In this document: piece by piece, positions 1 through 24,758 of the stretch | How positions within the stretch are numbered: position 1 is the stretch's first letter | How the letters are laid out: the number at the start of each line of letters is the position of its first letter | Virus record (IMG/VR): IMGVR_UViG_2698536536_000002 | Reading direction: 5' to 3' (one strand) | Source: a virus | Taxonomy: Duplodnaviria > Heunggongvirae > Uroviricota > Caudoviricetes | DNA length: 24,758 nucleotides | The notes under the pieces: model-generated | Told to the model about the DNA's origin: nothing | The model's database searches: none | The model's input: only the letters and a program-made list of their open reading frames with translations | Program-made: the position numbers and the translations under genes

Positions 1-1
1 A

Positions 2-1297
2 TTAATTTTTCATTGCTTCGTTATGGGGCATGGTTGGGGCAAACTCGCTTAACTGTGTATTTAACAAAGCTACCTGTGCATTATTGTTTTCAGACATCCA
101 TTTTCCGTATACCTGAAATACCATTTGCGCATCTGCATGGCCCATCTGGTTTGCTATAAATGCCGGGTTAGCACCAGCTGTCAGCGACCAGCAGGCATAA
201 GTATGTCTCGACTGATATGATTTTCGATGGCGGAGTCCGGCACGTTTTATCGCTGCGTCCCACATCTGCCTTATTGAGTCAACGGTAAAATGGTCACCAT
301 AATTTTTTACTCTCGCTGACACTTCAGGTTGAAAAACAAAGGTGCATTTTTGTTTTTCTGTTCTGCCATACTCTCTGAGGTGAACATCAATGATATGCTC
401 TTTGCTCAGTCTCGTTAATGTCATCTGACTCCGGAGAGCGTCGATTGCTGGCTTAATAAGATGAATGACCCGATTGGTTCCCGCCTGTGTTTTTGGTACC
501 GTGAAACGGTCTTTTGCTAAATTTCTCCTGATCATCATTGTTCCATTTTTCAGATCTATGTCCTCCCATCCAAGTGCACACAGCTCACCAGGGCGAACGC
601 CAGTATAAACAGAAACACACCATAAATTTTTTGCTTGCTGATTTCTGCACGCATCGATAAGACGGATAAATTCTTCCCGCGAAAGAGGATCCGGAATGGT
701 TCTTGATTCCTTTAATGGCGAGATCCCCTTAAACGGATTATCTGCCAGGTAACCGTTATCAACACCAAACTGGAACACGGCGTTAAGATTTGTCATGTAA
801 TTATTTACAGTTACAGCCGATCTCCCTGGTTGTGTAACAATATAGTTACTTTTGGGGATCTGGTATCCAGTCAGTAACTCTTTACGAACCTCCAGTAATT
901 TTTCTTTATTAATCGATGAGGCAAGATTTTTTTCACCGATTATGCTCAGGATATTTTTGATGACGGCACGGTATGTGTTGAGTGATGTTTTGGCGACTTC
1001 AGTTTCTTTCAGTGCCAGAAATTTTTCAGCCAGTTCTTTTATGGTTAAATCTTGTCGGGCCTCACCAAATTTTTCCAGATTGCGTGAGGAGGGAAACTGT
1101 TTTGCATAGTCGAAAACACCAGTTTTTATTGCGTAACAAACAGAGGAGCGTAGTTCACCTGCAACGCGCCTGTTTTTTGCTGTGTCAGGAACCCCCAGGT
1201 TTTCCCTGACTCTTACGCCTTTATAAACAAACCAGATACGTAATTTCCCTCCATGGTTTTCCACGCCTGTCGGATATTTCATTTCAACTTCTCTCAT
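2..1297 (-). CDS. Tyrosine-type phage integrase (lambda Int family)
   Basis: 431-aa ORF. C-terminal catalytic region carries the typical R...HxxR...Y signature context (…SRHTYACWSLTAGANPAFIANQMGHADAQMVFQVYGKWM…). Sits at the prophage edge, followed by an xis-like gene. Stop codon lies at window positions 2-4. Confidence 0.85.
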   Translation of the reverse strand: MREVEMKYPTGVENHGGKLRIWFVYKGVRVRENLGVPDTAKNRRVAGELRSSVCYAIKTGVFDYAKQFPSSRNLEKFGEARQDLTIKELAEKFLALKETEVAKTSLNTYRAVIKNILSIIGEKNLASSINKEKLLEVRKELLTGYQIPKSNYIVTQPGRSAVTVNNYMTNLNAVFQFGVDNGYLADNPFKGISPLKESRTIPDPLSREEFIRLIDACRNQQAKNLWCVSVYTGVRPGELCALGWEDIDLKNGTMMIRRNLAKDRFTVPKTQAGTNRVIHLIKPAIDALRSQMTLTRLSKEHIIDVHLREYGRTEKQKCTFVFQPEVSARVKNYGDHFTVDSIRQMWDAAIKRAGLRHRKSYQSRHTYACWSLTAGANPAFIANQMGHADAQMVFQVYGKWMSENNNAQVALLNTQLSEFAPTMPHNEAMKN

Positions 1298-1316
1298 TAG
1301 TTAGTGTGGCTTTTAG

Positions 1317-1568
1317 TCAAGTAAGATGACGTCTTGGTCTCGCTGATGCCTGGCGCTCAATCCAGCGATCAATTTCTTCCAGGTTGTAAAAGCATGGACT
1401 GTTATCCCATGGCATACCGTCATGAGCGACATGCTTATATTCCCTTCCTTCCATAAACGATTTTTCCCGGGCCTTTTTTAACGTACCTTTTTTTATTCCT
1501 TTCAGCGCAATTAACTGCTCTTCGGATACCCATTTGCCGGGAGAGACAATCATGATTACTTCGCTCAT
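1317..1568 (-). CDS. Excisionase-like small protein (putative Xis/DNA-binding)
   Basis: 83-aa ORF immediately upstream of int on the same strand, the canonical xis position. No motif recognised with certainty. Confidence 0.5.
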   Translation of the reverse strand: MSEVIMIVSPGKWVSEEQLIALKGIKKGTLKKAREKSFMEGREYKHVAHDGMPWDNSPCFYNLEEIDRWIERQASARPRRHLT

Positions 1569-1640
1569 CGATTTCTTTATCTCTTACATTAGACGAGCGC
1601 CGGTTGCAGAATACCAGTCACAACCGGCGACAGTTGAACA

Positions 1641-4112
1641 TTAAGAATCAGCCTGACTCGGGATCAGTTTTTGCCAGATAACTGAAACGTATTTTGCCTG
1701 GTAACGGGCGTCATCAAGTGCATTATGGCGCTCACCTTCGAATGGAATAGCCGTTCTGGCATCGAAGTCTATGGCTTTCCCCAGCTCAACGATTGTGCGT
1801 ACATCGCGATCGTTGTAGTAACGCCACGGGCAGGGGATCCCCTGCCGTTCGTATGAACGGCGCAAAATCGTGTTGTCGAAGTTGGCTCCATTTCCCCAGA
1901 CCTGAACAAAAAATTCACCGGAGTTTTCGTCGATAAATTCCCGCAATTGTAACAGTGCATCATCTAACGGGATTTCATCGGTCATAATGGCAGATTGCGC
2001 TTCGCGTGATTGCTTAAGCCACCATTTAATGGTGTCCCGATCAATGACTCCGCCAGCAGTTTCCAGATCGATAGTCTTACTAAATTCCGGTCCCATATCT
2101 CCGGTTTGCGGATCGAAAAATATTGCACCTATTGAGATGATCGGGGCATCAGGATTTTTTCCCATGGTTTCAAGGTCGATCATTAGATGGTCACACGTCC
2201 TGCTGGTGGATGTGATTTCTGGATGACCGTTCACCTTAAATGAGTGATCTGCCGTCTCGCCAGTTTCATTATCGCTATCGTGATGCTGATTGCCGCCAGT
2301 GTTCTCCTTGTGTGGATGTTCAGCGCCTTCCATTTCCTCCGGATCATCTTCCTGAACTTCAACCTGATACTCTTCATCGAATGTTTCCTGGTATGTTGCG
2401 TCGCCCATTACCGCGCCACAATCAGGGCAGTTGCCGCCGCCGGTCTGACCGCAGGCGGTGCAGACTTTTTCCACTTCCTGTTGCGCCACTGATTCAGGCT
2501 GTTTCGTTTCTGGCTCGTTTTGTAACGCATTTGGGCTGTTTTGTTCCGCTTTTTGGTAGTTCCGTTCCGATTCATGCTGGTTCTGGTTCACAGAATCGCG
2601 GGTCTGGATCCCCTTGACCCATTTCGGATCATTAGGGTCGCTAATCCCCTCAACAAATTCACCACGTGATGCAGCAAGCAACTTATCGGCGTCAGGCTGG
2701 CTGATATTGGCTGCCTGCATAATTTTGTTTACTTCGTCAGCGGTAACTTTTATCGGCTCTGGTTGTGCGGTCGTGTCAGATGCACCAGTATTTTGTTGTG
2801 AACCTGAGTATGTACCGTTTTTTCGGGCAAAATATTCTTCTTTTGTGATTTCAGTGGCGCCAGCAGCCAGTGCCTTATCCAGACCAGAAAGTTTGTTTGC
2901 GCGACCGTATTTTTCGCCGACCTTATCTGCGAAGAGGAAATAGAACGGCCCCTCACGCTCTACAGATGGTTCGACTTCCACTTTGCATTCGGTTTTTTCG
3001 TTGTCCGGAATTGCCGTTTCCACTGCATCAGTTTCTGGTACTGGCGACGAGAGAGTATCAGTTGCGCTCTGATTTCTTCCTTCATCTTCAAACACGCCCT
3101 TTGTAGTCAGGTATTCAGTAATGTATTTGTTCAGTGCCACAGGGTCTTTGTGAATGTCGATCGGACGTTCACGGACAAGGCCAAAAATAGTCTGGCGGTC
3201 GTAGCGAAGGGCATCAGGCTGTTTGCGCATTGATGCCGAGATACGCTTCCAGTCTTCGCGGTCGTTATCGATAACTTCATTTTTTGCCCAGCGATGGATG
3301 CTGCCGTCAATGTTTCCGGCATCCACATCACCAGGCCAGAGAGCGTAGGCCAGTTCGTCATCCAGTGTTTTCCATGTCTGCTTGTATTCGCGATGAATGG
3401 CAGCAATGACCGGGCTGATTTTTCCTGTTGAATTTTCAGTGTACTGTTGATTGGCTCTGGCGCGGGCGAGATCAACAACAGACGTGTATTTTCCGGTTTC
3501 CTTGCGTTCACCTTCGCGACGTTTTTTCCAGATGCGCATCTCTGCCTGAATTTCGGGCCATTTAGCACCAGGAATACATTTATGCTTAACCCACCCAATG
3601 GCGTGCAACTTAAGCTCCGGATACATGGCGTTAACTTCTGGCATTTTCATCAACGCTTCAACGATATGTCCGTCGAATGTTGCCATGTCTTCCTGCAATA
3701 ATTCCTGTGCGCTAATAACCATATCAACGGTGATGTTTTCACATGTGTCGAACTTAACCATGACAGCGTTCTGTACTTCAGGGGCCAGCTTGTCAAAAAT
3801 GACGTTCATCGGATCGGATTCAGTCTCAACCGGGACAAAAGAAGCAGACTCCTCATCCCAGCGGTTTTCCTGCATATATTCAGCATCCCATGAATCGAGG
3901 GCAGGGCGGGGTATGCCAGGTTTATCCTCGCAGACAATAAATTTATAAGCGCAGTCCTGAGCAGCCGGATAATGTTCCAGGAATTGCCAGTGAAATTTTG
4001 CTCGAGCACGGCGTTCGTCGCCAGCTTCAATGGCTGTGGCTACAGCCACAGCGCCTTCTTCCCTTGTTGCCAGTTCGTCAGGAATAGCGGCGCAAATAAA
4101 GACTTTACTCAT
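1641..4112 (-). CDS. Prophage exonuclease (exodeoxyribonuclease VIII-like) with C-terminal DEDDh 3'-5' exonuclease domain
   Basis: 823-aa ORF. C-terminus shows Exo I (MIDLETMG), Exo II (WGNGANFDN) and Exo III (HNALDDARYQA) motifs of DnaQ-like exonucleases. The centre is an acidic low-complexity linker with a CxxC…CxxC zinc ribbon (CTACGQTGGGNCPDCG). Position matches the exonuclease gene downstream of the dicB operon in Qin-type prophages (remembered as the ydfE fragment in K-12). Confidence 0.7.
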   Translation of the reverse strand: MSKVFICAAIPDELATREEGAVAVATAIEAGDERRARAKFHWQFLEHYPAAQDCAYKFIVCEDKPGIPRPALDSWDAEYMQENRWDEESASFVPVETESDPMNVIFDKLAPEVQNAVMVKFDTCENITVDMVISAQELLQEDMATFDGHIVEALMKMPEVNAMYPELKLHAIGWVKHKCIPGAKWPEIQAEMRIWKKRREGERKETGKYTSVVDLARARANQQYTENSTGKISPVIAAIHREYKQTWKTLDDELAYALWPGDVDAGNIDGSIHRWAKNEVIDNDREDWKRISASMRKQPDALRYDRQTIFGLVRERPIDIHKDPVALNKYITEYLTTKGVFEDEGRNQSATDTLSSPVPETDAVETAIPDNEKTECKVEVEPSVEREGPFYFLFADKVGEKYGRANKLSGLDKALAAGATEITKEEYFARKNGTYSGSQQNTGASDTTAQPEPIKVTADEVNKIMQAANISQPDADKLLAASRGEFVEGISDPNDPKWVKGIQTRDSVNQNQHESERNYQKAEQNSPNALQNEPETKQPESVAQQEVEKVCTACGQTGGGNCPDCGAVMGDATYQETFDEEYQVEVQEDDPEEMEGAEHPHKENTGGNQHHDSDNETGETADHSFKVNGHPEITSTSRTCDHLMIDLETMGKNPDAPIISIGAIFFDPQTGDMGPEFSKTIDLETAGGVIDRDTIKWWLKQSREAQSAIMTDEIPLDDALLQLREFIDENSGEFFVQVWGNGANFDNTILRRSYERQGIPCPWRYYNDRDVRTIVELGKAIDFDARTAIPFEGERHNALDDARYQAKYVSVIWQKLIPSQADS

Positions 4113-4205
4113 TTTGTTTTAACCTCATGACAGATTTAAGGATGAACAAATCCCTGCCATTGCTGGCATATAAGAATGAAACCGGATATTTATTACGGAA
4201 CTGTT

Positions 4206-4397
4206 TTAAAGACCTGCCGGGATTTCGATATTATACTGGTGAATAACTTTATCGACCGGGTAACAGTTACCGGGAATTTTCTGTTCGGTTGCTGCAGTCA
4301 TACACTCCTGCATTGTCCTGTGAACACTGACTGCAATATCAACTGGCTCTCCGGAAACAAGAAAAACTGTCAGAACAAGCGCAAATGCTGAATTCAT
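4206..4397 (-). CDS. ydfD: Small secreted protein, YdfD-like
   Basis: 63-aa product MNSAFALVLTVFLVSGEPVDIAV… with an N-terminal hydrophobic segment. Lies immediately downstream of dicB, as ydfD does in Qin. Start at the ATG at 4397; the longer track ORF (to 4451) has an N-terminal extension without a signal. Confidence 0.55.
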   Translation of the reverse strand: MNSAFALVLTVFLVSGEPVDIAVSVHRTMQECMTAATEQKIPGNCYPVDKVIHQYNIEIPAGL

Positions 4398-4582
4398 TGT
4401 GCACATCCTTTTGGCATCAGACGTAAACGAGCCAGCATTGAAACAATGCATATTTTATTTAATAGCTCCCGTTCTTGTTTTCTCTTGTTAATGGCATCTT
4501 CAGTAAATACAGGGTTACTGATAGTGACACCAATTTCAAAACAACCTTCAGACGTATTAACGTTTGGTAATAACGTTTTCAT
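4394..4582 (-). CDS. dicB: Cell-division inhibitor DicB
   Basis: 62-aa product MKTLLPNVNTSEGCFEIGVTISNPVFTEDAINKRKQERELLNKICIVSMLARLRLMPKGCAQ matches my recollection of E. coli DicB in length and sequence. GAGGA RBS 9 nt upstream of the ATG at 4582. Preceded by a DicF-like sRNA. Confidence 0.7.
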   Translation of the reverse strand: MKTLLPNVNTSEGCFEIGVTISNPVFTEDAINKRKQERELLNKICIVSMLARLRLMPKGCAQ

Positions 4583-4751
4583 TATCGCGTCCTCAACAAT
4601 GAATTTTGTGATGCAGTGCCTGGTGCCTCCAGGTGACGTTAACCAGTTAACAATTAACGCCGGATACAGAGAATCCACCCATAACACTGTTTTTGGTTTT
4701 AACTGTTCCGCGTGCGCTTAGCCGCATTCACCGCATCACAAAATTCACTTT

Positions 4752-4809
4752 AAAAACGGCGGCAGAGCAGTCACGGAGTAAAACTGATACCGCCAAACGT
4801 CACCAGAAA
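4752..4809 (-). ncRNA. dicF: DicF-like small regulatory RNA (ftsZ-targeting antisense sRNA)
   Basis: Minus-strand sequence UUUCUGGUGACGUUUGGCGGUAUCAGUUUUACUCCGUGACUGCUCUGCCGCCGUUUUU (reverse complement of 4752-4809) matches the remembered DicF sequence. It ends in GC-rich sequence plus a U-run and sits between the YdfB/C-like ORF and dicB, as in the Qin dicB operon. Exact ends are approximate. Confidence 0.55.
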
Positions 4810-5068
4810 ATTGATAACAGAGGGCGTTGCAGCGGGGTTGTCACTTAAGCGTATGGTCAACCTGACAACTCGGTGTCCTCAACGGGGAAGGAATAACCCC
4901 GCCATACTTACCGCCGCGCCATTTCGCGGGTTGCCACAACCGGAAGCGCACGGTCGAATTAAATTTAACGACACCGTACAGTGAGACGAACTTCGCCGTG
5001 CGCTTTCGTGTTGTGTGCCTGCTTTTAACCACGTCAGGCGAGGTGGTATCCTTAAAATCACCACAGTT

Positions 5069-5644
5069 TTAAGGATTCATTAAGCAATGTCGCAACCACC
5101 AATAAATCCGCTTAAGAACATGAAAATTGATTACTGGTATAAAGCGCTTACAGTTGTTGGCGCTGCGTTGTTTGTCTTTAATGGAACGTCTTTTTTTGAC
5201 AGATATCCCGTTGTTCCATTGGGTTTTTTGTCCTCCGGCATCTTTTTTATTGGTTTGGGGGAGTGGATTAATCACCCTCTCAAAGTGAGATTTATTGGTC
5301 CTGGAGTTTGGACTCGTGGATATAATCGTTCTTAGTGCGCACTCGGTATCATCTTCGACATACTTGGTTGTTTCCTGATTGTTACAGGAGTCGTCAAGTT
5401 CTTCTGATGTAAAACCGCAAATGGGGCACGTAACGGGAATTTTGAAAAGCGTTTCTCCGGGTTCCAGAACAAAATTTTCTGCGGTCTGATTTTGCTTCTC
5501 ATATTTGTGCTCCGCGTCATTGTGAGAGCACATTCTTATTCTGAGTGCCTGTTTAAACTCACTGAAGCTGAGAGCTTCTTCGCCTTCGGCAAGACCTTCG
5601 AAGTATTCTTCGTAAGCCTTTTCCATGATTGTGTCGAAATCCAT
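5069..5644 (-). CDS. YdfB/YdfC-like zinc-ribbon protein (C-terminal extent uncertain)
   Basis: ATG at 5644 with AGGTGA RBS, 2 nt after the stop of the upstream small gene. First ~104 aa look like a real protein (MDFDTIMEKAYEEYFEG…CPICGFTSEELDDSC…). The last ~90 aa are basic low-complexity and antisense to a plus-strand ORF, so the true stop may be missing or shifted. Confidence 0.45.
   Translation of the reverse strand: MDFDTIMEKAYEEYFEGLAEGEEALSFSEFKQALRIRMCSHNDAEHKYEKQNQTAENFVLEPGETLFKIPVTCPICGFTSEELDDSCNNQETTKYVEDDTECALRTIISTSPNSRTNKSHFERVINPLPQTNKKDAGGQKTQWNNGISVKKRRSIKDKQRSANNCKRFIPVINFHVLKRIYWWLRHCLMNP
5087..5335 (+). CDS. Possible small two-transmembrane-segment membrane protein (uncertain; overlaps convergent ORF)
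   Basis: 82-aa ORF with two hydrophobic segments (ALTVVGAALFVF, VVPLGFLSSGIFFIGLG). AAGGAT 11 nt upstream of the ATG, preceded by an 8-bp hairpin (5050-5074). Fully overlapped by the tail of the minus-strand ORF, so only one of the two is likely real here. Confidence 0.3.
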   Translation: MSQPPINPLKNMKIDYWYKALTVVGAALFVFNGTSFFDRYPVVPLGFLSSGIFFIGLGEWINHPLKVRFIGPGVWTRGYNRS

Positions 5645-5645
5645 A

Positions 5646-5801
5646 TCACTCACCTGAGTTTCTTTCCAGCCAGCGACGGGCACCATTTTCGGTTTTAAAC
5701 GTTTTGCTTTTGGTATACGTCATCGCGGTGAACGTACCGTCCTGGTTGGGGAACACGCCACATACCGGAGATTCGCTGTTGCCAAGATCGATAGTATCCA
5801 T
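5646..5801 (-). CDS. Small prophage protein, YdfA-like (first gene of dicB-type operon)
   Basis: 51-aa product MDTIDLGNSESPVCGVFPNQDGTFTAMTYTKSKTFKTENGARRWLERNSGE. AGGT RBS 6 nt upstream of the ATG at 5801. First gene downstream of the leftward promoter region. Confidence 0.5.
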   Translation of the reverse strand: MDTIDLGNSESPVCGVFPNQDGTFTAMTYTKSKTFKTENGARRWLERNSGE

Positions 5802-5879
5802 GCTGACCTCATTTCCCCTTAACGCCGGGGTAGCGGAACAAAAACCTGCTGCATAGTTATTAAAGTTGAACCCTGCCGT

Positions 5880-6098
5880 CATGTTCTTACGCCTCGGGCT
5901 GGCTACTTAACCCCTGACCACTGCCTGGTAACTCGAAGTATTGCCCTGCATTCTGTGGGGCGGGGTGGGTGGCAGGCATATAATGTACTTTGTGTTCATT
6001 GTTGTAAAGTACTTTTAGTACATTTTGTGTGTAAAAAAATGAGATGGGATAAAGTGAAGCACAAACCCGGAGGAAGGCGCTACCGGATTTATGCTGGT
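5880..6098 (-). promoter_or_regulatory. Leftward early promoter/operator region (dicB-operon promoter analogue)
   Basis: Non-coding interval between the repressor 3' end and the first leftward gene. Contains ATGTACT at 5983-5989 and its complement AGTACAT at 6017-6023 within the perfect palindrome GTACT-TTT-AGTAC (6009-6021). The same heptamer recurs in the rightward promoter region. Confidence 0.4.
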
Positions 6099-6518
6099 TT
6101 AAGAGGCTTTTTGTTTTTTCTTTCGTGCTAACTCTTCGTAAATTGCATTGTACTTCTGTTTTTTCTCTTCAAGAGTTTTTAAAAGTTCATCTGTCTCACT
6201 GTCAGGGAGCTCGTCCAGAAGGTCAATGATGATTTTTTGTCTTGGATTTAACTCCTGATAGAAACGTACCTGTCCACTTTCTTCTGTATCCTCTCCCAAA
6301 AGATAGGTTGGTGTTGTTCCTATTAGTGTTGCTAATTCCCTTAATTTCTCCCGGCGAGGAATTGTTTCGCCATTAAACCATTTGCTAACCGCTTTTGGTG
6401 TTAATTTCATTCGACGGGCAATTTCTGCCTGCCTTCCATGTTGTTCATAACCAGCGTTTTCACAGGCTAGCGCAAGCCTACTGGCGAACTCTTTACGCGC
6501 TTTATCTTCATGAACCAT
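6099..6518 (-). CDS. Prophage repressor, HTH XRE family (DicA/RacR-like)
   Basis: 139 aa. N-terminal helix-turn-helix (…QAEIARRMKLTPKAVSKWFNGETIP…) and an acidic/coiled C-terminal region. Divergent from a Cro-like gene. Confidence 0.8.
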   Translation of the reverse strand: MVHEDKARKEFASRLALACENAGYEQHGRQAEIARRMKLTPKAVSKWFNGETIPRREKLRELATLIGTTPTYLLGEDTEESGQVRFYQELNPRQKIIIDLLDELPDSETDELLKTLEEKKQKYNAIYEELARKKKQKAS

Positions 6519-6597
6519 AAGTTCAATGATATTCGCTCTTGAATGTACTGTCAGTTCTGTTATAGCATGTACTCAAAGTTCACATTGTGAGGGTGAT
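6519..6597. promoter_or_regulatory. Divergent promoter/operator region between repressor and cro-like gene
   Basis: ATGTACT at 6543-6549 and 6566-6572. Candidate -35 TTGAAT (6539-6544) and -10 TATAGC (6561-6566) for rightward transcription. GAGGGTG RBS before the ATG at 6598. Confidence 0.45.
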
Positions 6598-6852
6598 ATG
6601 AACCAGAAAACACTTGAAGATGTAATCAAAACTGTTCGCGTTGCTGTTGTGGCCGACGTTTGTGGTGTCAGCCAAAGAGCAATCTATAAATGGATGGATA
6701 ACGGAAAATTGCCTCGCACAGAATATACCGGCGAAACAAATTACGCTGAAAAAATCGCTCTTGCATCAAACGGATTATTTTCTGCCGATGCAATTTTAAC
6801 TATTGGCAGGAATAAAACTACTACGAAAAAGCTGATGGGAGTTGATTCATGA
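6598..6852 (+). CDS. Cro-like / YdaS-like HTH protein
   Basis: 84 aa from the ATG at 6598, with an HTH-like segment (VADVCGVSQRAIYKWMDNGKLP). Divergent from the repressor. Stop overlaps the next gene's start (ATGA). Confidence 0.7.
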   Translation: MNQKTLEDVIKTVRVAVVADVCGVSQRAIYKWMDNGKLPRTEYTGETNYAEKIALASNGLFSADAILTIGRNKTTTKKLMGVDS

Positions 6853-7274
6853 AAATCAAGCATGAACACATCCGCATGGCGATGAATGCCTGGGCGCATC
6901 CGGACGGCGAAAAAGTACCGGCTGCGAAAATTACCAAAGCGTATTTCGAGCTGGGAATGACGTTCCCGGAACTGTATGACGACAGCCATCCGGAAGCCCT
7001 GGCTCGCAATACCCAGAAAATTTTCCGCTGGGTAGAGAAAGACACCCCTGATGCAGTTGAAAAAATTCAGGCGTTGTTACCAGCGATCGAAAAGGCAATG
7101 CCACCTTTGCTGGTGGCCAGAATGCGCAGCCACAGTTCAGCTTATTTTCGGGAACTGGTGGAGACGCGGGAGCGACTGGTGAGAGACGCTGATGATTTTG
7201 TCGCAGTGGCAATCGCCGGTTTCAATCAGATGAACCGTGGTGGCCCGGCAGGAAATGCTGTGGCAGTACATTGA
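6849..7274 (+). CDS. YdaT-like protein (putative toxic/regulatory partner of the Cro-like gene)
   Basis: 141 aa beginning MKIKHEHI…, translationally coupled to the upstream gene by a 4-bp overlap. Gene order repressor / cro-like / this gene mirrors the RacR-YdaS-YdaT arrangement as I recall it. Confidence 0.6.
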   Translation: MKIKHEHIRMAMNAWAHPDGEKVPAAKITKAYFELGMTFPELYDDSHPEALARNTQKIFRWVEKDTPDAVEKIQALLPAIEKAMPPLLVARMRSHSSAYFRELVETRERLVRDADDFVAVAIAGFNQMNRGGPAGNAVAVH

Positions 7275-7345
7275 CTGACAATAGCCATATCGAATCGCTT
7301 CCGGCAACTCGTGAGTAAAAAGATTCGGTATCAGAAGAGGTGAGT

Positions 7346-8416
7346 ATGGCTAACGCCTGGCTCAGATTATGGCATGACATGCCAAATGACCCTAAGTGGC
7401 GAACAATTGCCAGGGTGTCAGGGCAGCCAATTGCAACAGTGATGGCAGTGTATATCCACCTCCTGGTGAGCGCGTCACGAAATGTCACGCGAGGTCACAT
7501 TGATGTCACGACAGAAGATTTGGCAAGTGCGCTCGACGTGACAGAAGAGGTAATTGATTCAATTTTGCAGACGATGCAGGGGCGGGTACTTGATGGTGAT
7601 TTAATCACTGGATGGGAAAAACGCCAGGTGCTGAAAGAGGACAACGGCAATATTTCGCAAACCGCAAAATCTCCGGCAGAGCGCAAGAGGGCGCAGCGAG
7701 AGAGGGAAAGAAAGCGGGAACAAAATGGCGATTGTCACGGCGAGTCACGAAATGTCACGCACATGTCACGACGAGTCACGACAGATAAAGATACAGATAA
7801 AGATACAGATCAAGAAGATCAAAACACTATGGTCCATGGCGTAAAAAACGCCACGAACCAGGCAGGGGATGTTCAGACCGTCACTCCTGGCCAGCCCGCA
7901 GGCACGACACCGGAAGCCGATTCAGCGTATGCGCTGAAAGCCGATTCGGGCGCTGTGCAGCAGGTGATGACCGCAAGGCAGGAGCAATCACACCAACTTC
8001 AGCAGCCTGAAGCCGATTCCGCCATTCAGCGGGAAGCCGATCGGGTAGTCCCGGAAAACACCGGGCAGCCTGTGGGACGAGTGGATTATCCTGATGTGTT
8101 CGAACAGGTCTGGCGGGAATACCCGTTGCGTGCCGGGGCAAACCCGAAGAAATCCGCTTTCAGTGCCTGGAAAGCCAGATTACGCGAGGGGGTGCCACCA
8201 GAGGCCATGCTGGATGGCGTGAGGCGTTACGCAAGATACCTTGCGGCTACCGGGAAAACGGGAACGGAATTTGTTCAGCGAGCGACGACGTTTTTTGGAC
8301 CGGACCGGCATTTTGAAAACCCCTGGCTGCTCCCGGTAAGCGGCACGAACAACCAGCGTTGTGTGAATCATATTTCTGAACCGGATAACGAAATTCCGCC
8401 GGGCTTCAGGGGGTAA
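7346..8416 (+). CDS. Replication initiation protein (YdaU-like, DUF1376-type N-terminal domain) with embedded origin iterons
   Basis: ATG at 7346 with GAGGTG RBS (the track's earlier start at 7340 is GTG). N-terminus (…WLRLWHDMPNDPKWRTIARVSG…) resembles phage replication-initiator N-domains. The gene contains two clusters of phased GTCAC repeats. Confidence 0.65.
   Translation: MANAWLRLWHDMPNDPKWRTIARVSGQPIATVMAVYIHLLVSASRNVTRGHIDVTTEDLASALDVTEEVIDSILQTMQGRVLDGDLITGWEKRQVLKEDNGNISQTAKSPAERKRAQRERERKREQNGDCHGESRNVTHMSRRVTTDKDTDKDTDQEDQNTMVHGVKNATNQAGDVQTVTPGQPAGTTPEADSAYALKADSGAVQQVMTARQEQSHQLQQPEADSAIQREADRVVPENTGQPVGRVDYPDVFEQVWREYPLRAGANPKKSAFSAWKARLREGVPPEAMLDGVRRYARYLAATGKTGTEFVQRATTFFGPDRHFENPWLLPVSGTNNQRCVNHISEPDNEIPPGFRG
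7474..7509. repeat. Iteron cluster 1: four GTCAC(G) repeats at ~10-bp phasing
   Basis: GTCAC at 7474, 7484, 7494 and 7505, read directly from the sequence. Confidence 0.6.
7734..7810. repeat. Iteron cluster 2: five GTCACG repeats at exactly 10-bp phasing, followed by an A-rich tandem repeat (putative ori)
   Basis: GTCAC at 7734, 7744, 7754, 7764 and 7774. Then GATAAAGATACA-GATAAAGATACA-GAT (7783-7810) and an A-rich stretch. Confidence 0.6.
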
Positions 8417-8456
8417 GTGTTAATTTCTGGTCATGAGGTAATTTTCAGGAGGGCTT

Positions 8457-8873
8457 GTGGCAAAAGTTTTTACACAAGAAGAGCGGGAAAAAATTAAAGG
8501 ACAGGTTCTTGAACTCGTACGCCAGAGTGGGCGCGAGACGTTACGACAACTGGAAGCTAAAACTGGGGCAACAAGATATCTGATGAGCGTTCTGGCCAGA
8601 GAGCTGGTTGCCAGTGGCGATGTATACAATTCTGGCTACGGGTTATTCCCGTCTGAACAGGCGCGTAAGGACTGGCAAAATGCCCGTAAAAAGCTCTCAA
8701 GGGCAAAGCTGAAGAAACCATCTGCGGTTGATCCGGACCTTATCTGGTCATTACCTGATGGAGAAATACGTCGTTACGACAGGCGTCATAATATGATTTG
8801 TACTGAGTGTCGTAAAAGCGAAGTTATGCAGCGCATATTGTCGTTTTATCAGGGGGATGTTCGGTTTTATTGA
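8457..8873 (+). CDS. Hypothetical protein (138 aa)
   Basis: GTG start at 8457 with CAGGAGGG RBS. No recognisable motif. Follows the replication gene on the same strand. Confidence 0.5.
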   Translation: MAKVFTQEEREKIKGQVLELVRQSGRETLRQLEAKTGATRYLMSVLARELVASGDVYNSGYGLFPSEQARKDWQNARKKLSRAKLKKPSAVDPDLIWSLPDGEIRRYDRRHNMICTECRKSEVMQRILSFYQGDVRFY

Positions 8874-9140
8874 AGTGACGAGATTAAAGTGCATTAGTTC
8901 AGATGCAAATTGACATTTTGTGGCACAGGGTAGAGCTAGCGTGGTTGTCCGCTTTGTGCCAACAGCGGACATTATGGAAGGTCAGAGTTAAAGATTAAAA
9001 TGGGATGCTGTGTGTTTTCTCCAGGTTTTGCTCTATACCTTTCGGGATACTCCACCGACAGAATACGAAAATCAACATTATCAACGGCTCGAAGTGTCTA
9101 GATTATCCATGGCAATTCATGGGAAATCCCATCCAACGGC

Positions 9141-10538
9141 TTATGCTTCATGTTGCTTTTTGAGATCGCTTCTAGCATAGCTCCACTCAATAATGTTGTC
9201 GGGTCGTTGCTGATCGAAAAGGATACGGGATTCAATACCATTACCTAAAAAGCTGGTATTCCCATCTACGTAAGAAGCTATCCCTTGTGAACCAACACGA
9301 AGAATATTTTCTAATGGCTGCTTTGTTCTTGCTGCATCGCTAAGGAGATATAAACCCGGGTACGTTTTGTTAGCACGGTGAAAAAAAAGTTCATTGTCAA
9401 AACACATGACGATGATTATTTGTCCCGACATGAGATCGGAGAGCATTTCAGTTGGCAGATGCAAACTCATAAATGGTCGAGACAAAGGGTCAAAGAATGA
9501 ATCATTTATATTCACAACAGGGCTTTTTATACCGAGACTATCCATCCATCCATTGAAGGCAACAAAGCCCATTTCAGAATCACGGTACATACCTAAGAAC
9601 AAACATTCATCAATAGTATCAATTGCCCAATTTTTTCCTCCGCGAATAATCTCCCACATTTTAACTAAGCGGTGGGTATAAAATTCAGACGGATGATCTA
9701 TCTCATTGATTTTAACTTTAGACTGATGAAAGTTGTCAAAGCCCTCGCCAGTATTAATCGCCTCCAGAACATTCATGCCACGAATGATTTGCCTTTTTAT
9801 GCGATTAAATTGCTTAACATCATTATCAGGCATATTGTTAATGAAGTTTTCTTCAAAGTGCGGACATTCTGAGATAACAGAAAATTCAGCAGCTTCATAA
9901 AGCTCATTATTCTTTTCACCTGTTTTAACTTCCACGAGCTGGAAGCCATCCAGTAGATTAAAGGTGACTAAATCTCCCACATGAACAAATGTGCTCATGT
10001 CAGAGACAATCGCTACGGAGTGTTTGTCCTGGTTGATAAGATCGGCTGCGACCATAGAATCAATTATGTTATCTTCTGATAGATTGTCATTGCTTGCATT
10101 AATAGGTAAACGCCGCAAACTAGAGTGTTCTTCATCAAGAATGCTCCAAATTATTGAGTCAATACAACGGCGAAGAATAAGAATTTCAAATTTTTTTAAA
10201 CTTATTTCATCAATACACTTTTCTTTATTTTCTTTATCCTTGTTTCGATGGTGCTCTTTTTTTTCAGTTTCCAATCTTTTTATATCTCTCAGCCGAATAA
10301 TAATCTCAAAAGATATGATTTTTTGTGAGTCTTTCCAATTTTTGAGACAGGTTTCATACTCTGCAAGAAAATCCTCATCATTGGAAGGTAGTTCTTGAAT
10401 TGGATTCCCTCCCCTTATCATTTTGGCAAGTGCATGCATTAAAGATACATAATGAGGTGATAAAATTGTCCAAAACTTCCTAAACGGTTTGTACTTTTCA
10501 AGAAAAGTTGACTCATCAGTATAATTCATCATAACCAA
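9141..10538 (-). CDS. Hypothetical 465-aa protein, possible PD-(D/E)xK-type nuclease; downstream partner of the AbiH-like gene
   Basis: Long AT-rich ORF with GAGG RBS. Central motif …AIVSDMSTFVHVGDLVTFNLLDGFQLVEVKTGEK… fits the D…(D/E)xK pattern of restriction-like nucleases (inference only). Co-oriented 83 bp downstream of the AbiH-like gene. Confidence 0.7.
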   Translation of the reverse strand: MVMMNYTDESTFLEKYKPFRKFWTILSPHYVSLMHALAKMIRGGNPIQELPSNDEDFLAEYETCLKNWKDSQKIISFEIIIRLRDIKRLETEKKEHHRNKDKENKEKCIDEISLKKFEILILRRCIDSIIWSILDEEHSSLRRLPINASNDNLSEDNIIDSMVAADLINQDKHSVAIVSDMSTFVHVGDLVTFNLLDGFQLVEVKTGEKNNELYEAAEFSVISECPHFEENFINNMPDNDVKQFNRIKRQIIRGMNVLEAINTGEGFDNFHQSKVKINEIDHPSEFYTHRLVKMWEIIRGGKNWAIDTIDECLFLGMYRDSEMGFVAFNGWMDSLGIKSPVVNINDSFFDPLSRPFMSLHLPTEMLSDLMSGQIIIVMCFDNELFFHRANKTYPGLYLLSDAARTKQPLENILRVGSQGIASYVDGNTSFLGNGIESRILFDQQRPDNIIEWSYARSDLKKQHEA

Positions 10539-10621
10539 ACCTCATTCCTCTTATCTATTTTCCTCAAGGTATAAAATACCAGCCTTTTTTACATAATTAT
10601 AGTTATAATATGAAGTCTCAT

Positions 10622-11491
10622 TCAGATATCTTCATACTGTACGTAAGAAATATTTGAGCCTCTGATACCATAATCTTCTAAACTGCCTGATTTTTTCTCA
10701 CCTCTATATAAAGCAACTATCCATCGAGCATTTTCTTGGATGCTTTTATTTATTTCAGTAAAGTATTCACCGTCAACTTCGGCGAGCGAGTGGCCTAAAA
10801 CGATGACCTCGTCCACATTTTTAAGCGATGAGAAAAAAACGTTTTCTTCTTTAATTATGTCTTCGCTGGGCTTGAATGTATTACCGAAGTATTCGTTTAT
10901 TCTGTCGTATGCCTCTGCTATTCTTGTATCTTGATCCGGTCCTATATATGGATTTAGTGACTTTTCCACCCTAAAACTATGACCAAGTATGAGATCGTCA
11001 TCGTAACTACAATTGCCGTGAATATGTATGATTTGCTCGTCTGGAACGGCATAGATCTGCTGCAAGGTATTTGTATAATTAAATGAAAAATAGATGCTTT
11101 CTCTTGGTATGGGCGGGATGTATTGCTTAGGATTGTAAGCATCGGCTATGTTAATCCCTTTAACCCAATCAGCGAATTGCTCCTTCAAACGAGCTGACAG
11201 CATTTGTGTGATTTTATTTACTTCATATTGGTAATCGTGATGATAAGCATCGCTCCAATCATCGGTATTGTATGAAGCCAAAAATATCTCACTGTTTTGA
11301 AGGATAAGCTCATAATCAATTTCACCTAAAGCATTTTCTAACTCATTCCACTCGTCCCCAGCAGGAATGTATTCTTCTATCGCGTCATATAGATCTTGGT
11401 CATTTTTTTCTACATACGACTTAAAGTGCTTGTATCCTGTTGGTAAGCCATGACGCATGTCAAATCCATTTCCTATTATGTAAAGCCTCAT
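10622..11491 (-). CDS. AbiH-like abortive-infection family protein
   Basis: From the ATG at 11491 (AAGGGA RBS) the product begins MRLYIIGNGFDMRHGLPTGYKHF…, which matches the N-terminal signature I associate with AbiH-family proteins. AT-rich codon usage. The track's longer ORF begins at 11542. Confidence 0.6.
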   Translation of the reverse strand: MRLYIIGNGFDMRHGLPTGYKHFKSYVEKNDQDLYDAIEEYIPAGDEWNELENALGEIDYELILQNSEIFLASYNTDDWSDAYHHDYQYEVNKITQMLSARLKEQFADWVKGINIADAYNPKQYIPPIPRESIYFSFNYTNTLQQIYAVPDEQIIHIHGNCSYDDDLILGHSFRVEKSLNPYIGPDQDTRIAEAYDRINEYFGNTFKPSEDIIKEENVFFSSLKNVDEVIVLGHSLAEVDGEYFTEINKSIQENARWIVALYRGEKKSGSLEDYGIRGSNISYVQYEDI

Positions 11492-11807
11492 TGTTTTTCC
11501 CTTAGTCGAATTGTATAAAAATACTAACATGGCCTGCTCCACGTTGACTACTATCCCCTCCTTTGAGTAATGCCTTCATCAGATGTAACAACATTTGCGA
11601 GCTTCCACAGTTCGCTCAAAGCGGACTAGAAGGTTAGCTTGCGTCGGACTTGGCGTATTTAAAGAAGTGCTGGTGGAGACTGGTTGTTGTGTTCCATTTC
11701 TACAGAACAAAATCACAGAAACTATACCCAATAGTTATATTGAATCAATGATGAGACAGCCTCATATTTATCAGGACTGGTGTACGTCCAATACAGGAGG
11801 TTGTCGT

Positions 11808-11897
11808 GCTGGTTCTCAAATGTGCGCTAGCTATTGCGGCTGTAATGGCAATTTATTGTCTTGCTGTTGTTCTTACGGATCGCCTTTCTGATTGATT
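11808..11897 (+). CDS. Candidate 29-aa hydrophobic peptide (type I toxin-like / degenerate hok-like)
   Basis: GTG at 11808 sits 7 nt after a perfect AGGAGG (11795-11800). Product MLVLKCALAIAAVMAIYCLAVVLTDRLSD is a single predicted TM helix. Below the ORF-track size cutoff. Confidence 0.3.
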
Positions 11898-12106
11898 TTA
11901 TATTGGCGAGGTGACGTGAGTTAAGTAGAATTGCTGCGGGTGCTTGAGGCTATCTGCCTCAGGCATGAACACCAAAGGCAGATAGAGAAAAGCCCCAGTT
12001 AACATTACGCGTCCTGCAAGACGCTTAACATTAATCTGAGGCCAATTTCATGCTAGACACATGTAGGTTAGCCTCTTACGTGCCGAAAGGCAAGGAGAAG
12101 CAGGCT

Positions 12107-12262
12107 ATGAAGCAGCAAAAGGCGATGTTAATCGCCCTGATCGTCATCTGTTTAACCGTCATAGTGACGGCACTGGTAACGAGGAAAGACCTCTGCGAGG
12201 TACGAATCCGAACCGGCCAGACGGAGGTCGCTGTCTTCACAGCTTACGAACCTGAGGAGTAA
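12107..12262 (+). CDS. hokD: Hok/Gef-family type I toxin (HokD/RelF-like)
   Basis: 51-aa product MKQQKAMLIALIVICLTVIVTALVTRKDLCEVRIRTGQTEVAVFTAYEPEE matches the remembered HokD/RelF sequence. AAGGAG RBS at 12092-12097. Flanked by a 10-bp-stem hairpin upstream (11950-11985) and a 9-bp hairpin (12270-12291) plus terminator downstream. Confidence 0.85.
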   Translation: MKQQKAMLIALIVICLTVIVTALVTRKDLCEVRIRTGQTEVAVFTAYEPEE

Positions 12263-12330
12263 GAGACCAGGCGAGGGAGAAATCCCTCGCCACCTCTGAT
12301 GTGTCAGGCATCCTCAATGCACCCGCACTT

Positions 12331-12354
12331 AACCCGCTTCGGCGGGTTTATTTT
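12331..12354 (+). terminator. Rho-independent terminator after hok
   Basis: AACCCGC-TTCG-GCGGGTT stem-loop followed by TATTTT. Confidence 0.5.
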
Positions 12355-12720
12355 ATCTGTAAATATTTTTATAAAAATAATGCCCACACACAGCATAAAA
12401 CAAAAAGTATCACAGATAAAAAAGGAGCGTAATGTGCAGATTTGTTGTTTTCCATATTTACTCACTTTAACATAATCAAAATTGATATGGTTGTTGTTTT
12501 GGTGGTTTCAAACGAGATGTTATGGTGATCTGGTAAAATTGCATAACATTAAAATTTAATTTATCTAATCGCTTTTAATAATAAGCGTTGTGTTTATCCC
12601 AACAATCTGTTGTTTGATTTTTATTCCATTAATGTAGGGGCTTTACACTGGAACCAGTTTATTTATACTTTATACGCCAGCCTGAACAACTGGCACCTGC
12701 TGCGCCAGCAGAGACAACCG

Positions 12721-12999
12721 ATGGCGCACGATACCAAATTACACAATTCTGATGATTCTGCCGTCTTTGCCAGCAGGTGCGGACGGCGTTTTCATGCATT
12801 CAAATCGGACTGGTTCCAGCATCCACCATGCACTGAAGAGCAGGCTGAATGGATAATTCAGTGTTACCGCAGGCGCGGATACGAGGTTAAAAAAGCCCTT
12901 AGCCTCGACTACCGTCACTGGATAATCTCAGTCAGATTGCCTTACTCCGAACGCCCACCGCGTCCGTCCCGTACATTCCAGCAACGCATCTGGAGGTAA
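12721..12999 (+). CDS. Hypothetical protein (about 92 aa; start uncertain)
   Basis: ORF ends 1 nt before the GTG start of the downstream DUF968 gene, with that gene's GGAGG RBS inside its 3' end. The ATG at 12721 lacks a clear RBS; the track ORF begins at a TTG at 12610. Occupies the position of rem in Qin. Confidence 0.4.
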   Translation: MAHDTKLHNSDDSAVFASRCGRRFHAFKSDWFQHPPCTEEQAEWIIQCYRRRGYEVKKALSLDYRHWIISVRLPYSERPPRPSRTFQQRIWR

Positions 13000-13000
13000 C

Positions 13001-14050
13001 GTGCGGGTATTACTTCGACCTGTTCTGGTACCGGAACTCGGGCTGGTGGTCGTTAAGCCGGGCCGTGAATCCATGCCGGTATTCCACAATACCCGGGTAC
13101 TGGTGGAGCCGGAACCGAAAAGCATGCGTAATCTGCCGTCCGGGGTCGTTCCTGCCGTTCGCCAGCCGCTGGTGGAAGACAAAACATTGCTGCCGTTTTT
13201 CAGTAACGCACGGGTAATTCGTGCTGCTGGTGGTGCTGGTGCATTGTCTGACTGGCTGTTGCGCCATATTAAATCCTGCCAGTGGCCACACGGCGATTAT
13301 CATCACAGCGAAACCGTTATTCACCGTTATGGTACCGGCGCAATGGTGTTGTGCTGGCACTGCGACAACCAGCTGCGTGACCAGACATCCGAATCACTCG
13401 AGCAACTTGCTCATCAAAATCTGTCAGCATGGATGATTGACGTCATCGGTCACGCAATAAGCGGTACGCAGGAGCGTGAATTATCTCTGGCTGAATTATC
13501 CTGGTGGGCGGTCTGCAATCAGGTGGTGGATGCACTACCTGAGGCTGTATCGCGTCGTTCGCTGGGATTACCAGCGGAAAAAATCTGCTCGGTGTACCGC
13601 GAAAGCGACATCGTACCGGGAGAGCAGACCGCCACCAGCATACTGAAACAGCGCACAAAAAATCTTGCGCCGCTGCCTCACGCCCACCAGCAACAGAACC
13701 CACCACAGGAAAAGACGGTGGTCAGCATTGCCGTTGATCCTGAGTCTCCGGAATCTTTCATGAAACGACCTAAACGTCGCCGCTGGGTTAACGAGAAATA
13801 CAAACGCTGGGTGAAGACACAGCCGTGTGCGTGTTGTGGTAAGCCAGCCGACGATCCCCATCACCTGATTGGTCATGGTCAGGGCGGAATGGGGACAAAA
13901 TCTCACGATATTTTCACGCTACCGCTGTGTCGGGAGCATCACAACGAGCTTCATGCGGATCCTCTGGCGTTCGAAGAAAAGCATGGTTCTCAGGTTGATT
14001 TAATTTTTCGTTTTCTTGATCACGCCTTTGCAACTGGCGTGCTTGGGTAA
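13001..14050 (+). CDS. ydfU: DUF968-family protein with C-terminal HNH-like motif (YdfU-like)
   Basis: 349 aa, GTG start with GGAGG RBS. C-terminal …PCACCGKPADDPHHLIGHGQGGMGTKSHDIFTLPLCREHHNELH… is characteristic of the DUF968/HNH-like family. Same length and position as Qin ydfU, upstream of Q. Confidence 0.75.
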   Translation: MRVLLRPVLVPELGLVVVKPGRESMPVFHNTRVLVEPEPKSMRNLPSGVVPAVRQPLVEDKTLLPFFSNARVIRAAGGAGALSDWLLRHIKSCQWPHGDYHHSETVIHRYGTGAMVLCWHCDNQLRDQTSESLEQLAHQNLSAWMIDVIGHAISGTQERELSLAELSWWAVCNQVVDALPEAVSRRSLGLPAEKICSVYRESDIVPGEQTATSILKQRTKNLAPLPHAHQQQNPPQEKTVVSIAVDPESPESFMKRPKRRRWVNEKYKRWVKTQPCACCGKPADDPHHLIGHGQGGMGTKSHDIFTLPLCREHHNELHADPLAFEEKHGSQVDLIFRFLDHAFATGVLG

Positions 14051-14062
14051 AAGAGGTGACTG

Positions 14063-14419
14063 ATGCTCATAGATTTGGTTTTACCTTACCCGCCGACGGT
14101 GAACACTTACTGGCGACGCCGTGGCAGCACATATTTTATCTCGGAGGAGGGAAAGCGTTATCGCCGGGCTGTGGCGCTTATTGTTCGCCAGCAGCGGCTG
14201 AAATTAAGCCTGTCCGGAAGGCTGGCGATAAAGGTGATTGCAGAGCCACCGGATAAGCGTCGTCGCGACCTGGACAATATCCTGAAAGCACCGCTGGATG
14301 CGCTGACGCATGCGGGAGTGTTAATGGACGATGAGCAGTTTGATGAAATCAATATCGTTCGTGGTCAGCCAGTATCTGGCGGACGTCTGGGGGTGAAGAT
14401 TTACCCCATAATGCATTAA
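14063..14419 (+). CDS. rusA: Holliday-junction resolvase RusA
   Basis: 118 aa with conserved …PPDKRRRDLDNILKAPLDALTHAGVLMDDEQ… (RusA catalytic Asp cluster). AAGAGGTGA RBS. Confidence 0.85.
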   Translation: MLIDLVLPYPPTVNTYWRRRGSTYFISEEGKRYRRAVALIVRQQRLKLSLSGRLAIKVIAEPPDKRRRDLDNILKAPLDALTHAGVLMDDEQFDEINIVRGQPVSGGRLGVKIYPIMH

Positions 14420-14433
14420 GAGCAGGTCAAAAA

Positions 14434-15255
14434 ATGAAACTGGAAGATTTACCGAAATACTACTCCCCAAAATCCCCTGGCCTGACCGATGCATCGGCCT
14501 CAACGTCAAAAGATGCGCTGAGTATCACTGATGTGATGGCCGCGCAGGGCATGACACAGAATCGGGCTGAGATGGGTTTTTCTGCGTTCCTGGGGAAAAT
14601 GGGCATCAGTATGAATGACAGGGCGCGGGCAACAGAATTACTGGCAGATTATGCACTCAGTCGGTGCGATCGTGTGGCGGCGTTGAGAAAACTTCCGGCA
14701 GAAATAAAACCGGTAGTGATGCGCATTATGGCTTCGTACGCTTTTGAGGATTATGCCCGCAGCGCAGCGAGTAAAAAGCAGTGCCCTTGTTGCTATGGGG
14801 AAAAATTTATTGAAAGCATAGTTTTTACAAACAAGGTCCAGTATCCGGATGGTAAGCCGCCGGTATGGGCAAAGTGTACGAAAGGTGTGTATCCGTCTTA
14901 CTGGGAAGAATGGAAAAAAGTCAGGGAGGTGGTAAAAGTTGCCTGTCCGGAGTGTGGCGGAAAGGGTGAGGTTTCCACCGCCTGTAAGGATTGCCGTGGG
15001 CGTGGTGTCGCCATTCATCGTGAAGAGTCGGTAAAACGTGGTATGCCTGTTATCAGAGACTGCCAGCGTTGTGGTGGTCGTGGCTATGAAAGACTACCAT
15101 CAACGGAGGCATTTAATGCTATATGCGAGGTGACAAACCAGATAACACGCGCGTCATGGGAAAAAACAGTTAAGAAATTCTATGATGCGCTGGTGACCCG
15201 GTTTGATATTGAAGAAGCATGGGCTGAGCGGCAGTTAAAAAAGGTAACTAGGTAA
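14434..15255 (+). CDS. Late-gene antitermination protein Q
   Basis: 273 aa with a Cys-rich zinc-binding region (CPECGGKGE…CKDCRGRG…CQRCGGRGYE). Located immediately before a promoter/terminator/tRNA/lysis arrangement, as for lambdoid Q. Confidence 0.8.
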   Translation: MKLEDLPKYYSPKSPGLTDASASTSKDALSITDVMAAQGMTQNRAEMGFSAFLGKMGISMNDRARATELLADYALSRCDRVAALRKLPAEIKPVVMRIMASYAFEDYARSAASKKQCPCCYGEKFIESIVFTNKVQYPDGKPPVWAKCTKGVYPSYWEEWKKVREVVKVACPECGGKGEVSTACKDCRGRGVAIHREESVKRGMPVIRDCQRCGGRGYERLPSTEAFNAICEVTNQITRASWEKTVKKFYDALVTRFDIEEAWAERQLKKVTR

Positions 15256-15326
15256 CAAGGTTGATTTTTCCGGAATCTGTGGTAAATTCGTCATAATGAT
15301 GGGCTTTTTATGCCTGACGTTAGAAG

Positions 15327-15350
15327 AGTTTCTACAACCCGCCGCCGAGC
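15327..15350 (+). terminator. Intrinsic terminator downstream of Q (tR'-like target of Q antitermination)
   Basis: ACCCGC-CGCCGA-GCGGGT hairpin followed by TTTTTTATT. The late promoter and qut site are expected within 15256-15326 but could not be defined confidently. Confidence 0.5.
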
Positions 15351-15387
15351 GGGTTTTTTATTGCGGAATTAATTACGGACCGTTATT

Positions 15388-15463
15388 ATTCTGCTCCCGG
15401 CCCTTTAGCTCAGTGGTGAGAGCGAGCGACTCATAATCGCCAGGTCGCTGGTTCAAATCCAGC
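15388..15463 (+). tRNA. tRNA with CAU anticodon (tRNA-Ile2/ileZ-like, or Met)
   Basis: 76-nt cloverleaf drawn by hand: acceptor GGCCCTT/AAGGGCC, D-stem GCTC/GAGC, anticodon loop CTCATAA, T-stem GCTGG/CCAGC, T-loop TTCAAAT, 3' ACCA. Confidence 0.85.
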
Positions 15464-15564
15464 AAGGGCCACCATCACAAACCGCCATTAGCTTATCAGG
15501 AAGAGCAGACGACACGATAACAGGGTTGTTGGTGCGGGGGCGGGTCCCCGATGGCGGTCCATTA

Positions 15565-15641
15565 TCGGTATTCAGCGTTGTTAGCTCAGCCGGACAGAGC
15601 AATTGCCTTCTAAGCAATCGGTCACTGGTTCGAATCCAGTA
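15565..15641 (+). tRNA. tRNA-Arg (UCU anticodon; argN/argO/argU-like)
   Basis: 77-nt cloverleaf: acceptor GCGTTGT/ACAGCGC (one G-U), anticodon stem ATTGC/GCAAT with loop CTTCTAA, T-stem ACTGG/CCAGT, T-loop TTCGAAT, 3' GCCA. Confidence 0.85.
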
Positions 15642-15761
15642 CAGCGCGCCATATTCATTCTTCCAGATTCCTTCCGGCAGAGCCTTATACTGGAATATAC
15701 CTGGCTCAGGATATTGTTGAAAACATAATATGTTTGTCAAAAATAAAAGTTCTGTTAAGTA

Positions 15762-16115
15762 TTGATTGAGTGTTTGTTATACGGTCTAATGGTTTTTTCA
15801 GCATTAAATATTTATCATTCATATGGTGTGGGTAGAGTGAATATTGATGAGGCGTCGGGGTGTTTCATCCTTAGGCAGCGTATTGATATAGTCAATGCAG
15901 CACGAGCAAAGGCCTTCAGCCGTTTGACAGTTTTGTTCTGTGCTCCTGATCGTCTTTCGGGAAGAGACGTTATTATTCTGAATAGTGATGCTATACAGAG
16001 GGTTTGCGATGAGTTCATGGTTGCTAATTCAGAATTATTTGCTCTTGTTCAGGAGTACAACAGAATAGCCAGGACCTGTGGTATGGATGAACTTCGGATT
16101 ACTCATCTGGGGTAG
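15762..16115 (+). CDS. Hypothetical protein (117 aa; start uncertain) at the post-tRNA moron site
   Basis: Open frame in an AT-rich segment directly downstream of the tRNAs. The track start is TTG and no convincing RBS was found. Confidence 0.3.
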   Translation: MIECLLYGLMVFSALNIYHSYGVGRVNIDEASGCFILRQRIDIVNAARAKAFSRLTVLFCAPDRLSGRDVIILNSDAIQRVCDEFMVANSELFALVQEYNRIARTCGMDELRITHLG

Positions 16116-16645
16116 ATACATATCTGGATTATCACCTGTTACGGTAAAAAGTGATTGCTTACTGTTTTTGTGAATGGCATTGCAGCAGCCGGATAATGTC
16201 AGTGCTGGCTGACGGTGTGCTGGTGGCGGGTGTGGTGGTTGCTTTCCCGTTGCTGAAAAAGAAAACGCCAGACTGTTAGCCGGGTATCAGTTAGCGGGAG
16301 AAATTTTTAAATACTTCACAATTCAGGCGGTTGACTGTTCTCTGGTTTGCGGGGAGTTTGTTAAAAGAAACTGGCATGGTGAATCCCCCTGTGCGGAGGG
16401 GCAATCAGCGAGTAGGTATATGGGATAATCGCGGATTCAGGTGCTGGTACTGAATTCACCGGGAGGCACCCGGCACCATGCACTTAAATAGATTCTCTCC
16501 ACATTATGGATATTCTTTCAGAATATCCCACGCAGACTTTGTGTAAATGTTAACAAATGTGCGTTTTATTTGATCTGATTCGCTGTTTGAGCGTCCAAAA
16601 CAACGGTATATATAATCCTTTACTATATGACATATGTGAGAAAAA

Positions 16646-17074
16646 ATGGGTTTTCGTAGCGCATCAATTCTTACGTTGATTATTAGTGGGATTATTATCG
16701 GGTGCACTGATGCTGTATCGACAAATTATCATGACCGTACATCATCTTACTCCGATAAAACAATAGAGACACAGTATGTGAGTTCATCTGAACGTACTTC
16801 TGATGTTAGTGAGGATATCCGTCTGTATGCCCATCAAATCAAGAGCGCCATCGAAAAACAGTTCGGGGATGCGAGTAAGTATTCAGGAAAAGAGTGTACA
16901 CTGAGAATGCATATGGCCCCGAATGGCCTTCTACTGGAGGTTAAAAGAGAAAGTGGAGACCTCGATTTATGTCGTGAAGCGATGAATGCGATAAAGAATG
17001 CTGATATACCTGCCCCCCCTTCGCCGGAAGTATATAAAGTATTTCAAAATGGGGTGCTGGATTTTAAACCCTGA
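16646..17074 (+). CDS. Lipoprotein with TolA C-terminal (domain III)-like domain
   Basis: Signal peptide plus lipobox (…LIISGIIIGC). C-terminal …YAHQIKSAIEKQFGDASKYSGKECTLRMHMAPNGLLLEVKRESGDLDLCREAMNAIKNADIPAPPSPEVYKVFQNGVLDFKP closely parallels the remembered C-terminus of E. coli TolA, including both cysteines and the terminal LDFKP. Candidate promoter TTGAGC-18-TATAAT at 16587-16616. Confidence 0.75.
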   Translation: MGFRSASILTLIISGIIIGCTDAVSTNYHDRTSSYSDKTIETQYVSSSERTSDVSEDIRLYAHQIKSAIEKQFGDASKYSGKECTLRMHMAPNGLLLEVKRESGDLDLCREAMNAIKNADIPAPPSPEVYKVFQNGVLDFKP

Positions 17075-17224
17075 TATTTATTGTTTTGTAATAAACGGTT
17101 TCGGCTTAGGTTTGTTCTGACACAACTACGGCACTGAGCTAAATTTAGCGGATAGTCAGCTCTGAGCCAGTGGCGGACGTAACAACTACTATTGCTGAGA
17201 TTTTAATGGATTGAGGAGCAAGAA

Positions 17225-17620
17225 GTGGGATTAAAGAAAATCGTTATGTTGACTTTTTGGGGCGGTTTTGTTGCGGGATGCACACCTTTACACCCTTCAG
17301 ATTGCCACAAAACTACTGCTACAGGTAGTTGCAGTTCAGGACGCTGGGATGATCAGGATGAATGGGGGGCGCAAGCGCGGGGAATCAGAGCTGCAATTAA
17401 TGCCAAACTTGATGAGCCGCATAACTGGAAAGGGAAAATATGCAGGTTGCATATGGAATTCTCTCAGGATGGCACGGCGTTAAAAATATCTACCAGTAAC
17501 GGTGATAAAGCCTATTGCGAAGCGATAAAGTCCGCAGCTCATAAAGCCAAATTTCCGGCCTTCAACAATCCGGAAGTCTACAGAGATTTTCAGAAATCTG
17601 GCTTTGACATGCGAGGTTAG
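17225..17620 (+). CDS. Lipoprotein, diverged paralogue of the TolA domain III-like lipoprotein
   Basis: GTG start with GAGGAG RBS. Signal peptide plus lipobox (…FVAGC). C-terminal domain keeps the same Cys…Cys spacing and PEVY motif (…ICRLHMEFSQDGTALKISTSNGDKAYCEAIKSAAHKAKFPAFNNPEVYRDFQKSGFDMR). Confidence 0.65.
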   Translation: MGLKKIVMLTFWGGFVAGCTPLHPSDCHKTTATGSCSSGRWDDQDEWGAQARGIRAAINAKLDEPHNWKGKICRLHMEFSQDGTALKISTSNGDKAYCEAIKSAAHKAKFPAFNNPEVYRDFQKSGFDMRG

Positions 17621-17871
17621 CTCTTCAATTACTATATCTCATTCATAGCAAACTGACAGATTTGATGATGTTCTATATACGAAACCTGTGATGTCAAGTC
17701 TGAGCTAATACAAATAAACATAATATCAGAGAAATACATTTTATTAGCTCGCTACGGCGAGCTTTTTATATTGCATCGTCTCCAGCATATATATCAATTA
17801 AGGCTCTGATTGATGTGTCTGGAAGCCTACACATAATAACTATGCCATCCGTTCCGTGCGGAGGTGAGGCT

Positions 17872-18087
17872 ATGAAATCCATGGACAAAATTTCAACAGG
17901 CATTGCCTACGGCACCTCCGCAGGCAGTGCTGGCTACTGGTTTTTACAGCTGCTCGATAAAGTCACGCCCTCACAGTGGGCAGCAATAGGTGTGCTGGGT
18001 AGCCTGGTATTTGGCCTGCTGACGTACCTGACAAACCTTTATTTCAAGATTAAAGAAGACAAGCGTAAGGCTGCACGGGGAGAGTAA
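17872..18087 (+). CDS. Class II holin (phage 21 S-type pinholin-like) with dual-start motif
   Basis: 71 aa, [71 protein letters not shown], with two TM segments and a charged C-terminus. Met-Lys-Ser-Met dual start and GGAGGTGAGG RBS. Closely resembles my recollection of S21. Confidence 0.85.
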
Positions 18088-18091
18088 TTCA

Positions 18092-18436
18092 ATGACTCAA
18101 AAATATGAACTGATTGTGAAAGGGATCCGCAATTTTGAGAATAAAGTTACGGTAACTTTAGCGTTACGGGACAAAGAACGCTTTGACGGTGAAATTTTTG
18201 ACCTGGACATCTCGCTGGACCGTGTTGAAGGTGCCGCGCTGGAGTTTTATGAGGCAGCAGCCAGAAGGAGCATCAGACAGGTCTTCCTGGATGTTGCTGC
18301 CGGGTTATGTGAAGGGGATGAGCTGTCGCCGGAAAAGCGCCCCATAATTTTAGAGGCGCAGAATGTGTGGATAACCTACAAAGGAAAGCTACCGGGAAGA
18401 ATTACTGGTTCTCTGAAGACTCCGCCGAAATGGTAA
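18092..18436 (+). CDS. ydfR: YdfR-like protein (DUF1327-type) between holin and endolysin
   Basis: 114 aa beginning MTQKYELIVKGIRNFENKVTVTLALRDKERFDGEIFDLD…. Same position as ydfR between essQ and rrrQ in Qin. Confidence 0.65.
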   Translation: MTQKYELIVKGIRNFENKVTVTLALRDKERFDGEIFDLDISLDRVEGAALEFYEAAARRSIRQVFLDVAAGLCEGDELSPEKRPIILEAQNVWITYKGKLPGRITGSLKTPPKW

Positions 18437-18674
18437 TTTCACCAGCATATTTTTCTTCCAGTAATACCGCCAGCCACTTGAAAGAATTTTGTTGTTGCTG
18501 GGACCATTTGGGGTTGAGTGATTCAAGCTGGAGCGATGCCAGTGTTGGTTGCATTTGTTCCTTGGGAATTGAGAATGCCAGATATGAAAATGCGACAGTA
18601 AGGGCATTTACATCATCCCGAAGCTTGGAAATGCAGTCGAGCAACTCCTGTAGAGAAATGGTGCTATTGTCCAT
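18402..18674 (-). CDS. Hypothetical 90-aa protein encoded antisense within the lysis cassette
   Basis: ATG at 18674 with GAGAGG RBS about 8 nt upstream. Product looks protein-like (MDNSTISLQELLDCISKLRDDVNALTVAFSYLAFSIPKEQMQPTLASLQLESLNPKW…). The plus-strand ORF over the same DNA is Ser/Cys-rich and looks spurious. Confidence 0.35.
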   Translation of the reverse strand: MDNSTISLQELLDCISKLRDDVNALTVAFSYLAFSIPKEQMQPTLASLQLESLNPKWSQQQQNSFKWLAVLLEEKYAGEITISAESSENQ

Positions 18675-18779
18675 AAACAATCCTCTCTATTGTATTTAAC
18701 TATTCCTTGCCTGATTCAACAGGCCGGGACAGATAAACATATCCAGGGTTCAGAAACCGATAAACCCTGATAAATATCC

Positions 18780-19313
18780 ATGAACGTAAAAATCAGATAC
18801 GGCCTGTCGGCTGCCGTTCTGGCACTGATTGCCGTCGGTGCGCCTGCGCCTGATATTCTCGACCAGTTTCTGAATGAAAAAGAAGGTAACCACACAACGG
18901 CATACCGCGATGGTTCCGGCATCTGGACCATCTGTCGGGGTGCCACGGTGGTGGATGGAAAACCCGTTTTTCCCGGTATGAAACTGTCGAAGGAAAAATG
19001 CGACCAGGTTAACGCCATTGAACGGGATAAGGCGCTGGCATGGGTGGAGCGCAATATTAAAGTGCCACTGACCGAACCACAGAAAGCGGGTATAGCGTCA
19101 TTTTGTCCCTATAACATTGGCCCAGGTAAGTGTTTTCCGTCGACATTTTATAAGCGGCTGAATGCTGGTGATCGAAAAGGCGCCTGCGAGGCGATTCGCT
19201 GGTGGATTAAGGATGGTGGCAGAGACTGCCGTATTCGTTCCAATAGCTGCTTCGGGCAAGTTTCGCGTCGGGACCAAGAAAGTGTGCTGGCGTGCTGGGG
19301 GATAGACCAGTGA
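18780..19313 (+). CDS. SAR endolysin (T4-lysozyme-like muramidase, GH24)
   Basis: 177 aa. N-terminal weakly hydrophobic Gly/Ala-rich signal-anchor-release segment ([16 protein letters not shown]). Catalytic E…D…T context (…[22 protein letters not shown]…). Follows a pinholin, as in phage 21. Confidence 0.85.
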
Positions 19314-19318
19314 ATAAC

Positions 19319-19831
19319 ATGTTTGCTAATGCTTGGTTGAAAGTTGCCACGGTTTCGGCTCTCCTCATTGCCTCATTTGTTGCAGGGAGTGTGTGGACGG
19401 AACGAGCATGGGAAAAGAAATGGGCGGATCGTAATAGTGAAGAATCCTCTCAGGCTGTGAACGCTCAGATAGCTGCTCGTATGATTGAACAAGGGCGAGT
19501 GATCGCTCGTGATGAGGCTGTTAAAAATGCACAAGAACAGGCTGCAAAAGCGGCTGCGAATGTTGCTGGCCTGTCTGCCACTGTTAACCAGCTGCGCACC
19601 GAAGCAACAAAACTTACCGTCCGCTTGGACGCTGCAAAGCACACCTCAGGTCTTGCCGTTGCCGTCGGAAGCAAAACAACCGCCACCAACGCCGCGATGC
19701 TTGCCGACATGCTCGGAAGTATTGCAGAAGAAGCTAGATACTATGCTGGGCGAGCTGATGAAAGTTACTTGGCTGGAATGACATGTGAACACATTTACGG
19801 CTCAGTGAGGGACTCAAGTAGTGTTAAATAG
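19319..19831 (+). CDS. Inner-membrane spanin Rz-like (i-spanin)
   Basis: N-terminal TM segment ([21 protein letters not shown]) followed by an Ala/Gln-rich coiled-coil periplasmic domain. Starts 6 nt after the endolysin stop. Contains an embedded +1-frame lipoprotein ORF. Confidence 0.65.
19560..19781 (+). CDS. Outer-membrane spanin Rz1-like (o-spanin) nested in Rz
   Basis: Embedded +1-frame ORF with lipoprotein signal and lipobox ([12 protein letters not shown]) and a Pro-rich mature region (…[15 protein letters not shown]…), the classic Rz1 architecture. Confidence 0.65.
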
Positions 19832-20019
19832 CTGGTATGATGATGTTGAGAAGGCGGCACAGCAGGAGCTGTAATCGACGAGTGCTAATCTAGCACAATT
19901 GAGTTCACAAATTGTCTACTTTTGCTATATTGCAACCGATGCCAACAGCCTTTTTTGAGCAAAAATCATAAATGTTATCGTGTTGGCAGTTTTTTTCTTT
20001 GACGACACGGAATGATTTT

Positions 20020-20442
20020 ATGTCAGAAGTAGCTGTTGAACTTGAAGAGGATTCTTGGCCTGATTTTTTCCCGGTTGGAGTACCGCCGAAATCAGCCGTC
20101 CCTGCTGAGGGCGAGTTTTTCCGTTTGGTAAGGTCTAATCCACCAACCCCTGCATGTTTCCTCTCTACACATGAAGAGTATCCGCAGCGGCACAAAAAGT
20201 ATCGTGGGGAAGCACTTCAGTGTGTCTATGGAACATCATTCTTTTCAGAATCGCGCGGGGCTACGGATGCAAAAGCTAAATTTCCTGCAGCTCTTGGTCA
20301 TCGACTCGTTGCTAGTGGTCAGATCACCCCCGTTTTCGGAGTAATGAAAAAAACATTTGCCGATCCAGCGCACTACACAATTTGGCTTAAGCGTAATTGT
20401 GCTATTCATGAACATTTTCACTGTATAGGAGAAGGCGTATGA
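20020..20442 (+). CDS. Hypothetical 140-aa protein (first gene of unknown two-gene cargo operon)
   Basis: ATG at 20020. Stop overlaps the start of the next gene (ATGA at 20439-20442). No recognised domain. C-terminal HEHFHC cluster could bind metal (speculative). Confidence 0.5.
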   Translation: MSEVAVELEEDSWPDFFPVGVPPKSAVPAEGEFFRLVRSNPPTPACFLSTHEEYPQRHKKYRGEALQCVYGTSFFSESRGATDAKAKFPAALGHRLVASGQITPVFGVMKKTFADPAHYTIWLKRNCAIHEHFHCIGEGV

Positions 20443-21731
20443 GTAACGTTTTTCTACCTAATACAATGATGGGCACTCTATGTTACAAAAGAGTTTATGA
20501 GTTCTTCGAAGAGCCTCGCTTCTTTTCAGTTGAAAATGAAGTTAGTACACTTTTTATCGTTTACTGGATTGGTGAGGATGATGAATGTGATAGTTGGTTT
20601 ATCATACCAATTTCTCCAGGGCGATTAGAGTTGATTGAAAGAAAAAGAATATGTATCCGTGATGCTTTGATTAATCAGGAGCAAAACTTTTTCTATGAAG
20701 CCCATATACCATACGATCGTACAGGCAAAGTGACTTGGCTGAGTAAAAACTTGGTTGATATATTTGAAATACCTTTGCCTGTTTCTGAACTATATATAAG
20801 TTCGGTAGTTCCAGTAATGCCAAATGGTAAACTGGGCGAGGCTATTACTTACTCAACTCATGAGATCCATTTAGAAAAAAGCTCAAAGAAAAGTGCAAAA
20901 AATTTGGTTTTAAGTCATGTGTCAAACGTATGCGACAGATTCAGCGATCTTTATGACAGAATGCTGGAGATGGCAAAGTGCAAAGATAAATTACGTCCTG
21001 TCGATGCGCGGCCTGGTTCCTTTATCATTTCTTTTAAAGCTGAGAAATTACATTCCTTTGAAGACACTTTTAAAGAATTAAGCAGGCTGATAGAACTTAG
21101 AGCTGATATTATTCCTTTTGTTTTCGAAAAGGGTATTGATGTTCCAGCTTTGACAGATCTCTTACAATCCATAGTTGAAACCGGAACGAATATGGAACTC
21201 AAAAGCAACCAGACAGGTGAATTAGCTTTTGTTATTACAAAAGCTGGTGCTGAGTTCTATTTAAAAAAATTATCACGTCTTTCTACCTCATTGGTTGGAG
21301 GGCATCAAATACCTCAAGCAGATGTCCTCGAGACAGTTTATAAATTAGTGGAAATTGTTTGGAGTGGCGAACCACTTACTCCTATTAATACTGGTTTGCA
21401 AGATAGACATATCTACTATTATAAGCATGCAGCTAAAGTTTTGGGATTACTTGATAGCTTTGGTAATGTCACAACGTCTGGTCAACAACTCGTACAAAGT
21501 GATGAGATGACTAGACATAAAATTGCAGCGAGAAAATTTGAAGTGAGTCATGTGGGATGGGCTTGGATAAATTGGGCCAGTGTTGAACATTTATCCCAAA
21601 TTGATCCTGACAGCGCTTTAGACTTTCTATTGGAGCAATGCCACTCTTTAAGTCGTGATACTATTGAACGACGTGCTACAACTATTAAACACTGGTGCCG
21701 TGAATTGAAAAATTATTATACACCTCTGTAA
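20439..21731 (+). CDS. Hypothetical 430-aa protein (second gene of unknown two-gene cargo operon)
   Basis: Long AT-rich ORF translationally coupled to the upstream gene and followed by an intrinsic terminator. No recognisable catalytic motif by eye. Confidence 0.7.
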   Translation: MSNVFLPNTMMGTLCYKRVYEFFEEPRFFSVENEVSTLFIVYWIGEDDECDSWFIIPISPGRLELIERKRICIRDALINQEQNFFYEAHIPYDRTGKVTWLSKNLVDIFEIPLPVSELYISSVVPVMPNGKLGEAITYSTHEIHLEKSSKKSAKNLVLSHVSNVCDRFSDLYDRMLEMAKCKDKLRPVDARPGSFIISFKAEKLHSFEDTFKELSRLIELRADIIPFVFEKGIDVPALTDLLQSIVETGTNMELKSNQTGELAFVITKAGAEFYLKKLSRLSTSLVGGHQIPQADVLETVYKLVEIVWSGEPLTPINTGLQDRHIYYYKHAAKVLGLLDSFGNVTTSGQQLVQSDEMTRHKIAARKFEVSHVGWAWINWASVEHLSQIDPDSALDFLLEQCHSLSRDTIERRATTIKHWCRELKNYYTPL

Positions 21732-21756
21732 AGGATAATTTTCGTAGTTAACAATG

Positions 21757-21784
21757 AACCACTGACGTCTGTCGGTGGTTTTTT
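21757..21784 (+). terminator. Rho-independent terminator after the two-gene cargo operon
   Basis: AACCACTGAC-GTCT-GTCGGTGGTT hairpin (10-bp stem, one G-U) followed by TTTTTT. Confidence 0.5.
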
Positions 21785-22045
21785 AATAGATAATTTCCCA
21801 CTTATCCACTTGATTTTTGATGGGTCCTCCAAGTGGGGGGCCTGCCACGGGGCGGGAGCGTCGCGGAAAAAGGCTAGTTTTTGCATTTCCATGGTGGCGG
21901 CAGCATGTTTGGTAATTTATTGATAATTAAAAGTTATTTCTCTTTTCAGCTGTACAATATTTTTTTCTCCCTGTCATTAGACTAGTTTGCAATTAATTGA
22001 AATATATAAATAAACCTGATTTTCACCTGCCAGATGGAGTTGCTT

Positions 22046-22573
22046 ATGTCAAATGTGAGCGGGATCGGTGATGCTTATTACTGGAGTGTTTTTAAAATCG
22101 CCGAGGCCTTTGGGCTTCACCGGGACACAGTAAAAAAACGGCTCCTCGCGGCCAACACTCCTGTGGCTGCGACTGTCAGGGGGAACCCCGTTTACGCCCT
22201 GCAGCATGTCGGGCCTGCCCTGTTTAGTGTGAAGCATGAGGCAGCAGACTCTGTTCATGATCCATCCCGTATGGAGCCGAAAGAGAGAAAGGACTGGTAC
22301 CAGTCGGAAAATGAAAGGATCAAGTTGGAAAAGGAGCAGCGAAAACTCATCCCAGTTGATGAAGTAGTCATCGTCTATTCGTCCATGAGAAAGGCTGTCG
22401 TCCAGGTTCTGGAGACAATTCCGGATGTTCTTGAACGCGATTGCGCCCTGACTCCTCAGGCCGTTGGCGTTGTACAGCAGGCCATTGATGACCTGCGATA
22501 CACTCTTCAGGAAAAATCCTACGAGGCTTGTGCTGCTGAATTAATTCCTGATGAGGAAGGAGAGAGTCTCTAG
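22046..22573 (+). CDS. Terminase small subunit (Nu1-like)
   Basis: ATG at 22046 preceded by GGAG. N-terminal winged-HTH-like segment (…YYWSVFKIAEAFGLHRDTVKKRL…) and acidic C-terminus. Immediately upstream of the large terminase gene. Confidence 0.7.
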   Translation: MSNVSGIGDAYYWSVFKIAEAFGLHRDTVKKRLLAANTPVAATVRGNPVYALQHVGPALFSVKHEAADSVHDPSRMEPKERKDWYQSENERIKLEKEQRKLIPVDEVVIVYSSMRKAVVQVLETIPDVLERDCALTPQAVGVVQQAIDDLRYTLQEKSYEACAAELIPDEEGESL

Positions 22574-22581
22574 GAGGAATA

Positions 22582-23994
22582 ATGGGTTTTTCATCAGCCC
22601 GAAATTTGGGAAGGGACATATCGGCAGGATTTTCCCCACCACGTCGCATGCCGATTTCGGAGGCTGTTAAAAAATTCATGCGTGTTCCCAAGGGGGCTGG
22701 TAACTCGGTGCCATGGGATCCTGAACTGACACCCTACATCATTGAGCCCATGAACTGCCTGGCATCGCGTGAATACGATGCGGTGATTTTTGTTGGTCCT
22801 GCGCGAACAGGGAAGACCATTGGTCTGATCGATGGATGGATTGTCTATACCATCGTTTGCGATCCTTCGGACATGCTCGTTGTGCAGATGACCGAAGATA
22901 AGGCCCGCGAGCATTCAAAAAAGCGCCTCGACAGAACGTTCAGAAGCAGTGCGGCGGTAAAGAAAAGAATGAGTCCACGTCGTAATGACAATAATGTCCA
23001 TGATAAGACGTTCAGGGATGGCTCGTTCCTTAAAATTGGTTGGCCCTCGGTCAACATTATGTCGTCGTCGGATTACCGGTTTGTCGCCTTAACCGATTAC
23101 GACCGTTTTCCGGAGAATATCGACAGCGAGGGTGATGGTTTCTCCCTGGCCTCAAAACGTACCACCACATTTATGTCCGCCGGGATGACTCTGGTGGAGA
23201 GCTCGCCGGGACGTGACATCTGCGACAGCAAATGGCGACGTAAGTCGCCTCATGAAGCGCCACCGACGACTGGTATTCTTTCCCTTTACAATCGTGGTGA
23301 CCGCCGCCGCTGGTACTGGCCATGTCCGCACTGCGGTGAATATTTTCAGCCAGCCATGGATGCCATGACCGGCTACCGTAATGAACCGGATCCCTTTAAA
23401 GCCAGTGAGGCGGCGTATCTACTTTGCCCGCACTGCAGCGGCATTATCACTGCGGAGAAAAAGCGTGAGCTCAATAGTGCAGGAGTCTGGTTGCGTGAAG
23501 GTCAGGTCATTGATTGTAACGGCAACGTTTCCGGTGAACCGCGCCGCTCCCGTATCGCCAGTTTCTGGATGGAAGGGCCAGCTGCTGCGTATCAGACCTG
23601 GGCGCAACTGGTTTACAAATTACTGACTGCAGAACAGGAGTATGAAGCGACAGGAAGTGAAGAAACACTCAGGGCGGTTATCAACACCGACTGGGGATTA
23701 CCTTATCTTCCCCGCGCCAGCATGGAGCAACGAAAAAGTGAACTGCTTGAGCAGCGGGCAGAGCCAGTTCCTTCCCGCAGTGTGCCAGATGGCGTTAATT
23801 TTCTTGTGGCGACAGTGGATGTGCAGGCGGGACGTCATCGCCGTTTTGTGGTTCAGGTAACGGGCTATGGCAGCCGTGGCGAACGCTGGATTATTGATCG
23901 TTACAACATCACGCAGTCATTGCGCGGTGACAGCGACGGGGAGAGCCAGCGAATTGATCCGGCCAGCTACCGTTCCTGGCGAGCGTTGTCGTGA
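22582..23994 (+). pseudogene. Terminase large subunit (lambda gpA-like), C-terminally truncated
   Basis: AGGAGG RBS. Walker-A-like VGPARTGKT and a Cys/His cluster (…WYWPCPHCGEYF…LCPHCSGII…) parallel lambda gpA. The ORF stops after 470 aa, against about 640 for gpA, exactly where host-like transporter sequence begins. Confidence 0.75.
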
Positions 23995-24758
23995 TGGTCT
24001 TTGCTATCTGGTTACGTATGAATCTGAAAGAAAGCCCGGTCTTTGAGAAGGTTAATGACAGCAACCAACCCACAGCAAAACCTGCACCTGCTGGTAGCAT
24101 GTTCCAGAGCAAATCCTTCTGGCTGGCAACAGGGCTGCGTTTTGGTCAGGCGGGTAACTCCGGGTTAATTCAGACTTTCCTTGCAGGCTATTTAGTGCAG
24201 ACGTTATTGTTTAACAAAGCAATTCCAACAGATGCATTGATGATTAGTTCGATTCTCGGCTTTATGACCATTCCGTTCCTTGGTTGGTTATCCGATAAAA
24301 TTGGTCGCCGGATCCCGTATATTATTATGAATACCTCCGCGATTGTGCTGGCATGGCCAATGCTTTCTATCATTGTAGATAAAAGCTATGCCCCGAGCAC
24401 CATTATGGTTGCACTGATTGTGATTCATAACTGTGCGGTGCTGGGATTATTTGCTCTGGAAAACATTACCATGGCAGAAATGTTCGGCTGTAAAAACCGC
24501 TTTACCCGGATGGCTATTTCTAAAGAAATTGGTGGTCTTATCGCTTCCGGTTTTGGTCCTATCCTGGCGGGTATTTTCTGCACCATGACGGAATCCTGGT
24601 ATCCGATCGCCATTATGATCATGGCATATTCAGTGATTGGTTTAATCTCTGCGCTGAAAATGCCAGAGGTGAAAGACCGTGATTTAAGTGCGCTGGAAGA
24701 CGCTGCGGAAGATCAACCGCGTGTTGTAAGAGCTGCGCAACCTTCCAGAAGTCTGTAA
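23994..24758 (+). pseudogene. C-terminal half of an MFS transporter (host gene fragment; ydfJ-like)
   Basis: 255-aa frame encoding about six TM helices, starting in what looks like the central cytoplasmic loop of an MFS protein (…RMNLKESPVFEKV…). No N-terminal half in the window. Stop codon at the window end. I recall the Qin integration locus of K-12 as a disrupted MFS gene (ydfJ). Confidence 0.6.

Follow-up and report, generated by a model that had tools for sequence, protein, structure and literature searches.

The window, i.e., the whole stretch of 24,758 nucleotides of Caudoviricetes DNA that we analysed, contains a prophage dicBF cell-division operon of the Qin type, with ydfA, ydfB' (derived from ydfB), DicF, dicB and ydfD encoded in this order on the minus strand (Table 1); ydfD is the final operon gene within the window. 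The assignment rests on the agreement between the published gene order (PMC5069750), the matches to Rfam and Pfam families and the way in which RefSeq annotates an identical genome. A Qin-like dicB operon in this order had been predicted by a reading of the letters alone; these sources confirm it, and all the features listed in that reading are present in the sequence. DicB matches its Pfam family over residues 1-62 of 62 (136.8 bits, cut-off 27).

Table 1. Features of the dicBF operon and of the two-gene module that it carries (positions in the window).
Feature	Position	Strand	Evidence
ydfD (DUF1482, 'lysis protein YdfD')	4206-4397	minus	Pfam PF07358, 89 bits; RefSeq of identical genome CP025892
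dicB, division inhibitor, 62 aa	4394-4582	minus	Pfam PF05358, 136.8 bits; annotated dicB in RefSeq
DicF sRNA with terminator U-run	4752-4808 (Rfam match 4757-4808)	minus	RF00039
Untranslated leader upstream of dicF	4809-5015	minus	Aligns with Tritos and 606R7; common to K-12-type operons
5' element of the module	5016-5086	plus	Hairpins, candidate extended -10, AAGGA Shine-Dalgarno-like sequence; conserved relative to L007
Minus ORF, whole	5069-5686 (5069-5644 from the YdfB start codon)	minus	Open over 205/191 codons
Minus tail, 112 sense codons (5072-5407) and stop codon (5069-5071)	5069-5407	minus	Antisense to the whole plus gene, same codon register
Small membrane-protein gene, 106 codons in relatives	5087-5407	plus	Full-length homologs; amber at 5333-5335 here
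Cassette-derived N-terminal coding part of the minus ORF	5408-5542	minus	Motif conservation; substitutions at minus position 3
ydfB-derived 5' end, 34 codons	5543-5644	minus	34/34 identical to YdfB of phage Tritos; phrog_2061
ydfA (DUF1391), first operon gene	5646-5801	minus	Pfam PF07151, 90.1 bits; RefSeq
Promoter-like site TTTACA-17-CATTAT	5980-6008	minus	Consensus scan

The DicF-like small RNA predicted on the minus strand (4752-4809) is, on these comparisons, a genuine DicF. It matches the Rfam model over its full length (positions 1-52 of 52) with 72.5 bits for a gathering score of 48 (E=1.9e-14), and no mismatched pairs were flagged. The terminator hairpin and the TTTTT run can be seen directly at 4752-4795, the T-run extending to about 4752, and the DicF stretch is unchanged in the phages HannyBb, Tritos and 606R7. 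[quoted passage not shown] The leader upstream of dicF diverges in patches from Tritos and 606R7 from about 4930. At the other end of the operon, the promoter-like site is found between ydfA and a DicA-like HTH gene (6099-6518) and is a candidate for the repressor-controlled operon promoter; since such sites are no more numerous than expected by chance, this position is the sole argument for it. Elsewhere in the window, Rfam identifies a hok/sok locus.

Alignment of the window with Tritos and 606R7 reveals a mosaic structure, from which about 530 bp (~5016-5545) can be identified as a foreign mobile cassette standing in place of the 3' end of ydfB and the complete ydfC. The full-length YdfB has 42 residues; residues 1-34 are kept, the last 8 codons are missing, and the remnant is fused in frame to an ORF of the cassette. 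RefSeq labels the remnant a pseudogene ('ydfB, incomplete, missing C-terminus'). The expected resemblance to Qin thus holds for order and strand and for DicF, DicB, YdfA and YdfD, but not for ydfC, which is missing, nor for the replaced end of ydfB. The description of the fused ORF as 'YdfB/C-like' has to be abandoned: beyond the 34 YdfB residues it is foreign cassette, and similarity to YdfC (72 aa) is absent (BLASTP E=16). A literature search found no paper naming this cassette.

The cassette encodes two convergent genes. The one on the plus strand had been noticed as an 82-aa ORF (5087-5335) lying antisense to the tail of the minus ORF; it is there, entirely enclosed by the minus ORF, with which it shares the codon register, but it represents a shortened allele of a gene that has 106 codons and a TGA stop (5405-5407). 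Codon 83 is TAG where relatives have TCG, so that the product lacks the third helix. The family consists of proteins of ~106 aa with three helices and comprises 476 clusters at E of at most 0.001, with no Pfam family, and many of its members are located outside prophages. Full-length homologs with 34-58% identity occur in Yersinia, Herminiimonas, Reinekea and metagenomes, and the motifs DYWYKA and GxGEWxNHP are invariant among them. Differences at plus codon positions 1/2/3 number 11/8/35, 38/22/55 and 15/9/50 in three lineage comparisons. This concentration of interlineage substitutions on third positions indicates that the plus ORF is a real, conserved gene under purifying selection at the protein level. 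Its AlphaFold model (pLDDT 82.8) predicts three hydrophobic helices (residues 17-32, 42-62 and 85-105). The protein has no match in Pfam, NCBIfam, PADLOC or PHROGs, and neither a search of the model against viral and PDB fold libraries nor a PDB sequence-profile search returned anything at E of at most 0.001.

The amber codon is carried by 44 of 787 E. coli genomes and by 2 of the 120 copies that were fetched. These counts identify it as a minority allele by which the plus gene is knocked out in the window. Phage HannyBb (PP925841) and strain MS20675 are examples with the module intact, strains B7A and 503025 examples with the amber allele. In the 12 records listed of 44 complete E. coli genomes with a 61-nt segment identical to the window, no feature is annotated at the site.

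Upstream of the plus gene, the 5' element is ~87% identical to that of the L007 lineage (alignment count), compared with ~64% for the coding sequence. It contains two hairpins, GCCTG..CAGGC and ATCCTTAAAA..TTTTAAGGAT. The second, at about 5049-5077, includes the Shine-Dalgarno-like AAGGA and is roughly conserved in relatives; the ribosome-binding site and upstream hairpin that had been proposed for the plus ORF are therefore both found. The stop codon of the minus ORF falls within the same element. The sequence TGgTATCCT is a candidate extended -10 for the plus gene; a consensus scan returned no promoter for this gene and no terminator between the two genes. Two hairpins with just one compensatory pair make no case for a structured RNA, and Rfam searches of the related loci gave no new RNA at the module. 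In L014 and L015 the same searches detected DicF, C4 and isrK, and in L008 a tRNA.

The minus ORF changes its mode of evolution along its length. The conserved ~25-40 residues directly before the overlap evolve as coding sequence: the motif hF.IP..CP[IV]CGF recurs in variants from E. coli, in the P0013-type lineage, in Yersinia and Roseateles and in lineages from metagenomes, and the changes seen there are synonymous for the minus frame. This N-terminal part has 7/4/18, 5/6/14 and 3/4/8 differences at minus codon positions 1/2/3, and 7 of the 13 SNPs in 5408-5686 fall at minus position 3. From these patterns we conclude that the part is real coding sequence under protein-level purifying selection; it includes an internal ATG (5531-5533), and in one lineage (L173) it is interrupted by a stop. 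To call it a zinc ribbon, as the original prediction did, is too strong, since comparison of the homologs gave a single CPxCG knuckle and no second conserved Cys/His pair, and the best Pfam zinc-ribbon matches score 11-16 bits for cut-offs of 23-26. We rejected an assignment to the FmdB/Zn_ribbon_8 type on these grounds. The Roseateles homolog bears the UniRef name 'FmdB zinc ribbon', which we treat as a lead only. The knuckle itself (CPICGF, 5411-5428) lies about 600 bp from DicF, rather than about 500 bp. The only family match of the ORF is phrog_35040 ('unknown function'); its one PADLOC hit, to a CARF-domain model, is at chance level (12.2 bits, E=0.027). RefSeq is inconsistent and, where it annotates the ORF, calls it a ydfB pseudogene or a hypothetical protein. 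Desulfobulbales homologs have a convergent gene of 84 aa ('TCPSCGMFHL') that may be related to the minus ORF without overlapping, the similarity being too short to call.

The remainder of the minus ORF is a tail of 112 codons (corrected from about 90) that runs antisense to the entire plus gene and ends, in the window, 5 codons past its start codon. In all ten lineages bearing the motif (E. coli, Yersinia, Roseateles and metagenomes among them), the minus frame crosses the plus gene without a stop and terminates 3-15 codons beyond the plus start; in every one, TTA, CTA and TCA codons are absent from the plus gene. Without the motif, 14 of 49 lineages are stop-free (Fisher 3e-5). In seven clusters, none of the 128 Leu/Ser codons is TTA, CTA or TCA, with about 19 expected, and the third-position composition of the plus genes themselves predicts about 42 stops in the motif group, where none is seen. 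The probability of zero stops is ~0.011 in each of three low-GC lineages that are near saturation at synonymous sites between them; high-GC lineages add little (0.64 for Roseateles). Multiplying the values of the seven lineage clusters under assumed independence gives a joint P of ~7e-10, which overstates the significance because the null is overdispersed (12 of 46 homologs without the motif are stop-free for 3.5 predicted); the lineages in these stop counts are also not fully independent, and gene starts were set heuristically in the analysis scripts. Among the 21 listed homologs without an intact motif and with GC of at most 0.45, only L014 is stop-free, and this is a motif lineage in which a CPVC motif is followed by a stop codon. 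Both frames are thus open over the overlap beyond chance across lineages. Openness can be dispensed with in the short term, since 3 of 126 E. coli-type copies have a stop in the minus tail and an intact plus gene. A natural SNP, 5245 T>A, introduces a tail stop while being synonymous for the plus gene.

The residues of this tail tell a different story from its openness. [quoted passage not shown] Within the overlap, where substitutions follow the plus frame only, purifying selection was not found to act on the two frames together. AlphaFold models the minus protein with confidence only in the helices derived from YdfB; the tail has pLDDT <50, which, given the shallow alignment, is weak evidence for disorder. 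Hydrophobicity of the tail is lower in low-GC motif lineages than in other homologs with similar GC (0.25-0.28 vs 0.30-0.41), a hint of compositional constraint and so of a role for the protein. Taken across lineages, these comparisons argue that the minus tail is selected to stay stop-free with its residues free to vary. The choice offered originally, a genuine embedded gene or a decaying remnant in one of the frames, is settled in a different way: the plus gene is genuine (if interrupted here by the amber codon), and the minus frame, with its conserved N-terminal part and its stop-free tail in all ten motif lineages, is no remnant.

The same gene pair is found in different prophage backbones, and between distant lineages the homologous stretch begins 77-84 bp ahead of the plus ATG and extends no more than about +45 beyond the plus stop, which argues that the module moves as a unit. 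Among complete E. coli genomes, 793 of 5426 (roughly one in seven) cover at least 80% of 4820-5700; in O157-type prophages a further, different cassette occupies this site. The minus ORF lies within, or ahead of, a block of co-directional minus-strand genes in E. coli, the P0013-type lineage, Pantoea (without the CPxCG motif) and Roseateles, and in these lineages and in Yersinia the module adjoins a repressor-type gene. In L171, it is the plus gene that is co-directional with the repressor and the neighbouring genes. Neither L171 nor L178 has genes downstream of the minus ORF on its strand, the ORF being solitary in L178, so that openness of the frame cannot in general be explained by relief of polarity on such genes.

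The explanation that we favour, and consider probable by a modest degree, is that of a dicBF operon carrying a mobile convergent two-gene module in which both frames are kept open. Its first gene, on the plus strand, would encode the three-helix protein of 106 aa and be knocked out here by the amber codon; its second, on the minus strand, would consist of the CPxCG domain followed by the antisense of all of the first gene, with its stop just past the start of the latter. Perhaps, at somewhat less than even chances, what selection maintains is the uninterrupted transit of ribosomes itself. Rho terminates untranslated transcripts, antisense ones included (accessible text of PMC11551753). Ribosomes on the antisense transcript would shield it from Rho, so that it would cross the plus gene and its promoter; expression of the two genes would thereby become mutually exclusive, and in this prophage early-left transcription would also reach dicF and dicB. 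The strongest version, a translated antisense switch in which a zinc-knuckle ORF was extended stop-free by selection for protection against Rho and which also gates DicF and DicB in about 15% of E. coli genomes, is a tentative proposal that we regard as doubtful in its full form.

Openness of the minus frame admits other readings. True dual coding, with a functional full-length minus protein whose hydrophilic, partly basic tail of ~115 aa acts by length, charge or disorder (e.g., as a nucleic-acid-binding or protease-sensitive extension), seems unlikely to us, if worth serious consideration. It would account for a frame that is open in 10/10 motif lineages, and for the solitary minus ORFs of L171 and L178, which place the reason for openness within the module; the lower hydrophobicity of low-GC motif tails agrees with it too, as does the 31-52% identity that the tail retains at no cost, through the constraint on the plus gene. 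Yet the synonymous rate of the plus gene is not lowered in the overlap, conservation of tail residues is confined to places dictated by the plus protein (e.g., Trp codons), and the tail, predicted with low confidence throughout from a shallow alignment, has no family or fold match. An improbable alternative makes the plus gene an added, self-contained 'moron' placed antisense in the early-left operon, and the minus frame open solely so that the operon transcript remains translated and reaches downstream genes, here dicF and dicB. The co-directional blocks in E. coli, P0013-type, Pantoea (without the motif) and Roseateles, together with the repressor-type neighbour that is also present in Yersinia, speak for such relief of polarity, and the strongest signal of stop avoidance does come from three low-GC enterobacterial lineages; but L171, with its plus gene along the repressor direction, and L178 still have the open frame and the motif, and the conserved N-terminal peptide is left without explanation. 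We downgraded polarity as the only cause once these two layouts were known.

Among the antisense frames of bacterial genes, the one in register is open most often, and the minus tail could in principle be open by chance or codon bias, with only the plus gene or a short minus peptide being real. The stop-free lineages without the motif, mostly with GC of at least 0.47, and the inconsistent RefSeq annotation fit such a shadow ORF. We nevertheless hold it to be very improbable, because openness tracks the CPxCG motif, the predicted stops are all missing, and three low-GC lineages close to synonymous saturation are each unlikely to lack stops by chance.

Functional genes fully embedded antisense in other bacterial genes are disputed, since most candidates have no evolutionary support. 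The pair described here brings comparative evidence, as the same overlap recurs in lineages near synonymous saturation, and its clear contrast between obligatory openness of the frame and freedom of the residues makes the idea that translation itself, rather than the protein, is selected directly testable. In about one in seven complete E. coli genomes the module separates the operon promoter from dicF and dicB, and may thus affect the expression of these division inhibitors. If the explanation is true, conservation of the switch would span enterobacterial prophages, betaproteobacteria and environmental bacteria, and the switch would represent a regulatory design so far undescribed.

Exclusion genes of the lambda RexB and P22 SieB type are small membrane proteins encoded beside the repressor gene of temperate phages. 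The plus gene may be likened to them by its cI-type repressor neighbour in enterobacterial prophages, its small size and its membrane character; it differs in that the protein has no sequence, PHROG, PADLOC or fold similarity to known exclusion or defence proteins and that many members of its family are non-prophage. Type I toxin-antitoxin loci such as hok/sok likewise oppose a gene for a small hydrophobic membrane protein to an antisense transcript (a predicted one in our case). Here, in contrast, the plus protein has 106 aa and three helices and matches no family, and the antisense partner is an ORF of 142-221 codons instead of a short non-coding RNA. The closest relative of the operon as a whole is dicBF of E. 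coli K-12 Qin (ydfA-ydfB-ydfC-dicF-dicB-ydfD), with which it has in common the order, the strand, the dicF leader and the promoter region on the repressor side; the two-gene cassette has taken the place of ydfC and of the final 8 ydfB codons. For the overlap, the cases to compare are the candidate antisense overlapping genes of E. coli (EHEC and LF82; Neuhaus, Scherer and colleagues), which, in the accessible text of these reports, likewise have one ORF fully embedded antisense in another; the ydf genes were not found in the accessible part of one overlapping-gene preprint that we searched. As described in that text, they are supported by Ribo-seq, RNA-seq and growth phenotypes, whereas the present pair is argued from comparison and is conserved across Enterobacterales, a betaproteobacterium and metagenomes. 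The embedded ORF is here the older, strongly conserved gene, and it is the overlapping part of the enclosing ORF that shows stop avoidance only.

[quoted passage not shown] CP025892, a RefSeq genome identical over 4820-5700, has ydfD, dicB, a truncated ydfB, ydfA and a DicA-like HTH repressor at the corresponding coordinates. The dicBF operon and DicF are already known; the cassette within the operon is uncharacterised. In alignments with phages Tritos and 606R7, which have the K-12-type operon, the segment at approximately 5016-5545 is unrelated and stands in place of the 3' end of ydfB and the whole of ydfC. Both overlapping ORFs of the original prediction are present. The first 34 residues of the minus ORF are identical to YdfB (34/34) and sequence comparison found no likeness to YdfC, so its description as 'YdfB/C-like' was half right. 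RefSeq labels it either an incomplete ydfB pseudogene or a 191-aa hypothetical protein, and it belongs to phrog_35040 (function unknown). The variant is frequent: of 5426 complete E. coli genomes, 793 have at least 80% coverage of 4820-5700. In O157-type prophages the ydfB-dicF site is occupied by a third, unrelated cassette, which encodes two non-overlapping ORFs of 61 aa (plus) and 129 aa (minus); the site resembles a cassette-exchange hot spot.

Features and their locations (window coordinates unless a related locus, L-number, is named)
Feature	Location	Strand	Remark
Minus ORF	5069-5686	-	
Plus ORF	5087-5335	+	82 aa in the window
Conserved block upstream of plus gene	5016-5066; L007 3925-3975; L011 525-580		
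DicF sRNA	4757-4808	-	Rfam, 72.5 bits (gathering score 48), full model
DicB	4394-4582		Pfam, 136.8 bits
YdfD/DUF1482, YdfA/DUF1391			Pfam matches
Exonuclease ORF	1641-4112	-	823 aa, directly downstream of ydfD, open in the window; counterpart in the identical genome is an incomplete pseudogene in RefSeq
Sok antitoxin RNA	11938-12112	+	Rfam, 119.9 bits; indicates a hok/sok-type type I toxin-antitoxin locus in the same prophage
STnc100 sRNA	16345-16535	+	113 bits
Two prophage tRNA genes	15399-15474; 15575-15651	+	Anticodon CAT (ARAGORN: tRNA-Met); tRNA-Arg(TCT)
O157-type third cassette	L006 1826-2587		Between ydfB and dicF
Shigella flexneri plus-gene copy	L039 4001-4282		
Desulfobulbales 'TCPSCGMFHL' gene	L040 3200-3454; L041 4497-4751; L043 4374-4640; L045 4321-4575	-	
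Pantoea-type antisense ORF	L022 3965-4420	-	Also in L192, L194
tRNA gene, P0013-type prophage	L008 3803-3875	-	
tRNA-like fragment	L007 ~3876-3905		
C4 antisense RNA and isrK	L014 2242-2430; L015 2257-2445	-	

The plus-strand ORF, proposed as a possible embedded gene, is genuine, with homologs and differences concentrated on its third codon positions, and its copy in the window is broken. In phage HannyBb and strain MS20675 it has 106 codons, with TCG at codon 83 instead of the TAG of the window, and the 23 additional C-terminal residues form a third hydrophobic segment. Full-length homologs of the 106-aa protein (34-58% identity; DYWYKA and GxGEWxNHP invariant) occur in Yersinia, Herminiimonas, Reinekea and many metagenomes, and a profile search retrieved 476 clusters at E<=0.001, most being 100-115 aa among the best 150 of the 476. 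Differences between lineages at plus positions 1/2/3 number 11/8/35, 38/22/55 and 41/24/59, and plus-frame identity exceeds minus-frame identity in every comparison. AlphaFold (pLDDT 82.8) predicts helices at 17-32, 42-62 and 85-105 and a beta hairpin at 65-79; Pfam, NCBIfam, PADLOC, PHROG, PDB and fold searches gave no match. The TAG allele was found in 2 of 120 fetched copies and in 44 of the 787 complete genomes holding the segment; among those listed, amber-allele genomes have no annotated feature at the cassette site. The position beside repressors suggests expression in the lysogen and makes the protein possibly a candidate for an exclusion function. In one Shigella flexneri copy both genes are decayed, with a frameshift after 11 plus codons and three stops in the antisense frame.

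Directly beyond the plus stop codon, on its 3' side, the minus frame specifies a conserved peptide bearing a CPxCG motif: LFKIPVTCPICGFT in the window, ILCRIPVVCPVCGFT in L015, ICFIPTECPICGFV in the P0013-type lineage of related loci, IFSIPIECPICGFR in Yersinia, ITPFYFNCPKCGHR in Roseateles and FKFTPLHxxCPxCG[CF]D in four metagenome lineages. Part of the differences are synonymous in this frame (CCC/CCT, TGC/TGT), and over the 22 codons they concentrate on minus position 3 (7/4/18, 5/6/14 and 3/4/8 at positions 1/2/3); inside the overlap they concentrate on plus position 3 (15/9/50 and 17/11/57). The pattern between lineages recurs in the SNPs of 82 near-identical E. coli copies: 7 of 13 in 5408-5686 fall on minus position 3. 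With its peptide conserved, its differences on minus position 3 and its frame open in the motif lineages, the minus ORF is not the decaying remnant once proposed. In Desulfobulbales, homologs of the plus gene are accompanied by a convergent gene of 84-88 aa that does not overlap them and has the motif 'TCPSCGMFHL'; this gene is possibly related to the minus ORF, ending in a normal stop.

The minus tail could in principle be open by chance. Both ORFs share one codon register, plus position 3 lying opposite minus position 1, and an in-register antisense stop corresponds to TTA, CTA or TCA in the plus gene. In every motif-bearing lineage all three codons are absent from the plus gene, and the minus ORF runs stop-free through its entire antisense, ending 3-15 codons beyond the plus start codon; in neighbouring genes of these lineages, TTA/CTA make up 28% of Leu and TCA 22% of Ser codons. 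The frame is stop-free in 10/10 non-redundant motif lineages versus 14/49 lineages without the motif (Fisher 3e-5), and among the 21 homologs listed without an intact motif at GC<=0.45 only in L014, a motif lineage with CPVC followed by a stop codon. Under a logistic null on GC, fitted to homologs without the motif, P(0) is 0.011 in E. coli, P0013-type and Yersinia alike, and lies at 0.07-0.14 in three metagenome lineages. Summed over seven clusters, these codons occupy 0 of 128 Leu/Ser positions versus about 19 expected, with gene starts picked heuristically; the product of the seven P(0) values is ~7e-10, for lineages that are not fully independent and a null that is overdispersed (12 stop-free lineages observed versus 3.5 predicted among those without the motif). 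Some stop-free lineages lacking the motif (e.g., Pantoea type, L179, L185) seem to share the architecture but to have an N-terminus that differs or is damaged. A chance origin is effectively excluded. The Pantoea-type modules carry a stop-free in-register antisense ORF of ~150 aa over the plus gene, with the N-terminus FFEHL..PGSV..GW[DK] and CPxCG absent upstream of the overlap.

Fourfold sites of the plus gene in the overlap differ at 50-72% between lineages, similar to the fourfold sites of the minus N-terminal part. Tail minus-frame identity among the environmental and Roseateles motif lineages is 0.31-0.52; for distant enterobacterial lineages it is 0.30-0.41. The plus protein explains this identity, e.g., its Trp codons force Pro. 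AlphaFold is confident for the YdfB-derived helices only (on a shallow alignment). We thus conclude that the minus frame is maintained and the tail residues are not. A functional full-length minus protein whose tail tolerates sequence change is the main rival to the ribosome-escort reading given below, and we rate it only somewhat lower than that reading. The tail hydrophobic fraction, 0.25-0.28 in low-GC motif lineages versus 0.30-0.41 in the same frame of other homologs at similar GC, gives a hint of constraint beyond an open frame. Both genes are inactivated now and then in E. coli: 3 of 126 copies have a stop in the minus tail alone, and a few have plus-gene lesions.

In E. coli, P0013-type, Yersinia, Pantoea and Roseateles loci, the module is flanked by a repressor-type gene and an early operon, with which the minus ORF is co-directional. 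An open frame might then serve only to avoid polarity on downstream genes. This is unlikely: metagenome locus L171 has the reverse orientation, its plus gene being co-directional with the repressor, and neither there nor in L178 does the minus ORF have a downstream partner on its own strand, so the reason for the open frame must lie within the gene pair and not only in polarity. One P0013-type module occurs in four different backbones, and homology between distant lineages extends from 77-84 bp upstream of the plus ATG to at most ~+45 past the plus stop; these comparisons thus indicate a mobile unit. Conservation over the 70-80 bp that precede the plus gene exceeds that of its coding sequence. 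The minus stop codon lies in this stretch, as do two hairpins, whose covariation is too sparse to support a structured RNA. A block of ~50-60 nt in this region (GTGCCTG.CTTTTA.CCAC.TCAGGC...GTGGTATCCT) has ~87% identity between lineages versus ~64% for their coding sequences; it could act as promoter or operator, or mark the 3' end of the minus ORF. This conserved 5' element adjoins a tRNA gene or, in L007, a tRNA-like fragment in P0013-type prophages. KilR-type prophages with a diverged module copy encode C4 antisense RNA and isrK directly downstream of DicF.

An ORF that is free of stops, free in sequence and ends at its partner's putative promoter region fits a ribosome-escort device, a reading we favour tentatively, at somewhat below even odds. 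Rho terminates untranslated transcripts, antisense ones included (PMC11551753). Ribosomes translating the minus ORF would escort antisense transcription across the plus gene, which would be silenced once the minus promoter is active; in this prophage, such transit would also take the operon transcript to dicF and dicB. In the literature searched on E. coli antisense overlapping gene candidates, we found none at this locus, and none with comparable comparative support or with a frame that is kept while its sequence is free. The candidates reported there come from Ribo-seq, whereas the support here is comparative.

Follow-up and report, generated by a model that had tools for sequence, protein, structure and literature searches.

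We report what is probably a lambdoid prophage replication origin that lies within the gene encoding its own initiator, in a stretch of 24,758 nucleotides from a virus of the class Caudoviricetes (the whole stretch analyzed is hereafter the window). An earlier note had proposed an origin at this place, and the comparisons presented here lend support to that reading: an explanation of the repeats by codons fails, homologues retain the arrangement of iterons with an A-rich tract behind them, and the second of the two arrays is placed like the iterons of lambda and the repeats of SPP1 oriL. From these sequence patterns we infer that the initiator binds the repeats and that the origin fires here. 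The locus seems to represent the known type of origin in which iterons lie within the initiator gene, in a different and widespread protein family, and is apparently undescribed; full-text literature searches revealed no description of a GTCACG-iteron origin or of prophage replisome-organizer iterons. It comprises the following features:

7346..8416, + strand: initiator gene, 356 aa, "phage replisome organizer" (ORF and translation)
7346..7630, + strand: region coding for the N-terminal winged-helix domain (about aa 1-95)
7474..7510, + strand: iteron array 1, four direct GTCAC(G/A) units starting at 7474, 7484, 7494 and 7505
7537..7542, - strand: single inverted copy of GTCACG, in codons D64-V65-T66 at the turn of the helix-turn-helix
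7673..7726, + strand: region coding for a basic helix, ERKRAQRERERKRE (aa 110-127, helical in the model), directly upstream of array 2
7734..7780, + strand: iteron array 2, five direct GTCACG units starting at 7734, 7744, 7754, 7765 and 7775
7781..7839, + strand: purine/A-rich tract, (ACAGATAAAGAT)x2.9 at 7781-7815 (about 7781-7816), then GATCAAGAAGATCAAAACAC
8090..8416, + strand: region coding for aa 249-356, the C-terminal helical domain with its tail (modelled helices at 250-314)

Repeat arrays and A-rich tract within the initiator gene

The cores of array 1 are GTCACG at 7474, 7484 and 7505 and GTCACA at 7494, with start-to-start spacings of 10, 10 and 11 bp. Those of array 2 are spaced by 10, 10, 11 and 10 bp, and TRF confirmed the latter as a period-10 array at 7734-7783. 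The earlier note had rightly placed both clusters inside the coding sequence, as all units fall within the ORF at 7346-8416. Its positions also held for 7474-7505 and 7734-7754, but the last two units, given as 7764 and 7774, start at 7765 and 7775; because each was off by one, the exact 10-bp spacing claimed for the second cluster has to be corrected to the values above. The inverted copy at 7537-7542 is a tenth copy, absent from that description, and brings the content of the region 7474-7780 to nine direct copies and one inverted copy of GTCAC(G).

Among the 14 GTCACG hexamers of the 24.8-kb window, nine lie within 7474-7780. The window has two occurrences of the phased pattern GTCAC-N5-GTCAC-N5-GTCAC, both of them here, against an expectation of 0.00 from 100 shuffles. 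Phage Evi is near-identical, and its complete genome of 40 kb contains five phased GTCAC pairs where 0.07 are expected, and these are found in the initiator gene only. Neither the window nor the complete genome of phage Evi contains a second, distant iteron cluster resembling SPP1 oriR.

Array 1 starts 128 nt into the initiator gene and about 230 bp upstream of array 2, which occupies nucleotides 389-435 of the gene. In the structure model, array 1 codes for residues 43-55, that is, the end of helix 3 and a low-confidence loop (46-55) that carries 7-codon (21-nt, two-unit) insertions in relatives, and array 2 codes for residues 130-145 at the start of a disordered linker (128-244). Both arrays are thus predicted by the model to lie in structurally permissive segments, the loop 46-55 and the disordered linker.

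The hexamer/dodecamer A-rich repeat directly abuts the last iteron of array 2. TRF identified it as a period-12 array of ACAGATAAAGAT (2.9 copies, 95% matches, 7781-7815), and the 60-nt GC minimum of the gene (0.35) falls at 7780-7839, with an AT skew of about +0.5; both results bear out the earlier description of a tandem repeat and an A-rich tract after the second cluster. On the basis of its composition and position, the tract 7781-7839 is a candidate DNA unwinding element. It was also searched for oriC-type 13-mers (GATCTnTTnTTTT), which were rejected as a component: a single match with two mismatches was obtained (7799-7811), and the 16 matches in the window do not differ significantly from the 13.2 expected. 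By eye, ATATCCACC at 7452-7460 matches the DnaA box TTATCCACA at seven of nine positions; it sits in ordinary codons (VYIHL).

Conservation of the layout was assessed in a family set of 60 homologous loci from alpha-, beta-, and gamma-proteobacteria, all found by the N-terminal domain of the initiator only, of which 54 genes were read through. The split two-cluster layout proposed earlier recurs in about 43 of these 54 genes and across all three classes. Three iteron types were observed (GTCAC, GTAAC, and GAACG), and the type is identical in both arrays of every gene that carries them (approximately 47 genes). Close relatives differ by having GTCACGTGAC (L027) versus GTAACGTTAC (L023 and L025), a change that is mirrored on both halves of a palindrome. 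Across the loci compared, the two arrays appear to evolve in concert. Family-wide, core-to-core spacing is 10 bp in 164 cases and 11 bp in 37, with most of the others being 20-21 bp, and the inverted core recurs at the same place in most GTCAC-type homologues. A fixed helical phase between the two arrays was considered and rejected, as the gaps range from 123 to 319 bp and their remainders modulo 10.5 are scattered.

An array is found at the place of array 2 in nearly all homologues, including three that have no array 1 (L039, L053, and L058); five genes (L029, L032, L043, L047, and L048) showed no clear arrays or only degenerate ones. The purine-rich hexamer tract, made of (GATAAA)n, (GATACA)n or (GAGAAG)n, always abuts array 2 directly, and does so in all three iteron types. 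Judging from these loci, array 2 together with the tract forms the near-universal core of the layout. At the A-rich tract, the N-terminal part of the gene, which includes both arrays, is exchanged independently of the C-terminal part: the sequence of the chimeric relatives P0032 and P0070 switches there. No comparable arrays were found in the initiator of Stx-phage 75/02, which has the C-terminal part alone in common. Related N-terminal modules occur in O157 prophages. These alignments suggest that the A-rich tract acts as a mosaic recombination joint as well.

The initiator protein and comparison with known origins

The initiator matches phrog_3729, "replication initiation protein" (E=5e-256), and NCBI names the 99%-identical cluster to which it belongs (5786 members) "phage replisome organizer". 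Queried against Pfam, replisome-organizer families included, it gave no match at E<=0.01. The earlier designation of the protein as YdaU-like could not be maintained, since there is no DUF1376/Pfam match and BLASTP against YdaU of MG1655 aligned only the C-terminal tail of about 19 residues (E=8e-6) and a low-complexity linker. Two other labels found in some phage records were likewise discarded. Full-length identity to DnaT is contradicted by a score of 19.3 bits for NF002770 (cutoff 201) that covers model positions 156-179 only, and PDB chains of DnaT match only the last 25 or so residues of the initiator (E=0.35-0.54). The label "replication protein O" is unsupported, with hhalign against lambda O giving a probability of 0.15% (E=0.4). 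Homology to SPP1 G38P was rejected as well (hhalign probability 0.19%).

A fold search assigned the N-terminal domain to a winged helix whose fold may be like that of the DnaD N-terminus; because the model searched was full-length and half disordered, the winged-helix assignment alone is usable. This domain is presumed to be the reader of the iterons. The basic helix at residues 110-127 is a candidate second DNA-contacting element, and its signature varies with iteron type, as an association only: ERKRxQRERE occurs with GTCAC, ERAKxWRE with GAACG, and RVxxYREKK with most GTAAC arrays. Residues 128-356 match phrog_1701, "DnaD-like helicase loader" (E=5e-62), and similarity to the C-termini of DnaT and Rac YdaU is seen in the final 20-25 residues (ISEPDNEIPPGFRG). 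The C-terminal domain and tail are presumed to constitute a module for recruitment of the host replisome. The initiator is the sole replication protein in its module, and both this replication module and the complete genome of phage Evi are devoid of helicase and loader genes. Its gene lies downstream of cro and cII-like (ydaT-like) genes in a rightward early operon and is followed by a DUF977 gene.

Origins inside O-like genes occur in lambda and in other lambdoid phages. The origin of phage lambda is located within gene O (PMC6022878). As in the initiator gene described here, it is found just past the region coding for the N-terminal DNA-binding domain, with the annotated iterons at nucleotides 349-433 of the gene (array 2: 389-435). 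An A-rich, strand-asymmetric tract that codes for a flexible linker lies 3' of the iterons in both cases, the N-terminal origin-specific and the C-terminal parts of lambda O likewise recombine as separate modules, and both genes are downstream of cro and cII-like genes in a rightward early operon. The parallel to lambda drawn in the earlier note is therefore upheld as to the relative position of array 2 in the gene and the order of iterons and A-rich tract. However, the iterons of lambda are four 18-nt units 20-24 bp apart, whereas those described here are 10-11-bp units with a 6-bp core, one per helical turn. Moreover, unlike in lambda, there is a second array and an inverted copy inside the region coding for the DNA-binding domain, and no P-like or DnaC-like loader gene follows the initiator.

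SPP1 oriL, which is embedded in gene 38, contains direct repeats (AB boxes) bound by G38P and an adjacent AT-rich unwinding element, and has been shown experimentally to be an origin made of iterons and an unwinding element (PMC5737612, PMC6316719). The repeats of gene 38 lie at about nucleotides 360-450, a placement similar to that of array 2, and G38P resembles the initiator described here in having no AAA+ domain and in being annotated as a replisome organizer. SPP1 differs in that it carries an additional origin (oriR) at a distance and encodes a loader and a helicase (G39P and G40P); in the locus described here, the two arrays are separated by about 230 bp within one gene, and no helicase or loader is phage-encoded. 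Since no homology to lambda O or SPP1 G38P is detectable, the analogy with both systems is architectural only.

Two separated arrays of one initiator-binding repeat are also a property of the plasmids P1 (incC/incA) and F (incB/incC) and of phage P4 (ori/crr). There, one array belongs to the origin, and the second serves to modulate initiation through looping, handcuffing or titration. The arrays of iteron plasmids are intergenic or flank the rep gene and have units of about 19-22 bp, in contrast to the 10-11-bp units described here, both arrays of which are inside the initiator coding sequence. The 8-bp units of P4, with kilobases between ori and crr, are also unlike this arrangement.

A different relationship exists with YdaU (DUF1376) of the Rac prophage, the gene for which lies beside the known origin oriJ and occupies the same operon slot (ydaS/cro, ydaT, initiator, DUF977). 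The two proteins have the same C-terminal tail (PD..IPPGFRG), and the linker of Rac YdaU carries the same AAAGATACAGATAAAGATCT element as here, after four CAGATGTTCAA-like repeats. However, these repeats differ in sequence and spacing from the arrays described here, the N-terminal domain of YdaU is unrelated to that of our initiator, and a DnaC-like gene, ydaV, follows ydaU. The oriJ literature searched gives no anatomy of that origin.

Nucleotide-level selection and alternative explanations

The GTCAC core occupies all three codon phases, both in the window and family-wide, and is read in the different frames as (A/E/M)SR, VT, GH, and CH. Codon usage was analyzed in 19 divergent homologues with roughly 55-75% amino-acid identity. 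Core codons were fixed or nearly so (V47 GTC, T48 ACG, G50 GGT, and V54 GTC in 19/19; H51 CAC in 18/18; S44 TCA in 18/19), with p values for the core codon tests ranging from 1e-11 to 5e-5. As an example, GTC encodes valine in all 19 genes at V47 and in 20 of 101 cases elsewhere, while the spacer codon R49 varies among CGT, CGC, CGA, and CGG. Synonymous identity across codons 44-55 was 0.82 versus 0.39 elsewhere (Mann-Whitney p=9e-6), reached 1.00 inside the cores, and was 0.99 at V65, which belongs to the inverted copy. Both arrays are under nucleotide-level selection and are not repeated codons. The earlier note had named conservation beyond coding constraints as a check, and the invariant core synonymous sites, next to drifting spacer codons, agree with it; its converse, that the repeats reflect repeated codons only, fails on account of the three codon phases and the fixed synonymous sites.

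The idea that the arrays are a by-product of coding, either a peptide motif (SRNVT) or neutral slippage repeats in a tolerant linker, has a negligible probability in our assessment. SRNVT is indeed present twice (residues 44-48 and 134-138), the arrays occupy a loop and a disordered segment, in which repeats could drift, and copy number differs between close relatives. Nevertheless, a protein-level repeat or codon artefact is ruled out by the codon-phase and synonymous-site tests: three reading frames are used, and core synonymous sites are invariant in 19 divergent genes in which neighboring codons are saturated. Spacing is also kept at 10-11 bp, which is no multiple of three, and across proteobacterial classes the motif is either retained in both arrays or altered in both together. 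If the arrays are binding sites, they might be bound by a protein other than the initiator (a host factor, the YdaT/CII-like or DUF977 proteins, or a packaging or partition protein), with their place in the initiator gene being incidental. The neighboring upstream YdaT-like and downstream DUF977 genes are DNA-binding candidates too, but, in 60 loci of three proteobacterial classes, mosaic recombination moves the arrays together with the initiator's N-terminal domain, the iteron type changes with the lineages of this domain, and a host factor would leave three alternative motifs unexplained. We regard such an alternative binder as very unlikely.

A regulatory function is the remaining alternative, namely that the arrays are initiator-binding sites acting as an autoregulatory roadblock or by titration or handcuffing (as in P1/F incA/incC), and that the real origin is elsewhere. 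Iteron plasmids classically have two separated arrays of which one is regulatory, array 1 is dispensable in some lineages, and, as it lies only 128 nt into the gene, protein bound to it would block elongation. Against this, the window and the complete genome of phage Evi have no phased GTCAC cluster besides these, array 2 is tightly and universally coupled to an A-rich tract that a pure operator would not need, and its position fits that of the origins defined by experiment within lambda O and gene 38 of SPP1 (PMC5737612). Taken for both arrays, the regulatory explanation is unlikely, but a regulatory role for array 1 alone may be compatible with the origin reading.

Proposed mechanism and implications

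If the locus is an origin, the N-terminal winged-helix domain, perhaps together with the basic helix at residues 110-127, would bind one unit per helical turn on one face of the DNA and build an oligomeric nucleoprotein complex on array 2, after which the adjacent low-stability tract at 7781-7839 would melt. Array 1 would be auxiliary and may join the same complex by looping or wrapping; alternatively, it could serve for feedback on initiator expression, either as a roadblock or by titration. Recruitment of the host DnaB-DnaC machinery would then fall to the C-terminal domain and the DnaT-like tail, a step proposed because there is no helicase or loader in the replication module of the window or in the phage Evi genome. 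Early transcripts that run rightward from cro through the ydaT-like gene would cross the origin, as in lambda.

A broader view is possible, which we put forward tentatively and consider somewhat doubtful in its entirety. These proteins might be pan-proteobacterial single-protein initiators that carry their origin as an overlapping code, with one array in a surface loop of the reading domain and another in the linker, and with a specificity that has been switched at least three times (GTCAC, GTAAC, and GAACG), all copies changing in concert. The tract might be the unwinding element and, at the same time, a universal recombination joint that shuffles origin-recognition onto helicase-recruitment modules and is common even to the unrelated YdaU/oriJ initiators, and the arrays might loop over about 230 bp into one complex that loads host DnaB without a phage loader.

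The peptides ASRNVTRGH and CHDESRNVT are conserved solely due to the DNA that encodes them, and thus provide a clean case of DNA-binding sites constraining a protein sequence; annotators and evolutionary analyses should not take such conservation as acting at the protein level. The existence of three natural iteron specificities with matched proteins means that recognition rules could be deduced, and a compact ori/initiator cassette dependent on a single protein is a possible use. Initiators of this type are very common in prophages of E. coli and Shigella, the 99%-identity cluster alone having 5786 members, and a known origin would offer a handle to measure and block the replication of these prophages.

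Iteron arrays in the initiator gene of a lambdoid prophage

The window is a lambdoid prophage of the Escherichia/Shigella type, with the following features:

2-1297, minus strand: integrase
1641-4112, minus strand: exonuclease
4757-4808, minus strand: DicF RNA (Rfam)
6099-6518, minus strand: CI-like repressor, immunity/early region
6526-6852: Cro-like gene, immunity/early region
6849-7274: YdaT/CII-like gene, immunity/early region
7346-8416, plus strand: initiator gene, after the YdaT/CII-like gene
8457-8873: DUF977/Ren-like gene, after the initiator gene
Right of the DUF977/Ren-like gene: hok/sok, DUF968, antiterminator Q and two tRNAs
9141-10538, minus strand: 465-aa ORF adjoining the AbiH gene
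10622-11542, minus strand: AbiH abortive-infection gene (Pfam, E=8e-69)
11938-12112, plus strand: sok antitoxin RNA (Rfam)
15399-15471 and 15575-15648, plus strand: the two tRNAs (Rfam), just downstream of antiterminator Q
16345-16535, plus strand: sRNA STnc100 (Rfam)

The AbiH gene and the 465-aa ORF (9141-11542, minus strand) have the replication module on one side and hok/sok on the other, and are a possible defence island; the ORF had no match in Pfam, PHROGs or NCBIfam. Seven records of temperate Escherichia phages, among them vB_EcoS-640R1, Evi and Tritos, contain near-identical DNA (97-99.9%); their labels for the initiator gene vary between 'replication protein O', 'primosomal protein I' and 'N-terminal phage replisome organiser'.

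Within this gene, array 1 comprises GTCACG units starting at 7474, 7484 and 7505 and a GTCACA unit starting at 7494 (spacing 10, 10 and 11 bp), and array 2 comprises GTCACG units starting at 7734, 7744, 7754, 7765 and 7775 (10, 10, 11 and 10 bp). An extra, inverted GTCACG copy lies at 7537-7542. The two phased clusters reported in the earlier note are real apart from a small coordinate error, the last two units having been placed off by one; the exact 10-bp spacing it claimed for the second cluster does not hold. TRF detected a period-10 array at 7734-7783. GTCAC-N5-GTCAC-N5-GTCAC is present at two places in the window, both within these arrays (0.00 expected from shuffles), and in phage Evi, whose complete genome is 40 kb, phased GTCAC pairs were confined to the initiator gene (5 found versus 0.07 expected).

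Codon usage and protein context of the arrays

Repeats inside a gene could simply reflect repeated codons. Relative to the ATG at 7346, however, the nine direct cores start at codon positions 3, 1, 2, 1 (array 1) and 2, 3, 1, 3, 1 (array 2), and are translated as (A)SR, VT, GH, VT and as CH(G), (E)SR, VT, (M)SR, VT, respectively. A string of repeated codons could not place one hexamer in three reading frames. Among 19 non-redundant GTCAC-type genes (approximately 55-75% amino-acid identity), array 1 codons were fixed (p from 1e-11 to 5e-5): V47 was GTC in 19/19 (20/101 valines elsewhere in the same domains), T48 ACG in 19/19 (13/58 elsewhere), G50 GGT in 19/19 (23/107), H51 CAC in 18/18 (21/43), S44 TCA in 18/19 (23/142), V54 GTC in 19/19 and T55 ACG in 18/19, while the spacer codon R49 varied between CGT, CGC, CGA and CGG. 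Mean pairwise synonymous identity was 0.82 at codons 44-55 versus 0.39 (saturated) in the rest of the domain (Mann-Whitney p=9e-6), reaching 1.00 at codons 47, 48, 50, 51 and 54 while spacer codons 49 and 52 gave 0.29 and 0.34; V65, within the inverted copy, scored 0.99. Three codon phases and fixed synonymous sites rule out repeated codons as the whole explanation, and conservation beyond coding need, which the earlier note had proposed looking for in homologues, is present. Judging from these sequence comparisons, the arrays are almost certainly functional protein-binding DNA arrays.

Along its entire length the initiator matched phrog_3729 'replication initiation protein' (E=5e-256), and its C-terminal two-thirds matched the PHROG 'DnaD-like helicase loader'. 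Its AlphaFold model (mean pLDDT 55.6; folded parts 70-88) is laid out as follows:

aa 3-14, 16-25 and 29-45: helices
aa 46-55: low-confidence loop
aa 56-63 and 67-77: helices forming, with short strands, a winged helix-turn-helix
aa 84-108: disordered stretch, then a basic helix at aa 110-127
aa 128-244: long disordered linker
aa 250-314: helical C-domain

Given this layout, array 1 codes for the last part of helix 3 and for loop 46-55, which takes 7-codon (21-nt, two-unit) insertions in relatives. In the same model the inverted copy falls in the codons for the helix-turn-helix turn, and array 2 with the A-rich tract encodes the start of the disordered linker. As modeled, the DNA elements are placed where the protein would tolerate an imposed sequence.

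Iteron types and the A-rich tract across the family

We collected 60 loci encoding N-terminal-domain homologues from alpha-, beta- and gamma-proteobacterial genomes, of which 54 genes were read through. Two hexamer arrays with units one helical turn apart were found in approximately 43 of these 54, near gene nt 129-160 and 360-450. Over 44 genes, successive cores were spaced by 10 bp (164 cases) or 11 bp (37), most others by 20-21 bp (one unit skipped), and occupied all three codon phases. The core was GTCAC(G) in Escherichia, Serratia, Rahnella, Pseudomonas, Bordetella, Aquitalea, Chromobacterium and others, GTAAC(G) in Pantoea, Enterobacter, Marinobacter, Sphingomonas and one metagenome-assembled genome, and (C)GAACG(C) in many beta- and alpha-proteobacteria. 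In every gene both arrays had the same core type. The Erwinia protein L027 and its close relatives in Pantoea and Enterobacter (L023, L025) are set apart by GTCACGTGAC versus GTAACGTTAC, a change mirrored on both palindrome halves and repeated in both arrays; the only sensible account of eight to twelve copies changing in parallel is that a single reader recognizes them all. Since three genes (L039, L053, L058) have array 2 without array 1, and array 1 is shifted to nt 87-107 in two others (L057 and L059; Stenotrophomonas, Dyella), array 2 forms the core shared by nearly all genes, and array 1 is an accessory that is common but can move.

Arrays were absent or only degenerate in L029, L032, L043, L047 and L048. 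A Serratia metagenome-assembled genome (L044:2501-3688) and a Pantoea locus (L056:2501-3802) keep the N-terminal domain, but past approximately aa 110 an inserted segment (YVYYV...GISRNPWAR...) without Pfam match replaces the basic helix, iteron linker and arrays. For Pseudomonas phages phita81A, 5399, 5371 and Marin, several records show two 'hypothetical proteins' in the homologous region, where gene calls may be broken up by the repeats.

The tandem repeat and A-rich tract noted after the second cluster were recovered as (ACAGATAAAGAT)x2.9 at 7781-7815 (TRF) and as the gene's 60-nt GC minimum (0.35 at 7780-7839, with strong A-over-T skew). No other part of the gene is as unstable as the tract (7781-7839). 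A purine-rich coding-strand hexamer repeat follows the last array 2 unit within 2-3 nt in each of the three iteron types; it takes the form AGATAAAGATAAAG, AGATACAGATACAG or AGAGAAGAGGAG, giving DK, DT or EE/RE repeats in the protein. Two related proteins are chimeras that switch sequence exactly at this tract: P0070 (O157 prophages) is 86% identical to the window protein over aa 1-144 and then diverges, and P0032 (1198 members) is 96% identical over aa 158-356 with another N-terminus. It follows that an 'origin plus origin-reader' module and a C-terminal module meet at the tract, which from these alignments appears to serve as their recombination joint. P0070 has another C-terminal part, and a Pfam DnaT-like domain on record. 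In P0020, a natural 302-aa E. coli variant, a deletion runs from just past the first array 2 units through the A-rich tract (protein alignment columns ~168-226); this is probably a replication-dead prophage copy.

A putative origin read by its own initiator

The arrays are DNA elements under selection that occur nowhere else in the phage, keep a phase of one helical turn, co-evolve and are coupled to the A-rich tract, and they move together with a replication initiator's N-terminal domain. Comparative evidence (selection, conserved layout and tract coupling) supports the origin embedded in the initiator gene that the earlier note put forward, and we consider it likely that arrays and tract form a replication origin read by its own initiator. 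The winged-helix domain would bind one unit per turn along one DNA face, possibly joined by the basic helix, whose sequence signature varies with iteron type. The complex on array 2 would then melt the adjacent tract, array 1 joining it by looping or wrapping, or acting as a roadblock that feeds back on expression, and the C-terminal domain and DnaT-like tail would recruit host DnaB-DnaC. No helicase or loader gene adjoins the initiator gene or occurs anywhere in phage Evi. The C-termini of DnaT and YdaU match the initiator's final 20-25 residues (ISEPDNEIPPGFRG). This tail (window 8375-8416, aa 343-356), almost identical to the C-termini of host primosomal DnaT and Rac YdaU, may by its sequence be a short motif docking onto a host replication protein. 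The label 'YdaU-like' had to be dropped: the protein has no Pfam match and is not YdaU/DUF1376, only its tail and linker resembling Rac YdaU.

Rac YdaU is an unrelated initiator. Its gene shares with the window gene the tract AAAGATACAGATAAAGATCT and the encoded tail PD..IPPGFRG. In E. coli K-12, Rac ydaU (L063:2120-2977) has four CAGATGTTCAA-like repeats at L063:2472-2563, followed in the linker, at ~L063:2600-2625, by the same tract element as in the window. These repeats and tract look like the anatomy of oriJ, the Rac origin, which is known but poorly mapped, and suggest that the A-rich tract is common to different initiator families.

An origin inside the initiator gene is of a textbook kind. 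The candidate origin belongs to this well-known kind; it is apparently undescribed, as a full-text literature search found no published description, and its split layout is unusual. Ori-lambda is located inside gene O (PMC6022878), with annotated iterons at nt 349-433, and SPP1 oriL inside gene 38 (repeats at ~nt 360-450) combines G38P-bound repeats with an AT-rich unwinding element and suffices for in vitro replication (PMC5737612, PMC6316719). Lambda O has the same modular joint between origin/reader and C-terminal parts as the window gene. No homology of the initiator to lambda O or SPP1 G38P was found at the sensitivity available, and the window differs from both in its short 10-11-bp unit, a second array within the DNA-binding-domain coding region, and the lack of a phage loader. 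Specialists will not find the principle surprising, but conservation across the family, three iteron specificities and the overlapping code make this a useful, directly testable system.

Follow-up and report, generated by a model that had tools for sequence, protein, structure and literature searches.

An AbiH gene and a gene of a large, unannotated family form a mobile two-gene cassette in an E. coli prophage

Organization of the locus

The window analyzed here is a stretch of 24,758 nucleotides from a Caudoviricetes record (IMGVR_UViG_2698536536_000002) and contains a lambdoid prophage region of the E. coli Qin/Rac type. Two open reading frames lie on the minus strand where a preliminary description had placed them, at 10622..11542 (306 aa, GTG start) and 9141..10538 (465 aa, TTG start) with a gap of 83 bp, and the peptide VHVGDLVTFNLLDGFQLVEVKTG quoted there was found in the sequence. 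Likelier starts are ATG 11491 for the first gene (AbiH, beginning MRLYIIGNG) and ATG 10532 for the second (gene 2), and the resulting features are listed in Table 1. ATG 11491 is preceded by an RBS-like GGGA 8 nt upstream, coincides with the beginning of the Pfam and PHROG profiles, and was chosen by RefSeq on plasmid pMS-37c, with alternative starts upstream at 11530 (RefSeq, 302 aa) and 11542 (GTG, 306 aa). For ATG 10532, which RefSeq also uses, an RBS-like GAGG lies 7 nt upstream. Many full-length homologs of both proteins, and purifying selection on both, indicate that the pair of reading frames did not arise by chance.

Table 1. Coordinates of the features of the two-gene cassette within the window.
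Feature	Position	Strand	Basis
Gene 1, AbiH family, 289 aa	10622..11491	-	PF14253, PADLOC AbiH, phrog_19951
Spacer, 89 bp	10533..10621	-	Homology to AbiH-only loci stops within it, at ~10595-10612
Gene 2, 463 aa, unannotated family	9141..10532	-	RefSeq WP_000982358.1 'hypothetical protein'
Codons D178 to K203, putative PD-(D/E)xK-like active site	9924..10001	-	Invariant residues
Mobile two-gene cassette, 2.7 kb	8946..11626	-	Homology limits, E. coli vs Klebsiella prophages
Gene 2 module, ~1.6-kb indel	9011..10611	-	Comparison with the AbiH-only cassette of viral contig L122
AbiH upstream leader and promoter region	11492..11627	-	Left cassette boundary common to all contexts
Hairpin-containing arm, right cassette end	8934..8969	.	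Imperfect inverted repeat with 11604-11639

The block is AT-rich, as had been noted, with a GC content of 0.34-0.38 over 9501-11500 versus 0.47-0.54 in both flanks. It is located between the replication genes and hokD and runs opposite to the surrounding cro, replication, nin and Q genes, i.e. antisense to the early-right genes. A scan of the spacer found no terminator-like site, and the leader showed no strong sigma-70 consensus. Since the promoter and terminator scans returned sites that were not enriched over shuffled sequence, co-transcription of AbiH and gene 2 can only be inferred. The spacer sequence is kept in the Klebsiella and Enterobacter cassettes.

Gene 1 is a member of the AbiH family

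The first gene had been assigned to the AbiH abortive-infection family from its N-terminus, and the profile search bore this out, with a full-length match to PF14253 (E=6.6e-69; 233.3 bits against a cut-off of 30.9 bits) in which residues 3-259 align to positions 1-258 of 260. Furthermore, phrog_19951 was covered end to end (1-288 of 288), and part of the PADLOC AbiH profile was matched (E=1.3e-27). A profile search against PDB sequences gave no match. Residues G7, N8, G9, F10, D11, H14, N138, H158, G159 and H171 were invariant across 22 AbiH homologs of 42-92% identity, and by analogy the GNGFD, N and H-G columns may correspond to Sir2-type NAD-site motifs. Values of dN/dS for AbiH ranged from 0.13 to 0.24.

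The family has been given a Sir2-like fold by HHpred and AlphaFold (PMC13064643) and is predicted in the literature to act via NAD+ depletion and abortive infection. Experiments have established AbiH as a one-gene, SIR2-like system (bioRxiv 10.1101/2024.06.14.598830; reviewed in PMC13064643), and a Vibrio AbiH functions as a single gene (bioRxiv 10.1101/2024.06.14.598830). Gene 1 resembles the described system (Lactococcus lactis abiH; 'AbiH' in DefenseFinder and PADLOC) in its end-to-end fit to the family profile, in keeping the GNGFD motif, N138 and H158-G159, and in its location on mobile elements. It differs in that its sequence is distant from the Lactococcus prototype, as seen in the partial PADLOC match, and in being followed here, within a narrow enterobacterial clade, by a 463-aa gene that is absent from the described one-gene system. 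The AbiH gene itself is ordinary, being known and routinely annotated; a literature search found no description of an AbiH and gene 2 pair.

Gene 2 belongs to a large, unannotated family

The gene 2 family, which is large and unannotated, is the interesting part of the cassette. It comprises 48 close clusters and 681 representatives at E<=1e-3 (clusters at 50% identity), the latter a lower bound on family size, and dN/dS for gene 2 was 0.21-0.32. Searches of gene 2 against Pfam, NCBIfam, PHROGs, PADLOC and PDB sequences gave no match. PADLOC-DB v2.0.0 (2023, candidate families included) had zero matches to gene 2 and contained no family common to 55 members. Nor did Pfam scans of 55 diverse members, at a threshold of either E<=0.01 or E<=10, reveal a recurring weak match, and these members shared no NCBIfam or PDB-sequence match. 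Four family members (P0162, P0165, P0166 and P0182) carry an N-terminal extension of ~250 aa; these extensions were considered as informative fusions and rejected, as none matched Pfam or PADLOC. The cargo of phage Tritos, the DUF3644 partner described below and the genes upstream in Morganella were likewise compared as possible distant kin of gene 2, AbiH or Abi_2 and were unrelated. A scan of species-representative genomes yielded one useful locus. Two further loci from that scan, probably contaminants, were on very short contigs of Streptomyces and Vogesella assemblies.

A putative nuclease site in gene 2

A PD-(D/E)xK nuclease had been proposed for the second protein, and this proposal stands in part: the motif and the predicted strand order fit, and the corresponding fold or profile was not recovered. 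Across 113 homologs of 18-60% identity, eight residues (D178, D187, E201, K203, G205, R244, Q248 and P444) never vary, and the same eight are invariant in a 55-sequence subset. They include the motif D178 / G186-D187 / E201-x-K203, with the spacing D-x13-E-x-K. In the AF2 model (pLDDT 80.6, pTM 0.82) the motif is carried by strands E172-176, E188-192 and E196-200, between helices H153-167 and H206-221. This predicted alpha-beta-beta-beta-alpha order fits a PD-(D/E)xK core; comparison in three dimensions gave no confirmation, three fold searches against the PDB matched no solved protein of the restriction-endonuclease-like fold, and an HMM of the gene 2 alignment found no match among PDB sequences. 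As the three fold searches returned no nuclease, the nuclease call is unconfirmed. The invariant D-D-ExK site suggests that gene 2 is most likely a metal-dependent PD-(D/E)xK-type nuclease.

It is improbable, in our estimate, that gene 2 is associated with defense and yet uses a site of another kind, as a different hydrolase, a ligand-binding protein or a scaffold whose resemblance to D...ExK is coincidental. Such a protein would be in keeping with the failure of the fold searches and of all profile searches to link gene 2 to any nuclease family, and with the invariance of R244, Q248 and P444 outside the classic motif. Coincidence is harder to reconcile with the invariance, in 113 sequences as little as 18% identical, of four acidic or basic residues in the canonical D-x13-E-x-K spacing, and with their canonical placement on successive predicted strands between helices.

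Shedu SduA/DUF4263, HamA, Cap4 and Mrr are PD-(D/E)xK nucleases used in defense. Gene 2 is like them in having D...D-x13-E-x-K on consecutive predicted beta strands between helices, and in being a multi-domain cargo protein borne on mobile elements. It differs from them in lacking a profile or PDB structural match, and in that its putative core is in the middle of the protein, with a long helical hairpin before it and a C-terminal domain after it.

Mobility and boundaries of the cassette

The block had also been suspected to be horizontally acquired, in accordance with its distribution: E. coli genomes with its flanks number 1724, those with the block 65. It is horizontally moved cargo at a hotspot of variable content, where phages Tritos and Evi have different cargo, that of Tritos being the PADLOC defense candidate PDC-S15. 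The cassette matches Klebsiella loci at 88.5% identity over 2753 nt (blastn), where the replication module differs, and it was found in at least three phage backbones, namely a Qin/Rac-type prophage, a lambda-P/DnaT prophage and SSU5-like phage-plasmids. Between cassettes, AbiH and gene 2 have similar dS (0.18-0.25), and dN/dS is 0.17-0.32 for both. Alignability begins at ~11627 in five contexts (E. coli, Klebsiella, L122 and two Morganellaceae loci).

An inverted repeat at the cassette ends (36 nt, 75% complementary) was considered as a mobility signature and rejected. Because the pair was not recovered in the Klebsiella cassette, nor in AbiH-only loci, the hairpin at the right end is probably of the terminator type.

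The two genes occur apart and in other combinations

A fixed two-gene arrangement, which the preliminary description had raised as a new variant of AbiH, did not hold up: close AbiH relatives occur alone, and relatives of gene 2 are either solitary or paired with other effectors. AbiH at 89-91% identity stands alone in Morganellaceae, the one 91% identical doing so in 8/8 places and at least three contexts. A second AbiH-only case is the viral contig L122, which matches 10612-11627 and then 8958-9010 with nothing between, i.e. gene 2 is precisely absent and the right cassette end is present. Homology ends 27 bp past the AbiH stop codon in the Morganellaceae AbiH-only loci and 10 bp past it in L122. 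All sampled AbiH loci at 62% identity or less (more than 50) are without gene 2. Conversely, solitary gene 2 relatives are carried by P2-like prophages, a Serratia ICE and plasmids, and also occur in Yersinia and Aeromonas. Among gene 2 proteins sharing 79-81% identity with one another, those of Serratia and Aeromonas are solitary, while in Dickeya the gene is paired with DUF3644.

Genes directly adjacent to members of the gene 2 family encode AbiH, Abi_2 (HEPN), DUF3644 (PADLOC PDC-S19), Mrr_cat, TIR_2 and NDT/TIR-like proteins, on the same strand and with gaps of -4 to 93 bp (83-93 bp in all AbiH pairs). Gabija-like, nSTAND, KAP and Mrr genes are among the further neighbors. With only ~7 independent pairing events, the bias in order and orientation is not statistically strong. 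Gene 2 thus lies beside unrelated suicide-effector genes or on its own, and its pairing with AbiH is accordingly a modular combination, not a fixed system. The pairing of Abi_2 with gene 2 is ancient, with the two proteins co-diverging at 56-58% and 44-47% identity.

The main rival to independent modules is an obligate or semi-obligate two-component system in which gene 2 would be a conserved sensor, regulator or co-effector and the adjacent gene a swappable toxic effector, and we hold it to be possible but somewhat doubtful. The presence of at least six unrelated effector-type partners next to gene 2 in such tight same-strand pairs, the intact movement of the AbiH cassette among three backbones and the terminator-free spacer all favor it, and the swap junction directly past the AbiH stop codon is what effector exchange before a retained partner predicts. 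The deep retention of Abi_2, together with the tight same-strand layout, argues for more than co-location, and a true two-component system fits this better. However, the lone Morganellaceae AbiH persists under purifying selection (dN/dS 0.13 for a copy 91% identical), and the solitary gene 2 relatives of 79-81% identity keep all invariant residues. Furthermore, members of the AbiH and Abi_2 families constitute single-gene systems in other settings (PMC13064643; bioRxiv 10.1101/2024.06.14.598830), DUF3644 is a single-gene candidate in PADLOC, and an invariant, catalytic-looking D-D-ExK site would be unusual in a sensor.

Lamassu, Avs and CBASS combine a conserved core with interchangeable effectors. 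The gene 2 family, found beside Sir2-like, HEPN, TIR, Mrr and DUF3644 proteins in tight same-strand pairs, is comparable in this respect. Unlike the effectors of those systems, its partners are complete genes that are autonomous elsewhere, not domains, and both gene 2 and its partners also occur alone. Gene 2 also differs in having no NTPase or known sensor domain and no sequence kinship to their cores (no PADLOC match). The locus is also similar to stacked or synergistic defense genes in prophage moron hotspots, being an AT-rich insert antisense to lytic transcription whose content varies among related phages, although the adjacency of Abi_2 and gene 2 has been kept over far more divergence than casual neighbors would show.

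A function of gene 2 outside immunity, either selfish or housekeeping for the mobile element (for example a nuclease of the homing or recombination type, or a factor that processes DNA) and hitch-hiking beside AbiH, appears to us the least probable explanation. The many positions of gene 2 on mobile elements (between P2-like tail operons, in a tra region, after integrases and beside MobA), its occurrence as a discrete 1.6-kb indel and its absence from the PADLOC families of 2023 are compatible with such a role. Yet the indel showed neither flanking repeats nor a target-site signature, and no relatives of gene 2 were present among 50,697 sequenced phage genomes, which would be odd for a phage homing element. 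The tight neighbors of gene 2 are, moreover, enriched for defense effectors, and the antiquity of the Abi_2 pairing also speaks against a hitch-hiker. Known free-standing homing endonucleases do not resemble a 463-aa protein with three structural regions.

Proposed model and implications

The best explanation, at a probability of roughly 0.45, is that the cassette consists of two separable defense modules that have been repeatedly combined, each able to defend alone. The 2.7-kb cassette would be cargo expressed in the lysogen, antisense to the phage early-right operon. Its first module would be a self-sufficient AbiH. The second would be the 463-aa protein, in which an N-terminal helical hairpin is predicted to pack on a nuclease-like core followed by a C-terminal alpha/beta domain. 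This module is portable, persisting alone in prophages, ICEs and plasmids and repeatedly placed beside different suicide-effector genes. Each protein would protect by itself, and the two genes are probably co-transcribed here. They may be inherited together because a module that attacks nucleic acids and an abortive NADase or RNase module would give layered or synergistic protection.

A more far-reaching proposal, which we consider rather unlikely, is that the 463-aa family is a new, widespread defense family and the universal partner, whether nuclease or sensor, of interchangeable suicide effectors. Recruitment of single-gene Abi proteins as effector modules would then be possible, and the E. 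coli cassette would record a recent swap from Abi_2 to AbiH before a retained partner.

The value of the cassette lies in a family with a catalytic-looking invariant site that occupies cargo positions and is repeatedly operonic with at least five unrelated abortive-infection effector families. AbiH-only, gene-2-only and paired variants already exist in nature at ~90% identity, ready for use as a genetic test. If gene 2 defends alone, it would be a new defense gene in common pathogens (E. coli, Klebsiella and Enterobacter). If instead it cooperates with its neighbors, 'one-gene' Abi proteins would be usable as exchangeable effectors in a two-part system, and such cooperation would bear on how defense diversifies through module swapping.

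Gene organization and prophage context

The two open reading frames, an AbiH-like gene (gene 1) followed by a partner gene (gene 2), were both reproduced by an ORF check of the window at the coordinates and on the strand reported in the preliminary description, with a spacing of 83 bp between their longest forms. For gene 1, the preferred start is ATG 11491, which yields a 289-aa protein with the N-terminus MRLYIIGNGFD, has GGGA 8 nt 5' of it and agrees with where the Pfam and PHROG profiles begin; on plasmid pMS-37c, RefSeq uses this start as well. The preferred start of gene 2, ATG 10532 (463 aa; GAGG 7 nt 5'), is likewise that of RefSeq. No terminator-like site was detected between the genes. 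The AT-rich island was borne out by a GC content of 0.34-0.38 over 9501-11500 versus 0.47-0.54 on both sides.

The window matches, at 100% identity, a lambdoid prophage of the Qin/Rac type integrated adjoining rspB in E. coli MDR_56. There the block has replication genes (replisome organiser, DUF977) on one side and hokD on the other; it is antisense to the direction of cro-replication-nin-Q, as initially described for the surrounding phage genes. Window 8874-12106, from the end of the DUF977 gene (8873) to hokD (12107-12262), is a variable cargo hotspot, occupied in phage Tritos by the 444-aa PADLOC candidate PDC-S15 (E=1e-98) and in phage Evi by a regulator and an acetyltransferase. Klebsiella prophage contigs (L095-L102, 1503-3751) contain an HD/HD_assoc (dGTPase-like) 453-aa gene and an unannotated 237-aa gene, divergent and just upstream of AbiH, which possibly add to the defence cargo of this hotspot.

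Coordinates of features in the window (nt) and in the gene 2 model (residues)
Feature	Position	Strand	Description
Gene 1 ORF, longest form	10622..11542	minus	ORF check
Gene 2 ORF, longest form	9141..10538	minus	ORF check
mokD/hokD toxin ORFs	12050-12262		Ordinary prophage feature
tRNA-Met	about 15404-15474		Annotation in identical RefSeq prophage
Second AT-rich stretch	20501-22000		GC 0.37-0.40; around gnsB/small hypothetical genes, upstream of terminase
Gene 2 model, part 1	H52-96, H100-131		Long helical hairpin
Gene 2 model, part 2 (central)	helix 153-167; strands 172-176, 188-192, 196-200; helix 206-221
Gene 2 model, part 3			C-terminal alpha/beta domain

Identity of gene 1

Gene 1 is assigned to the AbiH family by each available sequence-based test, in agreement with the preliminary description. 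It covered the whole of Pfam PF14253 at 233 bits (cut-off 30.9 bits), matched the PADLOC AbiH profile at 1.3e-27 and phrog_19951 end to end, and its GNGFD, N138 and H158-G159 columns were invariant in 22 homologs with identity down to 42%. A profile search against PDB sequences gave no match. Published work treats AbiH as a system of one gene, predicts a Sir2-like fold for it and suggests NAD+ depletion as the mechanism (PMC13064643), and as a single gene Vibrio AbiH conferred 5.7 logs of protection (bioRxiv 10.1101/2024.06.14.598830). Tandem AbiH-family ORFs on one strand of a viral contig (L134, 3405-5307; E=3.8e-114 and 2.2e-61) indicate that AbiH also occurs as duplicated pairs.

The gene 2 family

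Gene 2 had no match in Pfam, PADLOC, NCBIfam, PHROGs or PDB sequences. A word-indexed search recovered only 48 clusters, all from Enterobacterales and Aeromonas, and an exhaustive HMM search recovered 681 representatives at E<=1e-3, 500 of them reaching 1e-10 and nearly all 430-500 aa in length. No Pfam or PADLOC family was common to 55 diverse members, even at E<=10; with these results together, the family is both large and unannotated. No relative was found among 50,697 deposited phage genomes.

Across 113 sequences of 18-60% identity, columns D178, D187, E201, K203, G205, R244, Q248 and P444 were invariant. In the three-part AF2 model (pLDDT 80.6, pTM 0.82), the order of central strands and helices places D187 at the opening of the second strand and E201-x-K203 at the close of the third. 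The putative nuclease motif proposed originally is thus invariant at D187/E201-x-K203, the database searches listed above gave no match, and a nuclease of the PD-(D/E)xK type is the most likely assignment for gene 2. That the conserved site is not a nuclease site at all, a reading which overlaps with others discussed here, is improbable.

Several members (P0162, P0165, P0166, P0182; 669-690 aa) are extended at the N-terminus by ~250 aa that match nothing in Pfam or PADLOC. A 485-aa clade (P0028, P0031, P0034 and others) has a Lys/Arg-rich C-terminal tail of ~25 residues (columns 470-500 of alignment A1), which the E. coli protein lacks and whose presence does not follow that of a partner. Two very short contigs from unrelated assemblies (L005, 583 bp, 'Streptomyces plumbiresistens'; L006, 245 bp, coverage 0.85, 'Vogesella urethralis') bear fragments with 86-90% identity to the E. 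coli gene 2, most likely through contamination.

Distribution of the two-gene cassette

The AbiH/gene 2 block was present at >=99% identity in 65 of 5426 complete E. coli genomes, and its flanks in 1724; being almost clonal, the copies in this species carry little information on co-conservation. The cassette is decaying in E. coli (hits H46, H52-H69, H102 and H16): about 50 genomes lack gene 2 and all of AbiH but its 5'-terminal 527 or 191 nt, and several copies have IS1 or IS3 insertions in either gene.

In Klebsiella pneumoniae, AbiH (88.6% amino acid identity) was followed by gene 2 (85.5%) in 8/8 places, within another lambdoid prophage, whose replication genes are DnaT and lambda-P. These loci are homologous to the window over exactly 8946 to 11626 (88.5% nucleotide identity). 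Phage-plasmids of the SSU5-like type in Enterobacter, Klebsiella and Raoultella also carry the pair. Purifying selection acts on both genes (dN/dS 0.17-0.32), with dS values (0.18-0.25) as alike as expected for co-inheritance. An imperfect 36-nt inverted repeat (75% complementary; 8934-8969 and 11604-11639) coincides with both cassette ends, its right arm holding a GTCCGC...GCGGAC hairpin. The Klebsiella loci have a comparable hairpin on the left flank instead, and the repeat pair is not conserved there.

The pairing is not fixed, and the fixed two-gene AbiH variant suggested initially is not supported. In Morganellaceae, AbiH 91% identical to that of the window was solitary in 8/8 places and at least three contexts, with no gene 2 detected at these loci by tblastn and a dN/dS of 0.13; homology begins at the same left edge (11627) and ends 27 bp past the AbiH stop codon. 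On viral contig L122, AbiH (89%) is joined directly to 53 bp of the cassette right end, which defines gene 2 as a discrete ~1.6-kb indel (9011-10611). Among 75 AbiH-bearing viral loci, gene 2 occurred only where AbiH was >=89% identical, and was missing from more than 50 with AbiH at <=62%.

Partners of gene 2

A neighbourhood survey of about 60 further loci placed gene 2 relatives >=85% identical always after AbiH, and those at 44-56% mostly after an Abi_2 (HEPN) gene, the spacing in most of the 15 loci being 16-40 bp. A Dickeya relative follows a DUF3644 protein with a REase-like domain (PADLOC single-gene candidate PDC-S19). For distant relatives (26-31%), the preceding gene is NDT/TIR-like (2-12 bp away) or a Mrr_cat gene, and in one case a TIR_2 gene downstream overlaps the relative by 4 nt. 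In Morganella morganii (L017, 2856-6458), two unannotated same-strand genes precede a relative, one of 367 aa with a D...EVK-like motif (DYRLVLKDGKQIFVEVKN) and one of 315 aa with a hydrophobic N-terminal segment; neither matched Pfam or PADLOC, and together these may form a three-gene variant.

Many relatives are solitary: in the tail regions of P2-like prophages they lie at a convergent junction, and in Aeromonas beside Gabija-like genes; others directly follow integrases or are found in Yersinia, within a Serratia ICE, or on plasmids of Rahnella and Ewingella. A selfish or housekeeping nuclease of mobile elements is the least probable of the readings considered for gene 2. Proteins 79-81% identical to one another are solitary in Serratia/Aeromonas and DUF3644-paired in Dickeya.

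Abi_2 is paired with gene 2 in two clades that share only 44-47% identity in gene 2 and 56-58% in Abi_2, so this adjacency is old. Such deep co-divergence, together with the position of the swap junction immediately after the AbiH stop codon, favours the main rival, a true two-component system with gene 2 as conserved partner and the neighbouring gene as exchangeable effector; solitary, constrained copies of both AbiH and gene 2 argue against this explanation, which we consider unlikely, albeit less so than the other alternatives.

Interpretation

Gene 1 and gene 2 are two separable modules, each persisting alone under constraint, that are recurrently combined in tight same-strand pairs retainable for long periods. 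Our preferred reading, held tentatively at a probability of roughly 0.45, is that AbiH and gene 2, the latter most likely a PD-(D/E)xK-type nuclease, would each be an autonomous defence determinant, the two being stacked, and probably transcribed together, because of an advantage that they give in combination. AbiH itself is already known and annotated in RefSeq; the cassette and the gene 2 family were absent from PADLOC 2023, Pfam, NCBIfam, PHROGs and the searchable literature, although a prior description is possible. The gene 2 family associates promiscuously with abortive-infection effectors, a lead that is of more interest than a fixed AbiH variant and is directly testable.

Follow-up and report, generated by a model that had tools for sequence, protein, structure and literature searches.

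Introduction

The hok/mok/sok locus (parB) of plasmid R1, where the cassette serves post-segregational killing, is governed by a tac/fbi clamp on the mRNA, coupling of hok to mok, a Sok target and 3′ processing (PMC9841398). In this system the mok ATG occupies positions 116-118 and the start codon of hok ends at G176, so that the two genes lie in different frames (PMC9841398). Related loci are found on chromosomes. In hokC (gef)/mokC/sokC of E. coli K-12, which lies outside prophages and has an IS186 interruption nearby, mok is an in-frame extension of hok by 19 codons and Sok overlaps the mok start. [quoted passage not shown] The Qin prophage of K-12 carries relB-relE-hokD (relF), and the peptide expressed from the HokD coding sequence is toxic (bioRxiv 10.1101/2025.08.07.668861).

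A further small gene is known from EHEC prophages. The 34-aa protein XECs145/ECs_5710 (WP_001278450.1) was predicted to reside in the inner membrane with one transmembrane helix (PMC5597208), and ECs_5710 is annotated directly upstream of mok/hok in prophage Sp6. Ribosome profiling of strain Sakai in LB gave RPKM values of 79 (RNA) and 346 (ribosome footprints), an RCV of 4.35 and a coverage of 0.99 for XECs145 (PMC5597208), values that belong to a gene present in several copies in EHEC, with the corresponding ambiguity of mapping, and that do not extend to the 29-aa type described below.

Here we analyse a locus within 24,758 nucleotides of caudoviricete DNA (IMG/VR record IMGVR_UViG_2698536536_000002, hereafter the window), for which an initial annotation had reported a hok gene and a hydrophobic 29-codon ORF upstream of it. 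We consider it likely that the locus consists of two adjoining but separable units, a hokD-type hok/mok/sok cassette (11903-12354) and an independent gene for a small membrane protein (11740-11895).

Results

Prophage setting and comparison with K-12 relBE-hokD

Many E. coli chromosomes are 100% identical to the window, which is made up of a Qin-like lambdoid prophage sited at rspB. Carriers of this prophage include MDR_56, APEC O2-211 and B strains. The PGAP annotation of an identical chromosome places a gene for AbiH and a hypothetical one upstream of the locus, both on the minus strand. No relBE genes were found in the window, and hence no relB and relE directly upstream of hok, in agreement with the initial description of a stand-alone hok that is not preceded by relBE-like genes and departs from the K-12 relBEF arrangement. 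Homology with K-12 starts only at 12093, 14 nt ahead of the hok ATG. The Hok protein and the 3′ untranslated region are identical or nearly so in both loci (98.4% over 12093-12349), and both occupy the same prophage slot upstream of rem/ydfU/Q. In K-12, on the other hand, none of the hok promoter, tac, mok, Sok and the small ORF is present, and relBE joins the hok sequence 14 nt ahead of its ATG. The K-12 relBE-hokD arrangement is a derived one, everything upstream of the hok Shine-Dalgarno sequence having been replaced, and the intact arrangement of the window is presumably ancestral; the comparison shows clearly that the odd relBE-hokD of K-12 came from an intact prophage hok/sok by truncation.

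A complete hok/mok/sok cassette

The features of the locus are collected in Table 1; all transcript ends in the window are predicted.

Table 1. Features of the hok locus and of the adjoining small gene, in window coordinates
Feature	Position	Strand	Details	Basis
Putative sigma-70 promoter of the small ORF	11740..11768	+	TTGAAT, 17 nt, CATATT	by eye
Shine-Dalgarno of the small ORF	11795..11800	+	AGGAGG, 5 nt ahead of GTG	sequence
29-aa hydrophobic protein gene	11806..11895	+	MLVLKCALAIAAVMAIYCLAVVLTDRLSD; one predicted TM helix; GTG start, stop included	ORF list
hok promoter	11903..11931	+	TTGGCG, 17 nt, TAGAAT	consensus scan
Full-length hok (mok-hok) mRNA	11938..12354	+	predicted ends	Rfam, MFE fold, hokW identity
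tac/fbi pairing	11938-11949 with 12313-12325	+	GGGUGCUUGAGG with CCUCAAUGCACCC	MFE fold and centroid
5′ stem-loop	11950..11985	+	10 bp, 11950-11959/11976-11985	-18.6 kcal/mol, z -4.3
Sok antisense RNA (putative)	11988..12058	-		933W sokW misc_RNA annotation mapped onto the window
mok, 70-codon leader ORF	12050..12262	+	frame of hok	ORF list; same layout in mokW, mokC, ECs_1520
Putative Sok promoter	12065..12093	-	TTGCCT, 17 nt, TAACCT	by eye, placed via the 933W sokW annotation
hok toxin gene	12107..12262	+	HokD, 51 aa, WP_000813254.1	PGAP, identical chromosome; Pfam HOK_GEF; alignment with HokW, HokC, R1 Hok
3′ GC-rich stem-loop	12270..12291	+	9 bp, 12270-12278/12283-12291	-19.7 kcal/mol, z -5.7
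Intrinsic terminator of hok mRNA	12331..12354	+	stem 12331-12348 and T-run	scan, fold

The toxin gene had been placed correctly by the initial annotation, as indicated by the ORF list, by PGAP and by the match of its product to the Pfam family HOK_GEF (PF01848; 81.6 bits, cut-off 22). The protein contains a transmembrane segment and the TRK.LCE motif, with C15, T25-R26-K27 and L29-C30-E31 being kept in the alignment with HokW, HokC and R1 Hok, and it is 82% identical to HokC and 43% identical to R1 Hok. Translation of hok is preceded by the Shine-Dalgarno sequence AAGGAG (12092-12097). The open frame reported upstream of hok does start at 12050, where an ATG located 19 codons ahead of hok and provided with its own Shine-Dalgarno sequence (GAGG, 12038-12041) opens a 70-aa ORF matching PHROG 251, 'MokW-like host killing' (7.7e-33). 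The view that this extension is unlike a classical mok holds in comparison with plasmid R1 only, where mok is in another frame (the distance between the mok and hok start codons is 58 nt in R1, out of frame, and 57 nt in the window, in frame). It does not hold in comparison with the chromosomal and prophage loci: in-frame mok genes of 69-70 codons are annotated in mokC/hokC (K-12), mokW/hokW (933W) and ECs_1520 (Sakai), so that the in-frame position of mok in the window is not unusual. The overlap of the predicted Sok with the mok start is likewise shared with sokC.

The window and hokW/mokW/sokW of 933W are 94% identical in nucleotide sequence over 11918-12334 (417 nt), and they share the in-frame 70-codon mok, the position of Sok, and the layout of tac/fbi and hairpins. 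In 933W, however, homology ends 20 nt upstream of the mRNA start of the window, so that the -35 region differs; the terminator is also unlike that of the window, no small ORF precedes hokW, and the locus is placed elsewhere in the genome, adjoining a YgiW/YdeI-like gene.

The -10 hexamer of the hok promoter ends 6 nt ahead of position 1 of the match to the Rfam hok-leader model (RF01794, 11938-12112, covering the full model 1-157 with 119.9 bits and E 3.6e-27; gathering score 59), and it is kept as TAGAAT in 933W and O157 86-24 and reads TAGTAT in strain D9. The strong mRNA structure described initially around hok, comprising the two hairpins and the terminator, was recovered in full (Table 1): the whole hok mRNA folded with -178 kcal/mol (z -9.0), a value not reached by any of 100 shuffled sequences. 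Substitutions in the stems were compensatory, an A-U to G-C change being found in the 5′ stem (11950-11985) of strain 86-24 and further paired changes in the 3′ stem (12270-12291) of 933W. By analogy, the 3′ stem-loop may be the equivalent of the R1 hairpin that protects the 3′ end of the processed (truncated) hok mRNA (PMC9841398).

The predicted Sok RNA is composed of a single-stranded tail of 15 nt at the 5′ end, a long terminator hairpin and a U-run (-28.7 kcal/mol, z -5.1), and is complementary to the translation-initiation region of mok. The -10 hexamer of its putative promoter ends 6 nt ahead of the 5′ end of Sok mapped from 933W onto 12058. This promoter was missed by the consensus scan, its match to the consensus being too weak; its layout is one that we take to resemble the R1 sok promoter. 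At the level of sequence, the cassette thus contains a candidate antisense Sok with a promoter of its own.

Operation of the cassette would follow the same logic as in R1 (PMC9841398). A weak hok promoter would give rise to a stable mRNA of about 415 nt, in which pairing of tac (5′) with fbi (3′) would hold the ribosome-binding site of mok shut. Slow trimming at the 3′ end would open this RNA, and short-lived Sok would pair with the opened mok initiation region and lead to its decay. Once the supply of Sok stops, mok would be translated and the coupled translation of hok would yield the membrane-depolarising peptide. [quoted passage not shown] As such it confirms textbook biology only.

A probable small membrane-protein gene upstream of hok

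The 29-codon ORF had been described at 11808-11897, 7 nt from a perfect AGGAGG. The AGGAGG is indeed perfect, but the ORF lies 2 nt away from those coordinates, at 11806-11895, and the spacer is of 5 nt. Its stop codon is located 8 nt ahead of the -35 hexamer of hok, which places the whole ORF on the upstream side of the hok promoter, with 43 nt between its end and the predicted 5′ end of the hok mRNA. It lies outside the predicted hok mRNA and the Rfam match, and the suggestion that it might be a non-coding part of the hok leader does not apply. The peptide has a GRAVY value of 1.72. Both hexamers of the putative promoter of the ORF are kept, with a diverged spacer, in loci L006/L012 (TTGAAG...CATATT) and in the Shigella virulence plasmid pINV (TTGAGT...CATATT), although with its weak match to the consensus the promoter stayed below the threshold of the consensus scan; transcription would start near 11775. 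No terminator was found between the small ORF and hok. Since the promoter is weak and missed by the scan, and no terminator precedes hok, the small ORF may belong to a hok transcript that is extended at its 5′ end, and may after all be linked with hok in function.

The small ORF was intact in all 99 other loci inspected, 19 of them fetched by DNA or peptide similarity and 80 taken from IMG/VR, and a Shine-Dalgarno sequence containing GGAG precedes it in 80 of the 80 IMG/VR loci, and also in pINV and in the 34-aa type. In pINV the small ORF is intact upstream of icsP, whereas hok has been lost and the hok leader has decayed; an intact copy is carried by those virulence plasmids of Shigella and EIEC that were inspected, and the ORF is also retained in loci L003/L018, where hok is gone. 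Comparison of the window with pINV revealed 10 synonymous and 8 non-synonymous changes within the ORF and a switch of the start codon from GTG to ATG. For the 29-aa type (11 nucleotide alleles), pN/pS was 0.30 in the frame of the ORF, compared with 0.53 and 1.86 in the two other frames, and for the 34-aa type it was 0.21, compared with 1.40 and 4.19. These values, calculated in both cases from related alleles of only 87-102 nt, indicate purifying selection. The 190 nt upstream of the small ORF are conserved as well; this block contains no ORF and folds at chance level.

In a scan of species-representative genomes, carried out with a degenerate but narrow pattern that may miss more distant relatives, the small ORF was found only in Escherichia and Shigella, besides a small number of metagenome-assembled bins that bear the names of other genera and are probably contaminated. 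In a protein search with a 40-aa in-frame translation, all entries returned likewise came from Escherichia/Shigella and were called 'hypothetical' or 'membrane protein'. Roughly estimated, about one in three complete E. coli genomes contains the 29-aa type. It is mostly unannotated in the RefSeq records examined, one allele being represented by a MULTISPECIES RefSeq protein, and the peptide had no match in Pfam, NCBIfam or PHROGs. Full-text searches with peptide strings and WP accessions retrieved no functional study of the small-peptide family, and no published ribosome profiling was found for the 29-aa type.

Relation to the 34-aa protein of EHEC prophages

XECs145 occupies the same slot as the small ORF, about 245 nt before the hokD ATG, and is present in 732 of 5,426 genomes, with about three copies each in EHEC. 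Like the 29-aa type, it has a strong Shine-Dalgarno sequence, one transmembrane helix and the core ALA[IV]..V..[IV]YCL.V..LMDR. It differs in its ATG start, in five extra acidic residues at the N-terminus, in a perfect 9-bp palindrome after the stop codon and in its PGAP annotation, the records examined having none for the 29-aa type. When aligned from the stop codon, the 34-aa type and the commonest 29-aa allele are identical at 15 of 28 residues, a level reached by none of 200,000 shuffles; for the T24 allele of the window the figure is 14 of 28. Identity between the two types follows the order 2>1>3 of codon positions, and similarity of DNA between the 34-aa locus and the window is undetectable before 11915. 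The small ORF thus fits an XECs145/ECs_5710-like family of 29-34 aa, with one transmembrane helix, a YCL...LMDR core at the stop codon and a strong Shine-Dalgarno sequence, encoded before prophage hokD. On these sequence features, the 29-aa and 34-aa types are members of one conserved Escherichia/Shigella family.

Discussion

The data indicate that the 29-codon ORF is very probably a real, conserved gene for a small membrane protein that usually accompanies this hok, and no second hok. The small unit (11740-11895) would comprise a promoter, AGGAGG, GTG and 29 codons, and would be expressed from the lysogen as a moron (prophage accessory gene) to give a single-pass inner-membrane peptide. Its product is thus most likely a small inner-membrane protein of moron origin that acts in the membrane on its own; that it modulates a membrane protein of host or phage is a guess.

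That the 29-codon frame arose by chance within conserved non-coding DNA, for instance the region upstream of the hok promoter or a regulatory site, is very unlikely. In its favour, the frame is short, unremarkable in AT/GC and unannotated in the RefSeq records examined, and the adjoining 190 nt are conserved despite having no ORF. A chance ORF would, however, hardly show an excess of synonymous changes that is frame-specific in two independent allele sets, a peptide conserved between types without DNA similarity, a Shine-Dalgarno sequence and start codon that are kept even through the GTG to ATG switch of pINV, no disrupted copy in 99 loci, and ribosome footprints on the paralogue. A slightly better, still small, chance is given to a second type I membrane toxin, held in check, within a double-toxin module, by an antisense RNA or a neighbouring small RNA that has escaped recognition. 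The initial annotation had proposed that the peptide resembles the transmembrane core of Hok and might be a degenerate duplicated hok or a second small membrane toxin. The resemblance was not recovered, with no BLASTP alignment to Hok at E<=100, a hhalign probability of 0.3% between the two families and no HOK_GEF, NCBIfam or PHROG match, and the idea of a duplication falls with the undetectable similarity. As for the toxin, a membrane protein is very probably encoded, and the peptide is short, very hydrophobic, preceded by a strong Shine-Dalgarno sequence and placed beside a known type I system; in size, hydrophobic helix and polar C-terminal tail we presume it to be like Fst/Ldr, Ibs and ShoB. 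It differs from these in that no profile match (Pfam, NCBIfam, PHROGs), antisense RNA signal or mRNA structure was found, and in its apparently free translation. A minus-strand promoter-like site (TTAACT, 18 nt, TAAAAT; 11924 to 11895) might direct the synthesis of an antisense RNA running over the ORF, and the 34-aa type has a minus-strand promoter-like site overlapping its start codon, but the -10 element of the former is unconserved in most alleles (ATTTCA instead of ATTTTA). Folding of the mRNA (z -1.5) and of the antisense strand (z +0.35) is within chance, and searches of Rfam gave no match, with a permissive one returning only a spurious snoRNA. In addition, an open Shine-Dalgarno sequence and a promoter that seems constitutive set the ORF apart from type I toxins, whose mRNAs are tightly closed, good translation of the 34-aa paralogue was seen in healthy, growing EHEC (RCV 4.35), and on pINV and in L003/L018 the ORF stands alone with no obvious partner.

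Less improbable, though still unlikely, is that the small ORF works together with hok, either by its transcription or translation feeding into the hok promoter and leader (as a 5′-extended hok mRNA or by promoter occlusion) or by the peptide modulating Hok within the membrane, in the manner of an antiholin or immunity factor. Hok starts 211-213 nt after the stop codon of the ORF in 75 of the 75 IMG/VR loci with room for it, two peptide types without detectable DNA similarity share the slot upstream of the same HokD, and the ORF ends close to the hok -35 element with no intervening terminator. Against this stand the integrity of the ORF where hok was lost (pINV, L003/L018) and the functional hokW-sokW of 933W/Sp5, which has no such ORF; moreover, the synteny may reflect shared descent of one prophage module. 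We see a somewhat smaller chance that both types of the family are a dedicated partner of prophage Hok, which would make the lambdoid hokD locus a three-component system, with the pINV copy co-opted at icsP. If this were true, the partner peptide would tune pore formation by Hok or the timing of lysis, or transcription and translation of the ORF would determine how active the adjoining hok promoter is, and the pINV copy with its relic hok promoter would have been recruited to the control region upstream of icsP, which encodes a virulence protease. Just as improbable, to our mind, is that the hok cassette itself is an inactive relic hitch-hiking in the prophage, as are several chromosomal hok loci of K-12. 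In earlier work, as summarised in bioRxiv 10.1101/2025.08.07.668861, no post-segregational killing was found for the chromosomal loci hokA, hokB and hokC, nor for hok loci on the chromosomes of K-12, strain C and ECOR24. An intact sequence is no proof of activity, and the regulatory region is missing from K-12 hokD. In the window, however, all regulatory elements are present and fold as expected, stem substitutions between copies are compensatory, the 94% identical hokW-sokW works, and the expressed HokD peptide is toxic.

The reading of the locus as an intact cassette next to an independent small gene makes the latter a cheap and well-defined target for small-protein work, and the presence of the ORF inside the much-studied upstream region of icsP may matter for the reading of promoter-truncation experiments there. 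Three other interpretations of the small ORF and its surroundings were considered and rejected. A helix sequestering the Shine-Dalgarno sequence (11755-11763/11797-11805) has its 5′ arm in the promoter spacer and is unconserved. Longer database entries, which could have pointed to a C-terminal remnant of a longer gene, are gene-caller extensions with unrelated N-termini. The conserved upstream block is not a known Pas prophage sRNA, as Pas genes are located near lysis genes. Finally, E. coli B (REL606 and BL21(DE3)) carries a 29-aa allele of the small gene, MLVLKCTLAIVAVMAIYCLVIVLMDHLSD (ACT39199.1, ACT43394.1).

Organisation of the hok locus

Analysis of the hok region confirmed the elements listed in the initial annotation, namely the Hok toxin ORF, the in-frame ATG upstream of it, two hairpins of 10 and 9 bp, each of which was beaten by only 0-1 of 200 shuffles, and a terminator. 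An Rfam match to RF01794, whose model is oriented as the hok mRNA leader, was obtained over the full model length. A promoter-like element (TTGGCG, 17 nt, TAGAAT) ends 6 nt before position 1 of this model, and the 5′ end of the hok mRNA was therefore placed at about 11938. The 415-nt RNA from this point to the terminator showed an MFE of -178 kcal/mol (z -9.0), and in both MFE and centroid structures its first 12 nt (GGGUGCUUGAGG) were paired with 12313-12325 (CCUCAAUGCACCC), the same clamp as that formed by the tac and fbi elements of R1 hok mRNA (PMC9841398). Comparison between copies also showed compensatory substitutions in both hairpins, in strain 86-24 for the 5′ one and in 933W for the 3′ one.

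Coordinates of features in the window and the basis of their assignment
Feature	Coordinates	Strand	Basis or remark
DicF	4757-4808	-	Rfam, 72.5 bits
AbiH-family abortive-infection gene	10622-11530	-	PGAP
AGGAGG	11795-11800		5 nt before the small ORF
Small ORF (29 aa)	11806-11895	+	GTG start
RF01794 match	11938-12112		Rfam, 119.9 bits
10-bp hairpin	11950-11985
Sok	11988-12058	-	transferred from 933W annotation
mok	12050-12262	+	transferred from 933W annotation
Hok toxin ORF	12107-12262
9-bp hairpin	12270-12291
Terminator	12331-12354
92-aa hypothetical protein	12721-12999		PGAP; PHROG 1212 (unknown function), 6.5e-36
Two tRNAs	15399-15648	+	Rfam; downstream of Q gene
STnc100 prophage sRNA	16345-16535	+	Rfam, 113 bits

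The stretch 11918-12334 is 94% identical to phage 933W, whose annotation at this locus includes mokW, hokW and antisense sokW. In the fold of the transferred Sok (z -5.1), a free 5′ tail of 15 nt precedes a long hairpin with U's behind it, and a putative promoter (TTGCCT, 17 nt, TAACCT) can be read at a fitting distance. In R1, with the mok ATG at 116-118 and the hok start codon ending at G176 (PMC9841398), the two start codons are 58 nt apart and the frames differ, whereas the distance in the window is 57 nt and mok is therefore an in-frame extension of hok. This arrangement had been described as unlike a classical mok one; it is no peculiarity of the window, being annotated likewise for mokC/hokC (K-12), mokW/hokW (933W) and ECs_1520 (Sakai). 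The cassette would follow the canonical hok pathway, its elements being visible here and its dynamics extrapolated from R1 and hokW. Expression of the HokD coding sequence has been reported to be toxic (bioRxiv 10.1101/2025.08.07.668861). Altogether, the hok locus is an already known, ordinary one.

Codon 47 of Hok (12245-12247) is TAC (Tyr) in the context GCUUACGAAC, with a UACG motif that resembles sites of TadA A-to-I editing described in hok mRNAs; according to a recent preprint, hokD undergoes recoding to Cys at the matching codon (bioRxiv 10.1101/2025.08.07.668861).

In alignment with K-12, identity spans only 12093-12349 and begins 14 nt upstream of the hok ATG; on the upstream side of this point K-12 carries relE. 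Since identity begins only there, with relE beyond, the relBE-hokD operon of K-12 can be considered the derived state, in which the hok promoter together with tac, mok, Sok and all that stood farther upstream would have given way to relBE. The placement of hokD in relBEF of K-12, given in the initial annotation, was correct, and the window carries the undisturbed locus.

A conserved small ORF upstream of hok

The hydrophobic 29-aa ORF described upstream of hok does exist, but it lies 2 nt away from the coordinates first assigned, and the AGGAGG preceding it is separated by a shorter spacer than reported. It is no part of the hok leader, its end being 43 nt upstream of the predicted hok mRNA start and 8 nt upstream of the hok -35 hexamer. 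Its supposed likeness to the transmembrane core of Hok was not borne out, with no BLASTP alignment at E<=100, an hhalign probability of 0.3% between a nine-sequence alignment of the small-ORF family and a Hok alignment, and no match in a Hok/Gef profile search. The reading of this ORF as a second hok is thus wrong.

Frame, Shine-Dalgarno sequence and stop codon are kept in ten diverged E. coli/phage loci, in the Shigella virulence plasmid (pINV) and in six species-representative genomes, and the ORF was intact in 80 of 80 IMG/VR loci. Among eleven distinct nucleotide alleles of the 29-aa type, pN/pS was 0.30 in frame vs 0.53 and 1.86 in the other frames. The pINV copy (77.7% DNA identity) starts with ATG where the window has GTG and differs from it by 10 synonymous and 8 non-synonymous changes. 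The upstream TTGAAT/CATATT (-35/-10) is kept in pINV and in two homologous loci (L006 and L012), with a diverged spacer. The small ORF is very probably a real gene and belongs to a conserved family of small proteins that is catalogued but functionally uncharacterised.

The putative TTGAAT/CATATT promoter lies in a block of about 190 nt upstream of the small ORF (11612-11805) that is ~90-99% conserved in many prophages. No credible ORF was found in the block, a 98-aa frame being broken by a 14-nt deletion in two homologous loci (L005 and L011), and a search for RNA structure signal gave none.

A diverged 34-aa paralogue

A 34-aa form (MSDDISLAMEGALAVIAVVGVYCLVVFLMDRLGN) takes this position ahead of hokD in O157:H7, O104:H4 and several plasmids. 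No DNA similarity between the two forms was detectable before 11915. At the protein level, alignment anchored at the stop codon gives 15 identities over 28 ungapped residues between the 34-aa form and the commonest 29-aa allele, a value reached by 0 of 200,000 composition-preserving shuffles; for the window allele, in which Thr replaces Met at position 24, the count is 14 of 28. Nucleotide identity per codon position follows the coding order 2>1>3, and pN/pS of the 34-aa type was 0.21 in frame vs 1.40 and 4.19 out of frame.

A catalogue of small intergenic genes obtained by ribosome profiling of EHEC Sakai lists the 34-aa form as XECs145, with an inner-membrane protein of one transmembrane helix as prediction (PMC5597208). 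In the current Sakai annotation it is ECs_5710, immediately before mok/hok in prophage Sp6. A literature search found no functional study of either form.

RNA and ribosome-footprint signal of XECs145 in EHEC Sakai (PMC5597208); RCV, ribosome coverage value
Condition	RPKM RNA	RPKM footprints	RCV	Coverage
LB	79	346	4.35	0.99
BHI	121	150	1.14	0.84
BHI combined stress	73	1.1	0.01	0.37

Loci of the 34-aa type carry a 22-nt palindromic hairpin (1998-2019 in the EHEC locus L025; also in L016, L024 and L026) between the ORF stop and the hok promoter, with 9-bp arms CGATATGGG/CCCATATCG around AATT (z -2.9). Having no U-run, it is not an obvious terminator, and it might be a protein-binding or processing site. 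Just upstream of the 34-aa ORF, a further tiny hydrophobic ORF of 27 aa (MIWPEAFAITGVAIAIDFLVYVICRWG; L025 1766-1849), whose ATG overlaps the stop of a DUF551 gene (ATGA), may encode a second unannotated small membrane peptide.

Linkage to hok and possible role of the peptide

The hok block is present in 4,795 of 5,426 complete E. coli genomes. The 395-bp interval with the 29-aa ORF, from AbiH to where the hok mRNA starts, has a partial or full match in 3,097 genomes (~1,390 at >=80% coverage), and the 34-aa type occurs in 732 genomes at a median copy number of three. In all 75 IMG/VR loci extending far enough, Hok starts 211-213 nt after the small-ORF stop. Each of the two nevertheless also occurs without the other: hok alone in 933W, and the small ORF alone in a prophage remnant (L003, L018) of E. 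coli TK3887 and Shigella flexneri as well as on virulence plasmids of all four Shigella species and EIEC. Only the promoter and ~50 nt of degraded leader are left of hok on these plasmids, 294 bp ahead of the icsP ATG. The whole small ORF was covered in all 136 plasmid records of the 60-80% identity band, with the same allele in 37 of 37 plasmid rows among the matches listed.

In S. flexneri pWR501 (L014 2402-2900, homologous to window 11706-11990), 294 bp separate an intact ATG-start small ORF from the downstream start codon of icsP (sopA), and the relic promoter TTGGCG...TAGAAT and the decayed leader follow the ORF on its 3′ side. This arrangement is contained in the long stretch upstream of icsP in which control by H-NS/VirB has been studied.

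As for its role, the peptide is unlikely to be a potent toxin, because its paralogue is translated in growing cells, the Shine-Dalgarno sequence is open and no antitoxin RNA was visible by folds and Rfam search. A functional tie to hok is possible, since no terminator divides the two units. Overall, the evidence supports the 29-aa peptide as an autonomous, expressed, predicted single-pass inner-membrane protein of a prophage moron.

Prophage context

At least 20 complete E. coli chromosomes match the 1.2 kb around the hok locus with 100% identity. In strain MDR_56, the entire window is a lambdoid prophage integrated beside rspB, with the order integrase, xis, exo, ydfD, dicB, (DicF), ydfA, repressor pair, YdaT, replisome organiser, DUF977, a hypothetical gene and AbiH on the opposite strand, hokD, hypothetical gene, DUF968 (ydfU-like), RusA, Q, tRNAs, lysis genes and terminase. 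In K-12, the cryptic Qin prophage corresponds to this intact one.

The AbiH-family gene and the 463-aa hypothetical gene upstream of it (9141-11542, minus strand) run antiparallel, with the replication module on one side and the small ORF/hok on the other, and look like an inserted defence moron. This junction is common to only 347 genomes vs 4,795 for the hok block. Downstream of hok, the slot occupied by rem in K-12 and many other prophages (12610-12999) holds a different small gene, called by PGAP as the 92-aa hypothetical protein. The STnc100 sRNA is reportedly related in structure to PasD sRNAs (bioRxiv 10.64898/2026.05.13.724894).

Follow-up and report, generated by a model that had tools for sequence, protein, structure and literature searches.

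Small phage-encoded outer-membrane lipoproteins such as Cor of phi80, N15 and HK022 and Llp of T5 block other phages as well as some colicins. Cor and Llp both act by inactivating the receptor FhuA at the cell surface, and neither is known to be a copy of a host domain. Tolerance has reportedly also been obtained with the tip of the host protein TolA, through which colicins and filamentous phages gain entry, as the 1993 work of Levengood-Freyermuth is said to have found that domain III of TolA, when located in the periplasm, makes cells tolerant to colicins E1, E2, E3 and A, and not to colicin D. The domain is represented in E. coli by several structures (PDB 1TOL, 3QDP/3QDR, 2X9A and 1S62), with 2X9A containing g3p of the filamentous phage IF1 in complex with TolA domain III. 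Binding of g3p-N1 and colicin N is abolished by the TolA substitutions D418P and K420P, and the affinities of domain III are about 1-12 µM for colicin N and g3p and about 40 µM for TolB (PMC4339652). The colicin A site on TolA comprises L375-P380, K368, K379 and K396 (PMC3365938). Periplasmic g3p-N1 blocks phage and colicin A, an effect attributed to TolA sequestration (PMC10424213), and the part of PMC6195910 that cites Wan and Baneyx describes periplasmic TolA domain III as a means of making the outer membrane leaky.

Here we describe a two-gene cassette of an E. coli lambdoid prophage contained in a window of 24,758 nucleotides, the window being the whole stretch of DNA that was analyzed. 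ORF1 (16646..17074) is an intact gene of 142 aa and ORF2 (17225..17620) is an intact gene of 131 aa, each encoding a predicted outer-membrane lipoprotein that ends in a TolA domain III; both genes, as well as Q, the tRNA genes, the holin gene and the promoter-like, Shine-Dalgarno and terminator-like (17746..17771) sites of the cassette given below, are on the + strand. With about even confidence, we propose that this cassette is a moron whose two products serve in the periplasm as decoys of the tip of host TolA, which would provide tolerance to Tol-dependent colicins and filamentous phages. Relative to Cor and Llp, the proposed target differs in being the invader's ligand for a periplasmic co-receptor. 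The mechanism that we propose has a direct experimental precedent in TolA domain III that was engineered into the periplasm by fusion to a signal sequence (Levengood-Freyermuth 1993; Wan and Baneyx 1998), which is likewise a free domain that is uncoupled from TolQR. However, the engineered domain is artificial, soluble and overproduced, whereas the prophage proteins are natural, diverged, present in two versions and, by prediction, lipid-anchored. Immunity by filamentous-phage g3p uses the same interface to block Tol-dependent entry (PMC10424213) but with reversed logic, as in that case the ligand saturates host TolA, whereas here a copy of TolA would saturate the incoming ligand.

The cassette is located outside the tol-pal operon, with the late-gene activator Q and tRNAs on one side and the holin/lysis genes on the other, which bears out the moron position that a sequence-only reading of this DNA had assigned to it. 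Q (14434..15255), a late antiterminator, matches Pfam Antiterm PF03589 (E=6.3e-55) and is followed by a terminator-like site at 15336-15355, upstream of the cassette, that was found by consensus scan. Two phage tRNA genes (15399-15474 and 15575-15651), supported by ARAGORN, Rfam and the PGAP annotation of a homologous locus, comprise one with a CAT anticodon (tRNA-Ile according to PGAP) and a tRNA-Arg with a TCT anticodon. The first lysis gene 3' of the cassette encodes a P21-type holin (17872..18087; Pfam PF04971, E=8.7e-36). A diverged ORF1 variant is present alone at the same site in another locus (L012), following Q-methylase-tRNA-tRNA, the position at which Stx phages carry stx. As is characteristic of a moron, presence of the cassette is patchy, being limited to 772-898 of the 5426 E. 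coli genomes. The pair is flanked by a promoter-like and a terminator-like site, both of which are consensus matches only. The candidate sigma-70-like promoter (16587..16616) reads TTGAGC-18 nt-TATAAT with 10 of 12 matches, and the terminator-like site at the 3' end of the cassette, 5' of the holin (17746..17771), consists of a hairpin (17746-17763) with a 7 bp stem, 5 of these being G-C, followed by the T-run TTTTTATATTG. The promoter candidate has no conserved counterpart 5' of the diverged ORF1 variant in L012, and alignment of ORF2 orthologues gave no clearly assignable -35/-10 upstream of ORF2.

This location also suggests a function in lysis, in which the TolA-III domains would bind the TolB N-terminus or another Tol partner and loosen the outer membrane, with late vesiculation or leakiness then aiding virion release. 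Since the cassette is situated between Q with its terminator-like site and the holin, late read-through is expected, and such a function would also be consistent with the leaky cells that result from excess periplasmic TolA domain III, with the hyper-vesiculation of tol mutants and with the fact that TolB shares the β3 site that ORF1 keeps. However, lysis is already served in this prophage by a holin, a lysozyme and an Rz-type spanin, the cassette has promoter-like and terminator-like sites of its own, and TolB affinity is low. Furthermore, the ORF2 family occurs mostly outside of phages, in chromosomes, on pO157 and on conjugative plasmids, where it is under strong purifying selection and where a lysis helper would have no role. 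We consequently regard a contribution to virion release as unlikely.

Both proteins start with a signal that fits the lipobox pattern [LVI][ASTVI][GAS]C after a charged n-region and a hydrophobic h-region. The ORF1 signal (16646..16705) reads MGFRSASILTLIISGIIIGC|TD, with lipobox IIGC and a predicted lipidated Cys20 (codon 16703-16705), while that of ORF2 reads MGLKKIVMLTFWGGFVAGC|TP, with lipobox VAGC and Cys19; both have Thr at position +2. Neither family shows any variation at the lipobox cysteine, and among 16 members of the ORF1 family Cys20 is retained although their signal peptides have diverged (MGFRSAS... vs MYCRAVP...), which is a point in favor of the decoy proposal. A lipobox is likewise found in 58-60 short-lipoprotein representatives, depending on the pattern used, and Asp at +2 is absent from ORF1, ORF2 and all 58 of the representatives scored. 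Because neither protein has Asp at +2, the outer membrane is the predicted tether. The lipoboxes IIGC and VAGC reported in the sequence-only reading can be read directly at their positions, and its description of the proteins as membrane-tethered stands for the lipoprotein anchor signal but is narrowed to the outer membrane, as predicted from the +2 residue. In ORF1 the signal is followed by a Ser/Thr-rich linker (residues 21-53, 16706..16804) that is predicted to be disordered, with pLDDT <50 for residues 17-51 in a single-sequence model.

The remainder of both proteins is a TolA domain III, located at residues 54-142 of ORF1 (16805..17071) and residues 44-131 of ORF2. Pfam PF06519 (TolA C-terminal), which has a gathering score of 25, matches residues 49-140 of ORF1 (E=2.3e-23, 82.6 bits) and residues 44-125 of ORF2 (E=2.9e-14, 53.5 bits). 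Against PDB sequences, ORF1 55-142 aligns with E. coli TolA 334-421 without gaps at 59% identity (E=5e-28), as was anticipated by the claim that its C-terminus tracks host TolA, and ORF2 50-129 aligns gap-free with TolA 340-419 (E=5e-9). TolA C363/C388 correspond to C84/C109 of ORF1 and C73/C98 of ORF2, with a spacing of 25 residues in each, and this pair, whose disulfide is itself a prediction, is invariant in 17 of 17 aligned sequences. ORF1 also ends in LDFKP as does TolA, so the cysteines and terminal motif first noticed in the letters are both confirmed by alignment, and both proteins contain PEVY where the TolA counterpart is QAVY. An AlphaFold2 model of ORF2 built with an alignment has pLDDT values of 82-96 across residues 40-131 and superposes on TolA domain III (3QDP) with an rmsd of 1.1 Å over 86 columns and a TM score of 0.92 normalized to target (Foldseek). 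Its secondary structure elements (H46-61, E72-79, E85-93, H95-107, H116-123 and E126-130) follow the α1-β1-β2-α2-α3-β3 order of the TolA-III fold. The single-sequence AlphaFold2 model of ORF1 is poor (pLDDT 55), with α1, β1, β2 and α2 visible, and assignment of its fold rests on the 59% sequence identity.

Despite sharing this domain with TolA, neither protein is a TolA orthologue as judged from domain content. The N-terminal inner-membrane anchor (domain I), which couples TolA to TolQR, is replaced by a lipoprotein signal, and the long Ala/Lys-rich helical domain II is absent, as the linkers are 20-35 residues in length. NCBIfam models match in their C-terminal part only (PRK09510 positions 293-386 of 387 and TIGR02794 positions 261-362 of 362). 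The PRK09510 scores of 108 bits for ORF1 and 54 bits for ORF2 are below the cutoff of 213, and TIGR02794 gives ORF1 a score of 75.9 that exceeds the cutoff of 59.45 via the C-terminal third only, with ORF2 failing at 46. With no inner-membrane anchor and a predicted outer-membrane location, the two proteins would not be energized by TolQR. At E<=1, Pfam returned for ORF1 and ORF2 only TolA_C, TonB_2 and a sub-threshold MID51-like_C, with no Cor or Llp homology.

ORF2 has features that set it apart. Its start is supported as the GTG at 17225 by a GAGGAG Shine-Dalgarno sequence (17213..17218) and by orthologues that have ATG at that position; the corresponding block GGATTGAGGAGCAAGAA[A/G]TG is conserved among ORF2 orthologues of plasmids and other genera. 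PGAP instead selects a later ATG at about window position 17246 (homologous locus L001, CDS 9847-10221). The N-terminal part of the protein contains an extra, highly conserved stretch with two more cysteines, C-x-PLHPS-x-CHKTTATGSCSSGRWDDQDEW, that has no TolA counterpart. A candidate TolB-box mimic in ORF2 (SSGRWDDQDEWG compared with the ColE9 sequence DGSGWSSENNPWG) was weak and was set aside, as the second Trp is inside helix α1 of the model and the spacing differs. The sequence-only reading had considered ORF2 to be a diverged paralogue of ORF1; the Cys spacing and PEVY that it cited are kept, but ORF2 belongs to a separate, widely spread subfamily and is not simply a diverged paralogue.

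Comparison of the docking edges with those of TolA indicates that the two proteins have diverged to different extents. The ORF1 β3 strand VLDFKP differs from PLDFKP of TolA at one residue and keeps the equivalents of D418 and K420, with the D418 equivalent being invariant in both the ORF1 and ORF2 families. At the colicin A site, ORF1 has the β2 sequence LLEVKR together with H89, K100 and K117. ORF1 retains the β3 strand that is needed for binding g3p, colicin N and TolB, and the colicin A site is also kept for the most part. In ORF2 that site is lost, including all three cation-π lysines, and β3 is changed (GFDMRG), both of which count against a decoy function for this protein. Given the loss of the colicin A contact residues, ORF1 and ORF2 probably have different ligands.

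Divergence of ORF2 at both known docking edges, together with its extra N-terminal stretch, raises the possibility that the TolA-III fold now serves a new purpose, as a binding module anchored in the outer membrane whose ligand is unrelated to the known TolA parasites. Such a module could, for example, mask a receptor as Cor and Llp do, bind an outer-membrane protein or one associated with peptidoglycan, or protect against a tailed phage or some other toxin that crosses the envelope. PADLOC defense models gave no match for ORF1 or ORF2 and PHROG 5772, which is among the listed members of this family, carries no assigned function, both of which are compatible with such a role. However, ORF1 is closer to E. 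coli TolA than to any other short-lipoprotein representative (50% identity or less), and its β3 is that of TolA in all but one position. In addition, when 60 short-lipoprotein representatives are compared with TolA, no segment is better conserved than β3 (0.54 vs 0.44 overall), and the TonB C-terminal domain that is found as a partner on bacteriocin plasmids, described below, points to import machineries. Re-use for an unrelated ligand is therefore rather doubtful, although a stronger contender than a role in lysis.

RefSeq often labels ORF1 as a tolA pseudogene, with the homologous locus described by PGAP as 'tolA, incomplete, missing N-terminus'; such a label hides what we find to be an intact gene under selection. 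The label, the restriction of NCBIfam equivalog matches to the C-terminal third of TolA, and a C7 homopolymer in ORF1 with frameshifted variants in the protein collection would be in keeping with non-functional debris, that is, fragments of host tolA acquired by the phage. Substitution ratios indicate otherwise. ORF1 has a dN/dS of 0.36 when compared with a variant at 80% nt identity, with the linker being the fastest-evolving part (dN/dS 0.43 over codons 1-53), and ORF2 has values of 0.08-0.13 when compared with orthologues, from which both genes are judged to be under purifying selection. Both reading frames are intact, the new lipoprotein signal is kept across variants that are only 65% identical, and PGAP itself annotates the ORF1 variant in L012 as a full CDS. 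Among viral contigs, both genes are present at fixed spacing in 77 of 80, with the remaining 3 ending just after ORF1, and the same architecture recurs in the many clusters enumerated below. The C7 run is in frame and constant in 83 of 83 fetched loci, which also led us to reject phase variation at this run. An origin as inert debris is thus highly improbable, and the idea that the genes are functional gains support.

Analysis of distribution places ORF1 and ORF2, by shared sequence architecture, in a large mobile-element family of ~120-150 aa TolA-III lipoproteins that is functionally uncharacterized. Members share a lipobox followed by a TolA_C domain, an architecture that is present in at least 60 clusters at 50% identity, with taxa such as Dryocola and Pseudescherichia represented (names for 2 of 10 clusters). 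Of 5426 complete E. coli genomes, 898 (~1 in 6) carry ORF1 and 1269 (~1 in 4) carry ORF2, while the ORF1+ORF2 pair is present in only one deposited phage genome. ORF2 orthologues also occur on about 600 plasmids (~606), including pO157 and I-complex conjugative plasmids whose proteins are 86-87% identical to ORF2 (WP_001453090 and WP_001335086, respectively). More broadly, tblastn detects TolA-III-like sequence on at least 1300 plasmids, for example pO157, I-complex resistance plasmids and Klebsiella bacteriocin plasmids. On I-complex conjugative plasmids the ORF2 orthologues adjoin the relaxase, and another orthologue adjoins GmrSD and HEPN defense genes. In chromosomes of about 20 Enterobacterales species the ORF2 subfamily is present alone among housekeeping genes at non-syntenic sites; a conserved chromosomal operon partner was rejected, as synteny across orthologues does not extend beyond genus level. 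A more remotely related TolA-III lipoprotein of Klebsiella bacteriocin plasmids (WP_001237044) is located beside a cloacin-like bacteriocin operon and differs from the prophage cassette in that its partner is not a second TolA-III protein but a secreted (Sec-signal) TonB C-terminal-domain protein. Further listed members, such as PHROG 5772 and WP_001348108, are annotated by domain only ('cell envelope integrity TolA C-terminal domain-containing protein'). Our literature search turned up only passing mentions of mobile-element TolA-III lipoproteins in gene lists (PMC6854850, PMC10269471) and no study of their function.

For the decoy model, we envision that each protein would be exported, acquire its lipid at the lipobox cysteine and then be carried by Lol to the outer membrane, where it would occupy the inner leaflet. 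This would place a free TolA domain III on a tether of 20-35 residues near porins, pilus entry sites and TolB-Pal, where it could capture ligands that need TolA domain III for entry, such as g3p-N1 and the translocation domains of related bacteriocins and of those group A colicins that bind TolA. The colicin-activated TolB N-terminus is a possible further ligand. Because domains I and II are absent, the decoy would be uncoupled from TolQR, and captured ligands would consequently not be pulled in, leaving the lysogen tolerant. ORF1, with both known docking edges retained, would act as a close mimic, and ORF2, with its different β2 face, probably covers other ligands. As the parasite ligands bind TolA domain III at ~1-12 µM and TolB at ~40 µM, a modest level of expression could be enough to titrate invaders while leaving Tol-Pal largely undamaged.

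The comparative evidence strengthens the case for this decoy function, which we infer along with localization, lysogen expression, binding of ligands and the protective phenotype. Carriage by bacteriocin plasmids, I-complex conjugative plasmids and pO157 and in defense-gene neighborhoods suggests, through guilt by association, a role in protection, and the single, non-syntenic ORF2-family genes in chromosomes argue for independence from phage lysis. The promoter-like and terminator-like sites flanking the cassette, as consensus matches, would also agree with expression of a decoy. However, the promoter is a consensus match only that is not conserved at the ORF1 variant locus, and location of the cassette within the Q-dependent late transcript means that its main expression could be lytic instead of lysogenic. 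Additionally, a TolA-III decoy could bind TolB, damage the envelope and be costly.

A broader proposal, which we advance with somewhat less than even confidence, is that ORF1 and ORF2 are members of a widespread and unrecognized mobile-element immunity class in which free TolA-III lipoproteins and secreted TonB C-terminal domains act as periplasmic decoys. Such a class would provide broad tolerance to bacteriocins that depend on Tol or Ton, and to filamentous phages that depend on pili, without the need for cognate immunity proteins. If this is true, then conjugative plasmids would offset the phage liability of their own pili, prophages and pO157 would protect their hosts in the gut, and the close tracking of TolA by ORF1 would reflect selection for continued mimicry. 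Should the two prophage proteins be decoys, they would represent a natural host-domain mimic that serves defense within the periplasm, and natural tunable inhibitors of TolA domain III interactions for Tol-Pal research. They would also constitute a common source, so far overlooked, of tolerance to colicins and bacteriocins and of resistance to filamentous phages, with relevance to gut competition, to bacteriocin and phage therapeutics, to phage display and to the choice of hosts for M13.

The C-terminal domains of ORF1 (16646-17074, plus strand; 142 aa, ATG start) and ORF2 (17225-17620, plus strand; 131 aa, GTG start) have been compared with host TolA at the level of sequence and structure. 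Both proteins begin with a short charged n-region and a hydrophobic stretch that are followed by a lipobox (IIGC with Cys20 in ORF1 and VAGC with Cys19 in ORF2), confirming the lipoprotein signals proposed by the sequence-only reading. The C-terminal ~90 residues of both match Pfam PF06519, the TolA C-terminal domain, each far beyond the gathering score (E=2.3e-23 for ORF1 and E=2.9e-14 for ORF2). In a search of PDB sequences, ORF1 residues 55-142 align without gaps to E. coli TolA 334-421 (E=5e-28, 59% identity), and the corresponding alignment for ORF2 pairs its residues 50-129 with TolA 340-419 (E=5e-9). The identity between ORF1 and ORF2 is only ~27%. TolA cysteines C363/C388 have equivalents in ORF1 (C84/C109) and ORF2 (C73/C98), and the C-terminal LDFKP is common to ORF1 and TolA. 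An AlphaFold2 model of ORF2, built from a 19-sequence alignment, exhibits a pLDDT of 82-96 across residues 40-131 with the topology α1-β1-β2-α2-α3-β3, and a pLDDT <50 for residues 1-38 (signal peptide and tether). Foldseek superposes this model onto E. coli TolA III (3QDP) with an rmsd of 1.1 Å over 86 columns, and its best matches are all TolA III structures, the g3p and colicin A complexes among them. The fold of ORF1 is assigned from sequence because its single-sequence model was poor. Given the Pfam, PDB-sequence, cysteine and model evidence, the earlier observation that ORF1 tracks the TolA C-terminus and that ORF2 keeps its cysteine spacing is correct in every particular.

A GTG at 17225 is supported as the ORF2 start, where PGAP instead places a later ATG. 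A Shine-Dalgarno sequence (GAGGAG) is present at 17213-17218, and the start codon lies in a conserved block in which it is ATG in orthologues from other genera. The mature N-terminus of ORF2 (residues 20-48, window 17282-17368), TPLHPSDCHKTTATGSCSSGRWDDQDEW, is near-invariant between genera and this stretch has two additional cysteines not present in TolA. A colicin E9 TolB box was also considered in this N-terminus and rejected, as the likeness is weak and the second Trp falls in model helix α1.

The lambdoid prophage that carries this cassette encodes, in order, an integrase (2-1297, minus strand), exonuclease, HTH repressor-like gene, YdaT, AbiH, DUF968, RusA and Q (14434-15255), then two tRNAs, ORF1 and ORF2, a P21-type holin (17872-18087), DUF1327, lysozyme, an Rz-like gene and terminase. 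The cassette thus does sit downstream of Q and the tRNAs, between the latter and the holin. Three putative sites bearing on transcription were identified as consensus matches: a terminator-like hairpin after Q (15336-15355), a promoter-like TTGAGC-18-TATAAT (16587-16616) with ORF1 30 nt downstream, and a terminator-like hairpin with a T-run after ORF2 (17746-17763). Q-dependent late transcription should likewise read through the cassette. Between the phage tRNAs and the promoter-like site there is a strong Rfam match to the sRNA STnc100 (RF02076; 16345-16535, plus strand; 113 bits versus a gathering score of 47). Elsewhere, an AbiH abortive-infection gene (10622-11542, minus strand; Pfam E=8e-69 and a PADLOC AbiH match) adjoins a 465-aa ORF (9141-10538, minus strand) that has no Pfam or PADLOC family match. 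Two overlapping plus-strand genes between the Rz-like gene and terminase (19972-20442 and 20439-21731) have weak PADLOC matches to PD-T4-10_A (E=1e-5) and PD-T4-10_B (E=2.8e-4), with the second containing a Pfam DUF6575 domain; the two may together form an anti-phage defence moron.

RefSeq PGAP labels ORF1 in strain PI7 (locus L001, 9415-9675) as a pseudogene, 'tolA, incomplete, missing N-terminus'. Despite this label, sequence comparison indicates that ORF1 is an intact 142-aa gene with a conserved lipobox under purifying selection. In variants at 65-73% identity the signal peptide differs greatly (MYCRAVPVLVLILASLTTGC), yet the lipobox Cys and the +2 Thr are retained, and dN/dS against an 80%-nt variant is 0.36 (0.28 inside the domain). 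For ORF2, dN/dS is 0.08-0.13 versus seven other-genus chromosomal and two plasmid orthologues. Both genes occur at fixed spacing in 77 of 80 viral contigs, the remaining three of which terminate just past ORF1. A C7 homopolymer of ORF1 (window 17012-17018), located just before α3 and β3, is in frame in all 83 fetched loci (83/83); metagenome-assembly proteins (P0010 and P0015) include C6 and C9 variants, in which the frameshift gives a different β3 end. The very improbable reading that ORF1 and ORF2 are non-functional debris is rejected on this selection and conservation evidence. Neither protein has the membrane anchor or long helical domain II of TolA, reaches the PRK09510 equivalog cutoff or is encoded in the tol-pal operon. 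As judged from these comparisons, ORF1 and ORF2 are real genes and neither is a TolA orthologue.

The main new finding is the spread of TolA-III lipoprotein genes across mobile elements and genomes. Of 5426 complete E. coli genomes, 898 have ORF1, nearly always as a chromosomal gene, and 1269 have ORF2, at 826 chromosomal places with at least 99% nt identity and 536 plasmid places with ~87%. The sole deposited phage genome carrying both is mEp460_ev081. A diverged ORF1 alone, which is a full CDS per PGAP, occurs in one locus (L012), where it follows Q-methylase-tRNA-Ile-tRNA-Arg and precedes a nanS-p-like esterase; Stx phages carry stx at this site. ORF2 orthologues with 86-87% aa identity (L013 4964-5395, L116 3465-3896, L010 6815-7246) are found in the leading region of pO157 close to toxB and on conjugative plasmids of the I-complex (IncK2/Z), where the relaxase gene directly precedes them, with ~606 PLSDB plasmids having an orthologue at 80-95% aa identity. 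Single ORF2 orthologues are also present in chromosomes of ~20 Enterobacterales species, including Enterobacter, Citrobacter, Klebsiella, Raoultella, Leclercia, Kluyvera, Buttiauxella, Pantoea, Rouxiella and Yokenella, at non-syntenic sites amid housekeeping genes; in one case GmrSD and HEPN defence genes adjoin the ORF2-family gene. A role in deliberately sabotaging Tol-Pal in late growth, thereby helping release, would fit the place of the cassette in the late transcript, but is quite unlikely given that ORF2-family genes are mostly outside phages and strongly conserved there.

Searching 1.84 billion representatives with a profile recovered 597 relatives. The best 150 of these include ~60 clusters at 50% identity whose proteins, 118-150 aa long, combine a lipobox with a TolA-III domain and usually end in LDFKP, LDFKL or LDFRP. 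A tblastn search with ORF1 located TolA-III-like sequence on 1307 plasmids. On ~10-kb Klebsiella ColRNAI plasmids (for example K. pneumoniae pKP46_5, 10 kb; L009 5908-6641), a 123-aa TolA_C lipoprotein gene overlaps a 121-aa Sec-signal TonB_C gene, and the pair adjoins an operon with genes for a cloacin-like tRNase bacteriocin, its immunity and lysis. These genes appear in one published listing, without comment there, and may be decoys for both import systems. On a Klebsiella IncFII plasmid (L011 6229-7258), the gene directly preceding that of a 144-aa TolA_C lipoprotein encodes a thioredoxin-fold (DsbA-like) protein, a neighbour that may be linked to the disulfide of the TolA_C domain. PHROGs places ORF1 and ORF2 in phrog_5772, 'unknown function', and PADLOC has no model for either.

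Ligands are known to dock on two edges of TolA III, β3 and β2 (PMC7391070, PMC4339652, PMC3365938). The C-terminal strand β3 binds g3p-N1 and colicin N and is also the site for the TolB N-terminus, with D418P and K420P abolishing g3p-N1 and colicin N binding (PMC7391070, PMC4339652). The colicin A site comprises β2 L375-P380 plus K368, K379 and K396 (PMC3365938). In ORF1, β3 reads VLDFKP versus PLDFKP in TolA, keeping D418 and K420, and the colicin A site is mostly kept (LLEVKR with H89, K100 and K117). In ORF2, β3 is GFDMRG, with Asp retained and Lys replaced by Arg, and the colicin A site is lost (ALKIST with E78, S89 and H106). The D418 equivalent is invariant in both families. When 60 short-lipoprotein representatives are compared with E. 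coli TolA, no segment is better conserved than β3 (0.54 identity, 0.44 overall). ORF1 is nearer to E. coli TolA (59%) than to any of the other short-lipoprotein representatives, with which it shares at most 50% identity. Re-use of the TolA-III fold for an unrelated ligand is on the whole unlikely and is credible mainly for ORF2, given its diverged docking edges and its additional conserved N-terminal stretch with two more cysteines.

We give an even chance to ORF1 and ORF2 being periplasmic TolA III decoys for ligands that dock on TolA III. Because of the +2 rule of Lol sorting, both are predicted to be lipidated and then probably sorted to the inner leaflet of the outer membrane; no Asp at +2 was found among the short-lipoprotein representatives scored from the best 150 relatives. 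TolA III would be displayed there on a short flexible tether uncoupled from TolQR, such that docking ligands would be trapped at the outer membrane with no pulling inward. Periplasmic TolA III was reportedly found by Levengood-Freyermuth in 1993 to confer tolerance to colicins E1, E2, E3 and A, and not to Ton-dependent colicin D. Surplus periplasmic TolA III disturbs Tol function, according to a citation of Wan and Baneyx in PMC6195910. Periplasmic g3p-N1 blocks phage and colicin A, an effect credited to TolA sequestration (PMC10424213), and therefore the TolA III interface is saturable in vivo. Since parasite ligands bind TolA III at ~1-12 µM and TolB at ~40 µM (PMC4339652), a low-level decoy could discriminate between them. 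The gene neighbourhoods, namely bacteriocin plasmids with a TonB C-terminal partner, I-complex plasmids, pO157 and defence genes, fit a protective rather than a phage-specific role. I-type pili are the receptor of IF1. As the g3p of IF1 also binds TolA III (PDB 2X9A), the I-complex plasmids are tied to filamentous phages.

Databases already carry the TolA-III domain annotation, and it has long been known that free TolA III acts in a dominant-negative manner. No function for natural mobile-element TolA-III lipoproteins was found in the literature searched, which included few subscription journals such that an earlier report is possible. While Cor and Llp mask a surface receptor, ORF1 and ORF2 are proposed to mimic a periplasmic co-receptor. 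If true, this would add a new variant to the entry-exclusion mechanisms encoded by phages and plasmids.

Follow-up and report, generated by a model that had tools for sequence, protein, structure and literature searches.

The window, that is, the whole stretch of 24,758 nucleotides that was analysed, is a Qin/lambda-like prophage of E. coli. Its lysis cassette is encoded on the plus strand, with one small open reading frame (ORF) of the opposite orientation between ydfR and the endolysin gene. The 501 bases searched around this antisense ORF (18300–18800) are 100% identical to the VE-V10-F prophage adjoining rspAB. The cassette contains the following features.

17872–18087, plus strand: class II holin of the phage 21 type (pinholin family; PF04971, E 9e-36)
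18092–18436, plus strand: ydfR (DUF1327, E 8e-43), convergent with the antisense ORF
18402–18436, shared by both strands: convergent overlap of 35 bp between ydfR and the antisense ORF, encoding ORF residues 80–90 and the YdfR C-terminus ITGSLKTPPKW
18402–18674, minus strand: coding sequence of the antisense ORF, 90 aa (ATG 18674–18672, TAA 18404–18402; PHROG 2411 / WP_000370545.1)
18682–18687, minus strand: Shine-Dalgarno sequence GAGAGG, 7 nt 5′ of the ORF ATG
18780–19313, plus strand: SAR-type endolysin, a phage lysozyme with a hydrophobic N-terminal segment (PF00959, E 1e-24)
19319–19831, plus strand: Rz-like lysis protein (DUF2514; PF10721, E 5e-45)

The 90-aa minus-strand frame, its GAGAGG ribosome-binding site and its 35-bp overlap with ydfR lie exactly where an earlier note on this DNA had placed them. 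The stretch of about 340 bp described there as free of plus-strand lysis genes measures 343 bp (18437–18779). The overlap corresponds to the last 11 sense codons and the stop of ydfR. A TTG two codons 5′ of the ORF ATG gives rise to a 92-aa form in the program-made ORF list.

An identical ORF is annotated by PGAP/RefSeq as the hypothetical protein WP_000370545.1. It is a full-length member of PHROG 2411 with no difference from the family, its residues 1–90 aligning to profile positions 1–90 of 90 (phrog_2411, E 2.2e-59). Around 290 loci were gathered from IMG/VR, metagenomes and genomes, and the haplotype set comprised 61 unique sequences spanning 18300–18790. The minus frame is intact in 55 of the 61; singleton nonsense mutations are found in four haplotypes and a stop one codon early in two. 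No haplotype has lost the ATG or the GAGG core of the Shine-Dalgarno sequence. Within the non-overlapping part of the ORF, variable sites are distributed 25/23/53 over the three codon positions and dN/dS is 0.28, with values of 0.19 for codons 1–47 and 0.43 for codons 48–79. The neighbouring 3′ part of ydfR has a dN/dS of 0.51.

A plus-strand ORF (18367–18699) runs over the same DNA. The two frames have coincident wobble positions, and the dN/dS of the plus ORF is 0.25, so that dN/dS was rejected as a means of choosing between the strands. As the ratio is equally low in both frames, the strand is settled by frame integrity and by distant protein homologues. The plus frame is broken in 30 of the 61 haplotypes, including all divergent clades. 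That a long YdfR might continue into it through a frameshift, as a C-terminal extension, was rejected, given this breakage and the lack of any PHROG match. From these comparisons the antisense ORF is almost certainly a real and conserved protein-coding gene. The earlier note had taken it to be protein-like, and the RefSeq annotation, the PHROG 2411 match, the intact frames and the distant homologues agree with that.

The ORF is common in E. coli. At least 80% of the interval 18402–18780 is held by 1053 of 5426 complete genomes (approximately 19%), at 75–100% nucleotide identity; any part of it is matched in 2554 genomes, among which are the 1053 with the ORF. Conservation in related prophages, the absence of which had been named as counting against the gene, is what was found. 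The ORF is also present in the deposited phage genomes Chlobot, vB_EcoS-783R2 and phiSTEC1575-Stx2k. The E. coli copies (approximately 290 loci) almost always lie within the block corresponding to 17860–19310. An exception is a 75%-identical intact copy (L006) situated between IS elements and adjoining iha, outside any lysis cassette.

Beyond Escherichia and Shigella, prophages of Citrobacter and Yersinia carry copies of 28–63% identity, and chromosomal homologues of 89–97 aa are found in many Serratia species and in Chania, Gibbsiella, Chimaeribacter, Sodalis and Acerihabitans. All distant members tested, at 28–60% identity, match phrog_2411 (E 1e-9 to 1e-19). When 1.84 billion representative proteins were searched exhaustively with an HMM, only 18 matched, and a profile search of 5.8 billion proteins returned 124. 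The metagenome scan gave almost exclusively E. coli-type copies, and a scan of IMG/VR for the motif GGRATGGCTGATTAAC gave 72 matches, of which 71 were due to chance. The conserved core of the family reads ELL..I....L.V..AFSYLAF......L..L..E..N.....Q..F..LA, and the C-terminal tail is unconserved. PHROG 2411 / WP_000370545.1 is thus an already catalogued family, without described function, structure or expression data; literature searches gave no report on the ORF, on ‘ybl58’ or on the function of DUF1327.

The encoded protein has a mass of 10.2 kDa, a pI of 4.3 and a net charge of −6.5, with an acidic N-terminus (MDNSTISLQELLD). It contains no signal peptide and no hydrophobic span or membrane segment, the maximum Kyte-Doolittle score over 19 residues being 0.88. 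AlphaFold2 predicts a three-helix bundle with helices at residues 8–35, 38–52 and 59–77. Runs with 29 and 52 aligned sequences gave the same three helices, at a mean pLDDT of 78 and 81, respectively, in keeping with the earlier description of the protein as plausibly helical. Residues 80–90 fall below a pLDDT of 50 and form a predicted disordered tail that is variable across the family. As it is this tail that the overlap encodes, sharing DNA with ydfR would cost the ORF protein nothing structured.

Homology and structure searches had been suggested in the earlier note. The former led to PHROG 2411; the latter gave no informative match. A sequence profile search of the PDB found no match, no domain was recognised by Pfam or NCBIfam, PADLOC gave no match for either the ORF or YdfR, and the Pfam toxin and antitoxin models did not match the ORF. 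The product is, as modelled, a soluble, acidic and all-helical protein. That it might be a regulator, as previously put forward, sits poorly with a pI of 4.3 and with the searches for DNA-binding proteins, in which no DNA-binding family (Pfam, NCBIfam) and no DNA-binding fold above noise was matched. DNA-binding phage regulators of the Cro, CI or HTH kind are usually basic, and the ORF protein has no recognisable DNA-binding domain. Nor is it a known component of anti-phage defence or toxin-antitoxin systems.

The ORF lies on a segment that is present in some cassettes and absent from others.

18428–18720 (approximate), no strand assigned: presence/absence segment of approximately 290 bp, as defined against cassettes without the ORF

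The G+C content of the segment is 0.42–0.44, as against 0.48–0.53 for the holin, ydfR, lysozyme and Rz genes, a modest difference. Three otherwise homologous cassettes lack the ORF (L007, L379 and L378, the last from an O157:H7 prophage), and cassettes of the same type without it are widespread among E. coli genomes. They are of two types, L378 and L379/L007, which differ in their junctions; fragments of the ORF leader persist in each. The remnant in L007 even includes AATTAAGG, which resembles a Shine-Dalgarno sequence and agrees with the leader of the Citrobacter type. Because the junctions differ and leader pieces remain, the two types seem to have arisen by separate deletions from an ancestor with the ORF. 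Their existence suggests that the ORF is dispensable for lytic growth.

The same slot can also hold a different gene. In the Perceval prophage of strain LF82, a 79-aa antisense ORF (phrog_21218) lies between ydfR and the lysozyme gene, in the same orientation and of similar size, and similarity to the window resumes exactly at the hexamer TATGTT upstream of the ORF. Homology between the two antisense products was rejected as non-significant, since BLASTP found nothing and hhalign gave an E-value of 0.11 with a probability below 1%. The LF82-type allele is the rarer, being found in 102 of the 5426 genomes as against 1053. In the complete phage genome phiSTEC1575-Stx2k, a different endolysin module follows the holin, ydfR and the antisense ORF, all three of which have been retained.

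Homologues of the ORF occupy other sites as well. Two (P0124 and P0127) lie antisense between the tail genes M and L, and a third (P0123) lies antisense upstream of two small genes and the terminase genes. Chromosomal homologues of Serratia (P0131 and P0138) are situated between dinI and bssS, that of Sodalis (P0128) stands alone, and one further chromosomal homologue adjoins an autotransporter gene. A moron is an independent accessory transcription unit within a phage operon (PMC3594210). The ORF is present or absent between genes that are adjacent elsewhere, and its base composition diverges, if modestly, from that of its neighbours; it has no terminator of its own, so that one classical moron feature is missing. 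It is probably not a component of the lysis machinery but an optional accessory (‘moron’) gene. The earlier note had raised this reading, and it gains from the presence/absence segment, the alternative cargo of LF82 and the antisense homologues at other sites in late operons.

The bor gene of phage lambda, together with its relative iss, is a moron that lies beside the lysis genes, opposite to the late operon, and is expressed in lysogens. The antisense ORF resembles it as a small gene in or beside a lambdoid lysis cassette, oriented against late transcription, optional among relatives and presumed to have its own promoter. In the related cassettes examined, iss/bor itself lies antisense just after Rz. 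The ORF differs in that ydfR and the endolysin flank it within the cassette itself and in that it overlaps a late gene. The products also differ, Bor and Iss being lipoproteins of the outer membrane that carry a signal peptide and a lipobox, whereas the ORF protein is predicted to be cytoplasmic, acidic, all-helical and unrelated; it contains neither signal peptide nor lipobox nor the family domain, and has no Pfam match. The closest likeness in position is phrog_21218 of LF82, to which there is no detectable sequence relation. Anti-adaptors of the IraM type offer a further parallel, as small soluble proteins encoded antisense near the holin in the same prophage group. In this case the analogy would be functional only, to a model protein-binding moron product, and there is no sequence or family match.

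Candidate elements for expression of the ORF are found on the minus strand upstream of its Shine-Dalgarno sequence.

18759–18764, minus strand: weak −35-like TTTATC (3/6), 17 nt from the −10 and missed by the consensus scan
18736–18741, minus strand: candidate −10 hexamer TATGTT, 6 nt 5′ of the conserved leader start
18709–18724, minus strand: small leader hairpin GCCUG-UUGAAU-CAGGC, at the position of hairpin 1 of the relatives

A scan for consensus sigma-70 promoters found none on the minus strand at 18675–18800, and the promoter is put forward from a comparison of the DNA upstream of distant homologues and of the LF82 cargo. In six of seven independent contexts a −10-like hexamer (variants TATGTT, TATTGT, TATTAT, TACTAT and TAAGTT) is located exactly 6 nt upstream of TCAGCC(C); in the remaining one (L210) the register is ambiguous. 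The common order of the leader is −10, 6 nt, TCAGCC(C), hairpin 1, hairpin 2, Shine-Dalgarno and ATG. The loop of hairpin 1 is GGTRGGA, and that of hairpin 2 carries (A)TGGCTGA(TTAA). If the promoter is real, transcription is predicted to start near 18729 and to give a leader of approximately 55 nt. Conservation of the −10 within E. coli is not specific for a promoter, as the region is also the 5′ untranslated region of the endolysin. The boundary of the cargo swap, which falls on the −10, would be the better argument.

A second candidate promoter (TACAAT at 18694–18689 with TTGAAT at 18719–18714) was rejected, its spacing being 19 nt and its start falling inside the Shine-Dalgarno sequence; the first T of the TACAAT is a G in about 40 loci. 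A LexA box was sought upstream of the ORF in the window because of the dinI neighbourhood in Serratia, and none was found. In the per-gene RNA-seq table for LF82 (PMC9928086) the slot between ydfR and the endolysin has no entry; that strain carries the different antisense ORF there. On the minus strand downstream of 18402 there is no intrinsic terminator.

The leader of the relatives appears to be structured. In hairpin 1, 96% of cells are paired and five of the seven pairs have changed on both sides in a compensatory manner; the set comprises only eight sequences, and every measure exceeds that of slid controls. The covariation is thus suggestive of a structured leader in relatives. RNAalifold also proposed a pairing of TCAGCC with the GGCTGA loop. 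No Rfam match was obtained at 18402–18800 or for the leaders of the relatives, at E-values up to 1. The Perceval allele of LF82 has the same upstream −10 and a canonical structured leader. In the window, TCCCGG replaces TCAGCCCG and the sequence of the second loop is degenerate. The covariance model built on the full leader recovers its training sequences and nothing else, so that the window leader, unmatched by it, is read as a shortened and diverged version.

The best explanation of these observations, judged to have a little better than an even chance, is that of a backwards accessory gene with its own promoter, made in the lysogen, silenced late and encoding a protein of the binding type. 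A weak sigma-70-type promoter (−10 TATGTT, 18741–18736) would drive the ORF through the leader of about 55 nt, giving a transcript that would be independent of the Q-dependent late transcript. Since this promoter would not rely on late transcription, the ORF would be made in the lysogen, where translation from a good ribosome-binding site would yield the small acidic helical protein. In the absence of an intrinsic terminator after the ORF, the transcript probably runs on along the antisense strand of ydfR and may reach the holin gene.

After induction, plus-strand RNA polymerase moving towards the endolysin and Rz genes would collide with the ORF promoter and override it. The ORF would be silenced during lytic growth because late transcription crosses the whole segment and the two RNAs are complementary. 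The target bound by the product would be another protein or an RNA-protein complex and not DNA, with either the lysogen or the phage gaining from it. Action by binding another macromolecule is the most likely mode, as a guess from the charge and the modelled fold.

The convergent partner of the ORF provides a further line of comparison. In the window, the Citrobacter and Yersinia prophages and three metagenomic phage contexts, late-strand ORFs converge on the homologue and overlap its 3′ end by 7–44 nt. The lengths of these partners are 114, 238, 71, 62, 71–85 and 60–81 aa. YdfR and the partners in five further contexts (L223, L224, L210, L212 and L217) have in common a C-terminal motif, K(I/L)TG(S/D)L..P, or more fully ..KG.L....(I/L)(T/F/D)G(S/D)(L/V)..P... 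As the Citrobacter motif is outside the overlap, it belongs to the partner and is no shadow of the ORF. The partners could not be accepted as homologues of DUF1327, homology being undetected, and no Pfam or PHROG family links them beyond the motif. [quoted passage not shown]

On this basis the ORF and its partner might constitute a two-gene module, in which the ORF is the antagonist or regulator of the partner in the lysogenic phase, or in which the overlap of the 3′ ends lets each control the other. The recurrence of a convergent small ORF ending in the YdfR-like motif in five further phage contexts speaks for such a module, as does the binding of RNase E by YdfR; between the tail genes M and L, moreover, the insertion is made up of the two genes jointly. 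Nevertheless, the partners have only the short C-terminal motif in common, chromosomal homologues exist without any such partner, YdfR of LF82 pairs with an unrelated antisense ORF, and overexpression of ydfR was not reported as toxic (PMC13232886). The module is accordingly thought improbable, although it fares best among the alternatives. A functional link between the ORF and YdfR may exist; the chromosomal homologues and the cargo swap of LF82 argue against its being obligatory.

A role in lysis itself is less likely still. The ORF could set the timing of lysis or oppose it by acting on the holin, YdfR or the endolysin, the earlier note having named an anti-lysis factor among its examples, or its antisense transcript could dampen leaky expression of the holin and ydfR in lysogens. 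The position inside the holin-ydfR-endolysin block in approximately 290 E. coli loci would fit such a role, and no terminator lies between it and the antisense side of ydfR and the holin gene; in phiSTEC1575-Stx2k, moreover, linkage to these two genes survives the exchange of the endolysin module. Known antiholins and lysis inhibitors are membrane or periplasmic proteins that interact with the holin and are confined to lysis cassettes, whereas the ORF encodes a soluble acidic protein with no membrane segment, and its homologues are found among tail genes, beside terminase genes and at chromosomal sites away from lysis genes. Furthermore, many cassettes of the same type have lost the ORF, one of them in an O157:H7 genome. 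The anti-lysis proposal gains no support.

A more speculative reading, held to be just as doubtful as a role in lysis, treats the ydfR-endolysin slot as a dedicated antisense ‘expression platform’ of lambdoid late operons, whose interchangeable cargo would be a counterpart of the RNase E-binding YdfR and would tie the state of the prophage to host RNA decay. The platform may consist of the conserved promoter and a structured leader, the latter comprising TCAGCCC, a hairpin with the GGTRGGA loop and a second hairpin showing GGCUGA, a loop complementary to the leader’s own 5′ end. PHROG 2411 and phrog_21218 may be its cargo genes, each the lysogeny-phase counterpart of the late-strand partner, and the copy in the window may be a derived form with a shortened leader.

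It is very unlikely that the minus-strand transcript acts mainly as an antisense RNA, or that the DNA is a spacer or structural element of the late mRNA, with the reading frame incidental. Over its whole length the region is complementary to the late mRNA, and the leader of the relatives is structured and covarying, as such a role would have it. Against this stand the excess of variation at third codon positions, the dN/dS of 0.19–0.28, the frame kept in 55 of 61 haplotypes, the conserved Shine-Dalgarno sequence and ATG, conservation at the protein level down to 28% identity in unrelated genomic contexts, and the lack of an Rfam match. A chance ORF or gene-caller artefact, the antisense shadow of a plus-strand feature, can practically be dismissed: the plus ORF does cover the same DNA with an equally low dN/dS through coincident wobble positions, but it is broken in half of this set (30/61) and has no family match, and the distant homologues of the minus ORF recovered by exhaustive HMM search contradict such an origin.

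The preferred reading, of an accessory gene made in the lysogen and silenced by late transcription, does not overturn current understanding, and databases already list the ORF as hypothetical. The most interesting loose ends are the leader, which is uncatalogued, and the slot with interchangeable cargo. The ORF is carried by approximately one fifth of complete E. coli genomes and by phages with complete genomes, one of which is Shiga-toxin-converting. If it is expressed in lysogens, a widespread lysogenic-conversion protein would be added to the accessory repertoire of E. coli, and the locus would provide a compact example of a gene turned off by head-on late transcription. With its optional segment, alternative cargo, partner motif, Serratia orthologues by dinI and uncatalogued structured leader as a comparative basis, it is a tractable model for the gain, exchange and loss of morons inside essential phage operons.

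A structured 5′ leader is conserved upstream of distant PHROG 2411 genes, the family of the antisense ORF, and also of phrog_21218, an unrelated gene of E. coli LF82. It was located in the following loci from other genomes, L381 being the LF82 prophage Perceval:

L210:4921-5003, minus, structured leader
L212:4927-5003, minus, structured leader
L217:383-458, minus, structured leader
L218:763-823, minus, structured leader
L223:3924-4003, minus, structured leader
L224:3910-3991, minus, structured leader
L373:218-299, minus, structured leader
L381:1444-1530, minus, structured leader

In order, the elements are a -10-like hexamer, a spacer of 6 nt, TCAGCCC, hairpin 1, hairpin 2 and a Shine-Dalgarno sequence. 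Hairpin 1 has a GGTRGGA loop (paired cells 96%, compensatory pairs 5/7, 8 loci), and the loop of hairpin 2 includes GGCUGA, complementary to the TCAGCC at the 5′ end of the leader. No Rfam family was found for this structure. The copy in the window is a truncated version of it.

The phrog_21218 gene of Perceval is likewise antisense and occupies the slot that separates ydfR from the lysozyme gene, where the gene table of the LF82 study (PMC9928086) enters no gene. This allele of the slot is present in 102 of 5426 E. coli genomes.

L381:1207-1446, minus, 79-aa ORF of phrog_21218 (WP_001168526.1), E. coli LF82 prophage Perceval

The late-strand ORFs converging on PHROG 2411 genes have a C-terminal motif, K(I/L)TG(S/D)L..P, in common. 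They range from 60 to 238 aa and their N-terminal parts are otherwise unrelated.

Window 18392-18436, plus, motif-bearing C-terminal end of ydfR
L223:4239-4955, convergent ORF with motif
L224:4206-4421, convergent ORF with motif
L210:5248-5436, convergent ORF with motif
L212:5261-5476, convergent ORF with motif
L217:687-869, convergent ORF with motif

Members of the family also occur outside the lysis cassette:

L006:2446-2718, minus, 75%-identical copy of the antisense ORF, E. coli LR-31 chromosome
L220:5001-5279, chromosomal PHROG 2411 orthologue, Serratia
L380:4001-4282, chromosomal PHROG 2411 orthologue, Serratia

The LR-31 copy retains an intact 90-aa frame and adjoins iha, flanked by IS630, IS5 and transposase remnants; its neighbourhood contains neither ydfR nor a holin or lysozyme gene. 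The Serratia orthologues (92-93 aa) are found across many species of the genus at a fixed site flanked by dinI and bssS, 3′ of rne and pyrC.

The endolysin start codon has no obvious Shine-Dalgarno sequence and is directly preceded by an inverted repeat (CCAGGGTT..N11..AACCCTG, 18743-18770). The repeat falls within the region where the antisense ORF would have its promoter, and it might affect endolysin translation from the late mRNA.

Elsewhere in the window, Rfam matches comprised:

4757-4808, minus, DicF sRNA
11938-12112, plus, sok antitoxin RNA, adjoining hokD
15399-15471, plus, tRNA gene
15575-15648, plus, tRNA gene
16345-16535, plus, STnc100-like sRNA, downstream of the Q gene

A low-G+C insert of two plus-strand genes (19972-20442 and 20439-21731) separates the Rz-like gene from the terminase region and gives weak matches (E 1e-5 and 3e-4) to the anti-phage defence models PD-T4-10 A and B. 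In E. coli VE-V10-F, whose prophage is nearly identical, another gene takes this position. Two plus-strand genes resembling TolA/TonB C-terminal domains (16646-17074 and 17225-17620) follow the Q region and precede the holin gene, with a strong terminator-like hairpin on their 3′ side (17746-17763). A ‘TonB fragment’ gene of Perceval was expressed 8-fold over the prophage's local background in the LF82 lysogen (PMC9928086); it sits after iss, a different position from that of the TolA/TonB-like genes of the window. The latter are probably further morons, optional accessory genes of the phage operon.

What the first reader, a model, noticed from the sequence alone, without database searches (positions are those of the whole stretch)
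19980..21790. Uncharacterised AT-rich two-gene operon (140 aa + 430 aa) between Rz/Rz1 and terminase: candidate novel accessory or defence system
The two ORFs are translationally coupled (ATGA overlap at 20439-20442) and end in a clean intrinsic terminator (21757-21784). Their codon usage is visibly more AT-rich than the flanking lysis and terminase genes. They occupy the variable cargo slot between the lysis cassette and the terminase/cos region, where K-12 Qin carries unrelated small genes. I could recognise no domain in either protein. This is the best candidate in the window for an undescribed anti-phage or fitness module.
Basis: partly seen in the sequence, partly recalled or inferred. 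Interest (0 to 1): 0.8.

Follow-up and report, generated by a model that had tools for sequence, protein, structure and literature searches.

The report
Prophage-borne variant of PD-T4-10 defence
This two-gene cassette in a defective E. coli prophage is a real, conserved, mobile unit related to the validated anti-phage toxin-antitoxin system PD-T4-10, but its large protein has a different, probably DNA-binding, C-terminal part and its small protein is predicted to have an ADP-ribosyltransferase fold.

Summary
There are two coupled ORFs: A at 20020-20442 (140 aa) and B at 20439-21731 (430 aa). They share an ATGA overlap, have their own conserved promoter-like site and end in a terminator hairpin. 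GC is low (B 0.37, flanks about 0.52) and dN/dS is 0.07-0.11. The cassette sits in a swappable cargo slot between Rz and terS of a truncated Qin-like prophage.

The "no domain, undescribed" reading is only partly right. B carries Pfam DUF6575 plus a weak DUF7226 match. Both proteins hit the PADLOC models of PD-T4-10 (Vassallo 2022), a validated toxin-antitoxin, abortive-infection system. A matches over its full length (60 of 62 family members hit). B matches only in its first ~130 residues (73 of 77 hit).

An A gene lies directly upstream of every gene that encodes the B N-domain, in 58 of 58 viral loci and about 23 other lineages across several phyla. The region after the N-domain varies between lineages.

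Predicted structures suggest that A has an ADP-ribosyltransferase fold. They also suggest that B ends in a tandem winged-helix domain like BrxA and the FokI recognition domain.

Most likely this is a domain-swapped variant of a known defence family. Its mechanism is inferred, not shown. Interest is moderate.

The parts
19904..19931 (+). Sigma-70-like promoter: TTCACA, 16-nt spacer, TATATT with an extended -10 TG, about 90 nt upstream of A.
   Evidence: It matches 10 of 12 consensus positions. Both hexamers are invariant in Kluyvera and Raoultella although the surrounding intergenic sequence has diverged. The scan count itself is not above chance, and function is not shown.
19940..19988 (+). 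Perfect 8-nt inverted repeat TGCCAACA / TGTTGGCA with 33 nt between the arms, lying between the promoter and the A start. It could be an operator or a 5'-UTR hairpin.
   Evidence: Found. The arms are largely conserved in the alignment. The RNA fold of the leader is not better than shuffles (z = -0.65). Its role is uncertain.
20020..20442 (+). Gene A, 140 aa. It is a homologue of PD-T4-10A (the antitoxin component) and has a predicted ADP-ribosyltransferase-like fold.
20439..20843 (+). Gene B, N-terminal domain (aa 1-135). It is the part shared with the PD-T4-10B toxin and corresponds to the first half of Pfam DUF6575. It always occurs with an A gene.
   Evidence: Matches to PADLOC PD-T4-10_B are confined to profile positions ~1-165 of 353 in every B-family protein scanned one at a time (27 in all; 3 had no PD-T4-10_B match); 73 of 77 members hit, best 1.9e-41. 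An A ORF lies directly upstream in all loci that carry this domain.
20856..21293 (+). Gene B, middle domain (aa ~140-285), function unknown. The close family has S/A-T-H-E-x-H and P..ARPGSF motifs that are not conserved in the wider family.
   Evidence: Alignments A1 and A4. In the 1.84-billion-protein search, matches that start at ~141-158 occur in proteins with other N-termini. No significant solved-structure analogue by Foldseek.
21300..21728 (+). Gene B, C-terminal domain (aa ~288-430), DUF7226-like. It is predicted to be a tandem winged-helix module, probably DNA-binding.
21756..21786 (+). Intrinsic terminator hairpin followed by a T-run.
   Evidence: -16 kcal/mol, z = -3.3. Sequence read.
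18766..21889 (+). Mosaic exchange block: endolysin, Rz/Rz1, A, B and the terminator, shared as one piece with other prophages.
   Evidence: 98.4-98.6% identical to L001 (E. coli LR-45 Qin-like prophage) and L002, while the flanks differ. The block from Rz to the terminator is 87% identical in Kluyvera L003.

Best explanation
The cassette is a lysogen-expressed, horizontally mobile two-gene anti-phage module of the PD-T4-10 superfamily, that is, a toxin-antitoxin-like abortive-infection system. It is carried as cargo in a defective lambdoid (Qin-like) prophage.

Shown here:
- A is a full-length homologue of PD-T4-10A.
- B shares only its ~130-aa N-terminal domain with the PD-T4-10B toxin.
- A and this N-domain are an obligate gene pair, always in the order A then B and usually overlapping.
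- The region after the N-domain is interchangeable between lineages. It can be the middle domain plus DUF7226 as here, the PD-T4-10B C-terminus, an SF2 helicase, a PDC-M63B-like domain, or nothing.

Predicted from structure models:
- A has an ADP-ribosyltransferase fold. It has an invariant aromatic-Arg on strand 1, G-x-S on strand 2 and H-x-T-x-W on strand 5, but no conserved catalytic Glu.
- B ends in a tandem winged-helix module like BrxA and the FokI recognition domain.

Inferred mechanism: in the uninfected lysogen, A holds B inactive through B's N-domain, either by binding it or by an NAD-dependent modification of it. Infection by a sensitive phage breaks this control. B then acts through its winged-helix C-terminal part on DNA, which arrests the cell or the phage genome and aborts the infection. 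The toxin and antitoxin roles are transferred from the PD-T4-10 experiments, not tested for this variant.
For: - Both proteins hit the two partner models of one PADLOC system, in the same gene order.
- These hits hold family-wide: 60 of 62 for A and 73 of 77 for B.
- PD-T4-10 has two overlapping ORFs, B is toxic, A neutralises it, it works by abortive infection and it protects against T-even phages. The paper lists DUF6575 among its novel defence domains (PMC9519451).
- A sits directly upstream of every gene with the B N-domain: 58 of 58 IMG/VR loci and about 23 independent genome or metagenome lineages, including Acidobacteria, Cyanobacteria and Actinobacteria. The one protein with only the middle and C-terminal domains (L014) has no A.
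- Defence context elsewhere:
  - a MmeI - A - B(helicase) - T5orf172 operon flanked by PLDc_2 and SIR2_2 genes;
  - a position inside a type I R-M operon;
  - a position next to giant helicase or Mrr proteins;
  - V. cholerae prophages that also carry KwaB or SduA_C genes.
- Cargo behaviour: the cassette occupies several slots, namely Rz to terS, Q to holin, and next to the integrase. It is replaced by other cargo in a near-identical prophage.
- It is rare in E. coli: 8 of 5426 complete genomes.
- It has its own conserved promoter-like site and a terminator.
- Both genes are under purifying selection.
Against: - No experiment exists for this variant.
- Homology of B to the validated toxin covers only about 30% of the protein. 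The part responsible for toxicity in PD-T4-10B is unknown and may be the part that is absent here.
- The window's own PADLOC scores are weak (A 8e-6, B 2.8e-4).
- The middle domain and the N-domain have no recognised analogue.
- B was not found in 50,697 deposited phage genomes.
- Some minimal A plus N-domain pairs sit among housekeeping genes.
Confidence: 0.6

Rival explanations
1. Reversed polarity, as in DarTG. A is an ADP-ribosyltransferase toxin or effector that acts on DNA, RNA or protein. The N-domain of B is its antidote or regulator, and the C-terminal winged-helix part of B targets or senses.
For: - The gene order, small ART then larger partner with overlapping ORFs, resembles darT-darG.
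- Minimal A plus N-domain pairs, and a tandem array of three such pairs, look like toxin-immunity cassettes.
- Residues at the expected NAD-site strands are invariant.
Against: - For PD-T4-10 the experiments show the opposite. B alone is toxic, A rescues, and A could not be deleted (PMC9519451).
- A has no conserved catalytic Glu.
- No macrodomain or other ADP-ribose hydrolase was detected in B.
Confidence: 0.12
2. A plain addiction (stabilisation) toxin-antitoxin module that helps the prophage remnant persist, with no role in phage defence.
For: - The architecture is toxin-antitoxin-like, with coupled ORFs and its own promoter.
- It is retained in a defective prophage.
- Some minimal pairs lie in housekeeping neighbourhoods.
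Against: - The nearest characterised relative defends against T-even phages.
- The pair is recurrently placed in R-M and defence-gene neighbourhoods and in prophage moron slots.
- Addiction and defence are not mutually exclusive.
Confidence: 0.13
3. A restriction-like system linked to DNA methylation. B recognises DNA through its FokI- and BrxA-like module and damages or blocks it. A and/or a neighbouring methyltransferase protect self DNA.
For: - DNA methyltransferases of four kinds lie next to A-B in many lineages:
  - N6_N4_Mtase upstream in Rheinheimera, Photobacterium and Vibrio, and in 6 of 58 viral loci (1 more downstream);
  - phage Dam upstream in Psychromonas;
  - MmeI enzymes in Acidobacteria;
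  - type I HsdM/S/R in one metagenome lineage.
- Six family members hit a PADLOC REase_II model weakly.
- The C-terminal domain resembles type IIS recognition domains.
Against: - There is no methyltransferase next to the cassette in this window or in most enterobacterial loci.
- No nuclease motif or nuclease Pfam domain was found in B.
- Methyltransferases are common in these phage regions anyway.
- Which region hits REase_II was not determined.
Confidence: 0.1
4. A phage lysis or DNA-packaging accessory function, given its position between Rz and terS.
For: Its position next to the lysis and terminase genes, here and in Proteus prophages.
Against: - It is absent from a 99.5% identical prophage.
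- It occurs in other slots (Q to holin, next to the integrase) and outside prophages in several phyla.
- Its base composition is foreign to the flanks.
Confidence: 0.03

Closest known systems
PD-T4-10 (E. coli ECOR65; Vassallo et al. 2022, Nat Microbiol; PADLOC models PDLC04023 and PDLC04024)
   Same: - Two overlapping ORFs, small A first and larger B second.
- A is homologous over its full length.
- The N-terminal ~130 aa of B is homologous.
- DUF6575 is involved.
- It is found on mobile elements in E. coli.
   Different: - B here is 430 aa. After the N-domain it has a middle domain and a DUF7226 winged-helix domain that do not match positions ~147-353 of the PD-T4-10_B profile.
- The window's scores are weak and the B match covers little of the profile. 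Standard defence finders would therefore probably not call it; this is an inference.
- The phenotype is untested.
DarTG (ADP-ribosyltransferase toxin plus macrodomain antitoxin)
   Same: A small ART-fold protein is encoded directly upstream of a larger multi-domain partner. Both are defence-associated and linked to abortive infection.
   Different: - The roles appear inverted: A is the neutraliser in PD-T4-10.
- B has no macrodomain.
- A lacks the catalytic Glu and has no sequence similarity to DarT.
BrxA (BREX, DUF1819) and the FokI / N.BspD6I DNA-recognition domains
   Different: There is no sequence-level similarity. No BREX genes or nuclease domain are attached here.
PrrC within the EcoprrI type I R-M locus (from my own knowledge)
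   Same: In one metagenome lineage A-B sits between hsdS and hsdR of a type I R-M operon. This is the position prrC occupies.
   Different: There is no sequence relation. The window copy is not linked to any R-M system.

Membership tests
PD-T4-10 defence system | Two adjacent same-strand ORFs, small A then larger B, overlapping | tested here: met
   ATGA overlap at 20439-20442. The paper describes two overlapping ORFs.
PD-T4-10 defence system | A is homologous to PD-T4-10A | tested here: met
   E 8e-6, covering 25-144 of the 148 profile positions. 60 of 62 family members hit, best 2e-12.
PD-T4-10 defence system | B is homologous to PD-T4-10B over its whole length | tested here: not met
   Only the N-terminal domain matches. 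The window B matches profile positions 35-92 of 353 at E 2.8e-4. Among the B-family proteins scanned one at a time (27 in all, 3 with no PD-T4-10_B match), no match extends beyond profile position ~165.
PD-T4-10 defence system | B is toxic and A neutralises it | not testable with these tools
   This needs expression experiments. It is known only for ECOR65 PD-T4-10.
PD-T4-10 defence system | Abortive-infection protection against T-even phages | not testable with these tools
   This needs phage challenge experiments.
ADP-ribosyltransferase superfamily (protein A) | ART fold | tested here: met
ADP-ribosyltransferase superfamily (protein A) | Canonical catalytic triad (R-S-E or H-Y-E) | tested here: not met
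   R35 and S73 are invariant, but no acidic residue is conserved. H118-x-T120 sits where the third motif would be. This placement is inferred from strand order, not from a superposition.
ADP-ribosyltransferase superfamily (protein A) | Sequence-profile match to a known ART family | tested here: not met
   No Pfam hit for any of the 62 members. No PDB sequence hit.
Pfam DUF6575 (protein B) | Score above the Pfam gathering threshold | tested here: met
   129.3 bits against a cut-off of 26.6, over residues 3-221. RefSeq annotates it the same way.
Pfam DUF7226 (B C-terminus) | Score above the Pfam gathering threshold | tested here: inconclusive
   22.8 bits against a cut-off of 27 for the window protein. 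Several close homologues and proteins that share this region pass the threshold.
Restriction-modification system | A nuclease domain or motif together with a cognate methyltransferase | tested here: not met
   B has no nuclease Pfam domain. No methyltransferase adjoins the cassette in the window.

The most novel reading that the evidence does not exclude
A, together with the DUF6575 N-domain, would be a widespread and so far unrecognised control dyad. In this reading a minimal ADP-ribosyltransferase-fold protein with an R / S / H-x-T-x-W site binds or uses NAD (or ADP-ribose) to hold in check a partner domain. That partner domain is fused to interchangeable effectors aimed at DNA: a tandem winged helix, an SF2 helicase with a T5orf172 nuclease, or a PDC-M63B-like domain. 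It often sits beside DNA methyltransferases or R-M enzymes. This would make PD-T4-10-type systems enzyme-controlled (type VII-like) toxin-antitoxin defences, and A the founder of a new ART clade that acts as an antitoxin.
Probability: 0.3. Interest if true: 0.75.

Novelty: new variant of a known kind. Interest (0 to 1): 0.55.

Why it matters
PD-T4-10 is a validated defence system whose mechanism is unknown. A 2024 preprint surveying defence systems still lists it as two overlapping genes of unknown function. This locus and its relatives show three things.
- The family is much larger and more modular than the single E. coli example.
- The conserved core is the small protein plus a ~130-aa adaptor domain.
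- The small "antitoxin" is predicted to have an enzyme fold usually seen in toxins.

Together these give concrete, cheap experiments: point mutants at R35, S73, H118 and T120, NAD binding assays, domain-swap toxicity tests, and DNA binding by the C-terminal domain. The results also indicate that current defence-finder models probably miss the commonest prophage-borne form in Enterobacterales.

Tried and rejected
- NCBIfam and PHROGs gave nothing for either protein.
- PDB sequence searches with single proteins and with profiles gave only noise.
- Foldseek of the B model against the PDB gave no significant hit (E > 0.4). The N-terminal and middle domains therefore remain without a structural analogue.
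- Pfam scans of all 62 A-family members gave only scattered chance hits and no ART family.
- tblastn of B against 50,697 phage records found no match.
- The S/A-T-H-E-x-H and ARPGSF motifs of the close family were considered as a possible catalytic site. They were rejected as a family-wide feature because they are not conserved in the broad alignment.
- The leader RNA fold was not better than shuffles.
- Rfam found no RNA gene in 19.8-22 kb.
- I could not obtain the actual ECOR65 PD-T4-10 sequences, so comparison was only through the PADLOC profiles.
Full report
**1. The observation**

The sequence shows two same-strand ORFs.
- A runs 20020-20442 and is 140 aa. The mechanical ORF list begins at an upstream ATG at 19972, but RefSeq and all homologues start at MSE....
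- B runs 20439-21731 and is 430 aa.
- Their stop and start overlap in ATGA at 20439-20442, and GGAGAAGG lies 5 nt before the B start.
- After B, an 11-bp hairpin with a T-run (21756-21786) folds at -16 kcal/mol, z = -3.3. The simple consensus scan missed it.

Composition is foreign to the flanks. GC is 0.468 for A (GC3 0.33) and 0.370 for B (GC3 0.29). The endolysin, Rz, terS and terL genes have GC 0.51-0.54.

Both genes are under purifying selection. dN/dS is 0.07-0.11 against the Kluyvera and Raoultella orthologues.

A promoter-like site lies at 19904-19931 (TTCACA, 16-nt spacer, TG-n-TATATT), about 90 nt upstream of A. Its hexamers are invariant in Kluyvera and Raoultella while the surrounding intergenic DNA has diverged.

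**2. Setting**

The window is a Qin-like prophage at the rspB/ydfJ site.
- The integrase is at 2-1297 on the minus strand.
- The terL ORF stops being phage-like at about 23972 and runs into a ydfJ fragment. The prophage is therefore defective.
- A prophage that is 99.4-99.7% identical (strain 162.2) differs only across window 19220-21813, where it has an unrelated 229-aa reverse-strand ORF with no Pfam hit.
- K-12 Qin has cspI, ynfQ, ynfR, ynfN, gnsB, ydfO and ynfO in this slot.
- The block 18766-21889 (endolysin, Rz/Rz1, A, B and the terminator) is shared at 98.4-98.6% with another E. coli prophage whose flanks differ.
- The exact cassette occurs in only 8 of 5426 complete E. coli genomes.

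**3. What the proteins are**

B is not domain-less. It matches Pfam DUF6575 (E 1.8e-37, residues 3-221) and has a sub-threshold DUF7226 match at residues 319-420.

Against PADLOC, each protein hits one of the two partner models of a single system, PD-T4-10.
- A hits at E 8e-6 over almost its whole length.
- B hits at E 2.8e-4, but only over residues 32-89.

These weak hits are family properties. 60 of 62 diverse A homologues hit PD-T4-10_A, with a best E-value of 2e-12. 73 of 77 diverse B homologues hit PD-T4-10_B, with a best E-value of 1.9e-41.

PD-T4-10 comes from E. coli ECOR65 and was found by functional selection. It has two overlapping ORFs, B is toxic, A neutralises it and could not be deleted, and it protects against T-even phages by abortive infection. 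The paper lists DUF6575 among its novel defence domains (PMC9519451). A 2024 preprint surveying defence systems still calls its function unknown.

**4. Only part of B is shared**

Among the B-family proteins scanned one at a time (27 in all, 3 with no PD-T4-10_B match), every match to the PD-T4-10_B profile lies within about positions 1-165 of 353. The exhaustive profile search found 1864 cluster representatives at E <= 1e-3. It shows three modules in B:
- an N-domain (aa ~1-135);
- a middle domain (aa ~140-285);
- a C-domain (aa ~288-430, DUF7226).

The middle and C-domains also occur behind other, Pfam-less N-termini. The C-domain also occurs alone.

Conversely, the N-domain is found fused to several different partners:
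- the middle plus C-domains, as here;
- a DEAD/ResIII helicase, in Acidobacteria (809-811 aa);
- a PDC-M63B-like region;
- nothing at all, in proteins of 132-152 aa.

**5. The conserved unit is A plus the N-domain**

I built local HMMs for A and for the three B modules and ran them over all fetched loci. Every gene that carries the N-domain has an A gene directly upstream on the same strand. This holds in 58 of 58 IMG/VR loci. It also holds in about 23 independent genome or metagenome lineages, including an Oscillatoria plasmid and a Rhodococcus plasmid. One metagenome contig carries three tandem A-then-N-domain minimal pairs. The single protein with only the middle and C-domains (Haliangium, L014) has no A.

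**6. Context elsewhere**

In Enterobacterales the 430-aa form is prophage cargo with two main slots:
- lysis genes, then A-B, then terS/terL, as here and in Proteus at 52% identity;
- Q antiterminator, then A-B, then holin.

In V. cholerae it lies beside the integrase of prophages that also carry KwaB or SduA_C genes.

Outside prophages it lies in defence neighbourhoods:
- a MmeI - A - B(helicase) - T5orf172 operon with overlapping ORFs, flanked by PLDc_2 and SIR2_2 genes;
- between hsdS and hsdR of a type I R-M operon;
- beside giant helicase or Mrr proteins.

DNA methyltransferases adjoin A-B repeatedly. They do not in this window.

**7. Structure predictions**

- A conservation: invariant residues across 62 sequences are P22, R35, S73, G107, H118, T120 and W122. 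By strand order they fall on strands 1, 2 and 5 of the fold. No acidic residue is conserved. No sequence method links A to ART families.
- B conservation: the residues most conserved family-wide lie in the C-domain and the N-domain. The THExH and ARPGSF motifs of the close family are not conserved more widely.

**8. Interpretation**

The best-supported reading is a domain-swapped variant of the PD-T4-10 toxin-antitoxin, abortive-infection family. A controls B through B's N-domain, and B's variable C-terminal part delivers or targets the effect, here probably on DNA.
- Shown: the homology, the obligate pairing of A with the N-domain, the modularity, the cargo behaviour and the genomic contexts.
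- Predicted: the folds.
- Inferred: which protein is the toxin, how A neutralises it, and what triggers release.

Rivals:
- reversed, DarTG-like polarity;
- a pure addiction module;
- a methylation-linked restriction-like system;
- a lysis or packaging accessory function, which is effectively excluded.

**9. Verdict**

Interest is moderate because the known relative has no mechanism, and because the ART-fold prediction for the "antitoxin" and the adaptor-domain architecture are testable leads.

Noticed in passing
window 9141-11542 (- strand): A second low-GC cargo block (GC 0.34-0.38). It holds an AbiH-family gene (10622-11542, Pfam AbiH E 8e-69) followed by a 465-aa ORF (9141-10538) with no Pfam hit. 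The near-identical prophage of strain 162.2 has the same block. It is possibly a two-gene AbiH-type defence module.
   Followed up: partly
window 22582-24758: The terL ORF is cut short. Homology to related prophages ends at 23972, and the window from 23968 onward matches a ydfJ fragment. The prophage has lost all structural genes.
   Followed up: partly
L019 20851-21543 (- strand): In the sister prophage (E. coli 162.2) the same Rz-to-terS slot holds an unrelated 229-aa ORF with no Pfam match. It is another uncharacterised cargo candidate.
   Followed up: no
L027 7176-9663: Three tandem copies of a minimal pair, A (134-137 aa) followed by a stand-alone DUF6575 N-domain protein (~132 aa). They lie downstream of a protein of more than 1799 aa with Mrr_cat_2 and ResIII domains and a LepA-like GTPase, on a 3.7-Mb metagenome contig.
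   Followed up: partly
L026 5266-12020 (also L015, L016, L018): In Acidobacteria there is a four-gene operon with overlapping ORFs: a full MmeI-type enzyme, A, B (N-domain fused to a DEAD/ResIII helicase, ~810 aa), and a T5orf172/MUG113 protein. It is flanked by PLDc_2 and SIR2_2 genes. It looks like a distinct multi-gene defence system built around the same A plus N-domain dyad.
   Followed up: partly
L011-L013, L009-L010, L024-L025, L063, L070-L072, L075, L078, L095: DNA methyltransferases (N6_N4_Mtase or phage Dam) lie directly next to A-B in several marine gammaproteobacterial lineages and in 7 of 58 viral loci. It is unclear whether this link is functional or reflects shared cargo slots.
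   Followed up: partly
L032 1-10738 (also L033): A-B, with a 381-aa B that has a PDC-M63B-like C-terminus, sits between hsdS and hsdR of a type I R-M operon. This is the position prrC occupies in the EcoprrI locus.
   Followed up: partly
window 15399-15651: tRNA-Met (CAT) and tRNA-Arg (TCT) lie downstream of the Q antiterminator. Strain 162.2 lacks the ~157-nt segment (window 15463-15619) between the two stretches that align around these tRNAs.
   Followed up: partly
window 4757-4808 (-), 11938-12112 (+), 16345-16535 (+): Rfam matches above the gathering score to DicF, sok (beside hokD) and the sRNA STnc100. These are ordinary for Qin-type prophages.
   Followed up: no
window 16646-17074 and 17225-17620 (+): Two ORFs whose counterparts in the sister prophage are annotated by RefSeq as TolA and TolA C-terminal-domain proteins. 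They lie between the tRNAs and the holin and are not explained.
   Followed up: no
window 19940-19988: A perfect 8-nt inverted repeat (TGCCAACA / TGTTGGCA) lies between the promoter-like site and the A start and is followed by a T7 run. It is largely conserved in Kluyvera and Raoultella. It could be an operator for autoregulation or an attenuator.
   Followed up: partly

Follow-up and report, generated by a model that had tools for sequence, protein, structure and literature searches.

A Qin-type prophage of Escherichia coli joined within its large terminase gene to the host gene ydfJ

Gene content and chromosomal location

The stretch of DNA analysed here (the window, 24,758 nucleotides) is a Qin-type lambdoid prophage of Escherichia coli located in the usual target of these elements, ydfJ (Table 1). 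Its left part encodes the integrase, an excisionase, an exonuclease, dicB/DicF, the repressor region, replication genes, AbiH and hok/sok, while the right part carries the Q antiterminator, tRNAs, the lysis cassette, a two-gene moron, a DUF1441 gene and the 5′ two-thirds of the large terminase gene. The set that characterizes the Qin type (dicB/DicF, DUF968, hok/sok, Q and the lysis cassette) is present, the DicF and sok RNAs being typical of such prophages. At the position of the tRNA with anticodon CAT, the related prophage of strain PM7 has a gene annotated as tRNA-Ile. The window begins one base past the integrase stop codon and ends on the stop codon of ydfJ; its ends were apparently set at gene boundaries. 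The exact 470-amino-acid protein encoded by its terminase open reading frame occurs in a single public record, CXYB01000001.1, a 1.2-Mb contig of the E. coli assembly GCA_001268725.1.

Table 1. Features of the prophage remnant and of the adjoining ydfJ fragment, with window coordinates
Feature	Position	Strand	Basis or remark
Qin-type lambdoid prophage remnant	1..23969	+	collinear with the full-length ydfJ prophage of PM7
Tyrosine integrase, 431 aa, attL end	2..1297	-	Pfam Arm-DNA-bind_2 and Phage_integrase
DicF	4757-4808	-	Rfam
465-aa protein and AbiH (306 aa)	9141-10538, 10622-11542	-	between replication genes and hok/sok
sok antitoxin RNA	11938-12112	+	Rfam
tRNA-Met(CAT)	15399-15474	+	noncoding RNA gene of the prophage
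tRNA-Arg(TCT)	15575-15651	+	noncoding RNA gene of the prophage
STnc100 sRNA	16345-16535	+	noncoding RNA gene of the prophage
Two-gene moron, 156 aa and 430 aa, overlapping	19972-20442, 20439-21731	+	between Rz-like gene and DUF1441
DUF1441 protein, small-terminase position, seemingly intact	22034..22573	+	Pfam PF07278, E=1.7e-44
GpA-type large terminase, 5′ 1388 nt (codons 1-463 of 699)	22582..23969	+	identity to the WCHEC050613 gene; Pfam
Deletion junction	23968..23969	.	TA dinucleotide common to both parental sequences (2-bp microhomology)
Out-of-frame tail of the terminase ORF, 7 codons (RSWRALS) and TGA	23970..23994	+	translation compared with the intact homologue
ydfJ 3′ fragment (MHS-family MFS transporter), residues 194-455 and stop	23970..24758	+	identity to reconstructed YdfJ

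The right side of the window is ydfJ with the correct downstream synteny: beyond the junction the contig continues with ydfI, ydfZ, rspR, ydfG and dcp, the normal neighbours of that gene. On the left side, the identical integrases of other genomes suggest integration at TTATGGATTTC beside rspB: the same protein adjoins rspB in all six places listed of the 25 contigs covered, which belong to genomes other than the present one. The attL of the window strain, together with an 84-nt 5′ remnant of ydfJ, is placed just outside the window, and its predicted sequence is …GAATTTATGGATTTC….

The organization of the occupied site can be followed in PM7, where the two prophage ends share the sequence given above as an 11-bp att core and codons 1-28 of ydfJ (MTIEKHERSTKDLVKAAVSGWLGTALEF) lie in the interval between the integrase gene and rspB. 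Joining this 28-codon remnant to the ydfJ′ portion at the other end restores a YdfJ protein of 455 amino acids. The unoccupied rspB-ydfJ site reconstructed in this way, with intact attB and ydfJ as in strains without the prophage, has matches of 100% identity among complete E. coli genomes, 2011 of 5426 of which contain at least 80% of it in one place. In agreement with this, Qin integration is described as occurring at the 5′ end of ydfJ, with removal of 28 N-terminal codons and the promoter (PMC6379469). In the window strain ydfJ would already have been split at codon 28 by site-specific integration before any deletion took place.

Two groups of cargo genes lie elsewhere in the window. AbiH, an abortive-infection gene (Pfam E=8e-69; also called AbiH by PADLOC), stands beside a gene for a 465-amino-acid protein without Pfam or PADLOC match, and the same pair is present in PM7. 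The larger protein of the moron contains DUF6575 and has a weak match to DUF7226; in PADLOC the moron pair has weak hits to PD-T4-10_A (E=1e-5) and PD-T4-10_B (E=2.8e-4). This DUF6575 pair is absent from the otherwise near-identical prophage of PM7 and is present in only 8 of the 5426 complete E. coli genomes. Its similarities suggest that it is possibly a divergent anti-phage system.

The junction between terminase and ydfJ

The gene homologous to the window terminase in WCHEC050613 is intact, with 2100 nt encoding 699 amino acids. A base-by-base ungapped comparison with it gave identity at 1388 of 1388 positions up to 23969, where the match ends. The original prediction that the terminase stops at about 470 residues holds for the open reading frame, but the homologous part comprises only 463 residues; the full length of around 640 residues that had been expected has to be replaced by the 699 of the close intact homologue. 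In the 470-amino-acid protein the GpA_ATPase domain (PF05876) is complete, spanning residues 40-303 and profile positions 2-247 of 247 (E=2.1e-81), whereas GpA_nuclease (PF20454) is cut off, with residues 325-469 matching profile positions 1-125 of 294; in the intact homologue the nuclease domain extends over residues 325-643 and the whole profile (1-294 of 294). The last terminase codon kept is that of Tyr463, with TAT changed to TAC. The seven codons that follow are ydfJ DNA read in the wrong frame up to a TGA stop at 23992-23994. The 236 C-terminal amino acids, most of the nuclease domain, are missing. Ending as it does at residue 463, with only 125 of the 294 positions of the nuclease profile, the window terminase is a fragment and not a short natural variant. 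The DUF1441 gene that precedes it also precedes an intact terminase gene at two other loci (L001 and L002), and the gene that follows is ydfJ′ instead of the portal gene. Because its C-terminal end and most of the nuclease domain are gone, the truncated protein would be unable to process cos or to dock on proheads.

On the other side of the junction, the 791 nt from 23968 to 24758 are 100% identical to the 3′ end of ydfJ in many E. coli, and the encoded frame is identical in 262 of 262 amino acids to residues 194-455 of both the reconstructed 455-amino-acid YdfJ and the PM7 protein. The downstream gene had been described as the C-terminal half of an MFS transporter beginning just after the terminase. 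It does correspond to an incomplete YdfJ, but the frame is open from position 23970 (Pro194) to the natural stop at 24756-24758, and the GTG at 23991, where the mechanically called frame starts, is the native Val201 codon and not a true start. Pfam assigns MFS_1 and Sugar_tr to this frame, the latter only with its rear part (profile positions 239-449 of 452). Residues 1-193 are absent at the junction; in related strains 28 codons are accounted for at the attL side, and the other 165 codons are deleted. The fragment has no start codon of its own, and no sigma-70-like promoter site was found for it between 21700 and 24758. Any transcription of the fragment would come by read-through from the phage late operon. 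The fragment is predicted to be a dead remnant.

The join itself is seamless and can be placed between 23967 and 23970, inside the interval 23940-24010 where it had been anticipated. Megablast matches to terminase genes end at 23972 and those to ydfJ start at 23968; the former limit arises because a 1-nt gap is opened, and true terminase identity stops at 23969. Base-level comparison and megablast agree in that ydfJ identity begins at 23968. Hence the two parental sequences overlap by the dinucleotide TA. With the join marked by a slash, the terminase parent reads …CCAGCTA/TCCGGAAG… and the ydfJ parent …GGCGTATA/CCGTTCCTGG…, while the window reads …CCAGCTACCGTTCCTGG… across the join. In the ydfJ frame the native ATA has become a hybrid codon, CTA (23967-23969). 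The two mechanically called frames, 22582..23994 (470 amino acids) and 23991..24758 (255 amino acids), are read in different phases and overlap by 4 nt. The terminase stop codon TGA (23992-23994) shares bases with GTG (Val201) and ATG (Met202), two codons of the ydfJ frame. This chance TGATG arrangement resembles translational-coupling sites and could allow low-level reinitiation of a 254-amino-acid half-transporter.

Distribution and origin of the junction

Sequences covering at least 80% of the window were found in 27 genomes of other strains, in which the matches run from the integrase gene to position 23972 and belong to lambdoid prophages integrated at ydfJ. A full-length relative of the prophage is found in PM7 (NZ_CP073996.1). 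Local BLAST gave 99.87% identity between PM7 and window positions 1-18343 and 98.65% for positions 21822-23972, after which the match jumps to ydfJ; the lysis-proximal moron region (19308-21821) differs. The gene order in PM7 is rspB, integrase, excisionase, exonuclease, dicB, repressor region, replication genes, AbiH, hokD and DUF968, followed by RusA, Q, tRNAs, lysis genes, DUF1441, the 699-amino-acid terminase, portal and a ClpP-capsid fusion, and then by tail genes, J, Lom, tail fibre, tfaQ, ydfJ′ (1284 nt, lacking the N-terminus) and ydfI. It is collinear with the window from integrase to terminase and carries, in the same order and orientation, the structural genes that the window lacks. 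Compared base by base, PM7 has 24,601 bp that the window lacks. The ancestral deletion was perhaps some 1.2-1.3 kb shorter, because the corresponding stretch of PM7 contains an extra IS3 (an estimate based on the IS3 transposase coding sequence). The missing stretch runs from the 3′ end of the terminase gene through the genes for portal, capsid, tail and tail fibre to attR and another 495 nt of ydfJ. Portal, head and tail genes, already reported as missing from the window, are also absent from the 10 kb downstream of it.

The junction appears to be private to one assembly, that of the source contig. A megablast search with positions 22500-24758 detected it in none of the 5426 complete E. coli genomes, where the two halves never occur joined, and a 30-mer spanning the join had no match in the scanned contigs of GTDB species-representative genomes or in the scanned JGI metagenome contigs. 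Loss of head and tail genes at this locus is on the other hand recurrent, as indicated by LR-45 and E. coli C. The ydfJ prophage of LR-45 (NZ_AP027532.1, locus 7121-13878) has a different, independent head-tail deletion, in which the DUF6575 pair directly precedes a tail-fibre gene lacking its N-terminus, tfaQ, pinQ, ydfK and the attR-proximal ydfJ′ (1284 nt), so that attR is retained there; in E. coli C the right end at ydfJ resembles that of Qin.

We propose, with a probability that we put at roughly 0.88, that integration was followed by a single deletion of about 24.6 kb, which left a terminase-ydfJ scar and a defective prophage. In the model, a Qin-type lambdoid prophage would have entered the 5′ end of ydfJ by site-specific integration, an arrangement found in many E. 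coli. Afterwards a single, simple deletion would have run from inside the terminase gene through attR, taking 495 nt (165 more codons) of ydfJ and joining nucleotide 1388 of terminase to codon 193/194 of ydfJ. The comparisons with the terminase homologue, with ydfJ and with PM7 all support the original proposal that a deletion of the structural genes fused the remnant to a host transporter gene.

Several features of the join bear on how it arose. Around it (23700-24300), a search for repeats, IS ends and hairpins returned two short direct repeats at chance level and no inverted repeats; as neither IS elements nor meaningful repeats flank the junction, an IS- or repeat-mediated deletion was rejected. 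The 11-bp att core, allowing one mismatch, has no match near the junction, and a site-specific origin was discarded on that ground. Taking into account that only 2 bp are shared and that IS, att core and scar are all lacking, the most likely mechanism would be a RecA-independent illegitimate recombination of the microhomology or end-joining type. The deletion is probably recent, judging from zero substitutions in terminase relative to WCHEC050613 and 100% identity of ydfJ to many E. coli.

Three other origins of the junction have been weighed. A junction seen in one draft assembly only might reflect a misjoin by the assembler, which would have linked terminase to ydfJ and left out some 24 kb that are really present. 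Against this, the two sides share 2 bp and no repeat that could collapse, they have the order and orientation expected of a simple deletion within the locus of this prophage, and the 1.2-Mb contig goes on with the correct host genes; an assembly artefact is consequently held to be unlikely. Activity of Int/Xis on attL/attR and a secondary att-like site, or a shorter element that naturally ends here, would fit the seemingly intact integrase, the excisionase-family gene and the loss of attR with the deletion. Such an event would imply that this integrase recombines sequences resembling GCTATCCGG and GTATACCGT, but besides the lack of an att core near the join, the left breakpoint splits a conserved terminase codon and the right one is set apart from att, 495 nt into ydfJ′, which makes this origin highly improbable.

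A deliberate laboratory deletion, namely a recombineering or genome-reduction scar, has in its favour the uniqueness of the junction and nothing else. Every base at the join derives from one parent or the other, FRT, loxP, marker and primer scars are lacking, and the end points are intragenic instead of lying at designed boundaries, so that its probability is close to nil.

Consequences and relation to known prophages

Absence of the portal, capsid and tail genes and of attR, together with the truncated terminase, amounts to a loss of the parts needed for particle formation and excision. With attR lost, the element should be unable to excise by Int/Xis, and it is predicted to be capable neither of cutting cos, packaging DNA and building particles nor of leaving the chromosome. 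The repressor region, the replication genes, the Q antiterminator and the lysis cassette (holin, lysozyme and Rz) are kept, as are AbiH, hok/sok, DicF/dicB and the DUF6575 pair as cargo. The prophage is hence to be scored as defective, although immunity, lysis and defence cargo may persist in it. Its 470-amino-acid "terminase" and 254/255-amino-acid "MFS transporter" are pseudogene fragments of one scar and should not be counted as functional genes.

A retained role of the scar can be imagined, in which the truncated terminase, reduced to its ATPase domain and the N-terminus that faces the small subunit and expressed from the late operon, would act as a dominant-negative packaging decoy against superinfecting Qin/lambda-like phages, or in which the half-transporter would be translated by coupling. 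If the decoy reading were true, the truncated terminase would have a defence function. The perfect identity of the fragment to intact genes fits a recent deletion equally well without selection, and a role of this kind is regarded as very unlikely. The significance of the junction beyond annotation is small: it adds one more independent case in which a prophage at the ydfJ hotspot of E. coli has lost its head-tail module, and its uniqueness could make it usable as a lineage-specific PCR marker.

The terminase has the Pfam architecture of lambda gpA, GpA_ATPase followed by GpA_nuclease, but within this family the intact homologue has 699 residues and the window copy ends at residue 463. Full-length lambdoid prophages integrated at ydfJ, represented by PM7 and by the terminase of WCHEC050613, are near-identical to the window in the DNA they share. 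They differ in possessing the 699-amino-acid terminase, portal, ClpP-capsid fusion, tail, tape measure, J, tail fibre and attR, all of which the window lacks.

The cryptic prophage Qin (Kim) of K-12 has the same integration target, ydfJ, likewise split after 28 codons; its integrase gene lies beside rspB, as is probable for the window strain, and it too lacks head and tail genes. Both elements share dicB, DicF, ydfU/DUF968, hokD/sok, an essD-type holin and an rrrQ-type lysozyme. K-12 Qin keeps attR and an end with tail-fibre gene, pinQ and ydfK, in line with the similar right end in E. coli C. Unlike in K-12 Qin, the deletion in the window starts inside the large terminase gene and takes attR and 165 more codons of ydfJ. 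The ydfJ gene of K-12 lacks only its first 28 codons (PMC6379469).

The closest general parallel is provided by the "grounded" or defective prophages of Ramisetty and Sudhakari (2019, PMC6379469), which have become anchored in the chromosome by losing an att site and structural genes but keep regulatory, lysis and cargo genes; the same authors cite Bobay et al. (2014) on the advantages that prophages confer. The element described here would persist as a grounded cryptic prophage in that sense. It does not differ from them in kind, and the phenomenon is textbook prophage decay; what sets this strain apart is only the exact position of the end points, now mapped precisely.
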